From a virus: a stretch of 53,143 nt of DNA. Shown here piece after piece: positions 1 through 53,143 of this stretch. Both the position numbers and the translations under genes were made by a program. Numbering within the stretch: position 1 is the stretch's first letter; each line of letters starts with the position of its first letter. Under the pieces are notes generated by a model. It searched no databases. It was not told the origin of the DNA and saw nothing but the letters and a program-made list of their open reading frames with translations. Location: the IMG/VR virus record IMGVR_UViG_3300045988_065744. One strand, 5' to 3'.

Positions 1-99
1 AGTATTTCAAGAAGTCTCTGGGCTTGCAGGTGAAGCGAAAGCAGGCAGCCCGCCGGAAAGCGGCGCTGGAAGCAAAGAAGGAAGCTGCTACAAAAAAAC
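1..99. repeat. Terminal direct repeat, copy 1 (identical to 53045..53143)
   Basis: agtatttcaagaagtctctgg...gctgctacaaaaaaac is present at both window ends, 99/99 identical by direct comparison. Confidence 0.95.
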
Positions 100-131
100 A
101 GTGACGGCAGAGCCGCAGGAGGGCGCAGAAG

Positions 132-614
132 ATGCGGATTGAAGATGCAAAAATGGTTTTGGACTACGCGGCGGATATCCAAAAGAAGCTGCGCACCATT
201 GCGGCAGAAAAAGACCTGCTGGAAGGCGATCTGAACTGTCTGCGCGGCATTGAGTACGGCGGAATGCCGCACGGAAGCGGACACAGCGACAGCACCGCAG
301 ACATTGCCCAGAGAGCCGAAGAACTGGGGAGCCTTGACCGTTTGCGGGAACTGGAAGTACAAGAAGTGGTGCTGCGTGGGGACTTTGCTGTGATCCGCGC
401 ACAAATCTGGTCACTAAAGACTGTGTACACAACAGTGATTTCGGAATTATGGCTGTGTGGCCACAGTTCGGAGGAAACGGCGCATAAAATCGGGTACAGC
501 GTATCGCACACAAAGCGGATAAAAGCAGAAGCTTTGGTGCGGCTTGCTGAAAGCCTTGACGATATGCCGCAGGCGGAAGAAATCCGTGCGCGTGCGTATA
601 ACGCGCGTAAGTAA
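132..614 (+). CDS. Putative late-gene transcriptional regulator (sigma-70 region-4-like HTH, RinA/ArpU-like)
   Basis: 160 aa, RBS gcaggagg. The C-terminal ELWLCGHSSEETAHKIGYSVSHTKRIKAEALVRLAESL looks like a sigma region 4 HTH. It is the last gene of the rightward early/middle operon. Confidence 0.45.
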   Translation: MRIEDAKMVLDYAADIQKKLRTIAAEKDLLEGDLNCLRGIEYGGMPHGSGHSDSTADIAQRAEELGSLDRLRELEVQEVVLRGDFAVIRAQIWSLKTVYTTVISELWLCGHSSEETAHKIGYSVSHTKRIKAEALVRLAESLDDMPQAEEIRARAYNARK

Positions 615-796
615 AGCACACCGGCTTAGAGAATGCAAACGCTGCACCCCCGGAAGGGTCTACGAAAAACGTGAAAGCATTTCACCTTCGCGCGTATGAT
701 ATAAAGGCAAATTAGGCCGGGAAAGCTTACGCGTATGTGAAACATTTCCGCGAAACGCAAAAACGCCGCTGGGAAACAAACACGAATACCCGAAAC

Positions 797-854
797 AATG
801 AAAAATGAGCAAAGAAATACCCGGCGGGCTGTATGGCCTACCGGGTATTTCTTT
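797..854. terminator. Bidirectional intrinsic terminator
   Basis: Perfect 14-bp stem aaagaaatacccgg (811-824) / ccgggtatttcttt (841-854). T-rich tracts follow on both strands. It abuts the stop of 853..1092(-). Confidence 0.6.
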
Positions 855-1092
855 ATTCGTCAATTTTCAAGACGTGGATCGTGGGCGGCTCTGGCGTCGT
901 GCGGTAGTAACGACCATCTTCGTAATTCAGGTCTGTCACATGATCCCACCACGAAATACAGCCGTGCTCCCGCTGGGCGCTCTCCATGGCTGCTTTTGCC
1001 TGCTGTTCGGTCAAACCATCGAATAATAACCGGCTACCGTCTGCAAAGCTGGCAACAAGTCGCCAAGGAGCGAAAACTTCACCTTCAATCAC
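853..1092 (-). CDS. Hypothetical protein
   Basis: 79 aa, GTG start preceded by aaaaaggag. Separated from the upstream leftward genes by a terminator. Confidence 0.5.
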   Translation of the reverse strand: MIEGEVFAPWRLVASFADGSRLLFDGLTEQQAKAAMESAQREHGCISWWDHVTDLNYEDGRYYRTTPEPPTIHVLKIDE

Positions 1093-1177
1093 AAAAACAT
1101 CTCCTTTTTACGCATTTTGTAAAGCATAGTTCAATTTCTGGCACGAAAAATAGAAAATTCGTTGATGAAAGTATAAC

Positions 1178-1205
1178 ACAAAAAGCCCCGGCGGGATACC
1201 GGGGC
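1178..1205 (-). terminator. Intrinsic terminator of the leftward operon
   Basis: Stem gccccgg (1185-1191) / ccggggc (1199-1205), followed on the minus strand by TTTTT (plus-strand A-run 1180-1184). Confidence 0.5.
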
Positions 1206-1213
1206 GAGTACGA

Positions 1214-1462
1214 TTAAAAGCAATAGGATTCTTTGCCCAGTGGGCTTTCAAATCCAAAACAAACGACAAAACCGTCGCAAGTTTGCTGAATCGTGTTCAG
1301 CTGATAGCTGTGCCCACAAGTATAGCTTGATTTCAAGCGATACTTGAAACAGAAGACGTCTTCACCCCGCCGCCATGCGAGCGCCAGTGAGCGCTTCAGT
1401 GCGCGGTCGTCCGGGAAAATGTGCTTTTTGCCAGAGCAGTCAACGAAAAATGGTTTAAACAT
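1214..1462 (-). CDS. Hypothetical protein (accessory island)
   Basis: 82 aa, AGGAGG RBS upstream of the ATG. Confidence 0.55.
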   Translation of the reverse strand: MFKPFFVDCSGKKHIFPDDRALKRSLALAWRRGEDVFCFKYRLKSSYTCGHSYQLNTIQQTCDGFVVCFGFESPLGKESYCF

Positions 1463-1517
1463 AACAAAAACCTCCTATTTCATGATGGAAAAGCCCACAA
1501 AAACGGGCGAGTTAAGG

Positions 1518-1787
1518 TTAGGCCTGCTCAAAGTGGGACATGGTGCGCCGGGAAAGCGCAAAAGCGATAGCGGGCACGTCGTCGTCCGTTTCGCTGACGG
1601 CCTTGATCGCTTCGGCAATGCGGGTCAGATCGTCAACCGTGATGCCGCCCGGTTTGCGGCTGGACGTGTCCGCGTCGGACAGGATGCGGTCATATTCTTC
1701 ACAATCGCAGCGGGTACAGTAGTCGTTGGCAATGCAGGCGTAGCGTGCGCCCTCAGCGTCAAGAATGCGGGTCTCTTTGAGTTTCAT
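1518..1787 (-). CDS. Hypothetical protein (accessory island)
   Basis: 89 aa, GGAGG RBS. Cys-rich centre CIANDYCTRCDCEEY. Confidence 0.55.
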   Translation of the reverse strand: MKLKETRILDAEGARYACIANDYCTRCDCEEYDRILSDADTSSRKPGGITVDDLTRIAEAIKAVSETDDDVPAIAFALSRRTMSHFEQA

Positions 1788-1946
1788 GTGGGATACCTCC
1801 GTGTTATGTATTATCGCTCGTCCCGGTAGGGATTCGAGTTTTTAGATTTGCCGGTCTTGGTATATAGATACCGGGGCCGGTGACGTGTTGCCATTGCGGG
1901 CTGGGATGGGGCTGCTTTACGGTGCAACCCCGTCAGAGTATCCGTT
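1788..1946. repeat. Intergenic GC-rich repeat, family A copy 1
   Basis: Core gggatggggctgctttacggtgcaaccccgtcagag (1903-1938). About 110 bp is alignable with copy 2. Confidence 0.8.
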
Positions 1947-2858
1947 TTACTGCTGGCCGTCCAGAACCTCCATGACGCGGTGGGCGGCATATTTGCCATT
2001 GTCGTTAAGCTGGCGCTGCCAAACGCCCTGCGACGGTGCCCACCTGAACCCGTTGCGCTTGAGAAGTGCTCTGGTTTCGTCGTCCGGCTTGCCGTCGAAC
2101 TGGAACTGAACACGCATTGCTTCAGCGTTTTCCCGGTAGGTGTAGCCGTCGTGCTCATCTTCCACGGGCTGCGCGGCTTTGGCTGCTTCCAGCTTTGCAA
2201 TACGGTCCTTTGCCCGCTTGATGCTGGCGTTGCTGTTTTGCAGTGCATAGGCGGGATAAGGGCAACCGTAGAGAGCCAGCGGAGAACCGCCGTTGAAAAC
2301 GTGGTCATTTTCAAGCCATGCACGTTCCTTGGCGGTAACGCCGGGGCAGCCGTCAAGCGTTTTGTGCTTGCGATAGTAGGCGTTCGCGTCTTTCATGGTC
2401 TGGTGCGCGGTTTGGAGCTGGTCGAGTTTTGCGCGGAGATAGTCCAGCGCTTCGGGATCGTCGGACTTGACAGCCAGCGTGTGCGCCCGCTTGAGCATCT
2501 GCAAATAGTGGTCAGCCTTGCGGAAGTTCTCGCGGTTCGCGTCCCACGCTGCTACCTGCTTCTCTTTCTTGCGAACAGGAAAGTTTGCGGGGCCGCAGAT
2601 GAGCACAGACGGGCAACGGGTCCCGATCTCGTTTTCACGGTTGATCGCTTCGGCCAGCACGGCGCAATAGCGGCTGTACAGCCATTCGGCCCGCTCCCGC
2701 TGGTCTGCGGTGGCGCACTTGGGTTTGACCTGCTCAAGGATCGCGGCGGCTTCGGCGCACTGGGCGTTGTAGCTGGCCGTTGCGCTTCCCTCCACATAGT
2801 CGGAGAAAGAAGACAGCTGTTTTGCAATGCGGGCGTTCTCTTCGTTGATGATAGCCAT
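1947..2858 (-). CDS. DUF3560-like domain protein
   Basis: Start moved to MAIINEEN (GGAGG RBS). The C-terminal RVQFQFDGKPDDETRALLKRNGFRWAPSQGVWQRQ matches my memory of the DUF3560 signature seen on conjugative elements and phages. Confidence 0.6.
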   Translation of the reverse strand: MAIINEENARIAKQLSSFSDYVEGSATASYNAQCAEAAAILEQVKPKCATADQRERAEWLYSRYCAVLAEAINRENEIGTRCPSVLICGPANFPVRKKEKQVAAWDANRENFRKADHYLQMLKRAHTLAVKSDDPEALDYLRAKLDQLQTAHQTMKDANAYYRKHKTLDGCPGVTAKERAWLENDHVFNGGSPLALYGCPYPAYALQNSNASIKRAKDRIAKLEAAKAAQPVEDEHDGYTYRENAEAMRVQFQFDGKPDDETRALLKRNGFRWAPSQGVWQRQLNDNGKYAAHRVMEVLDGQQ

Positions 2859-2994
2859 TGTGTAAACCTCCAAATATTCAGTTTTCAAAGCGTTTCGCTC
2901 GCCCTGGTAGGGCTTGCGGTTTTCGTGTGGCGGCCCTTGCGGGCTGGGACGGGGTCGCTTTACGGTGCGGCCCTGCTGAGGTGTCCGGGGCGGG
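2859..2994. repeat. Intergenic GC-rich repeat, family A copy 2
   Basis: Core gggacggggtcgctttacggtgcggccctgctgag (2946-2980), plus tattcagttttcaaa next to the RBS. Confidence 0.8.
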
Positions 2995-3495
2995 TCAGAT
3001 GATCCATTCGGCGTTGTTATATTCGGCGGCATTCTGGACAATGAACGCATACAGTGCACGGGAAGTGCCGGAAAGAGCTTTTAGAACGGGGTTGTTCCGG
3101 GTTGCATCTTCGTTGCACTGGTAGATGAAACTGTCCAGCAGCTTTGTGAATGCGTAAAAATCGCGGTCGATTGTATAGCGCCCTGCATTCCAGTCGAGAA
3201 GATGGAGCAGGTGCGGAAAGATGGCCGGCATGGTGGGAAAATCTTCGGCGTCGGCTGTCTCCAAGTGGTAGCGGCCAGTGTATGCGGCATCGTTCAGCTT
3301 GTAGAGAACGGCGTAAATCTTGCGGTCATCAAAGAGAAAGTCGTGCGGATATCGGCAGGCGCTCAGAGCGTCGGACAACTCCGGCAGCTCGTAGGATGCG
3401 GCAAGGTGGCACATACCGCCGGCCCCGTTGAGGATGAATGCCAGACCGTGAGCGACGGTGGCAATGTGCTTTTCGGAAAGTTGAATGCAAGACAT
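2995..3495 (-). CDS. Hypothetical protein (accessory island)
   Basis: 166 aa, GGAGG RBS. Confidence 0.6.
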   Translation of the reverse strand: MSCIQLSEKHIATVAHGLAFILNGAGGMCHLAASYELPELSDALSACRYPHDFLFDDRKIYAVLYKLNDAAYTGRYHLETADAEDFPTMPAIFPHLLHLLDWNAGRYTIDRDFYAFTKLLDSFIYQCNEDATRNNPVLKALSGTSRALYAFIVQNAAEYNNAEWII

Positions 3496-3533
3496 GGTAA
3501 AACCTCCTGTTATTCTGTTGTGTCTGGGCGTGG

Positions 3534-3609
3534 ACCCATGAGCGCCCGCCCCGGCGGGGCGGCTGGGCTTGCACCAGCGGCGGCGGGATGCCGTCGGCCT
3601 TGCGGGTCA
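3534..3609. repeat. Intergenic GC-rich repeat, family B copy 1
   Basis: 76 bp, 74/76 identical to 5169-5244. It ends on the stop codon (tca) of the upstream minus-strand gene. Confidence 0.9.
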
Positions 3610-4191
3610 TTCGGAAAACATTTTCTTGCAGAGCGTTTCAACCTCTGCGGTGGGCTTGATGGGCAGCATGATAACGGAAATCGTCGGATCGCTGGCGCTG
3701 ACAGCGTACACGGGGGAATAGCCGCGCGTCGTGCCGTGATAGGTGAATTGCACCGGGTTCACCATGCTGTCGTAGTCGGCATTTATCAAGATGGGCGTTG
3801 TCCCGATGTGGAAAAGCCTTGCAAGACCGCTCTTCTTTTTGCCGGTAGGGATGTCCTGCAAGAACGGCGTGCGCTCAACGGGCTTTTCGTTGGGGGCATG
3901 GCGCTTGAAGATGTCCACCAGATCCGGCGCGTTCTCTTCCACTTCAAAACCATACTGGGCGGAAATGATGGTCACGCCGTCGGAGGGGCATTCGCGGAAT
4001 GTCACGGGCTGGATCACGTCGGCATACAGGACAGAGGGCAGCTTGAACGCAGTGTATGCCGTGATGATATAGACCAAATCACCCCGGCGGGTGACGCGGA
4101 CGCCGCGCTGATGCTTCGCCTGCTCCTTGAGATAGGTTTGGATCGCCTTGACATTGAGACCGAACAGGGTGAAGTTGGTAGAAAGTTTCAT
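3607..4191 (-). CDS. Hypothetical protein (accessory island)
   Basis: Start at MKLSTNF (AGGAGG RBS), 194 aa. Confidence 0.6.
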   Translation of the reverse strand: MKLSTNFTLFGLNVKAIQTYLKEQAKHQRGVRVTRRGDLVYIITAYTAFKLPSVLYADVIQPVTFRECPSDGVTIISAQYGFEVEENAPDLVDIFKRHAPNEKPVERTPFLQDIPTGKKKSGLARLFHIGTTPILINADYDSMVNPVQFTYHGTTRGYSPVYAVSASDPTISVIMLPIKPTAEVETLCKKMFSE

Positions 4192-4292
4192 TGTATGATC
4201 CTCCTGATATTCAGTTTTCAAATTGTCCCGGCGGTGTGCCGGGTGTGGGGCGGGGCCGCTTTTCTGGGTGCGGCCCTGCTAGGGCATCCCAT
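4192..4292. repeat. Intergenic GC-rich repeat, family A copy 3
   Basis: tattcagttttcaaa plus hairpin gggccgc-ttttctgggt-gcggccc. Confidence 0.75.
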
Positions 4293-5141
4293 TCAGCAGA
4301 AAGAAGTCTGCTCGCAGTATGCCGGGGCGCTGTCTGCGCTGGCGGCGGGGGCTGCTTTGGGCTGGGGTTTTGCTTCGGGTTTCGGATCGGTGGCAGGTGC
4401 GGCGGCTGTGGCTGTCTGCTTTGCATCCTCTGCGGCCTTCCGGGCTTTGCGCCACTTTTCCAGCGCGGCAGCCTGTGCCGGGCGGTCATCTTCGGAAACT
4501 GCCATAAATTCCCGCTTTGCCTTGTCCGCTGCTTTTTTCAGATCGGCGGTGCTGGGGGAGTTAGTCTGCTGGGGAGCCGGTGCAGGCTGTGCGGTGGTCT
4601 GGGGCTTGTCCTGCCGGGCGGCAGCCTTGGCGGCTTTGCGCTGGTCTGCCAGCATCTTGTTATAAGCCCGGATGTCATCAAGGGACTTAAAGCGCTTTTC
4701 TGCGGGCTTCTTCGGTTCGCGCTTCTCAACCTGCCAGCGGCCGAACAAATAAGCCACTGTCATATAGTAATCGCCGCCGCCTTGCTCAGCGGCTGCCCGG
4801 GTCAGCGGGTCAGCGTCGGCGGGCAGGTCTTCGGGCTTGGGGCTGTCCTTGTACTTCCAGAGCTTGCAGCGGATCACGGCCTTTTCGCCGCGCTTGACGC
4901 TCAGCCCGCCGTTTCTGGGGCTTTTCCAGCCGTCGAACGTGTGGAAAAGAGCGGCGCACAAGTCGCCTTCTGCGATCTCCACCGGATCGGGTGCGGTGCC
5001 GTCTTCGCCCGGCTCCACGATGATCTTCGCAGCAGCGCCGGCGATTTCGGCGGCGGTGTAGTAGTGAACGGCCAGCTTGTGCAGCTGTTCGGGGGTGTAC
5101 TGGGCACAAACGGCGGTTGCAATAAGATCATTGTTTCTCAT
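4293..5141 (-). CDS. Hypothetical protein with Ala/Pro/Lys-rich C-terminal tail (accessory island)
   Basis: Start at MRNNDLIA (AAGGAG RBS), 282 aa. The low-complexity C-terminal third is KAAKAAARQDKPQTTAQPAPAPQQ... Confidence 0.6.
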   Translation of the reverse strand: MRNNDLIATAVCAQYTPEQLHKLAVHYYTAAEIAGAAAKIIVEPGEDGTAPDPVEIAEGDLCAALFHTFDGWKSPRNGGLSVKRGEKAVIRCKLWKYKDSPKPEDLPADADPLTRAAAEQGGGDYYMTVAYLFGRWQVEKREPKKPAEKRFKSLDDIRAYNKMLADQRKAAKAAARQDKPQTTAQPAPAPQQTNSPSTADLKKAADKAKREFMAVSEDDRPAQAAALEKWRKARKAAEDAKQTATAAAPATDPKPEAKPQPKAAPAASADSAPAYCEQTSFC

Positions 5142-5168
5142 GTTGTAAAACTCCTTTCGTGGGCTATA

Positions 5169-5244
5169 ACCCATGAGCGCCCGCCCTGGCGGGGCGGCTG
5201 GACTTGCACCAGCGGCGGCGGGATGCCGTCGGCCTTGCGGGTCA
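5169..5244. repeat. Intergenic GC-rich repeat, family B copy 2
   Basis: 74/76 identical to 3534-3609. It ends on the stop codon of 5242..5472(-). Confidence 0.9.
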
Positions 5245-5472
5245 AGAAAAGATGAGCGTTCCACGGGCCAAACGGGCGCGGACGGCGGCAAGACTCAGAT
5301 AGTCACAAGCGTTGTCCCATCCATCCCCACGATAGCCGCGAATGTAGGGGTAAAGTGTGACGGGGTTTGGAGAATCCCAGGCGACGGCGTGGTGAACGCA
5401 GCGCGTGTCATCGCTGACATAAACGGTGAGTCTGCCAACGGTGTGCATGGTGTAGGTTTTGCAGGTCTTCAT
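5242..5472 (-). CDS. Hypothetical protein (accessory island)
   Basis: 76 aa, GGGAGG RBS. Confidence 0.55.
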   Translation of the reverse strand: MKTCKTYTMHTVGRLTVYVSDDTRCVHHAVAWDSPNPVTLYPYIRGYRGDGWDNACDYLSLAAVRARLARGTLIFS

Positions 5473-5573
5473 GGTAAAGCCTCCCGTATTCAGTTCTCAT
5501 TATCCCCGGCGGGGTGCCGGGTGTTGGGACCGGGTCGCTTTACGGTGCGGCCCGTCAAGGTGTCCGGCTGGGA
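5473..5573. repeat. Intergenic GC-rich repeat, family A copy 4
   Basis: tattcagttctca plus core gggaccgggtcgctttacggtgcggcccgtcaagg (5526-5560). Confidence 0.8.
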
Positions 5574-5918
5574 TCAGGCGACGGCATCGGCAGCGCAAAA
5601 GCTGTGCGGGATTTCGGCGGCGACCTTTTCCAGCGTTTCGCAGTCGGTGTGATAGGATGGCTCCATATCGCCGGTGATCCGGTCGGTATGGTAGAAAGTC
5701 ACCTGCCAGCCGCCCGGGGTGCGGGTGCTGGGGGCTACAATGATCTGCCGCCCGGGGTAGGTGTACCGGGTGACGGTGTAGCGCCGCACCTGGGAGATGA
5801 TCGCGGCGGTGCGGGCTGCAAGGGTGCGCGCAAACTCGCAATCTTCGCGGTCATCAAAAAAGAGCTCTGCCGGGTCGCCGGTGACGTCAGGCAGCGGATC
5901 AAGCTGGTATTCCTTCAT
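5574..5918 (-). CDS. Hypothetical acidic protein (accessory island)
   Basis: 114 aa, AAGGAG RBS. Confidence 0.55.
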   Translation of the reverse strand: MKEYQLDPLPDVTGDPAELFFDDREDCEFARTLAARTAAIISQVRRYTVTRYTYPGRQIIVAPSTRTPGGWQVTFYHTDRITGDMEPSYHTDCETLEKVAAEIPHSFCAADAVA

Positions 5919-6032
5919 GCTGTAACACTCCTTTGCTCGTGGTGTACGTCCGTATAATCTCCCGACTGCTGCCGGGGTAGTGGGGCGGGGCTGCTTTACG
6001 GTGCAACCCTGCTAGAGCGTCCGCGCTGGGCG
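5919..6032. repeat. Intergenic GC-rich repeat, family A copy 5
   Basis: Core ggggcggggctgctttacggtgcaaccctgctagag (5982-6016). Confidence 0.8.
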
Positions 6033-6377
6033 TCAATCGATGCCGCAGCAGCTCCAAAAAGCGTCGATTACTCGATCATCGCTAAAATCATCAGGTGTGC
6101 CGTTTGCATCAATGACAAGCTGCACGCGGTCGAAGATGTGCAAATCGGTGTTGGCGTCAACGGTAAAAAACCAGTCGTCACCGTCGCCCAGGTCGCTGCA
6201 CCAGACCTGCACGCCGTCGCCGTCAGCGGTCATGCCCTGCACCTGCGCCGGGACGATGTAGCGGCCCAGCGGGCCAACAGTGTAGGGGCAGCCGGTCGCG
6301 GCGGCTTTCGGTGCGGCGCCTGCCAGGATGGCGGCGACCATTGCGGCGGTGGTGATGATCTTGTTGAGTTTACGCAT
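6033..6377 (-). CDS. Secreted small protein (signal peptide), first gene of the leftward operon
   Basis: Start at MRKLNKIITTAAMVAAILAGAAPKAAA (AGGAGG RBS). Hydrophobic N-terminus, then an acidic beta-rich region. Confidence 0.6.
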   Translation of the reverse strand: MRKLNKIITTAAMVAAILAGAAPKAAATGCPYTVGPLGRYIVPAQVQGMTADGDGVQVWCSDLGDGDDWFFTVDANTDLHIFDRVQLVIDANGTPDDFSDDRVIDAFWSCCGID

Positions 6378-6452
6378 GGTAAAATCCTCCTGCAATCGTT
6401 GGTTTTGTTCGGCTTGCGTCCGGCTGTCTGCCGTGGCGCTTGCTGTGGCATT

Positions 6453-6481
6453 ATCTTAGCATGACGGAATGCCATTGTCAA
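6453..6481 (-). promoter_or_regulatory. Near-consensus promoter of the leftward accessory operon
   Basis: The minus strand reads TTGACA (6481-6476), a 17-nt spacer, then TAAGAT (6458-6453). The spacer contains 13-mer repeat 1. Confidence 0.65.
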
Positions 6482-6555
6482 GCATGACGGAATGCAATCT
6501 ACTTTTTGCACAAAAACATGACGGAATGCTTGTGCATTTTTGCATGGCGGAATGC
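6460..6555. promoter_or_regulatory. Four direct 13-bp operator-like repeats CATG(A/G)CGGAATGC
   Basis: Copies at 6460-6472, 6483-6495, 6517-6529 and 6543-6555, lying between the divergent promoters. Confidence 0.7.
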
Positions 6556-6564
6556 AGGCTGATT

Positions 6565-6573
6565 TGCTATAAT
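6565..6573 (+). promoter_or_regulatory. Extended -10 promoter (TGCTATAAT) for the RHH regulator gene
   Basis: tgctataat lies 31 nt upstream of the ATG at 6604. The -35 is weak. Confidence 0.5.
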
Positions 6574-6603
6574 ATAATAAACGCGCGCGAAAGGGATGAT
6601 AAA

Positions 6604-6822
6604 ATGCCAATTTCAGAGAAAAAGAAAATCACAAATAGCCGATATATTGCAAAATGCGATTCAATCCAGATTCGCCCGCCGAAAGATCGCGGCGGAGAAA
6701 TCCGCGCCGCAGCTGCTGCCGCTGGGCAAAGCGTGCAGGCCTATATTTTGCAGGCTTGCGCCGAAAGAATGGCCCGCGATGGATTCACCCCGGCGGAATC
6801 TGGGGAAGAAGGGGGACTATAG
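6604..6822 (+). CDS. Ribbon-helix-helix (Arc/CopG-like) DNA-binding protein
   Basis: 72 aa. The pattern KKITNSRYIAKCDSIQIRPPKDRGGEIRAAAAAAGQSVQAYILQACAERMARDG (beta strand plus two helices) is typical of RHH regulators. Confidence 0.55.
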   Translation: MPISEKKKITNSRYIAKCDSIQIRPPKDRGGEIRAAAAAAGQSVQAYILQACAERMARDGFTPAESGEEGGL

Positions 6823-7010
6823 GGGGTTACTGGGGAGGCTATAGCTCACTAAGCTCTAGCCCTACACATAAAGCACTACCCGGTAAAGTGGAGAATCTGA
6901 CCCCTCCGACAACGGCGCAAAGTACCGCCTGGGAAAACAGTGAAACAGTACCCCCGGCGGCGTTCCGTGGAGCGGGGACAGGGCAGAAGATCACAGCAGC
7001 ACACAGCACA

Positions 7011-7060
7011 GCAGGCAGGACGACGCCACACACGGCGCGCCCTGCCTGCTTCTTTTTTCT
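7011..7060 (+). terminator. Intrinsic terminator after the RHH gene
   Basis: 9-bp stem gcaggcagg (7011-7019) / cctgcctgc (7041-7049), followed by ttcttttttct. Confidence 0.5.
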
Positions 7061-7345
7061 CCTGATCCACGCCCGCCGCCCTGCCTGATCCGCAGCACAT
7101 CGGGCACCAGCGCCCGCACTGATCCGCCGCGCTGGTTGCTGATCTGCCGCACAGACTGCACCGGATCACGCCGCCCGCCTGCCTGATCCATAGCACAGCA
7201 GACCACGCCGCCGCCCTGATCCACACCGGCAGCAGGTACCCGCCCGCCCTGCCTGCTTTCATGCCCTGGCACACAGCACAGCAGCCAGCGCCGCCACCAG
7301 CCGCCCGCCCTGACCAGCCCACCAGCCGCCCGCCCGACGAGGCCG
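7035..7345. repeat. C-rich non-coding tract with degenerate direct repeats (candidate cosB / terminase-binding sites)
   Basis: At least five copies of a CGCC(C/G)GCC(C)TG(CCTG)ATCC-like motif: 7071-7098, 7169-7199, 7204-7227, 7239-7260, 7298-7320. It sits directly upstream of the terminase genes. Confidence 0.55.
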
Positions 7346-7349
7346 CCCC

Positions 7350-7392
7350 GCGCGGGCGCGAGGTACTGCGCGCGCGCCCGCGCTAATTAGCG
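7350..7392. repeat. Inverted repeat plus 12-bp perfect palindrome (candidate cosN-like site)
   Basis: gcgcgggcgcg (7350-7360) pairs with cgcgcccgcgc (7373-7383). cgctaattagcg (7381-7392) is a perfect palindrome. Confidence 0.4.
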
Positions 7393-7523
7393 GGTCCAAC
7401 AGCGCAAAAGTTCGCTAGATTTTAATGCAAATTTTCCATTTCCGGCAGACCCCCGGAAAAAAGTTCCCCGGGGGTCAAAAAAGGCGGGAAGGCAAAAGAT
7501 GATACTCTATGATACTGATTTTC

Positions 7524-7532
7524 TGCTATAAT
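7524..7532 (+). promoter_or_regulatory. Extended -10 promoter (TGCTATAAT), candidate late promoter
   Basis: The same tgctataat element occurs at 6565 and in the repressor promoter. It is preceded by gatactctatgatactgat (tandem gatact). Confidence 0.45.
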
Positions 7533-7555
7533 TGGTACAGTGGATTTTTGACAAA

Positions 7556-7588
7556 GCCCGGCGGCAGCGATGCCGTGGGGCTTTTGTT
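7556..7588 (+). terminator. Leader terminator 1 of the late operon
   Basis: Stem gcccggcggc / gccgtggggc (one mismatch), followed by ttttgtt. Confidence 0.45.
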
Positions 7589-7630
7589 ATACAGAGCTGC
7601 TTACAATTCGTAAGCGACCCGCAAAATATA

Positions 7631-7667
7631 ATGCTCTGCCGGGTGCACCCGGTGGGGCATTTTTTAT
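7631..7667 (+). terminator. Leader terminator 2 of the late operon
   Basis: About 13-bp stem (atgctctgccggg / cccggtggggcat) with tgca loop, followed by ttttttatt. It sits immediately before the terS RBS. Confidence 0.55.
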
Positions 7668-7680
7668 TGGAGGATGCACA

Positions 7681-8436
7681 ATGCCCAGGCGGAGCGACAA
7701 GAAAGATGCCGCCCGCGAAGAATACCTACGCCGTATGCGAGAAGATGGCGCGGTGAATCTTGCGGCGTTGGCAGAAGATATCGGCGTGAACTATGACACG
7801 GTGCGCCGGTGGAAGTCCAAGGAAAAGTGGGACGAGCTGGAAGTGCCGCCAAAAAAGAAACGTGGCGGCCAACCTGGGAACCAGAACGCAGAGGGGAACC
7901 CCGGCGGCGGTGCCCCGCCCAGAAATAAGAACGCCCAGAAACACGGCGGCTATGCAGCGGTGTTCTTCGATCAGCTGACGGATGATGAAAAGTTCATCAT
8001 GGACAAAACGCCGAAGACCGCTGTTAAAGCCCTTCGGGAAGAACTGGGCATTCTGAAAGTTCAGGAAAAAAGAATCCTCAGCCAAATCACAGCGCTGGAA
8101 AACGCGGATCAAGATGAACTATACATCAGCACGCTGCTTGATATGCGAGTGCCGGGAAAGGTAAACGGCGCGAAACAAGACGGTGCAAACCAGAACATGG
8201 GTATGTACTCGAAGGAGAGCGCGTTCACCAGAAAGATGCATTTGCAGGAAGCCTTGAACAAGGTGGAGGGCAGAATCGCAACGATCATCGGAAAGCTACA
8301 GCAGGCAGAAGAAACCGAAGCCCGCATGAAGCTGGAACGTGAGCGGATAGAATTTGCAAAGGCCCGCGCAATTGGCGCGTTCGATGTGCCGGATGAAACG
8401 GAAGAGGATGCAGACAATGACCCTTTACACAAGTAA
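7681..8436 (+). CDS. terS: Terminase small subunit-like protein (N-terminal HTH, YjcR/XtmA type)
   Basis: Start at MPRRSDKK after ttggagga. HTH LAALAEDIGVNYDTVRRWKS and the GN.NA.KHG-type motif GGQPGNQNAEGNPGGGAPPRNKNAQKHGGY. Coiled-coil C-terminus. Confidence 0.7.
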   Translation: MPRRSDKKDAAREEYLRRMREDGAVNLAALAEDIGVNYDTVRRWKSKEKWDELEVPPKKKRGGQPGNQNAEGNPGGGAPPRNKNAQKHGGYAAVFFDQLTDDEKFIMDKTPKTAVKALREELGILKVQEKRILSQITALENADQDELYISTLLDMRVPGKVNGAKQDGANQNMGMYSKESAFTRKMHLQEALNKVEGRIATIIGKLQQAEETEARMKLERERIEFAKARAIGAFDVPDETEEDADNDPLHK

Positions 8437-8914
8437 GGTTGTGGCGCAACACCTGAACCTCACGGAACGCCGTGTGCGGCAGTTGAGGGATGAAGGCGTG
8501 ATCCGGGAAAAAAGACCGGGGCTGTATGACCTGGTGGACACCATGACACGCTACATCAAGTACATTGGCGCAGGGAGCAAAGCTGACCTGAACGATGAAA
8601 GAGCCAAGCTGACCAAAGAAAAAAGAATTGCGGCAGAAACGGAAAACCGGGTAAGGAAGGCTGAACTTCTGGAAGTAGGCGATGTAGAAAAAGCTTACTC
8701 TGCTATGATGATGAACTTTCGTTCCCGTATTCTGGCACTGCCGCAAAAACTGGCACCCGCCGTTGTAGCACTGGAAGGCGATGAACAGCAGGTGCAAGAC
8801 CTGATCCAAGCGGAGCTGGAAGAAGCTTTGGAAACTCTGAGCCACGCCGAAGAAGCGCTGGCAGAACCGGAGGATGGGGCGAATGAAGAAGCGGAAGAAA
8901 AAGACACGGGATAA
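8417..8914 (+). CDS. Second small-terminase-like protein (Nu1-like winged HTH)
   Basis: MTLYTSKVVAQHLNLTERRVRQLRDEGVI... then DLNDERAKLTKEKRIAAETENRVRKAELLEV, which resembles lambda Nu1-family small subunits. The start may be 8408 or 8417. It overlaps the previous gene. Confidence 0.55.
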   Translation: MTLYTSKVVAQHLNLTERRVRQLRDEGVIREKRPGLYDLVDTMTRYIKYIGAGSKADLNDERAKLTKEKRIAAETENRVRKAELLEVGDVEKAYSAMMMNFRSRILALPQKLAPAVVALEGDEQQVQDLIQAELEEALETLSHAEEALAEPEDGANEEAEEKDTG

Positions 8915-8994
8915 AAACCCGTGCACTGGCTGTGAATGGGGGTACGAACTGAATGAGCAGCAGGTGTATTGCCCACTGCCAAGGTGCGTGAACC

Positions 8995-10845
8995 GTGACA
9001 AAGAAAAGAAAGACTGTAGAGGTAGCCCCGGAAGTGAAGGAGCTATTTGCCCGGGTGCTGCTGAAACTGAAACCACCGCCGAAGCTGACAGTCAGCGAGT
9101 GGGCAGATAAGTACAGAAGAATGTCACCGGAAGCCAGCGCGGGAACGGGGCGGTGGCACACAGACAACGCGCCGTATCAGCGCGCCGTGATGGATGCCAT
9201 TGGTGATCCGCATATCCGCATGGTCGTGGTCAAGACATCATCCCAGATCGGAAAGACGGAAATCATCTTAAACACGCTGGGATATGCGATTGACTACACC
9301 CCGGCACCGACACTGGTAATGCAGCCGACGGTAGAAATGGGACAAACCTTTTCCAAGGATCGTCTGGCACCCATGATCCGCGACACCCCAGAATTGCGAA
9401 AAAAGGTCGATGCCAAGAGCCGCTTCTCCGGGAATACGATCATGCAGAAAGCATTTCCGGGTGGACACGTCACCATCGTTGGAGCAAACAGCCCGGCGGG
9501 GCTTGCATCCCGACCGATCAAGTTTGTTCTGGCAGACGAAGTGGACAGATATCCGGCATCGGCTGGCACCGAGGGCGACCCGCTGACGCTGGCAAGAACC
9601 CGCCAGACAACATACTGGGACAAGAAAACGGTGCTGGTTTCCACGCCAACCATCAAGGGCACCAGCAGGATTGAAAAAGCTTGGCTGGAAAGCACGATGG
9701 AAGAGTGGACGGTGCCGTGCCCGGAATGCGGAGAGTATCAACCGCTTGTTTGGGCAAACGTAGTTTTTGATCGGGAGAACTGGCCGCACGGTGGCGTGCA
9801 GTACCGGTGCGAATACTGCGGATGCATTGCCGGTGAATATCGCTGGAAAGCACAGGGCAGGAAGGGAAGGTACGTTGCGCTACACCCGGAACGGGAGGTG
9901 CGCGGATTTCACCTGAATGTCCTTGCGTCCTCTTTCTGTGCATGGAGCGGAATCGTTACAGAGTTTCTATCCGCAAAGGAAGCGCTGGATCACGGCAACC
10001 CTGAACTGATGAAGGCGTGGGTCAACACCAAGTTGGGGGAAACATGGGAAGAGCGCGGCGAGAGTGCGGACGATATGGCACTGTACAGCCGCCGCGAAAT
10101 GTACCCGGCAACTGTACCGGCTGGCGTGCTGGTGCTGACCTGCGGCATCGACGTTCAGGATGATCGTTTCGAGCTGGAACTTGTGGGCTGGGGAGTTGGA
10201 AAGGAAAGCTGGGGCATTCGATATCAGAAGATATATGGCGACCCGCTTAAACCTCAGATTTGGGAAGACCTTGACAAGTTCCTGCAAACCCGCTGGCGAA
10301 GGGAAGACGGCGTGGTGCTGAACATCCTTGCGGCAGCAATGGACACCGGCGGACACCATACGGACGCAGTTTATCGTTTCTGTCTGGAACGCTGGCAGCG
10401 GCACCTTTATGCCATCAAGGGGCGCGGCGGTGTGGAAACAGTGTTCGTGTCGAAGCCGTCAACCGGCAACCGTGTGGGCGTACCGCTGTACACCATCGGT
10501 GTTGATAACGGCAAGACGATGGTGTACCAACGTCTGAACGTTCAGACACCGGGTCCGAACTACTGCCACTTCCCGCTGGATGAAGCGGCAGGGTATGACG
10601 AAACCTACTTCAAAGGCTTAACAGCAGAGAAGCAGGTCGTGCGCTGGAAGAAGGGCAGACCCACGACAGCGTGGGAGCTGAAAGACCCGAACTATCACCG
10701 CAACGAACCGTTGGACTGCCGAGATTACGCACTGGCTGCACTGGAAATTGCAAACCCTGTTTTGGAAGATCCGGACGCGGAAACGGAAATGCCGGTGGTA
10801 CAGCATCCAGCAGGACGAAGAATTGTATCGGGAGGTATTGGATAA
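8995..10845 (+). CDS. terL: Terminase large subunit, lambda GpA family
   Basis: 616 aa, GTG start. LTVSEWADKYRRMSPEASAGTGRWHTDNAPYQRAVMDAIGDPHIRMVVVKTSSQIGKTE parallels the lambda gpA N-terminus and Walker A region. Confidence 0.9.
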   Translation: MTKKRKTVEVAPEVKELFARVLLKLKPPPKLTVSEWADKYRRMSPEASAGTGRWHTDNAPYQRAVMDAIGDPHIRMVVVKTSSQIGKTEIILNTLGYAIDYTPAPTLVMQPTVEMGQTFSKDRLAPMIRDTPELRKKVDAKSRFSGNTIMQKAFPGGHVTIVGANSPAGLASRPIKFVLADEVDRYPASAGTEGDPLTLARTRQTTYWDKKTVLVSTPTIKGTSRIEKAWLESTMEEWTVPCPECGEYQPLVWANVVFDRENWPHGGVQYRCEYCGCIAGEYRWKAQGRKGRYVALHPEREVRGFHLNVLASSFCAWSGIVTEFLSAKEALDHGNPELMKAWVNTKLGETWEERGESADDMALYSRREMYPATVPAGVLVLTCGIDVQDDRFELELVGWGVGKESWGIRYQKIYGDPLKPQIWEDLDKFLQTRWRREDGVVLNILAAAMDTGGHHTDAVYRFCLERWQRHLYAIKGRGGVETVFVSKPSTGNRVGVPLYTIGVDNGKTMVYQRLNVQTPGPNYCHFPLDEAAGYDETYFKGLTAEKQVVRWKKGRPTTAWELKDPNYHRNEPLDCRDYALAALEIANPVLEDPDAETEMPVVQHPAGRRIVSGGIG

Positions 10846-11079
10846 ATGGCAGGAATTACGCTGGAACAGGCAGAAGCAAAACTTCAAACCTGGATGGAAG
10901 CGGAAGAAAAAATCGCCAGCGGACAGGGTTACTCCATTGGCGACCGCCGCCTGACCCGCGCCGACCTTTACACGGTCCGTGGCGAGATCGAATACTGGAA
11001 CAACAAAGTGAAAGAACTGGAAACGGCGGAAACGACTGGAAGAAACAAGATGTACCGGTTTGTGCCGCGTGATATTTGA
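10846..11079 (+). CDS. Head-tail joining protein, gpW-like
   Basis: 77 aa directly after terL. ...GQGYSIGDRRLTRADLYTVRGEIEYW... fits the lambda W family pattern and position. Confidence 0.6.
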   Translation: MAGITLEQAEAKLQTWMEAEEKIASGQGYSIGDRRLTRADLYTVRGEIEYWNNKVKELETAETTGRNKMYRFVPRDI

Positions 11080-11090
11080 CGGAGGGCAGC

Positions 11091-12728
11091 ATGGGCAAAA
11101 TGAACCTCATGGATCGCGCAATTGCCGCTGTTGCCCCGGAACGCGCCCTGCGCCGGGCAGCAGCGCGGGAAAGCCTACGCTTCATCAACTCCGGCTATGG
11201 GAACTACGGCGCGAGTACGACCAAGAAATCCATGCGCGGCTGGCTGTTTGCTGGCGGAAGTGCGAAAGAGGATATCGAAGATAACCTCAAAACGCTGCGC
11301 GAAAGAAGCCGCGACGCTTACATGGGTGTGCCAATCGCAACCGGCGCACTGAAAACGATGCGCACGAATGTTGTTGCAAGCGGCCTGACACCATCACCGC
11401 AGATTGACGCGGACTTTCTGAACATGACACCGGAGCAGGCAAATGACCTGCAAACGCAGATCGTCCGGGAATTTTCACTGTGGGCAGACAGCCCGCTTTG
11501 CGATGCTGACCGGGTGGATAATTTCTACAAGCTACAACAGCTGGCCTTCCTTGCCTACATGATGAACGGTGATGCTTTTGCTGTGCTGCCGATGCGGCAC
11601 AGTGTTGGACAGCCGTATGACCTGCGTGTGCAGCTGATCGAAGCTGACCGGGTGTGCAGCCCGGATCAGGATGACCGGTTGGCGCCGTGTGTGGTGGATA
11701 ACGTGTCCGTGCAAAGCATTGTGCAGGGTGTAGAGACGGACGGCAACGGTATGGTTATTGCTTACTGGATTTGCAATCAGCACCCATTGGCAAGTTTGTA
11801 CGCTCTGCCGGAACCGCTGAAATGGCAGCGTGTGAAAGCCTACGGTGAAACCACAGGACGCAGAAATATCTTGCACATCATGAACCGGGAACGTTCCGGG
11901 CAGCGGCGCGGCGTGCCGCTGCTGGCACCGGTACTGGAAGCGTTGAAACAGCTTGGACGATACACGGATGCTGAGATCACAGCCGCAGTCATTTCGGCGA
12001 TGTTTACGGTGTTTATCACAAAAGATAACCCGTCCATTGGCCGTCCACTGGGCGAGGTGATCCCGCCGAACCAGCAGATCGATGCGGCAGACCGTGGCAC
12101 AATTGAGCTGGGGTCTGGTTCAATCATCGACCTGAACCAAGGCGAGAAGGTGGAGTTTGCAGACCCGAAGCACCCGAACACGGGCTTTGATGCATTCTCT
12201 GCCGCTATCATCAAGCAGATTGCGGCGGCACTGGAAATCCCCAGTGAAGTGCTGATGAAGCAGTTCACGACGAGTTACAGCGCGGCGCGTGGTGCACTGA
12301 ACGAATTTTGGCGCACCTGCGATATGCAAAGAAGCTGGTTTGTGGACGACTTCTGCCAGCCCATCTATGAAGAATGGCTGACGGAAGCTGTTGCGACCGG
12401 ACGAGTAAAAGCGCCGGGTTTCTTTGATGATCCGGCAATCCGAAAAGCGTATACATCCTGCACATGGAATGGACCGGCGCGAACCAACCTGAACCCGGTG
12501 CAGGAAGTAGACGCTGCTGCGAAGCGCGTTGCAGCGGGCTTCTCGACGGCGGATCAGGAAACCGCGACCATGAACGGCGGTAGCTATGCAGCGAACATCC
12601 GCCAGCGCGTCATTGAAGCGAGAATGAAAAAGGAGGTGGACGACATTGCGAATGAGGGAAACACCCCGAAAAGGAACGAACCGAATCGTGAATCAGGCGG
12701 GAACCCCGCAGACCCCAAAAATGAATAA
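11091..12728 (+). CDS. Portal protein, lambda family
   Basis: ATG at 11091 after gacggaggg. About 545 aa, in the lambda gpB position between W and the protease. Confidence 0.85.
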   Translation: MGKMNLMDRAIAAVAPERALRRAAARESLRFINSGYGNYGASTTKKSMRGWLFAGGSAKEDIEDNLKTLRERSRDAYMGVPIATGALKTMRTNVVASGLTPSPQIDADFLNMTPEQANDLQTQIVREFSLWADSPLCDADRVDNFYKLQQLAFLAYMMNGDAFAVLPMRHSVGQPYDLRVQLIEADRVCSPDQDDRLAPCVVDNVSVQSIVQGVETDGNGMVIAYWICNQHPLASLYALPEPLKWQRVKAYGETTGRRNILHIMNRERSGQRRGVPLLAPVLEALKQLGRYTDAEITAAVISAMFTVFITKDNPSIGRPLGEVIPPNQQIDAADRGTIELGSGSIIDLNQGEKVEFADPKHPNTGFDAFSAAIIKQIAAALEIPSEVLMKQFTTSYSAARGALNEFWRTCDMQRSWFVDDFCQPIYEEWLTEAVATGRVKAPGFFDDPAIRKAYTSCTWNGPARTNLNPVQEVDAAAKRVAAGFSTADQETATMNGGSYAANIRQRVIEARMKKEVDDIANEGNTPKRNEPNRESGGNPADPKNE

Positions 12729-13818
12729 CTGTTTCTGGAAGTTCCGCAATCTGGCCGACGGCCAGAAAGCAGAACTTCTGCTTTACGGCAATATTTCCGA
12801 AAGTAGCTGGTGGGGCGATGAAGTTACGCCGAAGCAGTTTGCAGACGATCTTGCCGCGCTGGGCGATGTGCAGGAAATTACGGTGTACATCAACAGCGGT
12901 GGCGGCGACGTGTTCGCTGCGCAGGCCATCGGAAACCAGCTGGAACGGTCGAGCGCGACGGTGACGGTTCACATCGACGGCCTGTGCGCCAGCGCAGCCA
13001 CGATCATTGCCTGCCATGCAGATAAGGTAATTGCGGCGGCGGATAGCTGCTACATGATCCATCCTGCCAGCATGGGCGTCTGCGACTACCTGACAGCAGA
13101 AGATATGCGCGACTGCCTGAAAGCGCTGGACACCATCCGGGAAAACATTGTTACGCTGTATGCCAAGAAAACCGGCAAGAGCACGGATCAGTGCGGCAAG
13201 TGGATGGATGAAACGAACTGGTGGACAGCCGCCGAAGCCAAGGAGAACGGTTTCATCGACGAAGTGGATGATGAAGAACCGGATACAGTTGTCGAAAACA
13301 GAAACGGTGTGCTGTTCGTAAACAGCATCGGGATGGGCCTGCCGTTTGATAAGGCCCCTGATTTTGTAAAAAGCCGCATGGGCAAAAAGCCCGGCGGCTT
13401 TTCTAATTCTGCAAATAATCCGGGAAAGACCGGAACACAGGAGGAAAAAACAATGGCTATCGAAAACAAGAACGACCTGGTGAAGGCGTACCCGGATATG
13501 GTCAACGAGATCAAGAAGGATGCTGCCGTGGATGCCATCAACCGTGAGCGTGCCCGCATCAAGGACATTCAGGACATGACCATGCCTGGCATGGAAAAGA
13601 CCATGCAGGATGCCCTGTACGGTGAGCATCCCATGGATGCCACCCAGTACGCCAAGGAAGTTGCCAAGTTTGCCCGCAAGCAGGCAGAGGACAAGACCAA
13701 AGGCCTGCATGACGACGCACAGAGCGGCGGCGCAAACAGCGTGAACAGCGTTGACCCCGGCAACCAGCAGACAGACATCTATCTGGACGCCCTGCGTGCA
13801 GTCAGCAAGAAGCAGTAA
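12721..13818 (+). CDS. Head maturation protease (ClpP/S14-like) fused to scaffold domain
   Basis: ATGAATAA overlaps the portal stop. ITVYINSGGGDVFAAQAIGNQL...GLCASAATIIACHADKVIAAADSCYMIHPA is a ClpP-type fold with Ser/His motifs. The C-terminal part is helical and acidic. Confidence 0.8.
   Translation: MNNCFWKFRNLADGQKAELLLYGNISESSWWGDEVTPKQFADDLAALGDVQEITVYINSGGGDVFAAQAIGNQLERSSATVTVHIDGLCASAATIIACHADKVIAAADSCYMIHPASMGVCDYLTAEDMRDCLKALDTIRENIVTLYAKKTGKSTDQCGKWMDETNWWTAAEAKENGFIDEVDDEEPDTVVENRNGVLFVNSIGMGLPFDKAPDFVKSRMGKKPGGFSNSANNPGKTGTQEEKTMAIENKNDLVKAYPDMVNEIKKDAAVDAINRERARIKDIQDMTMPGMEKTMQDALYGEHPMDATQYAKEVAKFARKQAEDKTKGLHDDAQSGGANSVNSVDPGNQQTDIYLDALRAVSKKQ
13453..13818 (+). CDS. Nested in-frame scaffold protein (lambda Nu3-like arrangement)
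   Basis: Internal ATG at 13453, in frame with the protease ORF and preceded by a strong RBS caggaggaaaaaaca. 121 aa, helical. Confidence 0.45.
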   Translation: MAIENKNDLVKAYPDMVNEIKKDAAVDAINRERARIKDIQDMTMPGMEKTMQDALYGEHPMDATQYAKEVAKFARKQAEDKTKGLHDDAQSGGANSVNSVDPGNQQTDIYLDALRAVSKKQ

Positions 13819-13830
13819 GGAGGAAGAACC

Positions 13831-14172
13831 ATGAGCATGGATTTGGAGGTCAAAAAGTTTTCCTACTCGCCGGAATACCTGCTGGCGGGCACCGACATCC
13901 GCGTTACCACGGCGGTGAAGAAGGCTGGCGCTGATCTGAAAGTGGGCGCACCGGTCAAGCTGGATAGCAGCACCGGCAAGGTGTCGCCCGTCGGCAAGAG
14001 CGACGGCGTGGCCGCCCTGTACGGCATTGCCACTGAGGACTTCAAGGCTGACGAAGAAGCTGTGATCTATCTGACGGGTGAGTTCTTCGCTGACCGCCTG
14101 GCGCTGGAAACTGGCGTCACCGCCGCTTCTCTGGAAGTGGCATTCCGCAACATCGGCATTTTCCTGAAGTAA
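13831..14172 (+). CDS. Head decoration protein (gpD-like)
   Basis: 113 aa between the protease and the major capsid. The ending ...AVIYLTGEFFADRL... is typical of decoration proteins. Confidence 0.6.
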   Translation: MSMDLEVKKFSYSPEYLLAGTDIRVTTAVKKAGADLKVGAPVKLDSSTGKVSPVGKSDGVAALYGIATEDFKADEEAVIYLTGEFFADRLALETGVTAASLEVAFRNIGIFLK

Positions 14173-14190
14173 AGGAAGGAGGAAGAAAAT

Positions 14191-15252
14191 ATGCCTAATA
14201 CGGTAAGCATTTATGATCCGCGTTATCTGGCAGAGGTTGTGAGATTGGCACCCCCGATCCACACCTTTATGCGTGACAGCTTCTTTACCAACAAGAAGAC
14301 TTCCACGGCAGAGCGCATCGACTTTGATCTGGTGAAGGGCGACCGCCGCATGGCTGCTTTCGTGCATCCCCGCAAGGGCGGCAAGGTTCTGTCTGCCAGC
14401 GGCTATGAAACTCTGAGCTACAAGCCGCCCCTGATTAACCCCTACGACATCACCACGGCAGACCAGCTTATGAGCCGTCTGCCTGGCGAAGAGCTGTACA
14501 GCGGCATGACCCCTGCCCAGCGCGCTGCGCAGAAGCAGATCGAGGAATACAACCGCCTGAACGATGCGGTTGTTCGTAGGGAGGAGTGGATGTGCGCCCA
14601 GGCCATCATGACCGGTCAGATTCCCATTGTCGGCGAAGGCGTGAACGAGATTATCGACTTCGGCTTTACCAACACGAAGAAGCTGACCGGCACCGCGATG
14701 TGGGGTGCTGACAAGGCGGAGATCGTGAAGAACCTGCGTGAGTGGAAACGCGAGGTTTCCAAGAACGGATTCTCCAACGTGGATATGTGCATCATGGGCA
14801 GCAAGGCCCTGGACCTGTTCCTGGATGATCTGGACATCCGCAGCCGTCTGGACACCAAGAACTACGGCTTCGGCGTTATCAACGTGAAGGAACTGCCCAA
14901 TGGCCTGACCTACTACGGCCACCTGAACGACCCGTCCATGGACATCTACTGCTACAATGAGTACTATCTGGACGACTGGACCGACCCGGAGCATCCGGCC
15001 ACGAAGCCCCTGGTGGACCCCAACAAGATCATCCTCATCAACCATGCGCCCAACTTCCTGATGGGCTATGGCCTGTGTACTTACCTGGACGATGCATCCA
15101 AACAGTGGGTCAGCGCTCAGACCGACCGTCTGCTACGCTCCTATGTTGAGCATCACCCTGACCGCCGCCTGATGGAGGTTCAGTCCCACCCGCTGCCCAT
15201 CCCTGATAAGGTGGACAGCTGGATGGTTGTTGAGGTCTGCGCCGCAGACTAA
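14191..15252 (+). CDS. Major capsid protein, lambda gpE family
   Basis: 353 aa. The N-terminus SIYDPRYLAEVVRLAPPIHTFMRDSFF matches the Phage_cap_E pattern. Strong RBS, and a terminator follows. Confidence 0.85.
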   Translation: MPNTVSIYDPRYLAEVVRLAPPIHTFMRDSFFTNKKTSTAERIDFDLVKGDRRMAAFVHPRKGGKVLSASGYETLSYKPPLINPYDITTADQLMSRLPGEELYSGMTPAQRAAQKQIEEYNRLNDAVVRREEWMCAQAIMTGQIPIVGEGVNEIIDFGFTNTKKLTGTAMWGADKAEIVKNLREWKREVSKNGFSNVDMCIMGSKALDLFLDDLDIRSRLDTKNYGFGVINVKELPNGLTYYGHLNDPSMDIYCYNEYYLDDWTDPEHPATKPLVDPNKIILINHAPNFLMGYGLCTYLDDASKQWVSAQTDRLLRSYVEHHPDRRLMEVQSHPLPIPDKVDSWMVVEVCAAD

Positions 15253-15263
15253 AAGCGAAAGCT

Positions 15264-15298
15264 CCCCGCCGCGCTGAACGGCGGGGAATAGCTTTTTT
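15264..15298 (+). terminator. Intrinsic terminator after the major capsid gene
   Basis: Stem ccccgccg (15264-15271) / cggcgggg (15279-15286), followed by a T-run at 15293-15298. Confidence 0.6.
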
Positions 15299-15309
15299 GA
15301 GGAAAGAAA

Positions 15310-15651
15310 ATGTCCAACTTCAAAAAACTGCTGGAAGTGGATATTGATGCCGTGTTTCTGGATGATGATATTTTCGCAGATGAACATACCATCAACGGAC
15401 AGAAGATGAAGGCTGTAATCTCGAATGACACGCTGAAAGAATCCAGCGGACATTGGGAAGGCGGCGTGCGTCAAAGCTACGGTACATCCATCTACTCCAC
15501 AAGCAAAAAGCTGTACGTCAAGGTACAGGACTTCGGCAAGAAACCCAAAATCGGAAACCCAATACAGGTTGATGGAATGGACTTGTTCATCCAAAACTTT
15601 GATGAACAGCAGGGCATATATGTGATAACCATAGATCGGAAACGGCAATGA
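15310..15651 (+). CDS. Putative head-tail connector protein
   Basis: 113 aa. The assignment rests on its position after the capsid gene only. Confidence 0.35.
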   Translation: MSNFKKLLEVDIDAVFLDDDIFADEHTINGQKMKAVISNDTLKESSGHWEGGVRQSYGTSIYSTSKKLYVKVQDFGKKPKIGNPIQVDGMDLFIQNFDEQQGIYVITIDRKRQ

Positions 15652-16370
15652 GCTATACACGATACAATGCAAGTGACCTCTCGATTGAACTGATCGGCGA
15701 GAAGGATGTAGCAAGAGCGCTGGGGAATTGTGGGAAGAAAGCGCCGCTTGTGATCCGCAATGCGGTGAACGAGACGGCAAAGGATGCCCGCAAAGTCATG
15801 ATCCGGGAAGCAAAGAAACGGTATGCCGTCAACGGCGCCGGCCGTCGCCATTTAAACGACTTGAAAATCAGAAAAAGGGCGAAGGTGTCAGACTTGGGCG
15901 CGGAACTGCATATCGGCGGGCCGGGCCAGAAAGATGCTATGAAAAATGACCTGGGCTATTTCAAAACAATCCCGTCAAGACCTTACGTCGGACAGGATGT
16001 TGCGAATGCGCCTGATCTTTTCAAGGCAAAGGTTCTGAAAAACAGCGGAATGAAACCGCTGCCTGGTCAAGGGAATCTGAGCAAAGGATTTTTGGTAGAG
16101 TTCGCAAGTGGGCACGTTGGCATGGTGCAGCGCGTCATTGGTTCCAGCAGCCATAACACGGTCACAAAGAAATCTGGCGCACCGCGCTGGCGGAACAAAG
16201 ATGGCAACGTGGAAACGCTGCAAACCATGGGAAGCCCTTCGGCGGCAGCAATGCACCATGTGATCTGGGAACAGGTTGAGCCGGACGTGCAGGAAACGCT
16301 TGAGAGAAAACTTGAAGCATCCATCCAGAAAACGCTTGCCAGAGAAGCAGCGAGGAAGGGAAAACGGTAA
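15648..16370 (+). CDS. Putative head-tail adaptor / tail completion protein (HK97 gp10-like?)
   Basis: 240 aa, start coupled by ATGA. The assignment is positional. Confidence 0.35.
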   Translation: MSYTRYNASDLSIELIGEKDVARALGNCGKKAPLVIRNAVNETAKDARKVMIREAKKRYAVNGAGRRHLNDLKIRKRAKVSDLGAELHIGGPGQKDAMKNDLGYFKTIPSRPYVGQDVANAPDLFKAKVLKNSGMKPLPGQGNLSKGFLVEFASGHVGMVQRVIGSSSHNTVTKKSGAPRWRNKDGNVETLQTMGSPSAAAMHHVIWEQVEPDVQETLERKLEASIQKTLAREAARKGKR

Positions 16371-16879
16371 TGGCTGAGATGCTTGCAATGACCCCGTACA
16401 TGATGCAGATTGCATTGAACAAAGAGTTGAAGGAACGCTTTGCAGGGAAAACGTATTGTGGCCCCGGCGGAGATAAGGAACTGAAATTCTTTGAACAGAA
16501 TCTGCCGATTGATACGGAACGGGATGAAGCTGTTGACACCCCGGCGGCGTTTGCTCCCTACATCATCACAGAGATTGGCGACATGGATTCACCAGAAGGC
16601 GATAAGCCGATGGAAGTTGACGTGACGCTGTATATTTGTGCATATGACATGGGATTGAAACGGCAGGGATACCGCGATGTTCTGAACATCGTAACGGACA
16701 TCATGAAAGGTTTCCGGGCGGTCCCGAGGTTCGGCAGGGCGTGTACCGTGAAAGGAAACATCAAGGGGAAAATGTCGGAAGACGACTATCACCCGTATTA
16801 CTTCGGTGCAGTGAAAATGACCTGCACTGTCGCGAATGCTGATCCGGCGACTGATCCAGAAATAGAGGAAATGGTATGA
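16370..16879 (+). CDS. Putative neck/tail terminator protein
   Basis: 169 aa, TAATG coupling. The assignment is positional. Confidence 0.3.
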   Translation: MAEMLAMTPYMMQIALNKELKERFAGKTYCGPGGDKELKFFEQNLPIDTERDEAVDTPAAFAPYIITEIGDMDSPEGDKPMEVDVTLYICAYDMGLKRQGYRDVLNIVTDIMKGFRAVPRFGRACTVKGNIKGKMSEDDYHPYYFGAVKMTCTVANADPATDPEIEEMV

Positions 16880-17133
16880 CCAAGAAAGAAACGAGAACCC
16901 GCGTGTACTGCGGCCCATCCGTCCGTGGCGTGGCACGGCAGTACACATGCTTTACCGGTGAGCTGCCGGAGCAGATGAAAAAGTTTGTTGAGCAGCACCC
17001 GATGGCGGAAGGCCTTATCGTACCTTACGACAAGGTAGCACAGACCCGTGCCAACATGGAACAGCCTGCATTGCCGGGCCAGCCCAAAACGGCAGAGCGG
17101 ATCATTTTTGAACAGCTCAGAGCAGAGCTGTAA
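16876..17133 (+). CDS. Hypothetical structural-module protein
   Basis: 85 aa, ATGA coupling, immediately before the sheath gene. Confidence 0.4.
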   Translation: MTKKETRTRVYCGPSVRGVARQYTCFTGELPEQMKKFVEQHPMAEGLIVPYDKVAQTRANMEQPALPGQPKTAERIIFEQLRAEL

Positions 17134-17145
17134 GGAGGAAGAACA

Positions 17146-18600
17146 ATGGCATATCGTCATGGCGTATATGTAAGTGAGATTCCGTCCAGCGTGAAAGCAC
17201 CGCTCGAAAGCGATGCTGGCACACAGGTAATCGTGGGCGTGGCCCCGGTCAATCTGGCGGATGACCCTTACGGCGCAACTAATGTGCCGCTGCTGTGCCA
17301 CACGATGGCAGAAGCCAAAGGTCTTGTTGGCTACAGCAGCGACTTCAAAAGCTACACGATCTGCGGTGCACTGTCTGCATCCTTCCAGATCGTGAACGTG
17401 TCCCCTGTGATCGTGATTAACGTTCTGGACCCCACCAAAACCGAACACACCGCAGATGTCGTCGAGCGCTCCTATCAGGTGAACAGCGGCACCGCACAGC
17501 TGGAAACTGTTGGCCTGTTGCTGGACAAACTGGTGGTCAAGGCGGACGATGTGGTGCTGAAAAGCGGCGAGGACTACACCGCGGCATTCAACGATGATGG
17601 CACGGTTACACTGGTGATCCTGCCTTCCGGCAAGGGCTCTGGCAAGTCGCAGGTCACGGTTTCCGGTAAGCGCATTGCCCCGGAAAAGGTGACGGGCGCA
17701 GACATCATTGGTGGCGTGAATGCGGCAGGCAAGGAAACTGGCATGGAAGTCCTGCGCCAGATTTTCCCGAAGCTGGGCATGGTGCCGGGCAATCTGCTGG
17801 CGCCCTGGTTCAGCAAGGACCCGACCGTGGCTGCTATTATGCAGGCGAAGACCACGATGCTCAACGGCATTTGGCGTATGTTCTGCTGGGTGGATATGGA
17901 CACGACCTCCACCGGCGCACCGAAGTATTCTGACGTGCGCGCCCAGAAGACGAAACAGTCTCTTACCTCTCCCAACTGCGCAGCCGTGTGGGGCTGCCCG
18001 AAGGTGGGCGAGGTAATCTACAGCCCCAGCGCCTTTGCTGCTGCATATATCGCCCGGCAGGATGCGGAGAACGATGGTATTCCCATGCCACCGCAGTCCA
18101 ACATTGCAGTTGCCGCAACGTCGATCTGCACCGAGGATGGAGAGGAAATTCTGCTGGACCTGGATCAGGCAAATGAGGTGAACGGAAACGGTGTCGTTAC
18201 CTTCCTGAATTTCAACGGATTCCGTCTCTGGGGCAACAATACGGTCGCATATCCGTCCAACACCGATCCGAAGGATCGTTTCATTTCCGCCCGCCGATTC
18301 CTGAGTTATGACGACAACAACTTCATCCTCACGAACTTTGGCAACGTGGATATGCGGGCGAATCCCCGCCTGCGCGAAGCGGTGATCGACCAGCAGAACA
18401 CCATCGGCGCAAGCTACATTTCCGCCGAAATCTGCGCACGGTACGAAATGGAATTTCTGAGCAGCGAGAACACCAGCGAAACGCTGGCGGACGGCAAGAT
18501 GTATTTCCACAAGTACGTTGCAATGTATCTCCCGGCGGAAGACATTGAGGAGATTGTGGAGTTTGACATCGACGCAATCACCGCTGCAATGAGCAAGTGA
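17146..18600 (+). CDS. Contractile tail sheath protein
   Basis: 484 aa. The N-terminus MAYRHGVYVSEIPSSVKAPLESDAG..VIVGVAP is the classic sheath start. Confidence 0.88.
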   Translation: MAYRHGVYVSEIPSSVKAPLESDAGTQVIVGVAPVNLADDPYGATNVPLLCHTMAEAKGLVGYSSDFKSYTICGALSASFQIVNVSPVIVINVLDPTKTEHTADVVERSYQVNSGTAQLETVGLLLDKLVVKADDVVLKSGEDYTAAFNDDGTVTLVILPSGKGSGKSQVTVSGKRIAPEKVTGADIIGGVNAAGKETGMEVLRQIFPKLGMVPGNLLAPWFSKDPTVAAIMQAKTTMLNGIWRMFCWVDMDTTSTGAPKYSDVRAQKTKQSLTSPNCAAVWGCPKVGEVIYSPSAFAAAYIARQDAENDGIPMPPQSNIAVAATSICTEDGEEILLDLDQANEVNGNGVVTFLNFNGFRLWGNNTVAYPSNTDPKDRFISARRFLSYDDNNFILTNFGNVDMRANPRLREAVIDQQNTIGASYISAEICARYEMEFLSSENTSETLADGKMYFHKYVAMYLPAEDIEEIVEFDIDAITAAMSK

Positions 18601-18616
18601 GGAAGGAGGACAGTAC

Positions 18617-19135
18617 ATGAGTAGCCTTTATATTCCTGACAAGATTGCAAAGTTCAATGCCTACTCCAACGGCATCAAGCTGGGCGTGACCGGCAAGGTT
18701 GATACACCTGAGTTCAAGATGATGACCAGCACTATGTCCGGCGCTGGCGTTGGCGGCGAGATCGACAGCCCGACGCCGGGTCAGTGGGAATCGACGGAGC
18801 ACGAAATCCCGTTCGCGCTTTTCGACAATGACGTTGCATACCTGTTGCAGCAGGGGATGAATGTGAACATCACCTATCGCGGTGCAATGCAGGTGGCGCT
18901 TCGTTCTGGTGGCTATGCCATGCGCCAGCTGCGCATTGTGGAAGGCGGCATGGTCAAAGGCTTCAAGGGTGGTTCCCTGGAAGCAGGCAGCCAGATGGAA
19001 GCAAGCGTGACTATTGAGGTTGTGCGCTACAAGATGGAGTGTGGCGCCGAAGAGCTGATCGCTGTGGACAAGCTCAACGACGTTTACCGCGTGAACGGAA
19101 AAGATATGCTGGCCGCAATTAACCTTATGACCTGA
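18617..19135 (+). CDS. Tail tube protein (P2 FII-like)
   Basis: 172 aa following the sheath. IPDKIAKFNAYSNG...VDTPEFKMMT pattern. Confidence 0.75.
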   Translation: MSSLYIPDKIAKFNAYSNGIKLGVTGKVDTPEFKMMTSTMSGAGVGGEIDSPTPGQWESTEHEIPFALFDNDVAYLLQQGMNVNITYRGAMQVALRSGGYAMRQLRIVEGGMVKGFKGGSLEAGSQMEASVTIEVVRYKMECGAEELIAVDKLNDVYRVNGKDMLAAINLMT

Positions 19136-19139
19136 TGAA

Positions 19140-19177
19140 CAGCCACCCCGGAATGGTTCGGGGTGGCTGATTTTTTG
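19140..19177 (+). terminator. Intrinsic terminator after the tube gene
   Basis: 11-bp stem cagccaccccg / cggggtggctg, followed by atttttt. Confidence 0.65.
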
Positions 19178-19196
19178 AAAAGAAAGGGAATCCAAA

Positions 19197-19787
19197 ATGG
19201 AAAACACGATCGAACTGAAAAAGCCCTACGTCTTCGATGACGAGGAATACAAGAGTATCGACCTGTCCGGTCTGGAAAATCTGACCATGCAGGATGCCAT
19301 TGATGCGCAGAAAGAGGTCGTCGGCAACGGCGAAGATCAGGTCATCTTGTATGCACCGGAAGCATCGCAGGCATTTCTGGACGAGGTGGCCGCCCGCGCA
19401 TCTGGCAAGCCGGTGGAGTTCTTCAACGCTATGCCCATCGCTATGTGTTCCAAAGTGCGCACAGCGGTTCAGGAAGCTTTTGCCGTGAAAGATCAGGCAA
19501 AGGACGGCGTAGTCGTTCTGGATAAGCCTTACAGTTTCAAGGGCGAAACTGTAAGCGAAATCGATCTGTCCGGTGTAGAAGAGCTGACCAGCATTGATGT
19601 TTCCAAGGCGGAAAACGAAGTGCTGAAAACCGGAGTCTACTCCGTGAACATGAAGAACTTCTTTGCCTACTCCTGCGCTCTGGCCGCCCGCGCATCCGGC
19701 AAGCCGATGGAGTTTTTCACGGGTCTGCCGTTGCATGAAGCGGTGAAGGTTCGCGGTACGGTGAACGCTGCAAGTTTTTTCGAGTAA
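19197..19787 (+). CDS. Tail assembly chaperone, internally duplicated (two tandem domains)
   Basis: 196 aa. Its halves align: KPYVFDD..IDLSGLENLT..AARASGKPVEFFNAMP versus KPYSFKG..IDLSGVEELT..AARASGKPMEFFTGLP. Confidence 0.7.
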   Translation: MENTIELKKPYVFDDEEYKSIDLSGLENLTMQDAIDAQKEVVGNGEDQVILYAPEASQAFLDEVAARASGKPVEFFNAMPIAMCSKVRTAVQEAFAVKDQAKDGVVVLDKPYSFKGETVSEIDLSGVEELTSIDVSKAENEVLKTGVYSVNMKNFFAYSCALAARASGKPMEFFTGLPLHEAVKVRGTVNAASFFE

Positions 19788-19945
19788 ACGCCAGCGCGAA
19801 ATCGCTGCGTAAACTTGCCGTTGCAGCAGCCAGCGCAACACACACGGGCATTGACTTCTTTATGGAAATGCCGGTCACGGAATTTCTTGAAACCTGCAAA
19901 GACATACAGGAGATGCAAGAGCAATGGCAAAAAGCAACGCGCTAG
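19197..19945 (+). CDS. Frameshift-extended tail chaperone (P2 E+E-prime / lambda G-T analogue)
   Basis: A -1 shift at 19775-19781 appends ...RVNASAKSLRKLAVAAASATHTGIDFFMEMPVTEFLETCKDIQEMQEQWQKATR. The product ends at TAG 19943-19945, inside the tape measure start. Confidence 0.6.
19775..19781 (+). promoter_or_regulatory. Programmed -1 ribosomal frameshift slippery heptamer T_TTT_TTC
   Basis: Canonical X_XXY_YYZ in the zero frame (agT TTT TTC gag taa), one codon before the stop. The -1 frame stays open to 19945. Confidence 0.7.
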
Positions 19946-22536
19946 AACTGAGCATCCGCATTGCGGGTAAAGTCGATAACTCGCTGACAGCGGCAATCAA
20001 AACTGCCAAAAGTCAGACTTCGGGGCTGGCGCGGAGCGTGAGCACCTTTGCGAAAACTTCCGCCGCTGCGCTGGTTGGCGTGACGGCGGCTGTGGTGGGT
20101 ACGGCCGCTACCTGCGGGAAACAGGCGGCGGACGTGGAAAAAGCAATGGCGCAGACCAGAACGCTGCTGACCGGCACCGCAGACGAAACGCAAGCCCGCA
20201 CGGCGAAACTTACGCAGGATGTGATGAACATTTCCCGCGTAACGGGCAGGGTATCGACCGAAATCGCTGCTGGTTCCTATCAGGTTATTTCTGCGTTCCA
20301 GGACACAGCCGATACGGCAAGCATTCTGGAAACCGCAACGAAGGCGGCAATCGCAGGTCAGGCGGAAACCGTGGACACGGTGAACGCACTGGCTGCCGTT
20401 ACGAAGGCATACGGGGACACCTCTGCGCGAGCTGTCACCCACGTTTCCGACTTGTCCTTTGAAACGATCCGACTTGGACAAACAACCATGCCGGAACTGG
20501 CAAACGGAATCCAGAAAGCGTCTGGTTCCGCTGCTGCCCTTCACGTTTCACAAGAGGAATTGTATGCCGGATTTGCAACGCTGACCGGTGTTATCGGTAA
20601 TACCGACACCGTGGGCACAGCCCTGAACACCCTGTACACAAAGATGCTGAAACCATCCAAGGCACTATCAAAGGCCGTGGAAAGCCTGGGCTACAAGTCA
20701 GCCTATGCAATGGTTCAGCAGGAAGGCTTGGGCGGAACTATTAAGAAACTGGGGCAGTACGCAGGCGGTGACGCAACGAAGTTTGCTGCTCTGTTTTCTA
20801 TGCGTGATCTAAAAGCCGCACAAGGCATCCTGAACACCATGGATGTGTACGAGCAGAAACTTTCGGAATTGCAGGATGCGGACGGCGCAACAGACCGAGC
20901 GTTTATGACCAGCATAAACAACTGGAATGATATGTTTGGCATTGCTTCCAACAAGGTATCTGTCTTTGCACAGCAGGTCGGCATGAAACTACTGCCCTAC
21001 GCGAAAGATTTTTTGTCGGACGCTATGCCAAAAATAGATGCTCTAATGGACACGGTGCTGGCGGGCATTGACAAAATCATGCCGAAAATAGAAGCACTGT
21101 TCAAGTACCTGTCTCAAAATGGGCCGCAGGTGGCGGGCGTCGCTTCGGCGGTAGCTGCTGCATGGGGCGGCATGATCGCTGCCCCGAAAATCGAATCAGG
21201 CGTGAAAGGCGTTGCCAGCTTCCTGTCCTCTGGGATGGGAAAAGCAAAAGGAGGTGGCGCAAAACTCCTTGGAAAAGCAAAGGGATTTGGCGGTTCAATG
21301 CTGGCAAGTATCAAAGACTTCCGTGCAAATCCGGGGCTTTTCCAGTCACTTCCAATCTTCGGGTGGGCACAGAATGTGAAAAACATTCCGCAAAACGCCA
21401 TTCAATCCATGATGGCGGCGGCAAATCCAGCAGGAACGGCAACTGCAACAATCGGCAACGTGCTCGGAGCTGGACTTGGGGCGGTATTCGGAAAGAGCGG
21501 CTTAAATGTTGGAGCGGTAAAAACGCCGCTTGCAGCTATGGGCAAAGTGTTCCTTGGAATGCTTGGCTCCATCGGCCCGGTGATTACGGCAATCGGCACC
21601 GTTATTGCACTGGTAAGCATTCTGGGCGACCATCTGGGCGATATCCGGGGGCTGGTGCAGAGCGCCTTCGGCGAACAGGGCGTGGCTGTCTTTGATGGCT
21701 TCGTTGGCGCAATCCAGAATGTTGGCACTACGATCCAGCAGGCTTTCTCGCCGGAAGGACTGGCTGGCATCAAGGACCTTATCACACAGACCTTCGGCGA
21801 AGGCGCGGGGAATGCTTTCGGCGTTTTCATCCCGCTGATCCAGTCGGTGGCTGGCATTGTAGGCCAGCTGGTAGACTTGGGCGTAAACTACCTGAAACCG
21901 CTGATTCTGGAAGTCTTTAACTTTATGACGACGCAGGCGCTTCCTGCGCTGATCCCGCTGCTGGCATCGGTGGTGTCGTTGGTCGGCACAACGCTGGTGA
22001 ATGCAGTGAAAGTCGTGGTCGGCATCGTGCAAACGCTGCTGCCCATCGTGGAACCGGTCATCATGGGAATTATCAGTCTGATCCAGAGCATTGTTTCTGT
22101 GACGATCAAGGTCGTAAACAGCATCATCGGCGCACTGAATAAAATCTCGGTGCCAATCCCGGACTGGGTGCCAGGCATCGGCGGCAAAACCTTCGGGTTT
22201 AACTTGTCCAAAGTTGCCATGCCGCAGTTTGCGCAGGGCGGCTTTACCAACGGACCGTCTATCGCAGGCGAAGCTGGAACCGAAGCAGTTATTTCCTTCC
22301 AGCGCGGCGTCCGCCAGCAGAACATCGACACATGGAAGCTGGCTGGTAAGATGCTGGGCGTGCGGGATGATAGCGGAGAAACGCCGCAAATCGTTTTCGC
22401 ACCGAACATCACGTTCTCTAGTGATGTATCGCAGGAAGAAGCAGCCCGCAAGACGAAGGAACTGTTTGCCCTGTTCGAGCAATTCATGGATCAGTATTTC
22501 CAGAAACACCGCAGGACAGCGTATAAACCGGCGTGA
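19924..22536 (+). CDS. Tail tape measure protein
   Basis: 870 aa, Ala/Gly-rich helical and TM-like segments. Position after the frameshifted chaperone. Confidence 0.88.
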   Translation: MAKSNALELSIRIAGKVDNSLTAAIKTAKSQTSGLARSVSTFAKTSAAALVGVTAAVVGTAATCGKQAADVEKAMAQTRTLLTGTADETQARTAKLTQDVMNISRVTGRVSTEIAAGSYQVISAFQDTADTASILETATKAAIAGQAETVDTVNALAAVTKAYGDTSARAVTHVSDLSFETIRLGQTTMPELANGIQKASGSAAALHVSQEELYAGFATLTGVIGNTDTVGTALNTLYTKMLKPSKALSKAVESLGYKSAYAMVQQEGLGGTIKKLGQYAGGDATKFAALFSMRDLKAAQGILNTMDVYEQKLSELQDADGATDRAFMTSINNWNDMFGIASNKVSVFAQQVGMKLLPYAKDFLSDAMPKIDALMDTVLAGIDKIMPKIEALFKYLSQNGPQVAGVASAVAAAWGGMIAAPKIESGVKGVASFLSSGMGKAKGGGAKLLGKAKGFGGSMLASIKDFRANPGLFQSLPIFGWAQNVKNIPQNAIQSMMAAANPAGTATATIGNVLGAGLGAVFGKSGLNVGAVKTPLAAMGKVFLGMLGSIGPVITAIGTVIALVSILGDHLGDIRGLVQSAFGEQGVAVFDGFVGAIQNVGTTIQQAFSPEGLAGIKDLITQTFGEGAGNAFGVFIPLIQSVAGIVGQLVDLGVNYLKPLILEVFNFMTTQALPALIPLLASVVSLVGTTLVNAVKVVVGIVQTLLPIVEPVIMGIISLIQSIVSVTIKVVNSIIGALNKISVPIPDWVPGIGGKTFGFNLSKVAMPQFAQGGFTNGPSIAGEAGTEAVISFQRGVRQQNIDTWKLAGKMLGVRDDSGETPQIVFAPNITFSSDVSQEEAARKTKELFALFEQFMDQYFQKHRRTAYKPA

Positions 22537-22547
22537 GGTGATAAAGC

Positions 22548-22751
22548 GTGGCATACACAACTGTAAGCGGCGATACGTTTGACAAGATCGCCAAAAAAGT
22601 TTACGGCGATGAATACTGTGCTGATATCCTGATGCAGGCAAACCCGGAACAAATCATGACGTTTTGTTTTGATTCTGGGGTTGTTCTGAAAACGCCGGAG
22701 CTGACCGAGGAACAGAGCGGAAGCCTGCCGCCCTGGAAGGAGAATGAATGA
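22548..22751 (+). CDS. Tail protein X-like (LysM-type)
   Basis: 67 aa, GTG start. MAYTTVSGDTFDKIAKKVYGDEYCADILMQANP is a LysM-like P2 gpX pattern. Confidence 0.6.
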   Translation: MAYTTVSGDTFDKIAKKVYGDEYCADILMQANPEQIMTFCFDSGVVLKTPELTEEQSGSLPPWKENE

Positions 22752-23977
22752 AACCGAGAAGGGCAAGCGTCAAGCTGATTTACAAAGAAAAGGACATTAC
22801 GTCTGATATCGAAGCTGACGTTGAAAGCATTTCCCATGAAGGAAACGCGGCAGACAGCAGCGACAGCCTGAGCGTCACCATAAATGCAATGGCAGACAAA
22901 TGGCTGGACGACTGGATGCCCACAAAAGGCACCACACTGGACGGCACGATCTTTACCCATGACTGGCCTGAAGAAGGACAGGAAGGGCAGATGAACGGCG
23001 GCGTTATGACCGTGGACAATATCGGCTACAGCGGCGCGCCCGGCACAATGACAATCAGTGCTACATCAAAGCCGAATGACACGAGCTTTTCGGAAGAAGA
23101 TCGGGAATTTATCTGGAAGAACACCAGCATTCAGAAAATCGCCCAGACGATTGCCGGGCGGTATTCGCTTGAACTGGGGTTTGATGGGAAGGACGCAGAA
23201 ATCGTAAAGCGAGAACAGAAGGCAACGGACAGTTCCTTCCTCGATGATCTATGCAAAGACTATGGTCTGATTCTGAAAGCGTACTCAAAGAAGCTGTGGA
23301 TTTATGACCGCGAAGCCTACAAGAAAAAGAAGGCGGCAGCGACCATAGATCGGACGGACATTGTGCCGGGGTCATTCAATTTTAACGATGGGTTTGACGG
23401 AACCTATACGCACGGTATATGGGAGTATTCAAACCAGAAAAAGAAAATAAAAATCCGAGCGGAGATCGGCAAGAACGGAAGGACAAAACGCATATCCAAA
23501 TATGCGTCCAGTCAGGCCGACGCAGAGCGTCGCCTGCAAGCAGCACTGGACAATGCAAACCATGGTTCAACCAAGATCAAGTTCAAGCTGGCGCTGGCCC
23601 AGATCGAGCTGTGCGAGAGCCAGAATGTCAATGTTACGGGCTATGGTAAACTGTCCGGCAAATACTTCATCGACAAGGTGACGTTGGAGTATAGCCGAAG
23701 CGGGCTTGAACAGACGCTTGAATGCAGCTGGGTTTCTGCTCTGGAAGAAAGTGAAAGTAACGGTAAAGCGGTGACGTTGCAAAACGCACCACTTTACTAC
23801 ACCAGCGTTGACAAAAAGCCGGTACGGACAGTAAGCGGCAAGTATTACCTCTACGACGGCGTGGCTGTGGCGGGAAGGTATAGGATCACGAACCTTGCTT
23901 CCCGTTGCGGCAAGACGCCTGTTGGAAAGAACGTGACCGGCTGGGTCGATGCGAAAGACGTTAGGAGCGTCACATGA
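22748..23977 (+). CDS. Late control D-like baseplate hub protein, possible C-terminal SH3b-like domain
   Basis: 409 aa in the P2 gpD / Mu gp44 position. The C-terminal KAVTLQNAPLYYTSVDKKPVRTVSGKYYLYDG...VTGWVDAKDV looks SH3b-like. Confidence 0.65.
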   Translation: MKPRRASVKLIYKEKDITSDIEADVESISHEGNAADSSDSLSVTINAMADKWLDDWMPTKGTTLDGTIFTHDWPEEGQEGQMNGGVMTVDNIGYSGAPGTMTISATSKPNDTSFSEEDREFIWKNTSIQKIAQTIAGRYSLELGFDGKDAEIVKREQKATDSSFLDDLCKDYGLILKAYSKKLWIYDREAYKKKKAAATIDRTDIVPGSFNFNDGFDGTYTHGIWEYSNQKKKIKIRAEIGKNGRTKRISKYASSQADAERRLQAALDNANHGSTKIKFKLALAQIELCESQNVNVTGYGKLSGKYFIDKVTLEYSRSGLEQTLECSWVSALEESESNGKAVTLQNAPLYYTSVDKKPVRTVSGKYYLYDGVAVAGRYRITNLASRCGKTPVGKNVTGWVDAKDVRSVT

Positions 23978-24621
23978 TGGCAGATTCAATACGGTTTGGC
24001 AAAGTATCAAACATCAACTACAAAACCGGCTGTATGGAAGTTACATACGAAGACCGGGAAGACAGTGTGACGGACATGATCCCGATGCTGGCGAATGCTG
24101 GGTACAAAATGCCGAAAGTCGGAGACACCGTTGTGGTGGCGCATAACTCCAACGGAGAAGAAGAAGGCGTGGTTTTGGGCACCACCTGGGGCGAAAATGA
24201 AAATCCCCCGGAGGGTGCCCAAAACCTTTACCGACAGGACTTCGATGGCAAACCCGGGAAGTGCTATTTCCGCTATGACGGAAAGAAAGCCACCTTCCAC
24301 AATGAGGGAGACACGAAGTCGGAAACCAAGAAGAACAAAACGGAAACAGTTGACGGAAATGCTGAACTGGAAGTGAAAGGGAAGCTGACCGTGAAAGTGG
24401 GAAGCTGCACCGTCACGATTCAGGGCGGCACCGTTCAGATCGTGGGCGGTTCTCAAATCAGTATGAATGCACCCACCATCACCATTGATGGCGGAACAGT
24501 CAACATCACAGGTGGTGGCGGCGACGCGGTAATCAGCGGGATCAGTCTGGTAAACCACACGCACAAGTATACGCTGCCGCTCCATGCCGGAGGCATGGGC
24601 GATACAGTAAAGCCGACGTAA
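23974..24621 (+). CDS. Baseplate spike / assembly protein V
   Basis: 215 aa. GKVSNINYKTGCMEVTYEDREDSVTDMIPML...GDTVVVAH is an OB-fold gpV pattern. The C-terminus is a beta-helix with HTH..LP. Confidence 0.7.
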   Translation: MMADSIRFGKVSNINYKTGCMEVTYEDREDSVTDMIPMLANAGYKMPKVGDTVVVAHNSNGEEEGVVLGTTWGENENPPEGAQNLYRQDFDGKPGKCYFRYDGKKATFHNEGDTKSETKKNKTETVDGNAELEVKGKLTVKVGSCTVTIQGGTVQIVGGSQISMNAPTITIDGGTVNITGGGGDAVISGISLVNHTHKYTLPLHAGGMGDTVKPT

Positions 24622-24639
24622 ATCGCAGGAGGACACAGT

Positions 24640-25032
24640 ATGCAGGTTGGATGTTTTGGCGGCCTTGTGTTTTCGGTAGACAGCAACAAGGTATTCACGA
24701 TGCAGGATATCCAAGGCAGTACGGGCAGCGATTGGGCGACCCACAACACAATCAACGGAAAACCGAAAAGCGAGCTGACCGGCCAGAAGTTGAAGGCGTA
24801 CAAGTTTACGGTCACGCTGGACGCGCAGTACGGTGTAAAGCCGCGTGAAATGCTGGCGAACATCCAGCGGATGGCGGAGGAAGGCACGGTGGACTACTTG
24901 ATTATTGGTAGCGACCCTGTGGGAATGTGCCTGTTTAAGCTGACGGATGCGTCCGATGCATGGGACTGCGTTGCTGCAGGTGGACGGCTTGTCCGCTGCA
25001 AAATCGATTTATCATTTGAGGAATACGCATGA
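24640..25032 (+). CDS. Tail protein, P2 gpU-like
   Basis: 130 aa. GLVFSVDSNKVF...DWATHNTINGKPKSELTGQKL...MAEEGTVDYLIIG resembles the gpU family. Confidence 0.5.
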   Translation: MQVGCFGGLVFSVDSNKVFTMQDIQGSTGSDWATHNTINGKPKSELTGQKLKAYKFTVTLDAQYGVKPREMLANIQRMAEEGTVDYLIIGSDPVGMCLFKLTDASDAWDCVAAGGRLVRCKIDLSFEEYA

Positions 25033-25334
25033 CTTTAGGAGAAGCGAAAATTCAGCTTGCATCATCCACCATGGAAGATGCAGAAGATATCTGCGAATGC
25101 CTGAAAGTGCTGTACTCCGCACGAGCCGGAGAGCAGGGCCTTGACCGGGACTTCGGCATTTCGCTGGATGCCGTGGACAAGCCGACCAGCGTTGCAAAAG
25201 CGCTGCTGGCGGCAGAAATTGTCCGCAAAACAAAGAAGTACGAACCCCGCGTTGAAGTGGTCCGCATTGAGTGGGACACGTCGAAGGTGGGGCAGGGGGT
25301 ATTGATCCCAAAGGTGGTGTTGAGAAGTGTCTGA
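25029..25334 (+). CDS. Baseplate wedge protein W (gp25-like)
   Basis: 101 aa. EDICECLKVLYSARAGEQGLDRDFGISLDAV is a GPW_gp25 pattern. Confidence 0.7.
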   Translation: MTLGEAKIQLASSTMEDAEDICECLKVLYSARAGEQGLDRDFGISLDAVDKPTSVAKALLAAEIVRKTKKYEPRVEVVRIEWDTSKVGQGVLIPKVVLRSV

Positions 25335-26478
25335 AATTTCACAGCTTCAAAATCTGCCGGATATCAGCTTTACCGACAACCTGACTATGAAGGAAGTGGA
25401 AGAGCTGACAAAGGGAGAGTTCAGTCAATCCATGCAGGAAGCAACCGGGCAGACACCGATTATTTACCCCGCCAGTGTCCCAGCACTGATACTGAAAGCA
25501 ATGACGCTTTTTGGCTACCAGATTTTGCAGTACGTCGATGCAGGCCCGAAACGAATGCTGCTGAAATACTCCGCCCACGACGATTTGGACGACCTGGCCG
25601 GGAACTATGGCTTGACCCGCCGCCCGGCTGAAAAAGCAAAGGTGACGATCCGGTTTACTCTGGCTGATGCAAAACAGCCTGGTGCTGTAGGCATTCCAGC
25701 GCAAACCCGCGTTAGAACACAGGACGGCATTTATTTTGCCACGATGGACTACGCGGAGATCACGCCAGGTTCGCAGTATGTGGACGTAGAAGCAGAAGCG
25801 GCAGAAGAAGGCGCGGCGTCGTCCGGCATTGAGGAAGGGCAAATCAATCAGCTGGTGGACCCCATCCCCTATGTTGCATCGGCGGTAAACGTTACGGCCA
25901 GCAGCGGTGGTACGGATATTGAAAGCGACGATTCGCTGACGGAGAGAACCTACCTGGTGCCCTCTACATATTCCTGTGCTGGTCCACCGGACGCTTATGA
26001 GTATTTCGCTAAGGCATGGCGAAACGACGTGAAGGACGTTTCCGTACAAAGCCCGTCGCCCTGCGTGGTGGACATTTATTTTACGTTACAGGATGGAACG
26101 CTGCCGAGCAAAAGTGATTGCGACAGCATGGAAGAAAATCTGCGCAATGATGCACGCCGACCCATGACGGACTATGTGAACTGCAAAGCCCCGACCGAGG
26201 TTGAGTACAGCATTGACGTGACCTATACCATTGCCCGCAGTAAATCCAAGATCGCCGTTACTGTACAGAACGCAGTGAACGAAGCGGTTGAAGTCTACAA
26301 GGCGTGGCAGCGCACCATGGGCAGGGACATTGACCCGGCGGAACTGATTGCACAAATCAAGAATGCCGGGGCAAAGAAGGTGAAGATCACCGCACCAACC
26401 GACGTTGTGGTGGGCAGCGCTGAGATTCCGAAGCTGACAACCTGCAATGTGGTGTACGGAGGACTGGAAGATGACTGA
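25327..26478 (+). CDS. Baseplate protein J
   Basis: 383 aa, GTG start, position after W. Baseplate_J-like central region. Confidence 0.78.
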   Translation: MSEISQLQNLPDISFTDNLTMKEVEELTKGEFSQSMQEATGQTPIIYPASVPALILKAMTLFGYQILQYVDAGPKRMLLKYSAHDDLDDLAGNYGLTRRPAEKAKVTIRFTLADAKQPGAVGIPAQTRVRTQDGIYFATMDYAEITPGSQYVDVEAEAAEEGAASSGIEEGQINQLVDPIPYVASAVNVTASSGGTDIESDDSLTERTYLVPSTYSCAGPPDAYEYFAKAWRNDVKDVSVQSPSPCVVDIYFTLQDGTLPSKSDCDSMEENLRNDARRPMTDYVNCKAPTEVEYSIDVTYTIARSKSKIAVTVQNAVNEAVEVYKAWQRTMGRDIDPAELIAQIKNAGAKKVKITAPTDVVVGSAEIPKLTTCNVVYGGLEDD

Positions 26479-27106
26479 TCTTCGCAATGCAAAGCTGACC
26501 GATCTGCTGCCGAAAAGCGTTGCAGACCAGCAATGGGTAAAGTCGATATCGGATGCATGGCATGAGCTGGCAATTCTGATTTTGGATTTTACCGACAATG
26601 CGAAAATCTACACGGGCATTGACCATGCATCGGATGAACTGCTGGACATTCTGGCAGTTCAATTCCGTGCGCCGCGCTACCGGCAGGACTACGACATCGA
26701 AACAAAACGGCGGCTTGTGAAAGCGTCCCTACCTTATTATATGACGGTGGGAACAAAAGCAGCTGTGGAAGATATGATGCGTGACCTGTACGGTGACGCG
26801 ACTGTGCGAGAATGGTTCGAGTACGACGGAACGCCGGGCTGCTTCCGAATCAAGATTAAGGCAGAAGGCCCAATCGACATTGAAGAAATGCTGGACATTC
26901 TCAGCCATGTAAAGCGGGCCAGCGCCCACCTGGATATGTTGCAGCTTTCCACGGAGGAAATGCACAAGCTGTTCTTCGGCTTTGCGTCGGTCACTGTGGG
27001 CAAGTGGTCTGGCGTGACGGCAGATGGAGAAAGCGTATTCAGCTGGCTTGTAGATGCGGACGAAAACGCCCTTCTGGACGCAGACGGGAACATCCTGACA
27101 GACTAA
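26471..27106 (+). CDS. Tail protein I (P2 gpI-like)
   Basis: ATGACTGA overlaps the J stop. LLPKSVADQQW...LLDILAVQFRAPRYRQDYDIETKRRLV pattern. Confidence 0.7.
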   Translation: MTDLRNAKLTDLLPKSVADQQWVKSISDAWHELAILILDFTDNAKIYTGIDHASDELLDILAVQFRAPRYRQDYDIETKRRLVKASLPYYMTVGTKAAVEDMMRDLYGDATVREWFEYDGTPGCFRIKIKAEGPIDIEEMLDILSHVKRASAHLDMLQLSTEEMHKLFFGFASVTVGKWSGVTADGESVFSWLVDADENALLDADGNILTD

Positions 27107-27118
27107 AAGGGGGAAACA

Positions 27119-28516
27119 ATGTTTTTTCCGAGTTTGATCCTGACCAATTCAGGCAGGGCTTTGATCGTGAAAGCTCTGAATGGCACCGCAATCAATTTCA
27201 CGAAATTTGCGCTGGGCGATGGCGCCGCACCAGAGGAACCGCGTGACCTGAAAAATCTTGTGCATTTGGCAGCCAATATGCAGATCAACAGCATTGAGCT
27301 GTCTGCAAACTGCGCCGTGCTGGAATCCACCTACACGAACAGCGGTCTGAAATCAAAGCTGGTCGCCCGGGAAATTGGCATCTTCGCCAACGACCCGGAC
27401 GATGGAGAAATCCTGTATGCATATGCCAATGCGGGAAACGAAGCTGCCGTTGTGCCGCCGGAGAGCGGCGACATGACGGTGCAGGAAACCTTCCACATGG
27501 TGGTTGCGGTTGGCGATGCAGAGCAGGTGACGGCAACGCTGGGCGAGTATTCCGGCTATGCCAGCAAGCAAGACCTGAAAGACCACATCGATGACCACAA
27601 CAATCCGCACCATGTTACGGCAGAGCAGATTGGTTTGGGCAATGTGCCCAATGTCACCCCGACGAACCAACAGCCGGTGTTCTCAAATGACTACATTACG
27701 AAGACGGATGGCTCCTACGATGTGCAGAATATCGCTTCCGGCGAAAAGCTGGGAAACATCCTGCGGAAGATTCGCACGGCAATTGCCGCCTTCATCGCAC
27801 ACCTTTCTGCAAAGAACCCGCACAAAATTTCCGCTGCGGACATTTCAGCAGCAGCAATGGACCACAAGCACAACGCGGATGATGTGACCAGCGGAACGTT
27901 CCCTATTTCTCGCGGCGGCACCGGTGCCCAGACCGCAACACAGGCGCTGGCGAATCTGGGTGCAATGCCTACGTCTGGCGGCACCTTTACGGGCGCGGTG
28001 CGGTTCCAGCAGTCTACATACTTTGGTACTGACAACAGTTATTACGTCGGCAGCGATGGCACGGCGAACTTCCGCAAAGTGTATGGTGCGGTCTATAACG
28101 ACTACGCCGAATGGTTCCCCCGTGGGTGCGATACCAAGCCGGGAGATATCATTGCGCTGGATGTGGGCAGCCAGACAGAACGGTATATCAAGGCGGTTGG
28201 AAAGATGGATCGCGTTGTGGGCGTGCACACGGACGAATATGCATACCTGATTGGCGGCGATACGCCGGACGAGAAAGACGACAACTTCAAAGCTAACATA
28301 GAAAAGTATATCCCCGTTTCCCTTGCAGGGCGCGTCAGAGTGCGCGTGACCGGCAGGGTGAAGACCGGGGATTTAATTTTGCCTTCGGGTACGCCTGGCA
28401 TTGGCCGGGCGGCCTGCGCAGGGGAGTTTGCTCCGGCAGAATGCATTGTCGGCTATGCGGTGGAAGGCGACGACCGGACGGATGAACGCCGCATTCGTGT
28501 CCGGGTGAGGGGGTGA
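27119..28516 (+). CDS. Tail fibre protein
   Basis: 465 aa. The N-terminus MFFPSLILTNSGRALIVKALNGTAINFTKFALGDG matches the P2 gpH-type fibre N-domain. The C-terminal ..VYNDYAEWFP.. region resembles auto-chaperone fibre ends. Confidence 0.75.
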   Translation: MFFPSLILTNSGRALIVKALNGTAINFTKFALGDGAAPEEPRDLKNLVHLAANMQINSIELSANCAVLESTYTNSGLKSKLVAREIGIFANDPDDGEILYAYANAGNEAAVVPPESGDMTVQETFHMVVAVGDAEQVTATLGEYSGYASKQDLKDHIDDHNNPHHVTAEQIGLGNVPNVTPTNQQPVFSNDYITKTDGSYDVQNIASGEKLGNILRKIRTAIAAFIAHLSAKNPHKISAADISAAAMDHKHNADDVTSGTFPISRGGTGAQTATQALANLGAMPTSGGTFTGAVRFQQSTYFGTDNSYYVGSDGTANFRKVYGAVYNDYAEWFPRGCDTKPGDIIALDVGSQTERYIKAVGKMDRVVGVHTDEYAYLIGGDTPDEKDDNFKANIEKYIPVSLAGRVRVRVTGRVKTGDLILPSGTPGIGRAACAGEFAPAECIVGYAVEGDDRTDERRIRVRVRG

Positions 28517-28520
28517 GAGG

Positions 28521-29432
28521 ATGCCGGAGAGAGGACAGTTTATTTCCGACGAAGATTTTCTTGCCCTGAAAAGCCTGATAGACGCAGAGATCGGTCGGCG
28601 CGGCAAGACAGAAGGCACCGCACAGGGACAGTCCGTTGGCAGCATGGCGGCATATAGGGGAGCGGCGTACCAGTACAATGTGACCCCGGCGGATGGCGTG
28701 AGCGTGGATGCAGAACACATCCAGAAAATCACCCGTCTGGTGGATGCCGTTCAGGGCGGTGCAACGACACCGGCGCGGGGAGACCAAGTTGCAGCATCGG
28801 GGCTTGCGCAAGCGGCGGCAACGGTAAGCACACTGAGCAATATCCCGGAAACTGCAACGGCGACCGGGTGCAGCGGGCAATGCACGGGGCTTTGCTCCAA
28901 TGGCTGCAACACGTCCTGTACCAGCTGCACCGGTAGCTGTGGCGGAGGGTGTGTAGGAACTTGCAGGGCAAATTGTGCGAATGACTGCACGGCTACTTGC
29001 AGGGGAACTTGTCAGGGGTCGTGCAGCAACACATGTTTAGGAAACTGCACAAATACCTGCAACACGACCTGCACTGCCACCTGCGCGAACGATTGCACCA
29101 ATGGCTGCAAGACGGGCTGCAAGGGAGGATGCAAAGGCGGCTGTGACGGTTGCTCCGGCAGCTGTTCCGGTAGCTGTGATGCTACCTGCGCGGACGATTG
29201 CACGGGACGGTGCAACGATAGGTGCGATTCCTACTGTGCGTCCAGCTGCCAGGACAGTTGCAGAGGAAATGGCTGCTTTGCAAACTGTAAAAGCGGCTGT
29301 TCTGACAGCTGCGAAGGAGACTGCAATTCTCACTGTGGCGCATCCTGCACAAGCAACTGTGATAGCAGTTGCAATGGATGCTCTGGAAGCTGCTCTGGCG
29401 GCTGTACATCTTGCTCTGGATTCCTGTGGTAA
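28521..29432 (+). CDS. CxxxC-repeat protein (116-aa Cys-free N-domain plus 187 aa with 47 Cys)
   Basis: CSGQCTGLCSNGCNTSCTSCTGSCGGGCVGTC...CSGSCSGGCTSCSGFLW. 41 of 46 Cys-Cys spacings are exactly three residues. RBS gggggtgagagg. Confidence 0.8.
   Translation: MPERGQFISDEDFLALKSLIDAEIGRRGKTEGTAQGQSVGSMAAYRGAAYQYNVTPADGVSVDAEHIQKITRLVDAVQGGATTPARGDQVAASGLAQAAATVSTLSNIPETATATGCSGQCTGLCSNGCNTSCTSCTGSCGGGCVGTCRANCANDCTATCRGTCQGSCSNTCLGNCTNTCNTTCTATCANDCTNGCKTGCKGGCKGGCDGCSGSCSGSCDATCADDCTGRCNDRCDSYCASSCQDSCRGNGCFANCKSGCSDSCEGDCNSHCGASCTSNCDSSCNGCSGSCSGGCTSCSGFLW
28869..29429 (+). repeat. 12-nt periodic coding repeat (TGC NNN NNN NNN)
   Basis: This is the nucleotide-level reflection of the CxxxC register. 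It also creates a long stop-free antisense frame. Confidence 0.8.
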
Positions 29433-29450
29433 CGAGAAAGGGAGAACAAA

Positions 29451-30026
29451 ATGGACGTGGCATTTGAACCGAACAACGACGCAAGAAGCGAAAAGGCGTA
29501 TACCAAAAATCTTCCGATGCTGAAAATCCAGACCCACGAAACGGTCAACCCGGAGGACTGGCAGGGACTTCTTGCAGATACACCGCCCGGCATGGAGAAA
29601 GTTTTCTGGTGCATCGGATGTGCCGGTATGTTCATGGTGAACACGGAAGATAAGTTCGATGTGTGGTGCGCATACTGCATCACAGTTGCACAGTCTGTAG
29701 TGACAGCCTGCGACGAAGACGCGGACGAAGACCGGATTTACCTGATGGGCTTTGGTCTGGCAGCCAGGACGTTCAACTTTGCGGCACACCCTGTCCGAAG
29801 AGGTGAGTGTGATCCTGCACCGTTCATCAAGGCGGCTCAGTATGAATGCAAAGACGATGTGGAGTTTTTCTCTATGTGGCACCTGCTTGTTGTGCTGATC
29901 GAACTGCTGCGGTTGAGCGAAACAGAAGATATGCACGATATGGTTTCGGCCATGGTCAAGATGAATCGGGTCCGTGCAAGATACCGTCAGGCGGCGGACA
30001 AGCTGCCGAAACGGGATGCACAGTAA
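29451..30026 (+). CDS. Hypothetical protein in the CxxxC/rSAM cassette
   Basis: 191 aa, RBS aagggag. Contains FWCIGCAGMF and WCAYC. Confidence 0.55.
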   Translation: MDVAFEPNNDARSEKAYTKNLPMLKIQTHETVNPEDWQGLLADTPPGMEKVFWCIGCAGMFMVNTEDKFDVWCAYCITVAQSVVTACDEDADEDRIYLMGFGLAARTFNFAAHPVRRGECDPAPFIKAAQYECKDDVEFFSMWHLLVVLIELLRLSETEDMHDMVSAMVKMNRVRARYRQAADKLPKRDAQ

Positions 30027-30036
30027 GGAGTGTACC

Positions 30037-30339
30037 ATGAAGAATATCAAAATCACCACACAGGAAAGTGAAGCTGTGGAGCGTGCCTACTACGAAGCGC
30101 AGTCCTATGAAGCGCTGATGGCAATTCTGTCCCGCCAGCTGAACGCTGGCGCGAATACGATGATAGCTGATATGCTGCACTACTACGCAGGACTGTGCCG
30201 GAAAGCGCAGATGAAGCTGAAGATGGTGCAGGACAAGGTGCTGGCGCGGTACATCGACCCGGAAGAGAACCCGAACCTGATCGTGCACTTCGACTTTGAG
30301 CGGGAGGAGGTACACCCCGTTGAGAACGAAAAAGTATGA
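30037..30339 (+). CDS. Small helical protein preceding the rSAM gene (possible CXXX-repeat modification system partner)
   Basis: 100 aa, start at MKNIKITTQESE after taaggag. Its end overlaps the rSAM start. Confidence 0.55.
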   Translation: MKNIKITTQESEAVERAYYEAQSYEALMAILSRQLNAGANTMIADMLHYYAGLCRKAQMKLKMVQDKVLARYIDPEENPNLIVHFDFEREEVHPVENEKV

Positions 30340-31648
30340 GGACTACGGGAATACCGTCCAGCGCTTATATGGCAGGGACAGACAGGAGTGTGGAAGCATC
30401 TGCCGAAGTATCACGTTCCAGATCACAAACGCCTGCAACCTGCGGTGCTCATACTGCTATGAGCACCACAAGTCTACCGAAAAAATGACGCTGGAAACCG
30501 GAAAGAAAATCGTGGACTACATCCTGAACCTGTACGAGGATAGCACATCCGATTTTGTGAACCGGGACACCAAAGCCATGATCCTGGACTTCATCGGCGG
30601 GGAACCGCTGCTGGAAGCTGAACTGATCGAGCATATCTGCGACTACTGGTTTTCGGAGTGCTACCGGCGGGAAATCCCGCTGGGACCGTTCACGCGCATT
30701 TCTTTTGCCACGAATGGCCGACTGTGGCGCTCCCCGGCGGCGCAGCACCTGCTGGAAAAGTACCATAATCTTATGTCGGTTACAGTGTCCATTGATGGCG
30801 TGCAAGAGCTGCACGACCGTTACCGCATCGACGAAGACGGAAACGGCAGCTTTTCTACCGCGTGGGCAGCATTCCAGGACGGCAAGCGGAAGTATGGTTG
30901 GCTCAACAGCAAAATGACCTTCGTGCCCGGCTCCATCCAGTACATTGCATCCAGTATGAAAATGATGCTGGATGCCGGGTGCAGGCACATTGCCGGGAAC
31001 TGCGCCTACGAGCCGATGTACACGGACGAGGACGGCAAGGCACTGTACAAGCAGCTGAAAGAGGTTTCGCAGTACGTTATCAAGAACGGCTGGGACGTGG
31101 CGATTGCTATGCTGGATGAACAGATCGGCGATGCAGAACAGAACGACCGAAACTTCTGCGGCGGAACCGGCGCAATGCTGAGTTTTGCCCCGGACGGGTC
31201 CGCGTATCCCTGCATCAGGTATGCGCCTATCTCTATTGGCAAAGAGAAGGCGGATCGGGTGTGTCTGGGCAATGTGCAGGAGGGCAGTCTGTATGCCACG
31301 GATCAGCAACGGCAGGTGAAGGAAGAACTGGATGCAATCACCATGAAATCACAGTCCACGGAAGAGTGCATCCATTGCCCGGTATCTTCCGGGTGCGGCT
31401 GGTGCAGTGGTTTGAACTATGAAATGTTCGGAACTGCAAACCGTAGGTATACCGGAATCTGCAAAGTTCACAAGGCGCGTGTGCTGGCTGTGTGCTGGTA
31501 CTGCAATATGCGCAGTATAGCTCTGGGAGATACCGCACCGAAGAAGGTGAATCTCCCCTACGAGGAAGTGGCGCGTCTGATCGGTGAGGATGAAGCCGCA
31601 GAGCTGAAAGCCATTGAGAAGGAGGCGGCAGAGAAATGGGCATGGTAA
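30320..31648 (+). CDS. Radical SAM / SPASM-domain peptide maturase
   Basis: CNLRCSYC (CX3CX2C) near the N-terminus. C-terminal auxiliary-cluster cysteines CGGTGAMLSFAPDGSAYPC and CIHCPVSSGCGWC. Probable TTG start at 30320 after gggaggagg (the ORF is open from 30296). Confidence 0.85.
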   Translation: MRTKKYEDYGNTVQRLYGRDRQECGSICRSITFQITNACNLRCSYCYEHHKSTEKMTLETGKKIVDYILNLYEDSTSDFVNRDTKAMILDFIGGEPLLEAELIEHICDYWFSECYRREIPLGPFTRISFATNGRLWRSPAAQHLLEKYHNLMSVTVSIDGVQELHDRYRIDEDGNGSFSTAWAAFQDGKRKYGWLNSKMTFVPGSIQYIASSMKMMLDAGCRHIAGNCAYEPMYTDEDGKALYKQLKEVSQYVIKNGWDVAIAMLDEQIGDAEQNDRNFCGGTGAMLSFAPDGSAYPCIRYAPISIGKEKADRVCLGNVQEGSLYATDQQRQVKEELDAITMKSQSTEECIHCPVSSGCGWCSGLNYEMFGTANRRYTGICKVHKARVLAVCWYCNMRSIALGDTAPKKVNLPYEEVARLIGEDEAAELKAIEKEAAEKWAW

Positions 31649-31896
31649 GTCTGGCAGACAAAGCCCTGGCAGAAGCGTTTGAAAGCGCGGACTATGTAAT
31701 CGTGGTTCGGAAACGAGCAGACGGAAAGAACGATCTCTACCGCGCAACCCCGGCACAGATCGCAAAAGTGGTGGGCGAAACCTTGCAGGTGCCGGGCATC
31801 AAAGCAAACCTGAACGCTTTGAAGCTGACCGCTTCGGACGATGGGCGCGGCGTGGTGACGCTCTCTCTGGGAGGTAAGACGGAATGGCAAACGTAA
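31636..31896 (+). CDS. Hypothetical tail-tip module protein
   Basis: 86 aa. Overlaps the rSAM stop. Confidence 0.45.
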   Translation: MGMVSLADKALAEAFESADYVIVVRKRADGKNDLYRATPAQIAKVVGETLQVPGIKANLNALKLTASDDGRGVVTLSLGGKTEWQT

Positions 31897-32126
31897 AAAT
31901 CGTAAGAGCCACCTACCTTGTCATTGACGGCACCACCTATAAGCTGATCGACGAAGACGTGCCGAACTGGGCAAAGGAACTGCTGCCGGATAAGACACTG
32001 AAAAAGGAAGGCTCTGCCGCCGATGCGGCAGCCACCGGAAAAAGACTGGAAAAACTGGAAGGGCTTCCGTACTTCTTTTATGACGAAGCCGGTCGCTTGA
32101 CCTTTGATGATGGACAGGAGGACTAA
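31884..32126 (+). CDS. Hypothetical tail-tip module protein
   Basis: 80 aa, RBS gggagg. Confidence 0.5.
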   Translation: MANVKIVRATYLVIDGTTYKLIDEDVPNWAKELLPDKTLKKEGSAADAAATGKRLEKLEGLPYFFYDEAGRLTFDDGQED

Positions 32127-32128
32127 AC

Positions 32129-33868
32129 ATGGCAAGAACTCACATGGCATCCGATGAATCCTTGCAGCAGATTTTTGCTGCGGTGTCCGGTACCACTATG
32201 GCGGCGGCGGGCGATGGACGTACCGCCGTTCTGGCAACCGGCAATGAAGATACCATCGACCGGTACTATAACGCGCTGGCTCAGAAAGTGACCACGGCAC
32301 GGGAAATGAACGTGCTGTTCGTAGACTGGTGGACGGCGAACTGGAATCCGAACACCAGCACCTATAACCGGATGCTGGAACGTTGGTTCGGCAATGTGCT
32401 GGACGACAGCCGCGTGCATGGCGTAAAGTTCCCGCTGTTCAGCACATCCAACACCGCAATCGGTGAGCTGACCGACGACAGCGTGGGCCTGTCCTGCACC
32501 CCGTCTACCGCAGCAGAATCCGGCAAGGATGATTTTGCCGGTCTGCCGCAGTTCTGGTGCGTGGAAGTGGCGGCGGAAAAGAACGAGGACGGCAGCCACA
32601 CGATCTACGCTTGCCAGTACATCGACGATGACGACTTTGTGCGCAGTACCAATCATCTGGTCTGGGTGTTGCAGAAGAATACCTATGTGCGTGAGCGCAA
32701 CGAGGGCGGCTACCGCATCCTGCGTATGCGCTGCCACCCGTCCGGCGGTTACGAGCAGTGGCCGCAGGGCACCGACCGTACCGGCAAGACCTATCCGTAC
32801 ATTGCAAACCCGAAGTATTTCGCCGGTATGCAGGATGACGGCAAGATCGGCGGTCACACGGGTTTGGCACCGGTGAACTACAAGAGCCACACCCAGCTGG
32901 TGCAGCTGTGGCGTGCTCGTGGCAGCCAGTACGCCGGTGCATCCGGCAACCTGCTGAAATGGCAGGAGCGCATGATCCAGCTGAAGTATGCACGCAAGGG
33001 CAACAGCGGCACCATTGAGGGCTGCACTTCCTACAACTACCAGTACACTGCCGCCATTGATGCAGAGGGCGTGAACTACTTCCCGGTGACGACCGAGCAG
33101 GCCGCAAACCTGCTTATTGATTCCTACGTTGCCATTGGCACCCACACGAAGAGCACGACCGACCGTAACGATGCCACCATGCATGACATCCAGACCGAAG
33201 CCCGCATTACCCGCATTGAAGACATCAACGTGGACGGAACGGGCTACAAAGCAGTCTACGTTGATACCGGCGATACCTGGAATGTGGTCAAGGGGCAGAC
33301 GATGCTATCCACTATGCCTTATGGCAGCGGTTATAACGACAGCGTGCGCGGCAACGATGGCTCGCGCACCAACTACACCAACGGCAAGGAACCTGGCTTG
33401 ATCCAGAAGACGGAGTTCCAGAACGGCGCATACCTGATCGTGGCGGATGAACTGTGGCAGTGGGGCAAGGATGGCGACGGCAATTACACCTTTGACATCT
33501 ACACCTGCCACGACCAGACGAAGGTGACGACCGATGGTTCTATCTCTGCTGACTACACGAAGCAGGAAGACCTGACGCTGACCTTCCCGGAAGGCACAGC
33601 CAACGCATGGCAGTATATCGAAGATACGGCAATCAGCAATGACCCGGCGGTGCTGTGGCCTGCTGCCGTGTCTACCCGTGCGGGCAGCGGAACCGGCGTT
33701 AAGGCTGGCTTCTACGTCTTTCCGGCTGCGTCCGGTGTCCGCGCGGCTTGGCGGTGCTGCTACTTGTTCTACGGCGGCGGTGCGTCTTTGGCGGCGGCGC
33801 TCTCGAGCTACTGGGTCGGTACCGCGTACTGGTACGGCGGCGCTGGCGTGCCTGGCCTTGCTGGGTAA
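32129..33868 (+). CDS. DGR target protein (putative receptor-binding protein with C-terminal variable region)
   Basis: 579 aa, RBS caggagg. The last 56 codons contain the VR (...AAWRCCYLFYGGGASLAAALSSYWVGTAYWYGGAGVPGLAG). Confidence 0.85.
   Translation: MARTHMASDESLQQIFAAVSGTTMAAAGDGRTAVLATGNEDTIDRYYNALAQKVTTAREMNVLFVDWWTANWNPNTSTYNRMLERWFGNVLDDSRVHGVKFPLFSTSNTAIGELTDDSVGLSCTPSTAAESGKDDFAGLPQFWCVEVAAEKNEDGSHTIYACQYIDDDDFVRSTNHLVWVLQKNTYVRERNEGGYRILRMRCHPSGGYEQWPQGTDRTGKTYPYIANPKYFAGMQDDGKIGGHTGLAPVNYKSHTQLVQLWRARGSQYAGASGNLLKWQERMIQLKYARKGNSGTIEGCTSYNYQYTAAIDAEGVNYFPVTTEQAANLLIDSYVAIGTHTKSTTDRNDATMHDIQTEARITRIEDINVDGTGYKAVYVDTGDTWNVVKGQTMLSTMPYGSGYNDSVRGNDGSRTNYTNGKEPGLIQKTEFQNGAYLIVADELWQWGKDGDGNYTFDIYTCHDQTKVTTDGSISADYTKQEDLTLTFPEGTANAWQYIEDTAISNDPAVLWPAAVSTRAGSGTGVKAGFYVFPAASGVRAAWRCCYLFYGGGASLAAALSSYWVGTAYWYGGAGVPGLAG
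33702..33851 (+). repeat. DGR variable repeat (VR)
   Basis: 150 bp, 134/150 identical to 33957-34106. All 16 differences lie opposite adenines of the other copy. Confidence 0.92.
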
Positions 33869-33879
33869 AGCGGGGTGAA

Positions 33880-33901
33880 TTGCCCGGCATCGTCCGGGCA
33901 A
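33880..33901 (+). promoter_or_regulatory. Hairpin downstream of VR (candidate DGR target-recognition stem-loop)
   Basis: ttgcccgg-catcgt-ccgggcaa, an 8-bp perfect stem 29 nt after the VR end. A second hairpin, aggggc-agcca-gcccct plus tttt, follows. Confidence 0.5.
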
Positions 33902-33956
33902 GAGGGGCAGCCAGCCCCTTTTGACGATAACAGGATTTGGGATGCATGGTGTCCAC

Positions 33957-34106
33957 AGGCTGGCTTCTACGTCAATCCGGCAGCGTCCGGTGTCCGCGCG
34001 GCTTGGCGGTGCTGCAACTTGAACAACGGCGGCAATGCGTCTTTGGCGGCGGCGAACTCGAACAACTGGGTCGGTAACGCGAACTGGAACGGCGGCGCTG
34101 GCGTGC
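33957..34106 (+). repeat. DGR template repeat (TR)
   Basis: Non-coding copy. It carries 25 adenines, 16 of which are substituted in the VR. It holds 11 AAC/AAT codons in the VR reading register. Confidence 0.92.
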
Positions 34107-34310
34107 AACTGGTTCACCAAAAATCATCAATCATTGCATCATGCATTCCGCGCTTATGTGCGAAAATTTCTTGAAACCAGCATCACGGCGCTGCGTCCGC
34201 AGGAAAGGGCGGGTCCATCCGTGGCGGCAGGACAAGGAACCTGCTGGCGGCTAGTAGCATAGGGCAAAAGCCTGAACCCGAAAGTCGTTGAAGAACCAGA
34301 TGATTTTTAT

Positions 34311-35549
34311 ATGAAAACATTTTGTAAACCAAAAGACGTTGACATTGAGGATGTCGGTTTCAACCTGTCAGCGGTACATTGTGCGTTTGGAAACGGAAAA
34401 CTCCGGCGCAGGGATTTTAGAACGGTTCTAACAAAGACCGGAAAAATCTCTGAACCGGAGCTGTTTCATGAACGAAAGAACCACGAGTGCAGGAAGATCG
34501 TTGATGCCATTGACGCAGTGGCCGAACGGGAAACACAGAAGATTAGGGATGAATGCCTTGACCTGAAACCTGTCCGGCAGTTCAAGCGGATTGATGGCAT
34601 CAAGATGAAGGAACGGGACCTTTGCCAGGAATCACCGGAACAGCAGGTACATGAGTACATTCTTGTTCATGCACTGCAACCGCTACTCCATGCAAAGCTG
34701 CTGCCGATGCAGTTCGGGAGCATCCCGGGCAAAGGACAGGTGGCGGGAACGCGGCAGATTGAGCGGATCGTCCGAAAGAAAATCCTTGGCAAACTGGATG
34801 CAGTCAAGGGCGATGTGCACAAAGCATATCCGTCTACAACGATAGTCTGCGTGATAACGCTTTTGAAACGGGACATCAGAAAGAACAAAAAGCTGATCTG
34901 GTATGCCGGTGCCGTGACCGAAAACTACCCGGACGGCGTGCTGCTAATCGGCGGGTATTTCTCAACGTGGGCTTTCAACTACGTTATGAGCTATATTCTC
35001 CGATACCTGCTATCTCTAAAGCAGGTCCGGCGCGGCACGGGGACACGGCTTGTCCGCGAGATCGTCTGCTATGCGGATGATTTTGTAATCATCGGGCACG
35101 CATCACAGCTGATGAAAGCGATGAAGAAGGCGACCCGCTGGGTAAAGTCCACACTGGGCTTAGAGTTAAAGCAGGCATGGCAGCAGGTGCGCTTTGCATC
35201 ATTCGAGGAAGAAAAGCGTGCGAAAGCCGCCAGAGCGCAGGGAAGCAAACACCGTACACCGGCGCTGGACATGATGGGATTCGCGGTGCGCCGCACATAT
35301 ACCATCGTCCGCAAAGGCGTGTTCCGCCGCATCAGGCGGCAGCTGATCCGCGCAGGGCGTAACCTTGCAATGCTGGGCTATGTTCCGCATTGGCGTGCAT
35401 CAAAGCTGACCGCATACAACGGCTGGTTTACAAACAGCGATAGCGCAAACCTTGAAGAAAAATATCAGGTCGAAACGATCATGAAAGCAGCGCGGTGGAG
35501 CGTTGCCCGATGGTCGATGATCCAGAACAACAGGAGGAAAGCAGCATGA
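34311..35549 (+). CDS. Reverse transcriptase, DGR type
   Basis: 412 aa. YADD catalytic box (IVCYADDFVIIG). LLIGGYFSTW occupies the position of the DGR-typical IGxxxSQ motif. It lies 205 nt downstream of the TR. Confidence 0.88.
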   Translation: MKTFCKPKDVDIEDVGFNLSAVHCAFGNGKLRRRDFRTVLTKTGKISEPELFHERKNHECRKIVDAIDAVAERETQKIRDECLDLKPVRQFKRIDGIKMKERDLCQESPEQQVHEYILVHALQPLLHAKLLPMQFGSIPGKGQVAGTRQIERIVRKKILGKLDAVKGDVHKAYPSTTIVCVITLLKRDIRKNKKLIWYAGAVTENYPDGVLLIGGYFSTWAFNYVMSYILRYLLSLKQVRRGTGTRLVREIVCYADDFVIIGHASQLMKAMKKATRWVKSTLGLELKQAWQQVRFASFEEEKRAKAARAQGSKHRTPALDMMGFAVRRTYTIVRKGVFRRIRRQLIRAGRNLAMLGYVPHWRASKLTAYNGWFTNSDSANLEEKYQVETIMKAARWSVARWSMIQNNRRKAA

Positions 35550-35932
35550 GTGAGATTTATCCCTTCCTGCCGGCCGCCGTTGAGGTGTTTCGCGTTGGCA
35601 GCAAAACGGACATGATCCTGCGGAAGGATATCAAAAAGCAGGAACAGACCGATGACGAAGGCAAGAAGTATACCGTCTACGCCTGCGACGAACGCCAGCA
35701 GCGTGTGGATGGTGTGCTGACCGCCGAGGAAGTTCAGACGGACTTTGACAAATGGTGGGACTATGCGCCGCCTACACCCGTCCCGGTGCCGGAAGAAAAG
35801 AAGCTGGAAGACCGGGTGAAGGAGCTGGAAAACCAGAACGCCACCATGGCAGACCAGCTCACTAGCACCCAGATGGCGCTTTGTGATGTGTACGAACAGG
35901 TGCTGAGCGTGACCAGCACCGCCACGGAATGA
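35546..35932 (+). CDS. Hypothetical protein with C-terminal coiled coil
   Basis: ATG at 35546 (caggagg RBS) overlaps the RT stop. 128 aa. Confidence 0.55.
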   Translation: MSEIYPFLPAAVEVFRVGSKTDMILRKDIKKQEQTDDEGKKYTVYACDERQQRVDGVLTAEEVQTDFDKWWDYAPPTPVPVPEEKKLEDRVKELENQNATMADQLTSTQMALCDVYEQVLSVTSTATE

Positions 35933-35948
35933 GCAGGGGGTATGAACT

Positions 35949-36074
35949 ATGAGCACTGACTACATGGCAACGGTCTACGCAGACCTGATTCGCAAAGGCA
36001 AGAAAACTCTGGCACAGGTGCCCAAGAGCTTGCAGAAAAAGGTGAAAGCCCTGCTGGCGGAGGACAACAAGTGA
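35949..36074 (+). CDS. Mini-protein (41 aa), paralogue 1
   Basis: MSTDYMATVYADLIRKGKKTLAQVPKSLQKKVKALLAEDNK. Below the ORF-track cutoff. Shares VYA.LI.KG.KT..QVP with the next ORF. Confidence 0.5.
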   Translation: MSTDYMATVYADLIRKGKKTLAQVPKSLQKKVKALLAEDNK

Positions 36075-36127
36075 GTGTTCTTCGTGAGCTGATGCTTAAA
36101 ATTTTGCTGAAAAAGGAGGTGGACGTA

Positions 36128-36244
36128 ATGGCAGTTGTCTATGCTACCCTTATCATCAAGGGCAGGAAGACCATTGACCAGGTTCCGGCAATCATCCGGG
36201 ATGAGGTCAAGCAGATTCTGAAAGACCTGGAAGTTGAGGTCTGA
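36128..36244 (+). CDS. Mini-protein (38 aa), paralogue 2
   Basis: MAVVYATLIIKGRKTIDQVPAIIRDEVKQILKDLEVEV, with RBS aaaaaggaggtg. Confidence 0.55.
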   Translation: MAVVYATLIIKGRKTIDQVPAIIRDEVKQILKDLEVEV

Positions 36245-36302
36245 GGAAACGGCGGGGTGCGGCGGGAGCCGCGCCCCATTTTATTTGAAAGGGCGTGATC
36301 GT

Positions 36303-36725
36303 ATGGCACTGAACGTGTATTCCCTTGAACGGGACGGCGAAAAAAGCCTGTCCAAGAATTTTAAGGTGAAGGAGTTTCGCTGCAAGGATGGGTCTGATCC
36401 TATCTTTATCGACAGTGAACTGGTGAAGATTTTGCAGAAGGTCCGTGACCACTTCGGCAAGCCGGTAATCATCAACTCGGCATACCGGACTGCCGCCTAC
36501 AATCTGAGCAAGAAGGTGGGCGGTGCAAAATTCAGTCAGCACCAGTACGGAAAGGCGGCCGACATCTACATCCAAGGCATTCTTATCACGAAGCTGGCAG
36601 AGTATGTGGAAACGCTGATGCCGAACAAGGGCGGCATTGGCATCTATCCCATCAAGACCGGCGTGCGGAACTGTGCCTTTGTTCATGTGGATGTTCGCGC
36701 CACGAAGGGCCGCTGGAAGGGCTGA
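36303..36725 (+). CDS. Endolysin, peptidase M15 (zinc D-Ala-D-Ala peptidase-like)
   Basis: Start at MALNVYSL. FKVKEFRCKDG..., SQHQYGKAADI and FVHVDVR give the H-x6-D ... H-x-D zinc-ligand pattern. Confidence 0.75.
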   Translation: MALNVYSLERDGEKSLSKNFKVKEFRCKDGSDPIFIDSELVKILQKVRDHFGKPVIINSAYRTAAYNLSKKVGGAKFSQHQYGKAADIYIQGILITKLAEYVETLMPNKGGIGIYPIKTGVRNCAFVHVDVRATKGRWKG

Positions 36726-36753
36726 TCCGGCGGCAGAGTAGGAGGAAAACAAT

Positions 36754-37158
36754 ATGATGGATATTCTGAAATCGTTTCTTATGATCTTCCCGGAATGGCT
36801 GGCAGCTATTCTTGTGGCGGTCGGCGCGGTAGTTGCTGCGCTGGGGCTGGTCCGTCTGGGCTACGGCCTGTTCGTGGCAAAGACGGTTTATAAGTGGATC
36901 GTCAACGCGGAGGAAAAGTTCGGCAGCGGCATGGGTGCGGAAAAGAAAGCCCACGTTATTGCAGTGCTGCGCGGCTACACCCCGGACTGGCTGGACTGGG
37001 CAATCAATGAGAAGACGCTGGACTGGATCGTGCAGATGGTGTTCAATGTCACCAAAAACAAGCTGGAAGACTACATGGAAAAGAAATCCGCAGAAACCAC
37101 CCAGACGGTGGCCCACTTCGGTAACGTGGGGGAGGGCAAGAACAGCCGCAAGGAGTAA
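36754..37158 (+). CDS. Holin-like membrane protein (LL-H type?)
   Basis: 134 aa. N-terminal TM segment WLAAILVAVGAVVAALGLV. Adjacent to the endolysin. Confidence 0.45.
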   Translation: MMDILKSFLMIFPEWLAAILVAVGAVVAALGLVRLGYGLFVAKTVYKWIVNAEEKFGSGMGAEKKAHVIAVLRGYTPDWLDWAINEKTLDWIVQMVFNVTKNKLEDYMEKKSAETTQTVAHFGNVGEGKNSRKE

Positions 37159-37161
37159 ACA

Positions 37162-37494
37162 ATGCTGGAATTTATCATCAAGTATTGGATGGAATGGGGT
37201 TTCGGCATTGTTGCTGGCGGCCTGACGCTGGCGTACCGGAGACTTTCAAAGAAAGTCAAGGAACAGAAGGATGAAAACAAGGCCATGAAGGACGGCTTGA
37301 AAGCAATCCTTCATGATCGCCTGTACCAATCGTGCAATTACTACATCGCAAGAGGTTGGATTGACACGGTGGGCCTGACGAACATTGGCTATCTTTACAA
37401 CAGCTACCATGCGCTGGGAGGGAACGGAACGGGTACGGAATTGTATAACCGAGCCAAAGCACTGCCCATCAAGAACAGCTACACAGAAGAATAA
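37162..37494 (+). CDS. Putative holin / membrane protein
   Basis: 110 aa with one TM (WGFGIVAGGLTLAY). Last gene of the late operon. Confidence 0.35.
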   Translation: MLEFIIKYWMEWGFGIVAGGLTLAYRRLSKKVKEQKDENKAMKDGLKAILHDRLYQSCNYYIARGWIDTVGLTNIGYLYNSYHALGGNGTGTELYNRAKALPIKNSYTEE

Positions 37495-37501
37495 CAGACA
37501 A

Positions 37502-37548
37502 AATCCCCCGCTGGCAATCCGAAAGGAAAGCTGGCGGGGGATTTTTTG
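37502..37548 (+). terminator. Intrinsic terminator of the late operon
   Basis: 10-bp stem aatcccccgc (37502-37511) / gcgggggatt (37534-37543), followed by a T-run. Confidence 0.7.
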
Positions 37549-37560
37549 TTGTTGCAAATA

Positions 37561-39189
37561 TTACAAGTTGGTTACAGATTCAACGGAAATGCTCTTTCTC
37601 GCCTGAAAAATGGGAATTGCGATGTAAAAATAGGTGGGAAGGATAAAAATAGAAAAGTTCGACTGGGGGAGCAAAAGGTGGACCATTTGCTTCTCAGTCG
37701 AACAGCCTTCGGGCTGGTTCGACTGGGGAGCTTTTTTCATTTTTCCACAATCTTCCTCGGCAATGTTGAAATAGATGGTCAGTTCCGTGTTGCTCACCTC
37801 AATCTTGCTGACAAAGGTATCGATCAGGCGGCGGCGGTATGCCTTGGTTTTCTCGCTGGGGGCAATGAGGAACTGTTCCAGCAGGTACAGAACTTCTTCT
37901 TTGGAGAAGACAGGGAACTTCGGCTCAGATTCCAGCGACGACAGCTGGTAAGACAGCGTGTCTGCTTGCTGTTCCAGTTCGGCAAGGCGGTTGGTCAGCA
38001 TAGCCCCGGCAGTGCCGTTCTCCAAAGCGGCCAGCAGATTCTTTGCCTTGCGCTGCACGTCGGCAAGCTCGTGCTGCAATGCTTCCTTCTCCGGGTTTGG
38101 CTGGTTCAGTTCGGCGGTTTGGGCTTCAATCACACTGTCTGCAATGCGATCCATCACGTCCGGCTGCAACACGTCGTTACAGACGGTGCGGATCACCAGA
38201 CCTTCCAGCTCGTCCTTCGGGATGTTCCGGCGGTGGCAGTCCTTGCACGGACAGTTGTAGTAGAAGTACACCTCGCCGTTGCTGCTGTGGCCGGACACGC
38301 CCTTCATGGCAGTGCCGCACTCGCCGCAAAACAGCTTGCCGGACAGGATGTAGTCCGCGCGGTCATTGCGCGGGGAACGGCTCTGACGGTTACGAATAAA
38401 CATCTTCTGCGCCCTCTCCCATAGATCGTCGTCAATAATGGCCGGTACTGCGCCCTCAATGCGCACGTCAAACTTGGGGCTGACATACACGCCCCGGTAC
38501 ACCTCGTTCTGGATGATGCGCACCACGCTGGACTTGTTGAACGGGTTGCCCCGGCTGGTGCACAAGCCCTGCTCGTTCAGGTGCGCAACGATGGAAGAGG
38601 ATGCCGCCCCGGCGGCGTACTGCTCAAAGATATACCGCACGGCGGCAGCCCCGGCGGGGTCGATGATATACTTCTTGTCCTTGTCCACGGTAAGACCAAG
38701 GGGACGGGAACTGCCGATAGCCTTGCCCTTCAGGGCACTTTCCCGCATACCACGCCGCACCTTCTCGGCCAGTTCGGCAGAGTAGTATTCGGCAAGGGCT
38801 TCCATCAGGCCCTCCACGATGATGCCACCGGAACCTTCGACGTTGGCTTCTGCGGCATAGAGCAGCTCCACGCCGTTGTCGCGGAGTTTCTTTTTATAGA
38901 CGATGCTGTCATACCGGGAGCGGGCAATGCGGTCTGTTTTCCAGCAGATCACATAGTCGAACATCCCTTTCCCGGCATCGGCGATCATCTGCTGAAACTC
39001 CGGGCGGTCGTCCGTCTTGCCGGAGATATGCCGGTCAATATATTCATGCAGAATGACCATGCCGTGGATACGGGCGTAGGTCTCGCAGTCCCGGCGCTGG
39101 CCCTCAATGGACTGCTCCGTTTGATGGCTGCCGCCGCTGTAGCGGTAGTAGGCAACAAGCCGCTTGCCGCCGGTTGGTTGTTTCTTCAT
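37561..39189 (-). CDS. int: Large serine recombinase (integrase)
   Basis: Start at MKKQPTGG (aaaggtgg RBS). Resolvase domain YYRYSGGSHQTEQSIEGQ...WKTDRIARS, zinc ribbon CGECG...CPCKDC and a coiled coil. The last ~60 aa look non-protein-like. Confidence 0.88.
   Translation of the reverse strand: MKKQPTGGKRLVAYYRYSGGSHQTEQSIEGQRRDCETYARIHGMVILHEYIDRHISGKTDDRPEFQQMIADAGKGMFDYVICWKTDRIARSRYDSIVYKKKLRDNGVELLYAAEANVEGSGGIIVEGLMEALAEYYSAELAEKVRRGMRESALKGKAIGSSRPLGLTVDKDKKYIIDPAGAAAVRYIFEQYAAGAASSSIVAHLNEQGLCTSRGNPFNKSSVVRIIQNEVYRGVYVSPKFDVRIEGAVPAIIDDDLWERAQKMFIRNRQSRSPRNDRADYILSGKLFCGECGTAMKGVSGHSSNGEVYFYYNCPCKDCHRRNIPKDELEGLVIRTVCNDVLQPDVMDRIADSVIEAQTAELNQPNPEKEALQHELADVQRKAKNLLAALENGTAGAMLTNRLAELEQQADTLSYQLSSLESEPKFPVFSKEEVLYLLEQFLIAPSEKTKAYRRRLIDTFVSKIEVSNTELTIYFNIAEEDCGKMKKAPQSNQPEGCSTEKQMVHLLLPQSNFSIFILPTYFYIAIPIFQARKSISVESVTNL
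37657..37703. promoter_or_regulatory. Candidate attP core (47-bp imperfect palindrome)
   Basis: gttcgactgggggagcaaaaggt gg accatttgcttctcagtcgaac. The outer 9 bp are perfectly symmetric and the inner arms match at 10/13 with a 1-nt indel. It lies inside the 3-prime end of the integrase ORF. Confidence 0.35.
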
Positions 39190-39225
39190 AGGGACACCAC
39201 CTTTGCAGAAAGACAATGTGGAGCT

Positions 39226-39693
39226 TTACATGGCATCAAACAGGTCAATCACTTCCTGGGGAAGATTGTCGGTCTGCACAAGAACCATGCCGTTGTGAGC
39301 ATAAGCAGGGAATGAGCCAAAGCCTTCCATGATAACGGTGCCGTCCTTTTCGGTAGTCAGATAAGCGTCGGACGAAGGATCGAAAGTATACACCTCAATG
39401 TTATAATCGGGTGTTTTGTATTTGTAACCGTCTACGCCGCCGATAAGTTCAGCAGCCATACGAACCTTTTCCGTATAAGCAATACCGTTCTCGGAAAGCG
39501 CGGCTTCAAAATCGGAAAACGCATCATCGACCGATGCAGAAGATGAAACGGAAACGGAAGAAACCGGTTCCGAAGAACTGGACACAGCAGACGAAGCGCC
39601 ACTAGATGCAGGCACGGAACTGGAAGAACTGCCACAAGCGGAAAGAAGGAGAACGGCGGCACAGGAAACAGCAAAGACAGAAATTTTTCTCAT
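39226..39693 (-). CDS. Lipoprotein (lysogeny-module moron)
   Basis: MRKISVFAVSCAAVLLLSAC lipobox, followed by a Ser-rich linker. Confidence 0.7.
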   Translation of the reverse strand: MRKISVFAVSCAAVLLLSACGSSSSSVPASSGASSAVSSSSEPVSSVSVSSSASVDDAFSDFEAALSENGIAYTEKVRMAAELIGGVDGYKYKTPDYNIEVYTFDPSSDAYLTTEKDGTVIMEGFGSFPAYAHNGMVLVQTDNLPQEVIDLFDAM

Positions 39694-39728
39694 AAGATAA
39701 TACCTCCATAGAATAATTTGCATACACG

Positions 39729-39770
39729 AAAAAGCCTACCGGGCCTGTCCCCCGGTGGGCTTTTTCTTTT
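39729..39770. terminator. Bidirectional intrinsic terminator
   Basis: 11-bp stem agcctaccggg / cccggtgggct (one G-U pair), with an A-run upstream and a T-run downstream. Confidence 0.6.
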
Positions 39771-39823
39771 TGCGCGGATTTACTGGTGATTCTTCAGCCA
39801 CTCAGAAGCGGCACGTTGAAGAA

Positions 39824-40312
39824 CTAACCGGCGGTAGTACACGATTCGCTCTCCAGCGGCTCGTTCTTTTCCCGAAGGGCTTTGAACTCGTCGCTCTCGG
39901 CAATGCGCCGGGCTTCCTTATCGGGTATTGCTGTGCTCTGGTCTGCGGATTTTGCGGAACGGTCAAAGACGTTATGCACATACTTCAGAATCACGTCACG
40001 TTCCTGCGGGTCCAGATCAAGGAACGCTTCAATTACGGAACGCTGCTCCCTGCTCAGATCGTATTCCGTGGACAGCCGATCCAGCACGCTTGCCCGGGTC
40101 TGCTCAAGCATTTCGCCATCGCCAGTGCGGAGCCACTGTTCGTTGACACCGAACTCCCGGCAGATGGAACGGATAGTCTGATCTGTTGTTCCATTGACCC
40201 CGTTTTCGATACGGCTGACAGCAGACTTACCCATACCGATTACAGAGCCAAAATCCTCCATTGAAAGATTTTTCTCTTTACGGAGGACTTTAATTCTTTC
40301 GCCGATGGTCAT
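39824..40312 (-). CDS. CI-like repressor (XRE-family HTH)
   Basis: IGERIKVLRKEKNLSMEDFGSVIGMGKSAVSRIENG is a classic HTH_3 pattern. It is divergent from the early operon. Confidence 0.85.
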   Translation of the reverse strand: MTIGERIKVLRKEKNLSMEDFGSVIGMGKSAVSRIENGVNGTTDQTIRSICREFGVNEQWLRTGDGEMLEQTRASVLDRLSTEYDLSREQRSVIEAFLDLDPQERDVILKYVHNVFDRSAKSADQSTAIPDKEARRIAESDEFKALREKNEPLESESCTTAG

Positions 40313-40342
40313 TTATTTTATTCACCACCTTTCTGCAATCCC

Positions 40343-40371
40343 ATTATAGCAAATAAAGTTCCGAAAATCAA
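40343..40371 (-). promoter_or_regulatory. Repressor promoter
   Basis: The minus strand reads TTGATT, 17 nt, then TATAAT with a TG extension (tgctataat). Operator O1 lies in the spacer. Confidence 0.6.
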
Positions 40372-40443
40372 CAAAAGAATCCCAGAAAACCATTGACAAT
40401 GTTCCGAAAATTGACTATAATGACACTGTAAAGTTCCGATAGG
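40358..40443. promoter_or_regulatory. Three operator-like repeats GTTCCGA(A/T)A
   Basis: gttccgaaaat at 40358-40368 and 40401-40411. gttccgatagg at 40433-40443. Confidence 0.6.
40393..40421 (+). promoter_or_regulatory. Early rightward promoter (perfect consensus)
   Basis: TTGACA (40393-40398), 17 nt, TATAAT (40416-40421). Operator O2 lies in the spacer. Confidence 0.7.
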
Positions 40444-40476
40444 CAACACAAAAGCAACAGAAAGGGGGTGAAGAAG
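40442..40476 (+). repeat. Direct repeat of early-operon leader/RBS, copy 1
   Basis: ggcaacacaaaagcaacagaaagggggtgaagaag. Copy 2 at 40974-41009 differs by 2 substitutions and 1 indel. Confidence 0.85.
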
Positions 40477-40671
40477 ATGAAAATTGTAATCACTGGCAGC
40501 GCAAAAGAAATTGCCGCCCTTGTATTAGCGGTACAAGGACGGCAAAAGGTCGAGAGCTTAACGATTGGTGGGGTCAGTACCAAGGCTCACGGCAATGATC
40601 TGATCGTAGAACACGGTCAGAATGGGGAAGTTCACAACGGGAGTTGTGGCTTCAAACCGAGCATCCCTTAA
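40477..40671 (+). CDS. Questionable short ORF after leader copy 1
   Basis: MKIVITGSAKEIAALVLAVQGRQ.... Its 3-prime 114 nt overlap the convergent ORF 40558..40926(-), so it may be shorter or non-coding. Confidence 0.2.
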   Translation: MKIVITGSAKEIAALVLAVQGRQKVESLTIGGVSTKAHGNDLIVEHGQNGEVHNGSCGFKPSIP

Positions 40672-40926
40672 CAGAATGAACTCGCCGCTTCCAGTGGAAC
40701 GCTCTTCATCGGGACTATCAGCCTTAGAGACAGCTTCAAGAGCCGCAGAGTTGAGCGCCTGTGCAACGGTAATGTTCAAATTGTCTGTTTTTTCATCAAA
40801 CACGGGAATGCCGCTGATGATGCCAGCGGCGGTGACGAGAAACAGGCGATTTGTTTCAAATCCCTTAAGAGAAATGGAATGAGCGTATCCGGCAAGGATA
40901 GCCTTTTTAGTTAACGACAGGCTCAT
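40558..40926 (-). CDS. Hypothetical protein (antisense moron inside the early leader duplication)
   Basis: 122 aa, strong RBS aaaggaggtg, with its own promoter. Confidence 0.6.
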   Translation of the reverse strand: MSLSLTKKAILAGYAHSISLKGFETNRLFLVTAAGIISGIPVFDEKTDNLNITVAQALNSAALEAVSKADSPDEERSTGSGEFILLRDARFEATTPVVNFPILTVFYDQIIAVSLGTDPTNR

Positions 40927-40949
40927 TTTTACACCTCCTTTCTGTGGCT

Positions 40950-40978
40950 ATTGTACCACGGTGGGAGGAGATGGGCAA
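40950..40978 (-). promoter_or_regulatory. Promoter of the antisense moron
   Basis: The minus strand reads TTGCCC, 17 nt, then TACAAT with a TG extension (tggtacaat). Confidence 0.5.
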
Positions 40979-41009
40979 CACGAGAGCAACAGAAAAGGGG
41001 GTGAAGAAG
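40974..41009 (+). repeat. Direct repeat of early-operon leader/RBS, copy 2
   Basis: ggcaacacgagagcaacagaaaagggggtgaagaag, directly before the GTG start at 41011. Confidence 0.85.
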
Positions 41010-41010
41010 T

Positions 41011-41262
41011 GTGATCCACAAAAAAGCATTTGATGAACTCGACGTGGACGAAGTGCTGAAACACTACGGCTACAAGCCGGAAGAGATTCATTGCAACGGC
41101 ATAGGAATCGGCGTGTGGCGCAAGGAAGAAGCGTTTCAGAAGTTGGGAGAAATCGGGGCAGTCGTGAGATTTATTGACCACAAAGCAAAAGCCCGGATCG
41201 AGTTCAACTACGACCCGGACTTCCCGGCGGCGCTGCTTATCACCAATGGCACCATATTATAG
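41011..41262 (+). CDS. Hypothetical early protein
   Basis: 83 aa, GTG start after gggggtgaagaag. Confidence 0.5.
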   Translation: MIHKKAFDELDVDEVLKHYGYKPEEIHCNGIGIGVWRKEEAFQKLGEIGAVVRFIDHKAKARIEFNYDPDFPAALLITNGTIL

Positions 41263-41301
41263 CACGACGGGAAGGAGCAGACAACAAAGGAGCGTGAGAG
41301 C

Positions 41302-41460
41302 ATGAGCGAGAAAGACAAGAGCCAGAGTAAGGAAATGGCCGAACTGCTGGCAGAGAACCCGGAAGCAGCAACCTATATCGCAGGCGTGGTTCAGGGCATG
41401 AAGCTGGCAAAGGCTGGCGCACAGGCACAGGAAGACAGAAAGGAGAGCGAACCGGCATGA
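41302..41460 (+). CDS. Hypothetical mini-protein (52 aa)
   Basis: MSEKDKSQSKEMAELLAENPEAATYIAGVVQGMKLAKAGAQAQEDRKESEPA, RBS aaaggag. Below the ORF-track cutoff. Confidence 0.4.
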   Translation: MSEKDKSQSKEMAELLAENPEAATYIAGVVQGMKLAKAGAQAQEDRKESEPA

Positions 41461-41702
41461 GGAACTTTATTATGTGGTTTTACGGCGTGGATGCCGCGCA
41501 GGCAGCCGCACGGGAACCGGCTGTATGGTTCGCACTGATCGTCACCATTGCCGCCCTGCTGACATGGGGCTGGTGCAGCATCAGCTACACCACGAAGCTG
41601 GAACAGAAGGTGAACCTGCTGGAAGAGCGTGTCCGGCGGTATCGCTGGGAGTGCGAACGCTTAGAGCTGGAAAAGCAGTTGAAGCGGGAGCGCGCCAGAT
41701 GA
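41457..41702 (+). CDS. Membrane protein with coiled-coil tail
   Basis: 81 aa, ATGA coupling. TM segment WFALIVTIAALLTWGW. Confidence 0.5.
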   Translation: MRNFIMWFYGVDAAQAAAREPAVWFALIVTIAALLTWGWCSISYTTKLEQKVNLLEERVRRYRWECERLELEKQLKRERAR

Positions 41703-41863
41703 TGGGCGCGGCGGCGGTGGCGGTCGTCGTGGTGTGCGCGGCGATGTACACCATCTTTGAAGTGATAGAGCGCAGGAAACGCAAAAAGTTTGCGGAGGAT
41801 ATCCGGCGCTACATCCAGAACCACAAGGGGGAATGGACCGGTGATAATCAAGACCTGCGTTGA
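41699..41863 (+). CDS. Small membrane protein
   Basis: MMGAAAVAVVVVCAAMYTIFEVIERRKRKK..., ATGA coupling. Confidence 0.45.
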   Translation: MMGAAAVAVVVVCAAMYTIFEVIERRKRKKFAEDIRRYIQNHKGEWTGDNQDLR

Positions 41864-42146
41864 CTGCGGGGCGGTGATCCTTTCAAATAACGTCACAGCC
41901 CGGCGGTGCCCCGTTTGTGCGGAGCGATTTGCGGAACGGGCACGCAAGAAGTATAAGAACCCGCCCGCTGATCCACTGACCGCCGATGTGCGCAAGGCGG
42001 ACGCGGAGGGAAAGTCATACGGGTACTGGCGCTTGGACGAACTGCTGAAAGAGCAGAAGGCCCGGGAAGAGCTGGATAATCTAATCAAGAGGAACAAAGA
42101 GCGGAGGGAGCAGAAGGAACATGGACAACAGCAAGAAAAGGCATGA
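41841..42146 (+). CDS. Zinc-ribbon protein
   Basis: GTG after aagggggaatggaccg. CVDCG...CPVC. Confidence 0.45.
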   Translation: MIIKTCVDCGAVILSNNVTARRCPVCAERFAERARKKYKNPPADPLTADVRKADAEGKSYGYWRLDELLKEQKAREELDNLIKRNKERREQKEHGQQQEKA

Positions 42147-42267
42147 CGGCGGGGCGTACCGCCGGTTCGACACGCTGACCACGCTGTATTGCCGCCCGTG
42201 CAAAGACCGCCGGAAGTCCCGGCAGACGCAGCAGCACAAGAAAAAGAAAGGCGGGAAGAACAGATGA
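42121..42267 (+). CDS. Small basic protein (48 aa)
   Basis: MDNSKKRHDGGAYRRFDTLTTLYCRPCKDRRKSRQTQQHKKKKGGKNR. Overlaps both neighbours. Confidence 0.35.
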   Translation: MDNSKKRHDGGAYRRFDTLTTLYCRPCKDRRKSRQTQQHKKKKGGKNR

Positions 42268-42443
42268 TCCTGATTGTGCTGATCGCAATTCTGGCGGGAA
42301 CGCTGGTTCTGGCCGTAATCCTGACCGCGCTGCTGTACTGGGTCAAAGCAATAACGGAGTTTGGCGTGGGCGTGGTGGCGTTGGTATGGCTGATCCTACT
42401 GCTGGGCGGCGTGCTGATCGGCGGCAGAGACCCACGAGATTAG
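42264..42443 (+). CDS. Small two-TM membrane protein
   Basis: MILIVLIAILAGTLVLAVILTALLYWV...VVALVWLILLLGGVLIGG. Confidence 0.5.
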   Translation: MILIVLIAILAGTLVLAVILTALLYWVKAITEFGVGVVALVWLILLLGGVLIGGRDPRD

Positions 42444-42714
42444 CCGCAAAGGTCTGGGCGCACCGGATCACGCCCACCATGCAGCCGGAAACGTGGGGAC
42501 GCAGACGGCTGCCCCGGCCATTCCGACAGTCGGGGGTCCTACCTACTGAGGACTGAAAGAATACATAGGGCGGCCCGCATGGGTGGGCGGCAGCCTGTCA
42601 AGCCGCCCGTTTTATGGAGTATGCAGGCGCGTCCGGGGGTGTAGCCCCGGAACCGGTTCAACCCCGGAATGCTCCACCAGACCGAATATCCACATCAAAG
42701 AGAAAGGATGAAAG

Positions 42715-43140
42715 ATGGAGGAAAGATGGGATGCCTATTTGGCTGTCGCTCTGGATGGCGATGATGTCGAAATTCAGGTTGACGGCCACGCGGGAGATAT
42801 CGCGCAGATCGCGGCTATGGCACTGGCTGACGTAATCGTGCAGTCCAGCCCGGAAAAGGAACAGGCGATTAAGATGCTGGACGACATGAAGAACCGGTTG
42901 GACGGTATGCTGGATGATGCATGGAACGCCCGCAGTAGCGAGATTGAATACGGTGAGCGGCAGAGCGTCCGGTGGCACTGTGAAAAGGATACCGCTATCG
43001 AGGAAGCGATGGCAAAGCTGAAAGAGAACACGAACACCGGGTGCTTCGGTGATTGTGCTACCTGCTCTGGCGCTGCTGTGGACGACCGGGCGGGCACCGG
43101 CAGCAGGCCACAGGATGCAGACGACGGCCTGCCTTCGTAA
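42715..43140 (+). CDS. Hypothetical early protein (possible paralogue set member 1)
   Basis: 141 aa. Confidence 0.5.
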   Translation: MEERWDAYLAVALDGDDVEIQVDGHAGDIAQIAAMALADVIVQSSPEKEQAIKMLDDMKNRLDGMLDDAWNARSSEIEYGERQSVRWHCEKDTAIEEAMAKLKENTNTGCFGDCATCSGAAVDDRAGTGSRPQDADDGLPS

Positions 43141-43153
43141 GGGGGACGGCTAC

Positions 43154-43456
43154 ATGGATAAGAGCAAAACGCATATTCTGGCGTTTTTCACGGGCCATGA
43201 TGCGCCGGAGAAGAAAAGTGTCTATGTGGAAATGAACGGGCAGGGAGATGAACTGACCCGGCTTGTAGCGAGCGTTGCTATCAAGATGCTTTCTCTGGGC
43301 ACCACCAACAAGAACATTATTCAGATGCGCAAGCAATACCTGTTTGGCATTATCAACAAGTGGCTGGATGAAGACAGCGTGCAGGACATTGAGCTGAAAG
43401 AATATTCGTATGAAGCCACTGGTACTGGTGACGTGGGCGGAAATGTGCCGTCCTGA
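43154..43456 (+). CDS. Hypothetical early protein (possible paralogue set member 2)
   Basis: Start at MDKSKTHIL after aagggggacggctac. 100 aa. Confidence 0.5.
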   Translation: MDKSKTHILAFFTGHDAPEKKSVYVEMNGQGDELTRLVASVAIKMLSLGTTNKNIIQMRKQYLFGIINKWLDEDSVQDIELKEYSYEATGTGDVGGNVPS

Positions 43457-43470
43457 AAGGAAGTTGTGTT

Positions 43471-43959
43471 ATGAGCAAGAACATTGCAAAGCTGGTCGTG
43501 AAGATGAAGAGCAAAAGTTTGATCGACATAGAAACGATGGGAGACGGCGCGAACCAGGTATTTATGGCCGCAGCAGCGGTGGCGCACACCGTTGCGGACA
43601 GCGGCAAAGGTAACCGTAAGAAAGCGGAAGCCATTATGACGGTGGCTAAGGACATCATCGACAGCGTGTTTGAAGCCGCGTGGAAGAGCGAGTATGGCAA
43701 CGCACCTGCCACTGAACCTGTTGCCACTGCCGCCCCGGCGGAAAAGCAGGACGACCCCGCCGCCGCCCGGCCCGGTGACGTAGACAGCATGATGGAGAAA
43801 ATTATTGCAGATGCAATGAAGCAGGCAAAGGAAAATCCGGGTCAGGCGCAGGGCGTGATGTTCAAGGTCCCGGCAGGTGATATGCCCATGGAAGAAGTGG
43901 TAAAGCACATCATCAGTGCGGTGGACAAGCAGGCACGGAAAGACAAGAACGGGGGCTGA
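43471..43959 (+). CDS. Hypothetical early protein (possible paralogue set member 3)
   Basis: 162 aa, RBS aaaggaag. Confidence 0.5.
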   Translation: MSKNIAKLVVKMKSKSLIDIETMGDGANQVFMAAAAVAHTVADSGKGNRKKAEAIMTVAKDIIDSVFEAAWKSEYGNAPATEPVATAAPAEKQDDPAAARPGDVDSMMEKIIADAMKQAKENPGQAQGVMFKVPAGDMPMEEVVKHIISAVDKQARKDKNGG

Positions 43960-43963
43960 ACCT

Positions 43964-44128
43964 ATGAGCGTGAAAGTAACCGGCGTTGTTGCTGTCCCTC
44001 TGCTGCATATCCTGCGGGAGTTTGCCGCAACGGCAGACCTGACCGGGAAGCCCACCAGATACCCGGAAGGCGCTGCACAGTTTGCAGCGCGGAAGGAAAA
44101 GGAAGCGCATGATAGTAACCGATCCTGA
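43964..44128 (+). CDS. Hypothetical mini-protein
   Basis: MSVKVTGVVAVPLLHILREF..., 54 aa. Confidence 0.35.
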   Translation: MSVKVTGVVAVPLLHILREFAATADLTGKPTRYPEGAAQFAARKEKEAHDSNRS

Positions 44129-44555
44129 GCACGGCACGCGGGAATGGTCCGAAGACCCGGTGGGCGATTTGATGAAAATGCGCCAGATAGTTATAGACTC
44201 GTTTGAGAAAATCACAGAGGCCGTCAAACGTTTCTGTGAAGGTCTGGACGATTTGACATACACGCTTTTGCCGCCGGAAACGCCCGGATGGGCCATTCAC
44301 AACAAGCGCCGTTACCGGACACGCAGGGTTCAACCAAAGCTCCATCTGAACACGGTGCCGCTGGGCACTGCTACTTATTTATATAAAGCAAAAGAAATGA
44401 AAAATCTTGCGAGGTCCACAAAGACCCATCCAGCCCCGAAGAAGGGCGAACAGTGCCAACACACGTTCCGTATCACGTCGCAGCGGTGCGCGCCCTGCGA
44501 CGGGTACAACAAGGAATGCGAAGAATACAGTGTGACGCACCACAAAACAAACTGA
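44109..44555 (+). CDS. Hypothetical early protein
   Basis: Start at MIVTDPEHG after aaggaaaaggaagcgc. 148 aa. Confidence 0.5.
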   Translation: MIVTDPEHGTREWSEDPVGDLMKMRQIVIDSFEKITEAVKRFCEGLDDLTYTLLPPETPGWAIHNKRRYRTRRVQPKLHLNTVPLGTATYLYKAKEMKNLARSTKTHPAPKKGEQCQHTFRITSQRCAPCDGYNKECEEYSVTHHKTN

Positions 44556-44560
44556 ATGTA

Positions 44561-44625
44561 GCCGCCCGGCCAGAGTTTTCAGCAGATAAGCAGCAGTTGT
44601 CATGTGTGAAGGCCGGGCGGCTTTT
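44561..44625 (+). terminator. Long-loop hairpin / terminator
   Basis: 11-bp perfect stem gccgcccggcc (44561-44571) / ggccgggcggc (44611-44621) followed by tttta. The loop is 39 nt. Confidence 0.45.
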
Positions 44626-44968
44626 ATATGGCGCAGGGAGTGCCCGCAGCACGCTGGGAGCGGGGCCAAACCCCGCCTGCGCCGCTTTGCTCGCATATTC
44701 CATGGAAGCCGGTCAAGGTTTCATCTTCCAAAACTGGCAGGGAAATACGGATGCTGAAAAAGCAGCGCTAACCTTCCGTATAAGGCGGTGAAAATCCGAC
44801 CTGTCCGTATTTCCTAAACCGTGCCCGCATGGCAGTCCAGCATAAGCTGAACGGCACGTCGCAGCGTGAGCGCAGAAACGCCCTGTCCCAATTGCCCAGG
44901 CAAAAGGCAGCAGACCCGACCGCAACGGGTCGCCCCACCGCGCCACCTCTCTTGCGCGGTGGGTTTTG
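44626..44968 (+). ncRNA. Structured non-coding tract (candidate ncRNA) ending in an intrinsic terminator
   Basis: No credible ORF. Nested helices ggcgcagg...gcgggg-ccaaa-ccccgc-ctgcgcc, gacccg-accgcaa-cgggtc, and terminator ccaccgcgc-cacctctctt-gcgcggtgg plus gttttg. Confidence 0.3.
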
Positions 44969-44972
44969 ATAT

Positions 44973-45049
44973 GCGGGTGTAGTAAGGAAGTTGCCTGCCG
45001 TCCTGATCCCCCAGCGGCAGACAAGCCGGTTCGATTCCGGCCACCCGTG
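44973..45049 (+). ncRNA. tRNA-like element (canonical acceptor and T-arm, aberrant 14-nt anticodon loop)
   Basis: Acceptor gcgggtg pairs with cacccgt. T-arm gccgg-ttcgatt-ccggc. The anticodon-arm stem ctgccg/cggcag encloses tcctgatcccccag. The D-loop is short (5 nt). Confidence 0.4.
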
Positions 45050-45079
45050 CAAGAACAAAAAGCAGAAGGGAGAAGAACA

Positions 45080-45397
45080 ATGAAAGGGTACTACATGACG
45101 TTCAGGTGCAGGCTGTGCGGGAAGACCTTCACCAACGGCGGAACTGGTGATAAAGAGACAGCCTGGACCGCAACGGCAAATGCGGCGTTTACCGCCAGTG
45201 GAATTGGGCCGTTGAAGAAACTTGAAAACCAACCGCTTGTGCAAGAAACGCATTGCTGCGAAGACGGCAGTTTCGGCGTTGCGGATTTTCTGGGAATGAA
45301 GTGGGCAGAAGATGGCGAAATTGTGGCAGATTATTTGATCGGCAGCAGCCCGTGCCAGGACTTACCCCATAAAGCAAGGTGGGGTGACAAGAAGTGA
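45080..45397 (+). CDS. Hypothetical protein with C-terminal relic of an MTase motif IV
   Basis: Start at MKGYYMTFRCRLCGK (RBS gaagggag). It ends ...GEIVADYLIGSSPCQDLPHKARWGDKK. Confidence 0.45.
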   Translation: MKGYYMTFRCRLCGKTFTNGGTGDKETAWTATANAAFTASGIGPLKKLENQPLVQETHCCEDGSFGVADFLGMKWAEDGEIVADYLIGSSPCQDLPHKARWGDKK

Positions 45398-46890
45398 TCC
45401 ACCTTGGAGATATCACAAAGATACATGGCGACCAGATAGAACCCGTGTATTGCATCACCTTCGGCAGCCCATGCCAAGACCTTTCCATTGCTGGGCGGCG
45501 GGCGGGACTTGCGGGAGAACGGTCGGGATTGTTCATGGAAGCAGTTCGGATCATCAAAGAAATGAGGAGGGCGACACATGGAAGTTATCCAGTTGTCGTT
45601 ATTTGGGAAAATGTTCCCGGAGCGTTCAGTTCAAACGGCGGAGAAGACTTCCGCGCCGTGCTGGAAGAACTTGCCCGCGTGGAAGAACCAGACGCTTCAA
45701 TTCCTAGACCTCCGAGGGGGGGCAGATGGAGCAAAGCCGGAGCAATCGCCGGAAATGGATGGTCTCTGGCTTGGCGACAGCTTGACGCTCAATATTGGGG
45801 AGTGCCCCAGAGAAGAAAACGTATCGCTCTTGTCGTGGATTTTGCAGGTGGACGTGCCGGAGAAATACTATTTGAGCGCGAAAGCTTGCCGGGGCATCCT
45901 GACCAGAGCATCCAGACGTGGCAAGAAGTTGCAAGAACTGCTGGAAACCGCCCTGCTGGAAATGATCGAATGGTGGGCCAGCAGGGGGGGCAAGCCTACA
46001 CCTTAAAAATCCGGTCAGGATGTGCCGGGGGCGGCAAAGGTGCACTGGTGCAGACCGAAAAAACAGGAACACTTTCGACGCTACAGGATCAGACCCTTTT
46101 TCAGCCGGTCTATTGCCTGGCAGGAAACATTATTGATCGCTCTGAAACGGCCGGCGCAAATGGTTCCGGCGTGAAGGAAAACCAGAGCTACACGCTGAAC
46201 ACTGTTGACCGTCCAGCAGTAGTGTATAAGGTCTTTGATGCACGGGGAAACGGTGATGGCAAGACAGTGCCGACCATTACCGGAGACCATGAAAGCAGAG
46301 TGACGGACTACACAGCCATAATAACTGAGCGTCAGACATTCAGCGAACAGTCTTACAGCTACTACAAGAAAAGCGACAAATGTTCAACTATGAAAGCAAA
46401 AGCCGGAAATGTTGGAAATGGTAGCGAGTGTCTAATTGCAGAGAAAGCTATTCACTGGATCGTCCGGCGGTTGACACCAACAGAATGCGAACGCCTGCAA
46501 GGCTACCCGGACGGGTGGACGGACATTGGAGAATGGACGGACACAAAAGGAAAAAAGCACAAGGCGGCAGACAGCCCGCGTTATAAAGCCCTCGGAAATT
46601 CTATTGCGCTGCCGCAATGGTTCTGGATCGCCCAGAAAATGAAGCAATACCTTCCGGCGGGCGCAACGCTGGGTAGCTTGTTTGACGGAATCGGTGGCTT
46701 TCCTCTAGTGTGGGAGACTACATACGGGAAAGGCACGGCACGCTGGGCAAGTGAAATAGAAGAGTTTCCAATCGCGGTGACGAAAAGGAGGTTTGGAAAT
46801 GACAGCGAAAACGAAGGCAATTCTGGTACTGTTCTTTGCGGCGGAAATTGTCAATGCCACAAAAGTTGCGGTGATGCAGAGACGTATTGA
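45394..46890 (+). CDS. DNA (cytosine-5) methyltransferase with permuted motif order (III-IV-VI-VIII-TRD-IX-X-I-II)
   Basis: GDITKI, FGSPCQDLSIAG, VVIWENVPG, QYWGVPQRRKR, RRLTPTECERLQGYPDGWT, YKALGNSIALP. Then, at the C-terminus, LGSLFDGIGGFPLV and ASEIEEFP. Confidence 0.8.
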   Translation: MIHLGDITKIHGDQIEPVYCITFGSPCQDLSIAGRRAGLAGERSGLFMEAVRIIKEMRRATHGSYPVVVIWENVPGAFSSNGGEDFRAVLEELARVEEPDASIPRPPRGGRWSKAGAIAGNGWSLAWRQLDAQYWGVPQRRKRIALVVDFAGGRAGEILFERESLPGHPDQSIQTWQEVARTAGNRPAGNDRMVGQQGGQAYTLKIRSGCAGGGKGALVQTEKTGTLSTLQDQTLFQPVYCLAGNIIDRSETAGANGSGVKENQSYTLNTVDRPAVVYKVFDARGNGDGKTVPTITGDHESRVTDYTAIITERQTFSEQSYSYYKKSDKCSTMKAKAGNVGNGSECLIAEKAIHWIVRRLTPTECERLQGYPDGWTDIGEWTDTKGKKHKAADSPRYKALGNSIALPQWFWIAQKMKQYLPAGATLGSLFDGIGGFPLVWETTYGKGTARWASEIEEFPIAVTKRRFGNDSENEGNSGTVLCGGNCQCHKSCGDAETY

Positions 46891-47332
46891 TGATCTGGAA
46901 GGACAGCGCATTATCTATTCCGCCCGTCTGGAAAACTGGCAGGACAGAGCAATTCAGGATGAAGAAGTCATCGACCAGTTACAGACTGCCGCCAATGAAA
47001 ATGCCCTGCCGGATGGGCTGACAAAGGAATATGCCGGGAAATTTCTGTGCACGGCATACTGCACAGAAGAATACCAGCACATTTGCGGCACCGGCGACGG
47101 CATCACCGCCAGTGGCGCACCGGTGACGGCGGGGCTGACCGTTGCGGCAGACGAAAGCCTGCCATTTGGAACGGTTCTGTACATAGAAGGCATTGGCGTG
47201 CGCGTTGTGCAGGATCGCGGTGCAGCTATTCAGGGCAACAAGCTGGACGTGGCTGTTTCTGGCAGACATGAGGATGCATTGCACTGGGAAGGCTACGGTG
47301 AACACCGGGTCTGGATCATAATGGGGGAGTAG
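46799..47332 (+). CDS. 3D-domain protein (cell-wall-acting, MltA/RlpA-like barrel) with N-terminal TM
   Basis: ATG after aaaggagg. TM segment AILVLFFAAEIV. CTAYCTEEYQHICGTGDGITASGAPVTAGLTVAAD...VQDRGAAIQGNKLDV. Confidence 0.65.
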   Translation: MTAKTKAILVLFFAAEIVNATKVAVMQRRIDDLEGQRIIYSARLENWQDRAIQDEEVIDQLQTAANENALPDGLTKEYAGKFLCTAYCTEEYQHICGTGDGITASGAPVTAGLTVAADESLPFGTVLYIEGIGVRVVQDRGAAIQGNKLDVAVSGRHEDALHWEGYGEHRVWIIMGE

Positions 47333-47333
47333 A

Positions 47334-47591
47334 ATGCGCGAAGGGATTGAACGCGAATCTTGTCCGGTTTGCGGTGGACAAATCGTAGTGTCAGATTTTT
47401 GGATGTTTTCTTATGACCGGTTACTTGGTAAGCATGGAAAACTTCTAAAGAAAAGGACGAGAAGCACATCGGGTCCGATGGAATGTCAGACGGCATATTG
47501 TCTGGATTGCAAAGAAGCGTGGAATGCCGACGAGTTCATGATAGACGAAGAAGATCGATTTGTGGACTTCAAAGATAGGGGAAATGGCTAA
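47334..47591 (+). CDS. Zinc-ribbon protein
   Basis: 85 aa. CPVCGG...CLDC. Confidence 0.5.
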   Translation: MREGIERESCPVCGGQIVVSDFWMFSYDRLLGKHGKLLKKRTRSTSGPMECQTAYCLDCKEAWNADEFMIDEEDRFVDFKDRGNG

Positions 47592-47742
47592 AAACATGGA
47601 TCATAAAGTAAAAATCGGAAAGATAGAAGCGACCGGAATTTTCGCGGCGCTGGTGATCGCGGCAGCTGTTCTCTGGCTGGTGGCGGCTGTGCTTGTCCCG
47701 GCGGCGCTGGTGAAATTCTGCTGGCTGTATTTGATGAGGTAA
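47584..47742 (+). CDS. Small membrane protein
   Basis: MAKNMDHKVKIGKIEATGIFAALVIAAAVLWLVAAVLVPAALV. Confidence 0.45.
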   Translation: MAKNMDHKVKIGKIEATGIFAALVIAAAVLWLVAAVLVPAALVKFCWLYLMR

Positions 47743-47746
47743 AAAA

Positions 47747-47923
47747 ATGAATTGCGATATTTGCAGAGCAAGGGAACGATGTGTACTGTATGTGCAGCCG
47801 GGATCGTTCATGTGCGCACTCTATCGGTTGCAACAGAGTTTAGAGGGAGAAGGCCAACCGCAACCTAAGCCGACGTTTTGCCCGTATTGCGGGAAACCGC
47901 TGAAAATCATTGGAACAGAATGA
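47747..47923 (+). CDS. Zinc-ribbon mini-protein (58 aa)
   Basis: MNCDICRARERC...FCPYCGKPLKIIGTE. Below the ORF-track cutoff. Confidence 0.4.
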   Translation: MNCDICRARERCVLYVQPGSFMCALYRLQQSLEGEGQPQPKPTFCPYCGKPLKIIGTE

Positions 47924-47991
47924 TTTTGCACGAATATGGAGTGCGCAAATAGATATCAACCCATGGGAAGATAAGCATAGGTAAAGCGTGG

Positions 47992-48020
47992 AGCCGCCCG
48001 GCGCGGCGGCTTCTTTTTTA
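47992..48020 (+). terminator. Intrinsic terminator
   Basis: Stem agccgcc / ggcggct followed by tcttttttat. Confidence 0.55.
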
Positions 48021-48099
48021 TATGAGCATGGGACAGGCCCCACCCGGTTCAAGCCCGGAAATGCCCACCGAAAGAAAAATAAACAGAAGGGAGCAGACG

Positions 48100-48285
48100 A
48101 TGGCGAAGTTCAGCATCATGTTGTTTGGCATTGACAGCTATACGAAAGAAAATATGTATCTGCCGTATAAGCTGGAAGCAAAAAATGCGAATGCGGCAGT
48201 CCGCGAAGCAAGGAAACACGCAAAGAGTGCCTACCCTGAGTTCATCGAAGATGGAGAGCCGGACGTGGAGGTGGTGAAAAGATGA
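48100..48285 (+). CDS. Hypothetical protein
   Basis: Start at MAKFSIMLFG after agaagggag. 61 aa. Confidence 0.5.
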   Translation: MAKFSIMLFGIDSYTKENMYLPYKLEAKNANAAVREARKHAKSAYPEFIEDGEPDVEVVKR

Positions 48286-48920
48286 AACTTTCTGCACTGG
48301 CTGCCCAGATTAAGAACTGCGGTCATTGTGAGGTAATCAAAAACGGCGGCAGAATTTTTGTCGGCACGGGGAGTGCCTTTTACTGCATGGATGGCTATCC
48401 CAGAACACAGGACGCGGGAGAGCTGGGCGCTATGCTGGGTATTCCGCAGAAGAAGATGAAGAACATCTTCTACCATGAAGAATACACCATCGACGGAAAA
48501 CTGTACGGCGTGAGGTGGGATGACGAGCCGGAACATGAAGGAACCACCTCTGAAATCAAGACGCGGATCGTTATCAACGGAGAAGAACTTATCGCGTTGC
48601 GAAATCCTGACGGCAGCGTCGGGTTCATTCGGTCGGAATTGTTGAAGCCGGTGGAGGGTGAGCTGAACAAGGAGTTTGCGCAGATTTGCGTGCGCCCTGC
48701 CAACCAGGAGTGCCGGTTTATCTATGCCGTGAAGGACGGCATGATCCTTCGGGCACTGATTGCGCCTATGAATATCAAAGATGACGTGGCGGATGATCTG
48801 GACGAAATCATAGCGGAGCTGATGTCCAGACGGCAGAAGCAAATCGTCGAAAAGATGCATGACGACTTGCAGGACATGATCGCCCAGGAAGGGGCGGAGA
48901 AAGGAAAGGCAAATGATTGA
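48282..48920 (+). CDS. Hypothetical protein
   Basis: 212 aa, ATGA coupling. Confidence 0.55.
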   Translation: MKLSALAAQIKNCGHCEVIKNGGRIFVGTGSAFYCMDGYPRTQDAGELGAMLGIPQKKMKNIFYHEEYTIDGKLYGVRWDDEPEHEGTTSEIKTRIVINGEELIALRNPDGSVGFIRSELLKPVEGELNKEFAQICVRPANQECRFIYAVKDGMILRALIAPMNIKDDVADDLDEIIAELMSRRQKQIVEKMHDDLQDMIAQEGAEKGKAND

Positions 48921-49131
48921 AACGGGAACGAGATATCGTTGCGACCGGTGCAAATTCACTGTATTCGTGGAAGATGAAGGCGTAAGTAAAACAGAGAAAG
49001 ATAGAATTGCAAAGAAATGGACTGTAGTACCTGGCACCGCTGGCGAAAAGGTTGCACTTTGTCCAGACTGCCTTAATGACTACAAACTCCGGTACGACAA
49101 AATGTTTGAAGAGTTCAAGAAGGAGAGATAA
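48913..49131 (+). CDS. Zinc-ribbon protein
   Basis: 72 aa. CDRCKF...CPDC. Confidence 0.5.
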   Translation: MIETGTRYRCDRCKFTVFVEDEGVSKTEKDRIAKKWTVVPGTAGEKVALCPDCLNDYKLRYDKMFEEFKKER

Positions 49132-49134
49132 AGA

Positions 49135-49473
49135 ATGGACGCTGTAGAAAAAGATGTCCGCTTGCTGGTTAAAAAGGAGCTGAAAGCAGCAAACCAGAAT
49201 TTTCCGATGTTCCATAGTGCGCATGAAGGCTGGGCGGTGGTCCGGGAGGAAATGAGCGAAGCGGAAGTGGAACGCTATCTGCTGGACAGGTGGATTGAAG
49301 AACGCCTGTGGAACGAAGTCAAGGCGGACCTGCAAATTCCGAAAGAGGACCTGAAGGAAATGCAACACCGGGCTGTTCATATGGCGGTTGAAGCAATCCA
49401 GCTGGCAGCAATGATCTGCAAGCTGGAACGGAGTCAGCGCCGGTGGCCGAAAAAGATGAAACAACTTTTCTAA
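49135..49473 (+). CDS. Hypothetical protein (possibly MazG-like all-alpha NTP pyrophosphohydrolase)
   Basis: HSAHEGWAVVREEMSEAE resembles the hEg.a.l.EE..E motif. This is a weak call. Confidence 0.3.
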   Translation: MDAVEKDVRLLVKKELKAANQNFPMFHSAHEGWAVVREEMSEAEVERYLLDRWIEERLWNEVKADLQIPKEDLKEMQHRAVHMAVEAIQLAAMICKLERSQRRWPKKMKQLF

Positions 49474-49491
49474 AGAAAGGCGGAAAGCATC

Positions 49492-49875
49492 ATGACTTTG
49501 ACCAAAGAAACCATCGAAAAGGCCGTCAACTGGTGGGTGGAAAAAGTGACTGCCAACCAGCCGCATAGCAATGGGGATAACGGCTACACGTCTATTGTGA
49601 CGTGTCTCCTTGCGGATTCTACGGCAAAGAAAATCTCAAAGAAACAGGTTGAAGTTTTCAAAAAAGAACTGGCAATGAGGATTGAGAAAGAAGCAAAGGC
49701 GTGGACAAAAATCTCCGTTGGGTGTGACTATTGGCCATGCGTGATGTTGGAACAGGCCGCTCTTGAAGCAGGCATTCCGGCTACAAATTTCCCATTCAAG
49801 ACGTGGATGTACATTTCAGAAAAAGACGGCATAGTGGTGCGCGACGGGTACGGAGCGCCGCCTGTAAGAATTTGA
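49492..49875 (+). CDS. Hypothetical protein
   Basis: 127 aa. Confidence 0.5.
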   Translation: MTLTKETIEKAVNWWVEKVTANQPHSNGDNGYTSIVTCLLADSTAKKISKKQVEVFKKELAMRIEKEAKAWTKISVGCDYWPCVMLEQAALEAGIPATNFPFKTWMYISEKDGIVVRDGYGAPPVRI

Positions 49876-49884
49876 GGTGACAGC

Positions 49885-50406
49885 ATGGACAAGAAAAAAG
49901 GCACCCCGGCGGAGGTTGAAACCGTAACGGTGACAATGAGCCGCCCGGTGGCGGAAGCTGTGCAGGCCGCTTGCGAGATGTATCTGCGCCTGCACATGGG
50001 ACAGTTCAATGATCTTGCGGAAGACCTCTGCATGGCGAAGCACTATGCCGATATGGATGCAAAGCGATTCAAAAACGCAGAGGACGAAAAAGAAGATTTT
50101 TACCGGGCGCTGGAAAACCGGAATATGATGCAGGACGACATGGATAGAGCCTATCAGATGTTTGCCTGTCACCAACTTATCGAAGACGGTATGCGCGTTC
50201 CGTACCGGGCAGAACAGGTCTGGCTGGGCATTCGTCATGCGCTGGCGTGGCACGATAAGCCGGAGGGCGACTGGACGAATGTGAGCTTTGACAAGCCGCT
50301 GAACCGGTCGGATCAGCCGCAACCCACTGTGAAGCTGACAACCACCGCAGATCATGAGCCGAAGCGTGATGGAAAGAAAGCAAAAGGCGGGAGAACAAAA
50401 AAGTGA
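49885..50406 (+). CDS. Hypothetical protein with basic tail
   Basis: 173 aa, RBS gaggtg. Confidence 0.5.
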   Translation: MDKKKGTPAEVETVTVTMSRPVAEAVQAACEMYLRLHMGQFNDLAEDLCMAKHYADMDAKRFKNAEDEKEDFYRALENRNMMQDDMDRAYQMFACHQLIEDGMRVPYRAEQVWLGIRHALAWHDKPEGDWTNVSFDKPLNRSDQPQPTVKLTTTADHEPKRDGKKAKGGRTKK

Positions 50407-50600
50407 GAAGAGATGTCGAGATAAGAATTTGCGATCGTTGCAAAAAAGAAATAATACTGGATCGGCACAAAAGCGGCTATTCGGAAGCTCTCAGGGCGTG
50501 GAAAGAAGGGCCAATCAAAGACACTGACCTTTGCCCAGAGTGCTACAAGCTGTACTCCGAAACGATGACTAAATTTTGGAGGGCAGAAAACAATGGTTAA
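50403..50600 (+). CDS. Zinc-ribbon protein
   Basis: 65 aa, GTG start. CDRCKK...CPEC. Confidence 0.5.
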   Translation: MRRDVEIRICDRCKKEIILDRHKSGYSEALRAWKEGPIKDTDLCPECYKLYSETMTKFWRAENNG

Positions 50601-50769
50601 AGAAATCTGCGAAAGGTGCGGAAAGGTCTATGAGGCCGGTCCGAACACCCACTACTGCAAGGAATGCAGAAAAGAAATCCGAAGCGTGGCAGCAAAGAAG
50701 AGAAATCTTTCTGATATGGGACACGCTGCAAGAAAGGAAAAAGCAAATGAGCGAAAGAATGATAATTGA
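50593..50769 (+). CDS. Zinc-ribbon mini-protein (58 aa)
   Basis: MVKEICERCGKVYEAGPNTHYCKECRKEIRS.... Below the ORF-track cutoff. Overlaps both neighbours. Confidence 0.45.
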   Translation: MVKEICERCGKVYEAGPNTHYCKECRKEIRSVAAKKRNLSDMGHAARKEKANERKNDN

Positions 50770-51154
50770 TGCCCTGCCGACCAGAAATAATATTCTGCTG
50801 GGAATCGTGGCAACTAACACGGGAAATGCGGTTGTGGATGCGATGATTCGGGGGGCGTTCAGAGCTTGTCTTGAAGAGTTGGACGATGCACCGAAGGTGG
50901 AAGTGCAGGAATGGCGGCGGGCGAGTGATCCGCCGCCCACCCACAATGAAACTTGGAATGATGGGAATGAAACCTACTCCGGCGAAACCAGTATGAAGGT
51001 CTGGGCACATTGCGCAGATGGCACTCAGCATGAAGCACACTATGAAATTCACGACGGAACCGGGCAGTGGTTTGTTGAAGGCCAAGATGACAGATTCGAT
51101 GAACACGGCAATGTAACGCACTGGATGTACTACCCGGCGGCGCCGAAAGACTAA
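50747..51154 (+). CDS. DUF551-like protein
   Basis: Start at MSERMIIDAL. The C-terminal W..ASDPPP....VTHWMYYPAAPKD matches the DUF551 ending as I remember it. Confidence 0.5.
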   Translation: MSERMIIDALPTRNNILLGIVATNTGNAVVDAMIRGAFRACLEELDDAPKVEVQEWRRASDPPPTHNETWNDGNETYSGETSMKVWAHCADGTQHEAHYEIHDGTGQWFVEGQDDRFDEHGNVTHWMYYPAAPKD

Positions 51155-51296
51155 CTGCCAGAAAATGGCAAAAAGCATAACCTAAAGGGGCGAAAGTCCT
51201 CTTTAGGGAGCTTGTATACCCGTTATTTCTGTGACTGTGCTGGTCCACAGAAGAAAAATAAACACAGGAAGTTGACCGGGGCAGGAGGTGATAGGG

Positions 51297-52169
51297 ATGC
51301 GCAGAAACTATATCAGAGAAAAAAAGATTATCTGTGGTGATAGTTATATGGCTGTGTGTCTCTACGCCATTACCCCGCAGGAACGAAACACCAGAGGGAA
51401 GAAGCAGAAGAAGTCCGGCGAAAGACAGAAAGCCCGGAACAAGATGTCTTCCCTGCGGAAAAAGCAAAGAAAGGTTGTTGCGAACTTCACGAAGAACGGG
51501 TTCTTCCTTTCCGGGACGTTTGAAGAAGTTTTCTTGCCGGACGACTTTCTGGGATGCGTCCGGGAAACAAAGAACTATAAGCGCCGTGTAATTGCCGCAA
51601 TCTGCAAGCGGTTCAAGATTACCCGGGAGAAAATCAAAATGATGCTCTGGGCTGTGCGCAAGGGCAAAGATGGCCGGTTACATATGCACGGCTTTGTAGA
51701 GTGCATCGGGCTTGACCAGATCGACCGCCGCGAAGTGCGCGAAATGCTGGAAGACCTCTGGCGTCGCCGTATTCCCGGAACAAACGAGTATGAAAGTCTG
51801 GGAACCATGAATGCGGATCGCATTGACATGAAAAAAATTCTGGGAACAGACCAGACAACGCAAGGCAAGTACGGAACGGTCGGGTATATCTACAACCACA
51901 CAGAGCGTGTCTGCATCGAAACCAAAAACCTGATTTTGCCGGAAGAGCAGGCGCCGAACGATACAAAGTGGAGCCGCCGTCAACTGAGGGACGCCTGCGG
52001 AGATATGCAGAACGATGAATACTGGTGGAGCCAGCGTTTCCCGGGCTGGAAGCTGGAAAAAAGCGTTGTTTACAATCCGGGAGAACTGCACCAGTCCGAC
52101 CAAACCCGGGAAGATGGCTGGGAAGTAACGGAAGCACAATGCTATGCCATTCTGAGCCGGAAATGGTAA
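51297..52169 (+). CDS. Putative HUH-type rolling-circle replication initiator
   Basis: ATG after ggcaggagg. FFLSGTFEE (motif 1-like), RLHMHGFV (HUH-like), GTVGYIYNH (Tyr motif-like). Confidence 0.4.
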   Translation: MRRNYIREKKIICGDSYMAVCLYAITPQERNTRGKKQKKSGERQKARNKMSSLRKKQRKVVANFTKNGFFLSGTFEEVFLPDDFLGCVRETKNYKRRVIAAICKRFKITREKIKMMLWAVRKGKDGRLHMHGFVECIGLDQIDRREVREMLEDLWRRRIPGTNEYESLGTMNADRIDMKKILGTDQTTQGKYGTVGYIYNHTERVCIETKNLILPEEQAPNDTKWSRRQLRDACGDMQNDEYWWSQRFPGWKLEKSVVYNPGELHQSDQTREDGWEVTEAQCYAILSRKW

Positions 52170-52179
52170 AGGGGGAGAC

Positions 52180-52713
52180 ATGAGCACAAGATTGAGCCTT
52201 GAAGACCTGCCGCCGCGCTACCGGGCGCAGGCGGAAGCCCAGATTGCCCGGCGGACAAGGGAAAAGTGCGCCCCGACGCAGCAGACATTGGCGGATGCAG
52301 CAAAGTCTGCTGGAAAAATCGGGAAAACTTTCGAGAGCCGGGGAGAATACGAGTATTACATATCCGTGATCCTGCCAGGCATTGAATCTGGCAGGATCAT
52401 CAAGGCAACGCCGCACGTTGCCTTTCCCCTGCTGCCCGCAAAGGAGTATGGCAATGTCAAACTGCCAGCGGCGCGATATACGGCAGACTATGTGTTGGTG
52501 TATGCTGATGGCGCGGTGGAAGTGGTAGAAATCAAGTCGAAATTCACCCGGCGGGCACAGCGGGACTACATTTACCGCCGCCGGTTGTTTATTGACCTGA
52601 TCGCAGAGCCAAAAGGCTATAAGTTCACGGAAATCATCACGCCGGACAGCAAGGATGAAATCCGGGAGTGGAAACGCCTTGCAAAACAGGCAGGAAGGAG
52701 TGAAAAGCTGTGA
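52180..52713 (+). CDS. DUF1064-like protein (PD-(D/E)xK-type nuclease fold?)
   Basis: FESRGEYEYYISVILPG...YTADYVLVYADGAVEVVEIKSKFT pattern. Confidence 0.5.
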   Translation: MSTRLSLEDLPPRYRAQAEAQIARRTREKCAPTQQTLADAAKSAGKIGKTFESRGEYEYYISVILPGIESGRIIKATPHVAFPLLPAKEYGNVKLPAARYTADYVLVYADGAVEVVEIKSKFTRRAQRDYIYRRRLFIDLIAEPKGYKFTEIITPDSKDEIREWKRLAKQAGRSEKL

Positions 52714-53000
52714 CAGATGAAGAAAAGGCAAGGTTTGAGACAAACGCGGTGTTTCTTTGCCGTGAAATCAGCAAAGAAACCGGTCAGATCGCGGTCTATG
52801 AGCTGGATGTGCCGGTAGATGGTCACATGATCTTCTGCCTGCGCATTCGGCAGCAGTTCAACCCGGAACTGCGGTATTTTGTGGTCGGAGAAAAATTCTA
52901 CACGGCACACAAGCAAGAAATCATTGCCAGCTTGAAAAAGCGCCGGGTGCTGAAAGATAAAATTGAAATCATGGGGCCTATTGTCGAACTGGGCCGCTGA
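52710..53000 (+). CDS. Hypothetical protein
   Basis: 96 aa, GTG start after aaggagtg. Confidence 0.5.
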   Translation: MTDEEKARFETNAVFLCREISKETGQIAVYELDVPVDGHMIFCLRIRQQFNPELRYFVVGEKFYTAHKQEIIASLKKRRVLKDKIEIMGPIVELGR

Positions 53001-53013
53001 GAGGTGAGTAAAC

Positions 53014-53143
53014 ATGAGCAAACCACGAAGAAAGCCGTTCCCGGAGTATTTCAAGAAGTCTCTGGGCTTGCAGGTGAAGCGAAAGCAGGCAGCCCGCCGG
53101 AAAGCGGCGCTGGAAGCAAAGAAGGAAGCTGCTACAAAAAAAC
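53014..53143 (+). CDS. Small basic protein, ORF runs through the terminal repeat (continues as 1..104 after circularisation)
   Basis: ATG at 53014 after gagaggtgagtaaac. Reads MSKPRRKPFPEYFKKSLGLQVKRKQAARRKAALEAKKEAATKKQ, with its stop TGA at 102-104 of the window start. Confidence 0.5.
   Translation, partial: MSKPRRKPFPEYFKKSLGLQVKRKQAARRKAALEAKKEAATKK
53045..53143. repeat. Terminal direct repeat, copy 2
   Basis: Identical to bases 1-99. Consistent with assembler overlap of a circular molecule or a short DTR. Confidence 0.95.

Follow-up and report, generated by a model that had tools for sequence, protein, structure and literature searches.

The window, a stretch of 53,143 nucleotides, is from a Faecalibacterium-type phage and carries a leftward operon with minus-strand genes at 1518-1787, 1947-2858, 2995-3495, 3607-4191, 4293-5141, 5242-5472, 5574-5918 and 6033-6377. 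The seven consecutive gaps between them, previously described as 100-159 nt long, measure 159, 136, 111, 101, 100, 101 and 114 nt from the gene coordinates, and in every one of them lies a conserved element, on the minus strand, which is the one transcribed (Table 1). Elements are present at seven of the nine gene boundaries of the operon. The boundaries at 1463-1517 and 1093-1213 have none, and several gene boundaries in related phages also lack one, so the elements are not obligatory. Upstream of the operon lies a promoter-like site (10 of 12 consensus matches and an extended -10; a consensus match only), and leftward transcription probably ends at an intrinsic-terminator-like hairpin. This hairpin is the sole strong terminator-like site, and none was found on the minus strand within 1788-6032, which agrees with the earlier view that the repeats are not ordinary terminators.

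Table 1. Coordinates of the features found in the leftward operon, in the order of transcription
Feature	Position	Strand	Bits	Details
Promoter-like site	6453..6481	-		TTGACA, 17-nt spacer, TG-TAAGAT; upstream of the operon's first gene
RAGATH-5 copy e (RF02685)	5981..6024	-	65.9	S1a GCGG 6024-6021; L1 6020-6013; P1 6012-6003 with 5994-5985; S1b CCGU 6001-5998; CCCA tail 5984-5981; begins 8 nt past stop of gene 6033-6377
P2 after copy e	5961..5976	-		CCCGGC-AGCA-GUCGGG
RAGATH-5 copy d	5525..5567	-	66.5	S1a CCGG 5567-5564; S1b CCGU 5545-5542; CCCA tail 5528-5525; begins 6 nt past stop of gene 5574-5918
P2 after copy d	5505..5521	-		CCCGGC-ACCCC-GCCGGG
5'-UTR box	5487..5499	-		UGAGAACUGAAUA; directly upstream of Shine-Dalgarno of gene 5242-5472
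Twister-sister #2, four-way-junction type (RF02681)	5164..5245	-	76.6	5' strand of P1 overlaps UGA stop of gene 5242-5472; predicted scissile C^A step between 5175 and 5174; predicted 3' product begins AUGGGUUAUAGCCCA, 33 nt before ATG at 5141
RAGATH-5 copy c, variant	4246..4291	-	53.8	S1a UGGG 4291-4288; S1b CCCA 4268-4265; begins 1 nt past stop of gene 4293-5141
P2 after copy c	4227..4243	-		CCCGGC-ACACC-GCCGGG
5'-UTR box	4208..4220	-		UGAAAACUGAAUA; upstream of Shine-Dalgarno of gene 3607-4191
Twister-sister #1 (RF02681)	3529..3610	-	76.5	P1 overlaps UGA stop of gene 3607-4191; predicted scissile C^A step between 3540 and 3539; predicted 3' product begins AUGGGUCCACGCCCA, 44 nt before ATG at 3495
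RAGATH-5 copy b	2945..2988	-	60.1	S1a CCGG 2988-2985; CCCA tail 2948-2945; begins 6 nt past stop of gene 2995-3495
P2 after copy b	2933..2944	-		GCCC-GCAA-GGGC; the 'GCAA tetraloop' of the sequence-only reading
5'-UTR box	2875..2887	-		UGAAAACUGAAUA; upstream of Shine-Dalgarno of the 303-aa primase-like gene
RAGATH-5 copy a	1902..1945	-	61.2	S1a ACGG 1945-1942; CCCA tail 1905-1902; begins 1 nt past stop of gene 1947-2858
Weak P2 after copy a	1901-1890	-		GCC-CGCAAU-GGC; only 3 bp
Intrinsic-terminator-like hairpin	1185..1205	-		8 pairs, 7 of them G-C; then UUUUUGUGUU

A covariance-model search of the whole window placed all seven elements above the curated Rfam thresholds (34 bits for twister-sister, RF02681, and 50 bits for RAGATH-5, RF02685), with E-values from 7e-16 to 4e-06. 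The repeats are far beyond chance, and we are close to certain that family B is twister-sister and family A is RAGATH-5. The sequence-only reading was right that there are two conserved families, and overlooked that both belong to Rfam. Thermodynamic folding by itself is unexceptional for these elements (folding energy z-scores from +0.5 to -2.8). That reading had also proposed a covariance-model search and a comparison with relatives: the same arrays are present in related phages, and so is covariation. They were found in the cultured phage FP_Toutatis and in hundreds of gut viral contigs, sometimes with hammerhead ribozymes, and other phage contigs mix twister-sister, RAGATH-5 and Hammerhead_II in same-strand arrays.

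Twister-sister is a ribozyme class reportedly due to Weinberg and colleagues in 2015. As had been claimed, 2 of 76 positions distinguish the two copies in the window, first delimited as 3534-3609 and 5169-5244, and both lie flush with the stop codon of the gene upstream. Both span the full model (positions 1-81) and contain the conserved segments GCAAG, GUGCAAGCC and GGCGCUCAU, and their minimum-free-energy fold recovers the four-way junction. The predicted scissile step was transferred onto GCGCUC^AU from a crystal structure in which the cleavage step is C62-A63 within a G-C-U-C-A-U strand (PMC5660989). Structurally, family B is no different from the known ribozyme (RF02681; structure 5T5A; four-way-junction form, PMC5660989), with which it shares the four-way junction, the L1 loop (GCAAG / GCGCUCAU), the SL4 loop (GUGCAAGCC), the C-A scissile step and the phage context. 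Our data add to this picture the location of P1 at or over the upstream stop codon and a predicted 3' product that can often refold into a new 5'-end hairpin, which was found in 57 of 105 phage twister-sisters vs. 19 of 105 shuffled controls. The segment CCCGCAAG had been taken for a GCAA-tetraloop hairpin. For family B this is ruled out, the segment being the 3' end of P1 plus the conserved internal loop GCAAG; for the first two copies of family A, a small hairpin is indeed there.

RAGATH stands for 'RNAs Associated with Genes Associated with Twister and Hammerhead ribozymes', after the strategy used for their discovery. All five copies announced for family A were found, each above the gathering threshold over the entire 53-position model, near phage genes and beside validated ribozymes, as in known RAGATH-5. 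The core sequence proposed for them occurs in only four of the five: the copy in 4192-4292 escapes that consensus because its loop differs (GCACCCAGAAAAGC on the RNA strand). Its UGGG/CCCA pairing is a compensatory change with respect to the other copies. The box TATTCAGTT(T/C)TCA, described for three copies, was located in all three (Table 1).

In a census of 301 RAGATH-5 copies from 121 loci, 272 had an upstream ORF with its stop 1-19 nt (mode 6) before the motif, and the median distance from CCCA to the next start codon was 55 nt. The consensus line of RF02685 (cmscan output) is a hairpin alone. Beyond that line, we observed a pseudoknot with two parallel triples, then an invariant N-CCA tail and, past the end of the model, a second hairpin that varies (P2). 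The minimum-free-energy fold recovers P1 and P2, and the sequences point to an H-type pseudoknot in which NCGG of the 5' flank base-pairs with CCGN in the hairpin loop. For pseudoknot plus stem, 91% of cells are paired, a level matched in 0 of 500 shuffles; compensatory variants are UGGG/CCCA, GCGG/CCGC and CGGG/CCCG, joined by CUG/CAG and AUGGG/CCCAU in an independent set.

The top two mutual-information pairs of the whole motif connect the flank with the stem (flank 9-stem 35 and flank 10-stem 36). Their complementarity in a parallel register is 98.8%, with 114 double changes, vs. 71.8% and zero double changes in the antiparallel one. Parallel covariation of two 5'-flank pyrimidines with two stem purines is the signature of base triples, which we predict here. 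Four triple combinations occur, with exceptions in 8 of 143 copies, and 52 of 54 copies in the independent set obey the rule; since the covarying haplotypes are related by descent, these combinations amount to few independent events. P2, which comes in 70 distinct sequence versions, was found in 126 of 144 copies, as against 44 of the 144 shuffled controls. Covariation is also seen at the terminal pair 13-42 (80 copies with G-C, 32 with A-U, 3 with C-G), and the unpaired A5, A23, AAA and CCCA are extremely conserved: C43 at 97%, C44-C45-A46 essentially without variation, with rare copies in the independent set carrying CCUCA in place of CCCA. The spacers downstream are A-rich and unstructured.

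Triplex H-type pseudoknots are known from the SAM-II and preQ1-II riboswitches, telomerase RNA and luteovirus frameshift pseudoknots. Like RAGATH-5, they have an A-rich loop 3 and a loop 1 that occupies the major groove of stem 2, with isosteric covariation of U·A-U and C+·G-C. What sets RAGATH-5 apart is its place behind a stop codon rather than within an ORF or a 5' leader, and it shows no evidence of ligand binding or recoding.

An orthologous boundary can hold twister-sister in one phage and RAGATH-5 in another. Behind gene cluster g13 stands twister-sister in the window and in the related loci L053 and L021, but RAGATH-5 in L051 and L089; in front of gene g2, the window has twister-sister, and L053, L021 and L016 have RAGATH-5. 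This interchange could come from cassette recombination instead of functional equivalence. Gene order varies among the relatives, with elements at every joint, and the syntenic blocks that the window shares with L016, L021, L053, L067, L087 and L088 stop within gaps (for example at 5155, 5970, 2993, 3525 and 1944). An extra block of the window, 5156-5969, has elements at both edges. The question raised earlier of whether homologous elements flank different cargo can be answered in the affirmative: the same element was found beside different genes in relatives. The suggestion of recombination boundaries is supported as far as the pattern goes: homology blocks do break inside the gaps, which does not make recombination the selected function.

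We give a probability of about 60% to the general role of these elements as cistron-boundary RNA processing or uncoupling elements. A polycistronic leftward transcript would run from the promoter-like site to the terminator-like hairpin, and the elements would act on this RNA. Twister-sister, by family membership, would cut itself at the C^A step near its 3' end, so that the upstream cistron would keep the structured ribozyme body at its 3' end and the downstream cistron would gain a new 5'-OH end, where the freed P1 strand GGGU could re-pair with a downstream (A/G)CCCA into a small hairpin. RAGATH-5 fills the same niche, about 6 nt past the stop and about 55 nt before the next start. In its compact pseudoknot, two flank pyrimidines would form U·A and C·G triples within the stem's major groove, and the AAA loop, the N-CCA tail and then P2 come next. 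Both families would uncouple the stability and translation of neighbouring cistrons, twister-sister via self-scission and RAGATH-5 probably without cutting itself; RAGATH-5 may be a mechanically robust barrier to exonucleases or translocases, or a tRNA-acceptor-arm mimic cut by host RNase P.

Structured elements at successive boundaries are also known from T7 early RNase III sites, REP stabilisers and operon mRNAs cut by RNase P, which set the stability or translation of single cistrons and to which we liken the elements of the window. Those sites need host RNase III, exonucleases or RNase P on plain hairpins, whereas family B would be autocatalytic and family A a triplex pseudoknot. In Firmicutes, a 5'-OH end can be an RNase J1 substrate, as seen with the glmS ribozyme, so self-cleavage could destabilise rather than protect the downstream gene. 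The flush fit to the stop codon could be mere genome compaction. Ribozymes of this kind have been suggested to process polycistronic transcripts (PMC6765202). For family B, a full-length and high-scoring match to the self-cleaving twister-sister ribozyme supports the RNA processing put forward in the sequence-only reading; for family A, context and boundary interchange make it plausible. Antitermination, put forward there as well, gains no support, since one copy would be enough for a processive signal and repetition at every boundary would not be needed.

What RAGATH-5 does at these boundaries can be explained in several ways. A non-cleaving mechanical barrier or stabiliser is possible, if doubtful; it might block 3'-to-5' exonucleases entering the upstream cistron, or else 5'-to-3' RNase J, Rho or read-through ribosomes, perhaps much as REP stabilisers do in E. 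coli operons or as exonuclease-resistant viral RNAs do. Mechanical resistance is known from frameshift pseudoknots and those viral RNAs, and it goes with the architecture seen here, an H-type pseudoknot that has triples in the major groove and a third loop rich in A. The location directly past stop codons and the A-rich, unstructured spacers downstream would suit a barrier. So would the absence of self-cleavage (PMC6765202), but the invariant CCCA tail and the substitution by validated self-cleavers at the same boundaries are left unexplained. If RAGATH-5 were itself self-cleaving and had been missed in vitro, all seven boundaries would be cut autonomously. It shares the niche of twister-sister and hammerhead and interleaves with them, Rfam types it as a ribozyme, its unpaired nucleotides are extremely conserved as in catalytic cores, and P2 directly after CCCA recalls the hairpin at the post-cleavage 5' end of twister-sister. 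Some RAGATH RNAs may be ribozymes inactive only under the conditions tried, according to a review (PMC6765202); for RAGATH-5, the reason would then be wrong construct ends (for example no 5' pseudoknot strand or P2) or the lack of the right ion, pH or cofactor. We consider self-cleavage itself rather unlikely: the additional RAGATH structures, as a group, were not cleaved in experiments and their function is unknown (PMC6765202), RAGATH-5 had no similarity to validated ribozyme classes at E<=1, and triplex pseudoknots of about 45 nt are just as typical of RNAs that are not catalytic.

Absent self-cleavage in vitro would be explained if RNase P, and not RAGATH-5, did the cutting. RAGATH-5 would then mimic a tRNA acceptor/T-arm that the host enzyme cuts 5' of the helix, a 'tRNA punctuation' without tRNAs, which we judge unlikely. 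By its anatomy, P1 would stack on the pseudoknot stem into a helix 12-14 layers long. The pair at the end of that helix, 13-42, covaries and is G-C like G1-C72 of tRNA, and N-CCA comes next. RNase P, which uses RCCA pairing and a 12-bp measure, cleaves acceptor/T-stem hairpin model substrates; tRNA-like structures with pseudoknots, operon mRNAs and the phage RNAs M3 and C4 are also processed by it (PMC11143913). However, resemblance is the whole case. The leader strand, in triples within the same helix groove, may hinder the enzyme, the discriminator is C and not the usual purine, and the rare CCUCA copies depart from CCCA; no tRNA gene lies at equivalent boundaries in 48 related loci, and ARAGORN found nothing tRNA-like in those loci or in the window. 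A primary role at the DNA level is quite improbable. The 45-80-bp repeats would serve as homology patches or recombinase sites for cassette swap, loss or gain, conceivably between co-infecting phages, in the manner of lambdoid boundary sequences or integron attC sites. Synteny blocks that break in gaps, the element-bounded extra block and the elements at reordered joints would follow from it, and yet only the sense strand bears the constraints, which are of RNA type (covarying pairs, triples and G-U wobbles), orientation and distance from stop codons are fixed, and the ribozyme class to which family B belongs has been validated. In phages, selection alone would lead one to expect mosaic junctions at gene borders, and no attC-like core sites were seen by eye. 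Finally, a pseudoknot 5-8 nt past a stop could be a recoding or termination signal that stimulates stop-codon read-through or frameshifting, as classical stimulators have such spacing and a triplex architecture. We regard this as highly improbable: the spacing varies from 1 to 19 nt over all three frames, and therefore no reading frame through RAGATH-5 is conserved, no conserved extension ORF follows the motif, and the next gene has its own strong Shine-Dalgarno and start codon.

We thus return to processing or uncoupling at cistron boundaries as our preferred reading. The sequences themselves show which families the elements belong to, their anatomy and covariation, where they lie, that they are interchangeable and that they coincide with mosaic junctions; cleavage in vivo, its consequences for mRNA stability and any activity of RAGATH-5 are what we infer. 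Both element families were already catalogued; their arrangement gives new clues to the role of RAGATH-5.

The window encodes, within its ~53 kb, a small terminase subunit, a gpA-type large terminase and a lambda-family portal, and a block of minus-strand genes lies directly upstream of this packaging module. The first seven gaps of this leftward operon measure 114, 101, 100, 101, 111, 136, and 159 nt. The sequence-only reading had described seven consecutive gaps, each with a conserved element, and this was confirmed: at curated thresholds, Rfam gave exactly seven matches in the whole window, all on the minus strand and one in each of the seven gaps. They belong to twister-sister (RF02681, two copies, E about 1e-16 each with the Rfam covariance model) and RAGATH-5 (RF02685, five copies, a to e). 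No other Rfam family reached its gathering threshold elsewhere in the window, and a permissive scan of positions 1-8000 (E ≤ 1) gave no further ribozyme class or family, save one spurious lncRNA match. Both repeat families are already catalogued in Rfam, and the repeat itself is no new discovery. The features of the window are collected in the table.

Coordinates of the features of the window
Feature	Position (nt)	Strand	Remarks
Twister-sister (RF02681) copy #1	3529-3610	-	76.5 bits vs gathering 34, model positions 1-81
Twister-sister (RF02681) copy #2	5164-5245	-	76.6 bits vs gathering 34, model positions 1-81
RAGATH-5 (RF02685) copy a	1895-1945	-	61.2 bits vs 50, model 1-53
RAGATH-5 (RF02685) copy b	2938-2988	-	60.1 bits vs 50, model 1-53
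RAGATH-5 (RF02685) copy c	4239-4291	-	53.8 bits vs 50, model 1-53
RAGATH-5 (RF02685) copy d	5518-5567	-	66.5 bits vs 50, model 1-53
RAGATH-5 (RF02685) copy e	5974-6024	-	65.9 bits vs 50, model 1-53
Minus-strand gene	6033-6377	-	
Minus-strand gene	5574-5918	-	
Minus-strand gene	5242-5472	-	
Minus-strand gene	4293-5141	-	gene family g2
Minus-strand gene	3607-4191	-	gene family g13
Minus-strand gene	2995-3495	-	
Minus-strand gene	1947-2858	-	
Minus-strand gene	1518-1787	-	
Minus-strand gene	1214-1462	-	
Minus-strand gene	853-1092	-	
Promoter-like site	6481-6453	-	TTGACA, 17-nt spacer, TG-TAAGAT; precedes leftward gene block
Terminator-like hairpin	1205-1185	-	sole strong one on minus strand
13-nt box	2875-2887	-	
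13-nt box	4208-4220	-	
13-nt box	5487-5499	-	
Degenerate copy of 13-nt box	3498-3523		
Extra conserved module, gap 1	1800-1890	-	downstream of RAGATH-5
Extra conserved module, gap 2	2888-2932		downstream of RAGATH-5
Four direct repeats	6457-6565		at 6457, 6480, 6514, 6540
Rightward gene	6604-6822		72 aa
C-rich stretch	6990-7400		
Small terminase subunit gene	7570-8436		
Large terminase gene	8995-10845		gpA-type
Portal gene	11076-12728		lambda-family
Inverted repeat	811-854		between convergent genes 132-614 (+) and 853-1092 (-)

Ordinary intrinsic terminators were rejected, in line with the earlier remark that no U-tract follows the copies: there is no minus-strand site with a G+C-rich hairpin and a U-tract within 1788-6032. 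The folding z-scores of the elements range from +0.5 to -2.8 and are unremarkable because the background is G+C-rich. The case for the elements therefore rests on the covariance models and on covariation.

The operon products are phage proteins, mostly of unassigned function: in PHROGs, the match of a 303-aa protein carries the annotation primase and those of four others are families of unknown function, and a Pfam comparison gave nothing significant. Around the operon, we observed three other repeated sequences. The four direct repeats of ~16 nt, (A/T)(A/T)GCATGACGGAATGC, lie where the leftward operon and the small rightward gene (no Pfam match) diverge, overlap the promoter-like site and look like operator sites of a repressor. 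Directly upstream of the small terminase gene of the gpA-type (cos-type) terminase, the C-rich and apparently non-coding stretch holds several imperfect direct repeats of 20-40 nt (CCGCCCGCCCTGCCTGATCC.CAGCAC...) and may be a terminase binding or cos region; Tandem Repeats Finder gave only a short 7-nt repeat there. The near-perfect 19-nt inverted repeat between the convergent genes (AAAGAAATACCCGGCGGGC / GCCTACCGGGTATTTCTTT) is likely a bidirectional terminator.

Both twister-sister copies retain the conserved segments GCAAG, GUGCAAGCC, and GGCGCUCAU, with the SL4 loop GUGCAAGCC kept save U for C at position 43 in copy #2. The internal loop L1 between helices P1 and P2 (5' GCAAG / 3' GCGCUCAU) is identical in the two copies, and their minimum-free-energy folds present P1, P2, and three hairpins as a four-way junction. 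The CCCGCAAG motif of this family had been taken for a tetraloop hairpin, which was wrong: its letters cover the last part of helix P1 and the conserved GCAAG strand of the catalytic internal loop. In the crystal structure, the scissile step is C62-A63, in the strand G59-C60-U61-C62-A63-U64 (PMC5660989). In the window, GCGCUC^AU corresponds to this strand, close to the motif's 3' end, and the predicted cuts fall between 3540 and 3539 (copy #1) and between 5175 and 5174 (copy #2), which would yield a 2',3'-cyclic phosphate and a 5'-OH.

The 5' strand of twister-sister P1 begins at the stop codon of the upstream gene (A-UGA-CCC), and in most of 105 distinct twister-sisters of viral contigs GCAAGG follows the end of the stop codon by 3-13 nt. 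Cleavage would leave the ribozyme body on the upstream cistron, and the downstream RNA would start with AUGGGU..., 44 nt (#1) or 33 nt (#2) before the next ATG. In 57 of the 105 twister-sisters vs. 19 of 105 shuffled controls, a downstream (A/G)CCC(A) offers a partner for the freed (U)GGGU, so that a hairpin can form at the new 5' end; both copies of the window have this option.

RAGATH-5 presents an interrupted hairpin, of which the loop (ACCG...AAA) and the flanks (CGGA... and ...CCCA) are conserved. Its invariant columns are G3 G4 A5; G21 C22 A23 C24 C25; A30-32 G33; and C44 C45 A46. A pseudoknot joins the opening four nucleotides (NCGG) to the hairpin loop (CCGN), with variants such as GCGG/CCGC, CCGG/CCGG, ACGG/CCGU, UGGG/CCCA (copy c of the window), and CGGG/CCCG; an independent set of loci adds CUG/CAG and AUGGG/CCCAU. 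Over 124 distinct sequences, stem and pseudoknot were 91% paired, and none of 500 shuffles reached the observed values.

An unbiased scan of mutual information over all column pairs ranked two non-Watson-Crick contacts above every helix pair: flank 10 with stem 36 (0.87 bit) and flank 9 with stem 35 (0.82 bit). They follow a parallel register rule (GA with CU, AG with UC, AA with UU, GG with CC), with 98.8% complementarity and 114 double changes. The opposite register, in which flank pyrimidines and stem purines would pair antiparallel, was rejected, at 71.8% complementarity and no double changes. The rule holds in 52/54 copies of the independent loci and in all five copies of the window (UC/AG twice, CU/GA twice, CC/GG once). 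Major-groove triples have as their signature a pyrimidine strand that runs alongside the purine strand of a helix in the same direction, U facing A and C facing G; this is the geometry expected of loop 1 in an H-type pseudoknot, and the invariant AAA would then be loop 3. Even as A, position 36 mostly faces C (66 of 124 cells unpaired), so that its real partner seems to be the flank base.

At the 3' side, the terminal pair 13-42 covaries (G-C, A-U, or C-G) and is followed by C43 (97%) and an essentially invariant C44-C45-A46. A second hairpin, P2, starts at most 7 nt from CCCA in 126 of 144 distinct contexts vs. 44 of 144 shuffled controls. Its sequence comes in 70 versions, and all five copies of the window have it, a weak one in copy a. 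Set against the Rfam RAGATH-5 model only, the pseudoknot, triples, and P2 proposed here go beyond its hairpin; the string 'RAGATH-5' had no occurrence in searchable papers. One large subgroup, about 40 IMG/VR loci (e.g., 355-480 of contig L002, L017, L026), displays RAGATH-5 and P2 (GCCC-AAAA-GGGC) followed by a strong promoter-like sequence rather than directly by a ribosome-binding site. This sequence consists of TTGCAA, a 17-nt spacer, and TGATATACT / TGGTATAAT, and the transcript predicted from it opens with a GGGC-AAAA-GCCC hairpin.

Further conserved modules are found in the gaps. A 13-nt box, UGA(A/G)AA(C/U)UGAAUA, has 29 occurrences in related loci, always 0-4 nt upstream of the Shine-Dalgarno sequence, always after a hairpin, before at least six different genes and only in this phage clade; it is a possible translational enhancer or binding site for a regulator. 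Gaps 1 and 2 share a hairpin, (G/U)CCCUACC(A/G)GG(G/A)CGAGCGA, that covaries in relatives (in contig L053, CCCCCUACCGGGGAG), and a palindrome, CCGG..GGTATCTATATACC..CCGG, occurs in gap 1 only. Neither had an Rfam match at E ≤ 1.

RAGATH-5 is associated with phage genes and with twister-sister or hammerhead ribozymes. An exact pattern from its core was found in at least 120 IMG/VR stretches, and an nhmmer census over 1.08 Mb gave 306 copies. In 272/301 copies, 1-19 nt (mode 6) separate the first nucleotide of the element from the end of a preceding ORF of 50 or more codons, and the next start codon lies at a median of 55 nt past the CCCA tail in the 301-copy census. Among species-representative genomes, true copies were found only in Faecalibacterium, Oscillospiraceae, and 'Clostridiales' assemblies. 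The nearest named phage, Faecalibacterium phage FP_Toutatis, carries seven copies in ~100-nt gaps of a syntenic leftward operon flanked by a Q-like gene and the small terminase, and a prophage of cultured F. intestinale CLA-AA-H281 carries at least seven. Rfam on twelve related loci gave 53 RAGATH-5 and 4 twister-sister copies and no other class, and loci picked via twister-sister presented same-strand arrays that mix twister-sister, RAGATH-5, and Hammerhead_II. Thus, the arrays are a common trait of this phage group and not a peculiarity of the window. One genuine copy was observed in a 3.9-kb contig from a Muribaculaceae bin (Bacteroidota MAG, L133), probably a phage fragment binned in error and not a sign of a wider host range.

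The two families replace each other at the same joints. In gene-order maps of 36 arrays, the same families recurred in many different arrangements, and most joints held an element. The g13 gene is followed by twister-sister in the window and in the related contigs L053 and L021, and by RAGATH-5 in L051 and L089; the g2 gene is preceded by twister-sister in the window and by RAGATH-5 in L053, L021, and L016. A 76-aa gene with its twister-sister stands ahead of g2 in the window and ahead of family g5 in L016. In BLAST comparisons with relatives, homology blocks of the operon end inside the gaps (e.g., at 1944, 2993, 3525, 5155, and 5970). When compared to L053 and L088, the window has an extra block, 5156-5969, with two genes and their elements, bounded by one twister-sister and one RAGATH-5. 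The check proposed by the sequence-only reading, whether homologous elements flank different cargo genes, was therefore positive.

Elements and recombination joints thus coincide; selection for recombination does not follow. The alternation of repeats and ORFs also suggested integron-attC-like cassettes, which we set aside since both repeats are RNA families with sense-strand-specific constraints. For the same reason, the RNA role seems primary. In some relatives (L067 at 1660-1926, L119, L110, L042, L015, L010, and L102), two RAGATH-5 copies stand back to back, ~165-215 nt apart with no gene between them, and could mark places where a cassette was lost through recombination of one copy with another.

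We suggest, with a probability of about 0.6, that both element families would act as cistron uncouplers. Judging from its family, twister-sister would sever the transcript just past each stop codon's structured tail, and processing of polycistronic transcripts has been suggested as a ribozyme role (PMC6765202). Since RAGATH-5 occupies the same site and trades places with twister-sister, its outcome would most likely be comparable, by one of three routes. The foremost of them, in itself doubtful, is a non-cleaving triplex pseudoknot that would stall exonucleases or translocases. It is unlikely that RAGATH-5 is a self-cleaver so far uncaught in vitro, given that RAGATH structures beyond the three named classes, as a group, 'did not cleave in experiments' and have no assigned function (PMC6765202). 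Of the roles listed by the earlier reading, RNA processing and boundary sequences are plausible and antitermination is not. A recoding signal was rejected, being an unlikely role with a spacing and frame relative to the stop codon that vary.

The remaining route, in which RAGATH-5 would imitate a tRNA acceptor/T arm and be cut by host RNase P, is quite improbable. This enzyme cuts acceptor-stem hairpins via RCCA pairing as well as pseudoknotted tRNA-like structures, and phage M3 and C4 RNAs and operon mRNAs are also documented substrates (PMC11143913). As substrate criterion we used a ~12-bp coaxial helix ending in 3' N-CCA with a single-stranded 5' leader. RAGATH-5 would offer a helix of 12-14 layers (counting one or two mismatches and the unpaired A23), a G-C end, and N-CCA in >97% of copies; its 5' leader is engaged in triples, as register covariation indicates. 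However, rare copies have CCUCA tails, and no tRNA genes stand at equivalent boundaries, so this route remains a lead. Punctuation by real tRNAs was rejected: ARAGORN found no tRNA or tmRNA genes in the window or 48 related loci, and tRNAs occurred in contigs L142 and L145 only, on the opposite strand.

More tentatively, and with the odds against it as a whole, RAGATH-5 would be a non-self-cleaving, new functional class of phage mRNA 'punctuation mark', whose triplex pseudoknot with a tRNA-like G-C/N-CCA end would recruit host RNase P or stall host exonucleases at every cistron boundary, and the marks would double as cassette-shuffling joints among Faecalibacterium phages. If true, RAGATH-5 would depend on host enzymes for a task that twister-sister and hammerhead ribozymes perform by themselves at these boundaries, and the reshuffling of cassettes would be a by-product.

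The window adds an unusually regular example of two known families. It is a very clean case, with one operon, seven consecutive boundaries, and two families that replace each other in relatives, and it provides testable rules of structure and position for RAGATH-5, namely a pseudoknot with two isosteric base triples, an N-CCA tail, and a site beside the stop codon. The array is also present in cultured FP_Toutatis and in a prophage of a cultured F. intestinale strain. The discoverers' 2019 review gave the reason for the shared gene neighbourhood of these ribozymes as unexplained (PMC6765202). Our finding bears on why gut phages strew their operons with small self-cleaving ribozymes, and on the orphan RAGATH-5.

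Follow-up and report, generated by a model that had tools for sequence, protein, structure and literature searches.

The window analysed here, the whole 53,143-nucleotide stretch of IMG/VR record IMGVR_UViG_3300045988_065744, belongs to a contractile-tailed gut phage whose host is probably Faecalibacterium or a relative. Its tail-fibre module contains a cassette of four open reading frames, all on the + strand as described in the initial annotation, which encode a 303-residue Cys-rich target protein (28521–29432), two accessory proteins (ORF B and ORF C) and a radical SAM (rSAM)/SPASM enzyme (Table 1).

Table 1. Features of the cassette and of the adjoining tail fibre gene
Feature	Position	Strand	Properties
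Tail fibre gene	27119–28516	+	465 aa; PHROG tail fibre, E = 7e-36
N-domain of target	28521–28868	+	116 aa; Cys-free; three helices predicted
CXXX-repeat region of target	28869–29432	+	47 Cys; presumed rSAM substrate
ORF B	29451–30026	+	191 aa; all-helical; invariant Cys87; phage-specific
ORF C	30037–30339	+	100 aa; presumed rSAM partner
Radical SAM/SPASM enzyme	30296–31648	+	450 aa; start TTG 30296

The Cys-repeat target protein

The 47 Cys residues of the target run from residue 117 to residue 298, and 41 of their 46 spacings are three residues long (four are of two residues and one is of four), which bears out the original description of a 47-Cys repeat protein with a Cys-free N-terminal domain of 116 residues. 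When 47 Cys were placed at random in 187 positions, three-residue spacings averaged 4.9 and reached a maximum of 16 in 20,000 trials. The X positions are occupied by G (31), S (28), T (21), N (16), D (12), A (10), R (5), K (4) and others, with a unit consensus of C-(T/S/A)-G-(S/T/G); the region opens with a conserved entry motif, GCxxxC(S/T)GLCxxxC, and ends in an aromatic C terminus, GFLW. Because Tandem Repeats Finder detected only three short arrays of about two copies each, the C-x3 pattern is maintained at the protein level. Across ten strains that are 94–100% identical, none of the 47 Cys columns varies, as against 23 of 141 X columns (Fisher p = 0.0014). These sequence comparisons indicate purifying selection on the Cys residues, whereas the X residues and the number of repeats (13–64 Cys) vary. 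Of the two CXXX-repeat target families, TIGR04114 gives the protein 25.6 bits, above that family's cutoff of 20, and TIGR04117 gives it 35.5 bits, below the cutoff of 50. Structure prediction of the repeat, which had been suggested at the outset, was run with AF2 and gave no confident fold (pLDDT 27–47).

The N-terminal domain (N-domain), which includes the peptides SLIDAEIGR and GAAYQYNVTPADGVSVDAEHIQK, has seven invariant residues (E23, R26, R27, Y45, E65, H66 and K69; alignment A9) and no signal peptide. It matches phrog_6085, a family of unknown function, and no Pfam family, and its AF2 model is of low confidence (pLDDT 50–67). The N-domain family comprises 453 cluster representatives (50% identity clusters, E ≤ 1e-3), in which the domain is almost always N-terminal. 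Cys repeats are present in 95 of 109 full-length members (87%), and most of the remaining members have frameshifted repeats; the N-domain is essentially confined to Cys-repeat proteins. Bacterial CXXX-repeat targets do not have this 116-residue domain. Comparisons with PHROG, Pfam and AF2 revealed no homology of the target to a known virion or structural protein. In a single lineage (P0192), the target is fused with ORF C.

The radical SAM/SPASM enzyme and the accessory proteins

The rSAM gene has an alternative TTG start at 30320, preceded by a ribosome-binding site (GGGAGGAGG). The enzyme contains the SAM-cluster motif C47-x3-C51-x2-C54 (CNLRCSYC) and a series of SPASM Cys residues, namely C288, G-x4-C306, C358-x2-C361-x5-C367-x2-C370 and C389, the final spacing being x2 where x3 is canonical. 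C47, C51, C54 and the seven SPASM Cys are each conserved at a level of at least 99% in 186 homologues. The scores for Pfam Radical_SAM (PF04055; 39.8 bits, cutoff 29.5) and SPASM (PF13186; 23.0 bits, cutoff 21.5) both lie above their cutoffs, in agreement with the initial assignment as an rSAM/SPASM enzyme. Only about 36 residues precede the rSAM core, and the enzyme has no fused RRE.

The top NCBIfam family for this enzyme is TIGR04115, the radical SAM maturase family for CXXX-repeat targets (306.5 bits over profile positions 2–359 of 359), at a score below the family cutoff of 350; the corresponding scores are 300.6 bits for the enzyme of another phage (L001) and 630 bits for that of a bacterial locus (L002). 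We treat the phage rSAMs as a sister or divergent branch of TIGR04115 and not as certified members. The computational CXXX-repeat families named in the initial annotation do exist, and the bacterial locus matches them strongly; the phage enzyme and target fall below, or barely reach, the curated cutoffs. The annotators knew of no biochemical characterization of these families, and our literature search likewise found none. The second-best match is PapB (NF047865; 155.6 bits, below its cutoff of 340). Further matches to characterized enzymes are CcpM and the SCIFF maturase (90 bits each), QhpD (77.7 bits) and DynA (74 bits), and weaker ones are sactipeptide synthases (60 bits), anSME (55 bits) and cyclophane-forming SPASM enzymes (48–67 bits).

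ORF C always lies directly 5′ of the rSAM gene. In hhalign comparisons it aligned end to end with TIGR04116 at a probability of 85–86% (E = 5e-6; negative controls, ≤0.7%), and hmmscan gave no direct TIGR04116 match at E ≤ 10 (family cutoff 50 bits). ORF C is likely a remote homologue of TIGR04116, with its family membership not certified, and the helical protein noticed initially can thus be linked through hhalign to the 'modification system protein' family. ORF B, which the initial gene inventory skipped, is conserved in this branch and not universal in the wider family: phage-specific positional homologues occur in the branch, and neither L163 nor phage group B has the gene. It has no match in NCBIfam, Pfam or PHROG. 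Its AF2 model (pLDDT 88.8) has no fold match in the PDB (best E = 0.45), and a BFVD search returned only uncharacterized phage proteins. ORF B may be a branch-specific helper, and our guess is a chaperone or scaffold. Its identification as TIGR04119, the second, SPASM-only maturase of the bacterial systems, was rejected (hhalign, 0.1%). No other TIGR04119 homologue was found in the cassette, and the TIGR04119 HMM was also silent in 73 divergent phage loci, whereas bacterial loci carry this protein in free-standing or fused form. With TIGR04119 missing, the phage chemistry may not be the same as the bacterial one, or may stop short of completion.

Conservation and tail-module context

The order fibre, target, ORF B, ORF C, rSAM is kept across about 80 IMG/VR loci with 57–100% rSAM identity, in essentially all of those for which upstream sequence is available; in this phage, the target lies 864 nt upstream of the rSAM. 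In a distant phage branch, target and rSAM are adjacent beside unrelated tail-fibre genes, Cys repeats are present in 70 of 73 loci, and the rSAM lies within about 2.5 kb in all but two of the loci with full flanks. Target–rSAM adjacency holds in two sets of phage loci, one of about 80 and one of about 65. The gene trio proposed initially is indeed syntenic in the tail modules of related phages and so withstands one of the refuting conditions set in the initial annotation, but the conserved core is target and rSAM, usually with ORF C, and not a fixed trio. Linkage and homology strongly support the existence of an enzyme–target pairing.

The placement of the cassette between a tail fibre gene and a DGR was confirmed on both flanks, by PHROG for the fibre and, 3′ of the cassette, by a DGR (VR 33702–33851, TR 33957–34106) in which 16 of 16 mismatches fall at TR adenines. 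The fibre protein scores 22.3 bits against Pfam Phage_tail_fib, just below the cutoff of 23, and has an HxH...RGGTGA motif in common with the R-type pyocin fibre 6CL5 (E = 7e-4). Its C-terminal ~220 residues (residues ~245–465) are the sole part that travels with the cassette, and they are covered in 63–65 of 66 diverged loci; this fibre tip does not accompany every cassette (distant branch, 2 of 72 loci). The fibre C terminus may bear an auto-cleaving chaperone domain: 8 of the 11 members show matches to the Peptidase_G2 IMC domain that fall below threshold, the best at E = 2.4e-4.

Across independent phage backbones, the target gene is found beside tail-collar-type or collagen-like fibres, 5′ of the lysis genes. 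Fibre-adjacent targets occur in five unrelated tail backbones (this phage, L001, L163, L168 and L200), and the adjacency is kept even when the order of the cassette genes is permuted. FP_Toutatis, the nearest cultured phage, has the same baseplate with a different fibre and no cassette, and the cassette was not found in cultured phages; it is an accessory module. Intergenic gaps across the cassette operon lie between −44 and +18 nt. For the + strand of the interval 22.3–36.2 kb, prediction gave no promoter and no strong terminator.

Proposed function, alternatives and precedents

Our leading explanation, in which we place about even confidence, is that the cassette is a bacterial CXXX-repeat maturation system that has been adapted by phages and built into the tail-fibre module. 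As the operon structure suggests, the late operon would yield the 303-residue target, and the rSAM, together with the TIGR04116-like ORF C, would modify the 47 spaced Cys post-translationally. The modification would most likely consist of Cys sulfur-to-carbon thioether cross-links that form a chain of small rings, because PapB, the SCIFF maturase and QhpD, the closest characterized relatives, all make thioethers and because PapB acts on a repeated CXXXD motif. The modified Cys-rich segment would resist reduction and proteolysis, and gene position suggests that the N-domain would anchor it to the tail fibre or baseplate, where it would form an appendage of the virion that differs in length between phages. 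Analogy for the chemistry and gene position for the virion location suggest an enzymatically hardened tail part. More tentatively, and with somewhat better than a one-in-three feel to us, many gut phages could build a tail appendage with a protein-sized poly-thioether 'ladder' as its shaft, in which the phage-encoded rSAM/SPASM enzyme would join anywhere from 13 to over 100 CxxxC units into a string of small rings on a protein whose N-domain anchors it to the tail fibre. Such a ladder, if real, would be a first in two respects, as a virion component cross-linked by an enzyme and as a structural material made by RiPP-type radical chemistry. By RiPP criteria, an enzyme–substrate gene pair is present and the 'leader' is a conserved, folded-looking domain of 116 residues; the cassette encodes neither a protease nor an exporter, and no RRE is fused to the enzyme. 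By analogy, the cassette would carry out a RiPP-style maturation whose substrate is a protein. We found no description of a phage CXXX-repeat tail system in the literature.

An unlikely alternative is that the cassette is cargo (a 'moron'), a RiPP-like unit carried by the phage whose product is not in the virion. The product would act in the infected cell or leave it at lysis; it might, for instance, buffer redox state or metals, modulate superinfection or defence, or serve as a bacteriocin-like factor. The bacterial homologues are exported with a Tat signal or are short RiPP-like peptides, which points to an ancestral role that was not virion-structural; the interval between fibre and lysis genes is often home to accessory genes, the close relative FP_Toutatis manages without the cassette, and no structural homology was found for the N-domain. 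Against this reading, the genes have no promoter or terminator of their own and follow one another in the late tail operon either overlapping or with almost no gap. The phage target also no longer has a signal peptide or leader and has acquired an N-domain that is restricted to phages, and its gene stays beside a fibre gene in unrelated backbones despite permuted cassette order.

It is quite unlikely, in our estimate, that the rSAM modifies the Cys residues by a chemistry other than thioether cross-linking, such as formylglycine formation (as in anaerobic sulfatase maturases), another C–S or C–C bond, or inter-chain or inter-protein cross-links. The family is uncharacterized, the enzyme also resembles anSME and cyclophane-forming SPASM enzymes, and TIGR04119 is absent. 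PapB-type acceptors are sparse in the repeat, which has only 12 Asp and one Glu and in which another Cys occupies the +4 position relative to each Cys; this observation speaks against thioethers. Two points favour them: the five strongest characterized matches are mostly Cys-thioether enzymes that act on Cys-rich substrates, and the anSME substrate motif, C/S-x-P/A-x-R, is absent from the repeat units. We consider it very unlikely that the repeat is a metallothionein-like or iron–sulfur thiolate array to which the rSAM is accessory or minor: its metallothionein-like composition (Cys makes up 25%, alongside G/S/T/N/D/A/K, and aromatics are nearly absent), the use of the Tat pathway, typical of cofactor-loaded proteins, by Bacteroidales homologues, and the absence of an autonomous fold in AF2 are outweighed by the obligate linkage of the target to a peptide-maturase-type rSAM in phages and bacteria, by a strict C-x3-C register unlike the C-x-C and C-x-x-C clusters of metallothioneins, and by the fact that, to our knowledge, no rSAM/SPASM enzyme loads metals onto a target.

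The proposed maturation of a tail-associated protein has several partial precedents. The bacterial CXXX system (TIGR04114/TIGR04117, TIGR04115, TIGR04119 and TIGR04116), which is defined computationally only, has a target with the same C-x3-C repeat and unit composition, a full-length homologous rSAM/SPASM enzyme and a homologous small partner encoded by adjacent genes, and in some cases the entry motif GCxxxC(S/T)GLC is common to phage and Bacteroidales targets. By contrast, the phage rSAM is just 33–37% identical to the bacterial enzymes, the cassette has no TIGR04119, ORF C has diverged beyond the reach of the TIGR04116 model, and the phage target has the N-domain in place of a Tat signal or short leader; the cassette also encodes the extra protein B and lies in a tail module. 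The ranthipeptide maturase PapB from Paenibacillus polymyxa, which matures freyrasin, is likewise a SPASM rSAM; it has two auxiliary clusters, acts on a tandem C-x3 motif and installs one thioether per CXXXD repeat of PapA (PMC12373016). PapB is a non-phage enzyme, and PapA is a small secreted peptide of six repeats with an acceptor Asp at +4, where the phage target, with 47 Cys in 303 residues, has the next Cys. QhpD, of the quinohemoprotein amine dehydrogenase system, is a SPASM rSAM that puts intra-chain Cys thioethers into QhpC, a subunit of a larger assembly, and among known cases this pair comes closest to RiPP-type chemistry acting on a structural subunit; it differs in its distant sequence relation, in its three cross-links to Asp or Glu without a repeat, and in belonging to a periplasmic enzyme complex. 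The SCIFF maturases (CteB and Tte1186) and sactipeptide synthases are SPASM rSAM thioether maturases of Cys-rich peptides as well, but their substrates are short, leader-containing and six-Cys, and an RRE is fused to the enzyme.

Covalent cross-links also strengthen a virion part in the isopeptide chainmail of the HK97 capsid, where they form autocatalytically. The likeness is one of concept, as we propose a dedicated radical enzyme acting on a tail-associated protein and HK97 concerns a capsid. We know of no precedent for radical-enzyme cross-linking of a tail-associated protein and found none for a tail protein in the literature. A tail protein whose covalent reinforcement depends on an enzyme would, if confirmed, add a new principle to how virions are built, and the reinforced appendage may explain how tails survive in the reducing, protease-rich gut. 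Protein engineers, too, would take an interest in a poly-thioether rod that is genetically encoded and tunable in length. The CXXX-repeat family is a large rSAM maturase family that has been known from computation alone for over a decade, and the phage version, which needs just two to four genes and has a soluble protein substrate with 47 sites, could reveal its chemistry. More than 370 rSAM relatives in IMG/VR are among the matches listed, and the CXXX system is widespread in phages, yet annotated as 'hypothetical' or generic 'radical SAM'.

The cysteine-repeat protein and its candidate maturase

The cassette encodes a cysteine-repeat target protein, ORF B, ORF C and a radical SAM (rSAM) enzyme. 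The initial annotation had described the target as a Cys-free N-domain followed by cysteines at mostly three-residue spacing, with X positions drawn largely from G/S/T/N/D/A/K, and both descriptions hold. Three-residue spacings occur 41 times, two-residue spacings four times and a four-residue spacing once; 47 Cys placed randomly in 187 positions give a mean of 4.9 three-residue spacings, with 16 as the highest count over 20,000 trials. The named residues fill 87% of the X positions. The repeat has the unit consensus C-(T/S/A)-G-(S/T/G), starts with a conserved GCxxxC(S/T)GLCxxxC motif that is also found in some Bacteroidales targets, and ends in a short aromatic tail. Targets of the window's branch, the phages with the gene order fibre, target, B, C, rSAM, always have an N-domain of ~112–116 aa, but between 13 and 64 Cys. 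Cys-free peptides of the N-domain include SLIDAEIGR, GAAYQYNVTPADGVSVDAEHIQK and LVDAVQGGATTPAR.

Features of the cassette and its surroundings in the window
Feature	Position	Strand	Length	Remarks
Peptidase_G2-like part of fibre	28000-28516			fibre residues ~290-465
Target	28521-29432	+	303 aa	residues 1-116 Cys-free; 47 Cys within 117-298
ORF B	29451-30026		191 aa	family conserved in the window's phage branch; invariant Cys87
ORF C	30037-30339		100 aa	profile-profile likeness to TIGR04116
rSAM	30296-31648	+		CX3CX2C = C47/C51/C54; passes Pfam Radical_SAM and SPASM
Small ORF	31636-31896		86 aa	between rSAM and DGR target; overlaps next ORF
Small ORF	31884-32126		80 aa	between rSAM and DGR target
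DGR target gene	32129-33868			DGR complete
DGR VR	33702-33851
DGR TR	33957-34106
DGR RT	34311-35549

Because Tandem Repeats Finder reports nothing more than three short arrays of ~2 copies each in the repeat DNA, recent tandem duplication does not account for it, and DNA tandem repetition is ruled out as the source of the Cys pattern. Ten strains that are 94–100% identical to the window show variation in 23 of 141 X columns and in 0 of the 47 Cys columns of the repeat region (Fisher p = 0.0014); the Cys register is thus under protein-level selection. The initial annotation had pointed to structure prediction for the repeat; the AF2 model gave no fold and is uninformative (pLDDT 43.7 overall), with the repeat part unfolded at pLDDT 27–47. 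Such low confidence would fit a structure dependent on modification or ligands, and proves nothing.

Four homologues in our representative library have N-domains 99% (P0001) or 53–56% (P0010, P0012 and P0015) identical to that of the window and show big in-frame losses of repeat units (235 vs 303 aa) or frameshifts within the repeat; these differences reflect either a rapidly changing length or misassembly. The Pfam family PF27846 is precomputed on seven homologues of the target (P0001, P0002, P0006, P0007, P0010, P0012 and P0021), and this recent entry may already cover part of the protein.

The enzyme encoded beyond B and C is a radical SAM/SPASM protein, as had been annotated: it passes both Pfam models, and its three rSAM and seven SPASM cysteines are conserved at 99–100% across the 186 homologues collected. 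The assignment of the pair to the CXXX-repeat families stood in part. The target exceeds the cutoff of the TIGR04114 repeat model (25.6 against 20 bits), and the top NCBIfam match of the enzyme is TIGR04115, 'radical SAM peptide maturase, CXXX-repeat target family', which aligns over profile positions 2–359 of 359 at a score (306.5 bits) under the curated 350-bit cutoff; the second maturase of these systems, TIGR04119, is missing. The next matches are PapB (155.6 bits) and then other Cys-thioether maturases. No ribosome-binding site precedes the TTG annotated as the start at 30296, and GGGAGGAGG stands ahead of an in-frame TTG at 30320, so the N-terminus of the enzyme is uncertain by eight residues.

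Distribution and partner proteins

An IMG/VR scan with the rSAM returned more than 370 relatives among the matches listed; the best 80 of these are 57–100% identical, and in them the order fibre, target, B, C, rSAM recurs in essentially all loci with upstream sequence. An exhaustive N-domain profile search yielded 453 cluster representatives at 50% identity. Of the 150 listed, 109 are full-length; 95 of these have Cys repeats, and in most of the other 14 the sequence is recognisably the repeat in a wrong reading frame. With an alignment narrower than the broad N-domain alignment, we retrieved 73 further viral loci of a distant sub-branch, 70 of which carry Cys repeats. Where these loci have full flanks, an rSAM gene lies within ~2.5 kb in all but two, either downstream of the target or directly upstream in permuted order; B is absent, and the window-type fibre tip is absent or nearly so. 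An NCBI MAG contig (L163) has the minimal order target, C, rSAM. The distant-branch loci and this minimal order thus define a conserved core of target and rSAM, usually with C. The synteny expected of the gene trio in related phages is accordingly wide for target and rSAM, only usual for C and not universal for B. Co-inheritance of the target and the rSAM across deep divergence and gene-order permutation makes their pairing as substrate and enzyme, with C as the usual third partner, well supported. A search of cultured phages for near-identical DNA found none, and protein-level matches to the cassette are confined to uncultured gut contigs.

ORF C has no direct family match. The phage C profile aligns end to end with the bacterial profile of the partner family TIGR04116 (hhalign probability 85–86%, E = 5e-6), and other profile pairs used as controls reach at most 0.7%. 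PDB and Pfam searches give no support to C as a PqqD-type RRE, and the order predicted for C from sequence reading only, in which helices precede a C-terminal strand pair, is unlike the RRE fold. The AF2 fold of B is all-helical and confident (pLDDT 88.8). A PDB fold search with this model found nothing significant (best E = 0.45), ComR-like helical domains gave a non-significant TM of 0.41, and matches in BFVD are uncharacterised phage proteins only. We rejected B as the missing TIGR04119 maturase (hhalign 0.1%; CxxC pairs present in the window's protein are not conserved), and B-like ORFs of the distant branch are not demonstrable as B homologues (11% and 0.6%). Sequence searches of the PDB with B, C, TIGR04116 and the fibre tip returned no significant match.

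Tail-module context

The window derives from a contractile-tailed phage with the order terminase, portal, major head protein, sheath, tape measure, baseplate, fibre, cassette, DGR and endolysin. The cassette had been placed between the fibre gene and the DGR within a late operon, which this order and the gaps of −44 to +18 nt between abutting or overlapping module genes bear out. No + strand promoter-like site is predicted from 22352 to 36128, and no strong + strand terminator precedes one at 36254. The nearest cultured phages, FP_Toutatis and Lelie, infect Faecalibacterium and have a TerL with 63% identity. Candidate hosts for phages with the cassette are Faecalibacterium and further Oscillospiraceae. 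Toutatis has the baseplate genes in common with the window, a different fibre and no cassette, and this comparison of gene content indicates that the fibre tip and the cassette are an exchangeable accessory module.

In the window's branch, co-occurrence of the fibre with the cassette is limited to the C-terminal ~220 aa of the fibre. This part bears the HxH...RGGTGA motif known from the fibres of pyocins and phages. In 8 of 11 family members it also matches, consistently and below threshold, Pfam Peptidase_G2, an autoproteolytic domain of intramolecular-chaperone type (best E = 2.4e-4); once folded, the fibre tip may be released by cleavage. The target gene of distant phages again adjoins a fibre gene, of another type: a tail-collar-type fibre in one locus (L168), with another tail protein after the cassette, and an 843-aa collagen-like fibre in another (L200), with holin-like ORFs and an endolysin after it.

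Downstream, the VR/TR pair of the DGR spans 150 nt at 89% identity, and every one of the 16 mismatches lies at a TR adenine. The DGR target gene matches phrog_17147 (function not assigned), and no Avd-like gene was identified between it and the RT. The two small ORFs after the rSAM have no family match, and their conservation (55–62% identity) is confined to loci that have the same DGR target (L043, L059 and L063). Both are probably part of the DGR/receptor-binding module and not of the cassette.

Bacterial counterparts, proposed function and family variants

A sequence deposited as unverified phage and bacterial in appearance (L002) bears the full NCBIfam set: a Tat-signal CXXX-repeat protein, TIGR04115 (630 bits), TIGR04119 (235 bits) and TIGR04116 (105 bits), followed by TatA and TatC. 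Among the matches listed in species-representative genomes, this layout is present in many Bacteroidales, and a Clostridia version combines 52–88-aa short-leader peptides with a fused TIGR04115–TIGR04119 enzyme. A genome scan for prophage hosts found no relative above 40% identity among the matches listed. The phage enzyme is merely 33–37% identical to the bacterial enzymes, its partner C has strongly diverged from TIGR04116, and the phage version lacks the TIGR04119 of the bacterial system. Whereas bacterial targets have a signal or leader, the phage target has the 116-aa N-domain in its place.

Because the nearest characterised enzymes form Cys thioethers, PapB on a tandem CXXXD motif (PMC12373016), we infer that the target cysteines would undergo thioether cross-linking. 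No obvious acceptor stands out in the target repeat, where position +4 after a Cys holds another Cys and few residues are acidic; other Cys chemistry and a metal–thiolate array remain as rivals to cross-linking. The cross-linked product would be part of the tail, with the N-domain as its anchor, given the position of the cassette, its operon coupling, the lost export signals and the gained, conserved phage-only N-domain; a non-virion cargo function of the cassette remains the rival here. If true, an enzymatically cross-linked virion component would be a new principle, a prospect with a substantial but less than even chance. The pairing of an rSAM/SPASM maturase with a Cys-rich target is already known, and the CXXX family is known computationally. 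A full-text literature search for the family names, CXXX-repeat systems and radical SAM/SPASM enzymes in phage tails found no relevant paper. What is new is a phage lineage whose target is protein-sized, the N-domain of that target, the absence of TIGR04119, protein B and the systematic placement beside tail-fibre genes.

Several relatives depart from the common architecture. In P0192 (334 aa) the target runs on in frame into a C-like domain that matches the phage C profile at hhalign 84%; this could be a genuine fusion or a lost stop codon. P0116, P0144 and P0157 carry an extra domain of ~135–170 aa before the N-domain or inserted in it; these domains, which may be binding modules, have no Pfam match, and that of P0116 also has none in PDB or phage databases. 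For the tail of P0155, the sole matches are hypothetical proteins from Faecalibacterium phages, with none in Pfam or PDB. On MAG contigs of Candidatus Termititenax/Margulisiibacteriota (L133–L137; for example, L133 5405-7408), targets of 495–667 aa with 70–110 CxxxC units have an N-domain like that of the phages and adjoin an rSAM ~30% identical to the window's; BLAST detected neither TIGR04116 nor TIGR04119 at these loci. An IMG/VR contig of 45% GC (L230) encodes a 587-aa target with 122 Cys (5995-7758) and a neighbouring rSAM of 1181 aa (8269-11814), whose extra segments match terminase and ribonucleotide reductase PHROGs, suggesting that one or more inteins are inserted. Cultured jumbo phages of Erwinia, Salmonella and Cronobacter encode rSAM/SPASM-like proteins (for example, NC_031010.1 140308-141483, H9) with ~25% identity over ~80% of the window's enzyme, annotated only as 'radical SAM superfamily protein'.
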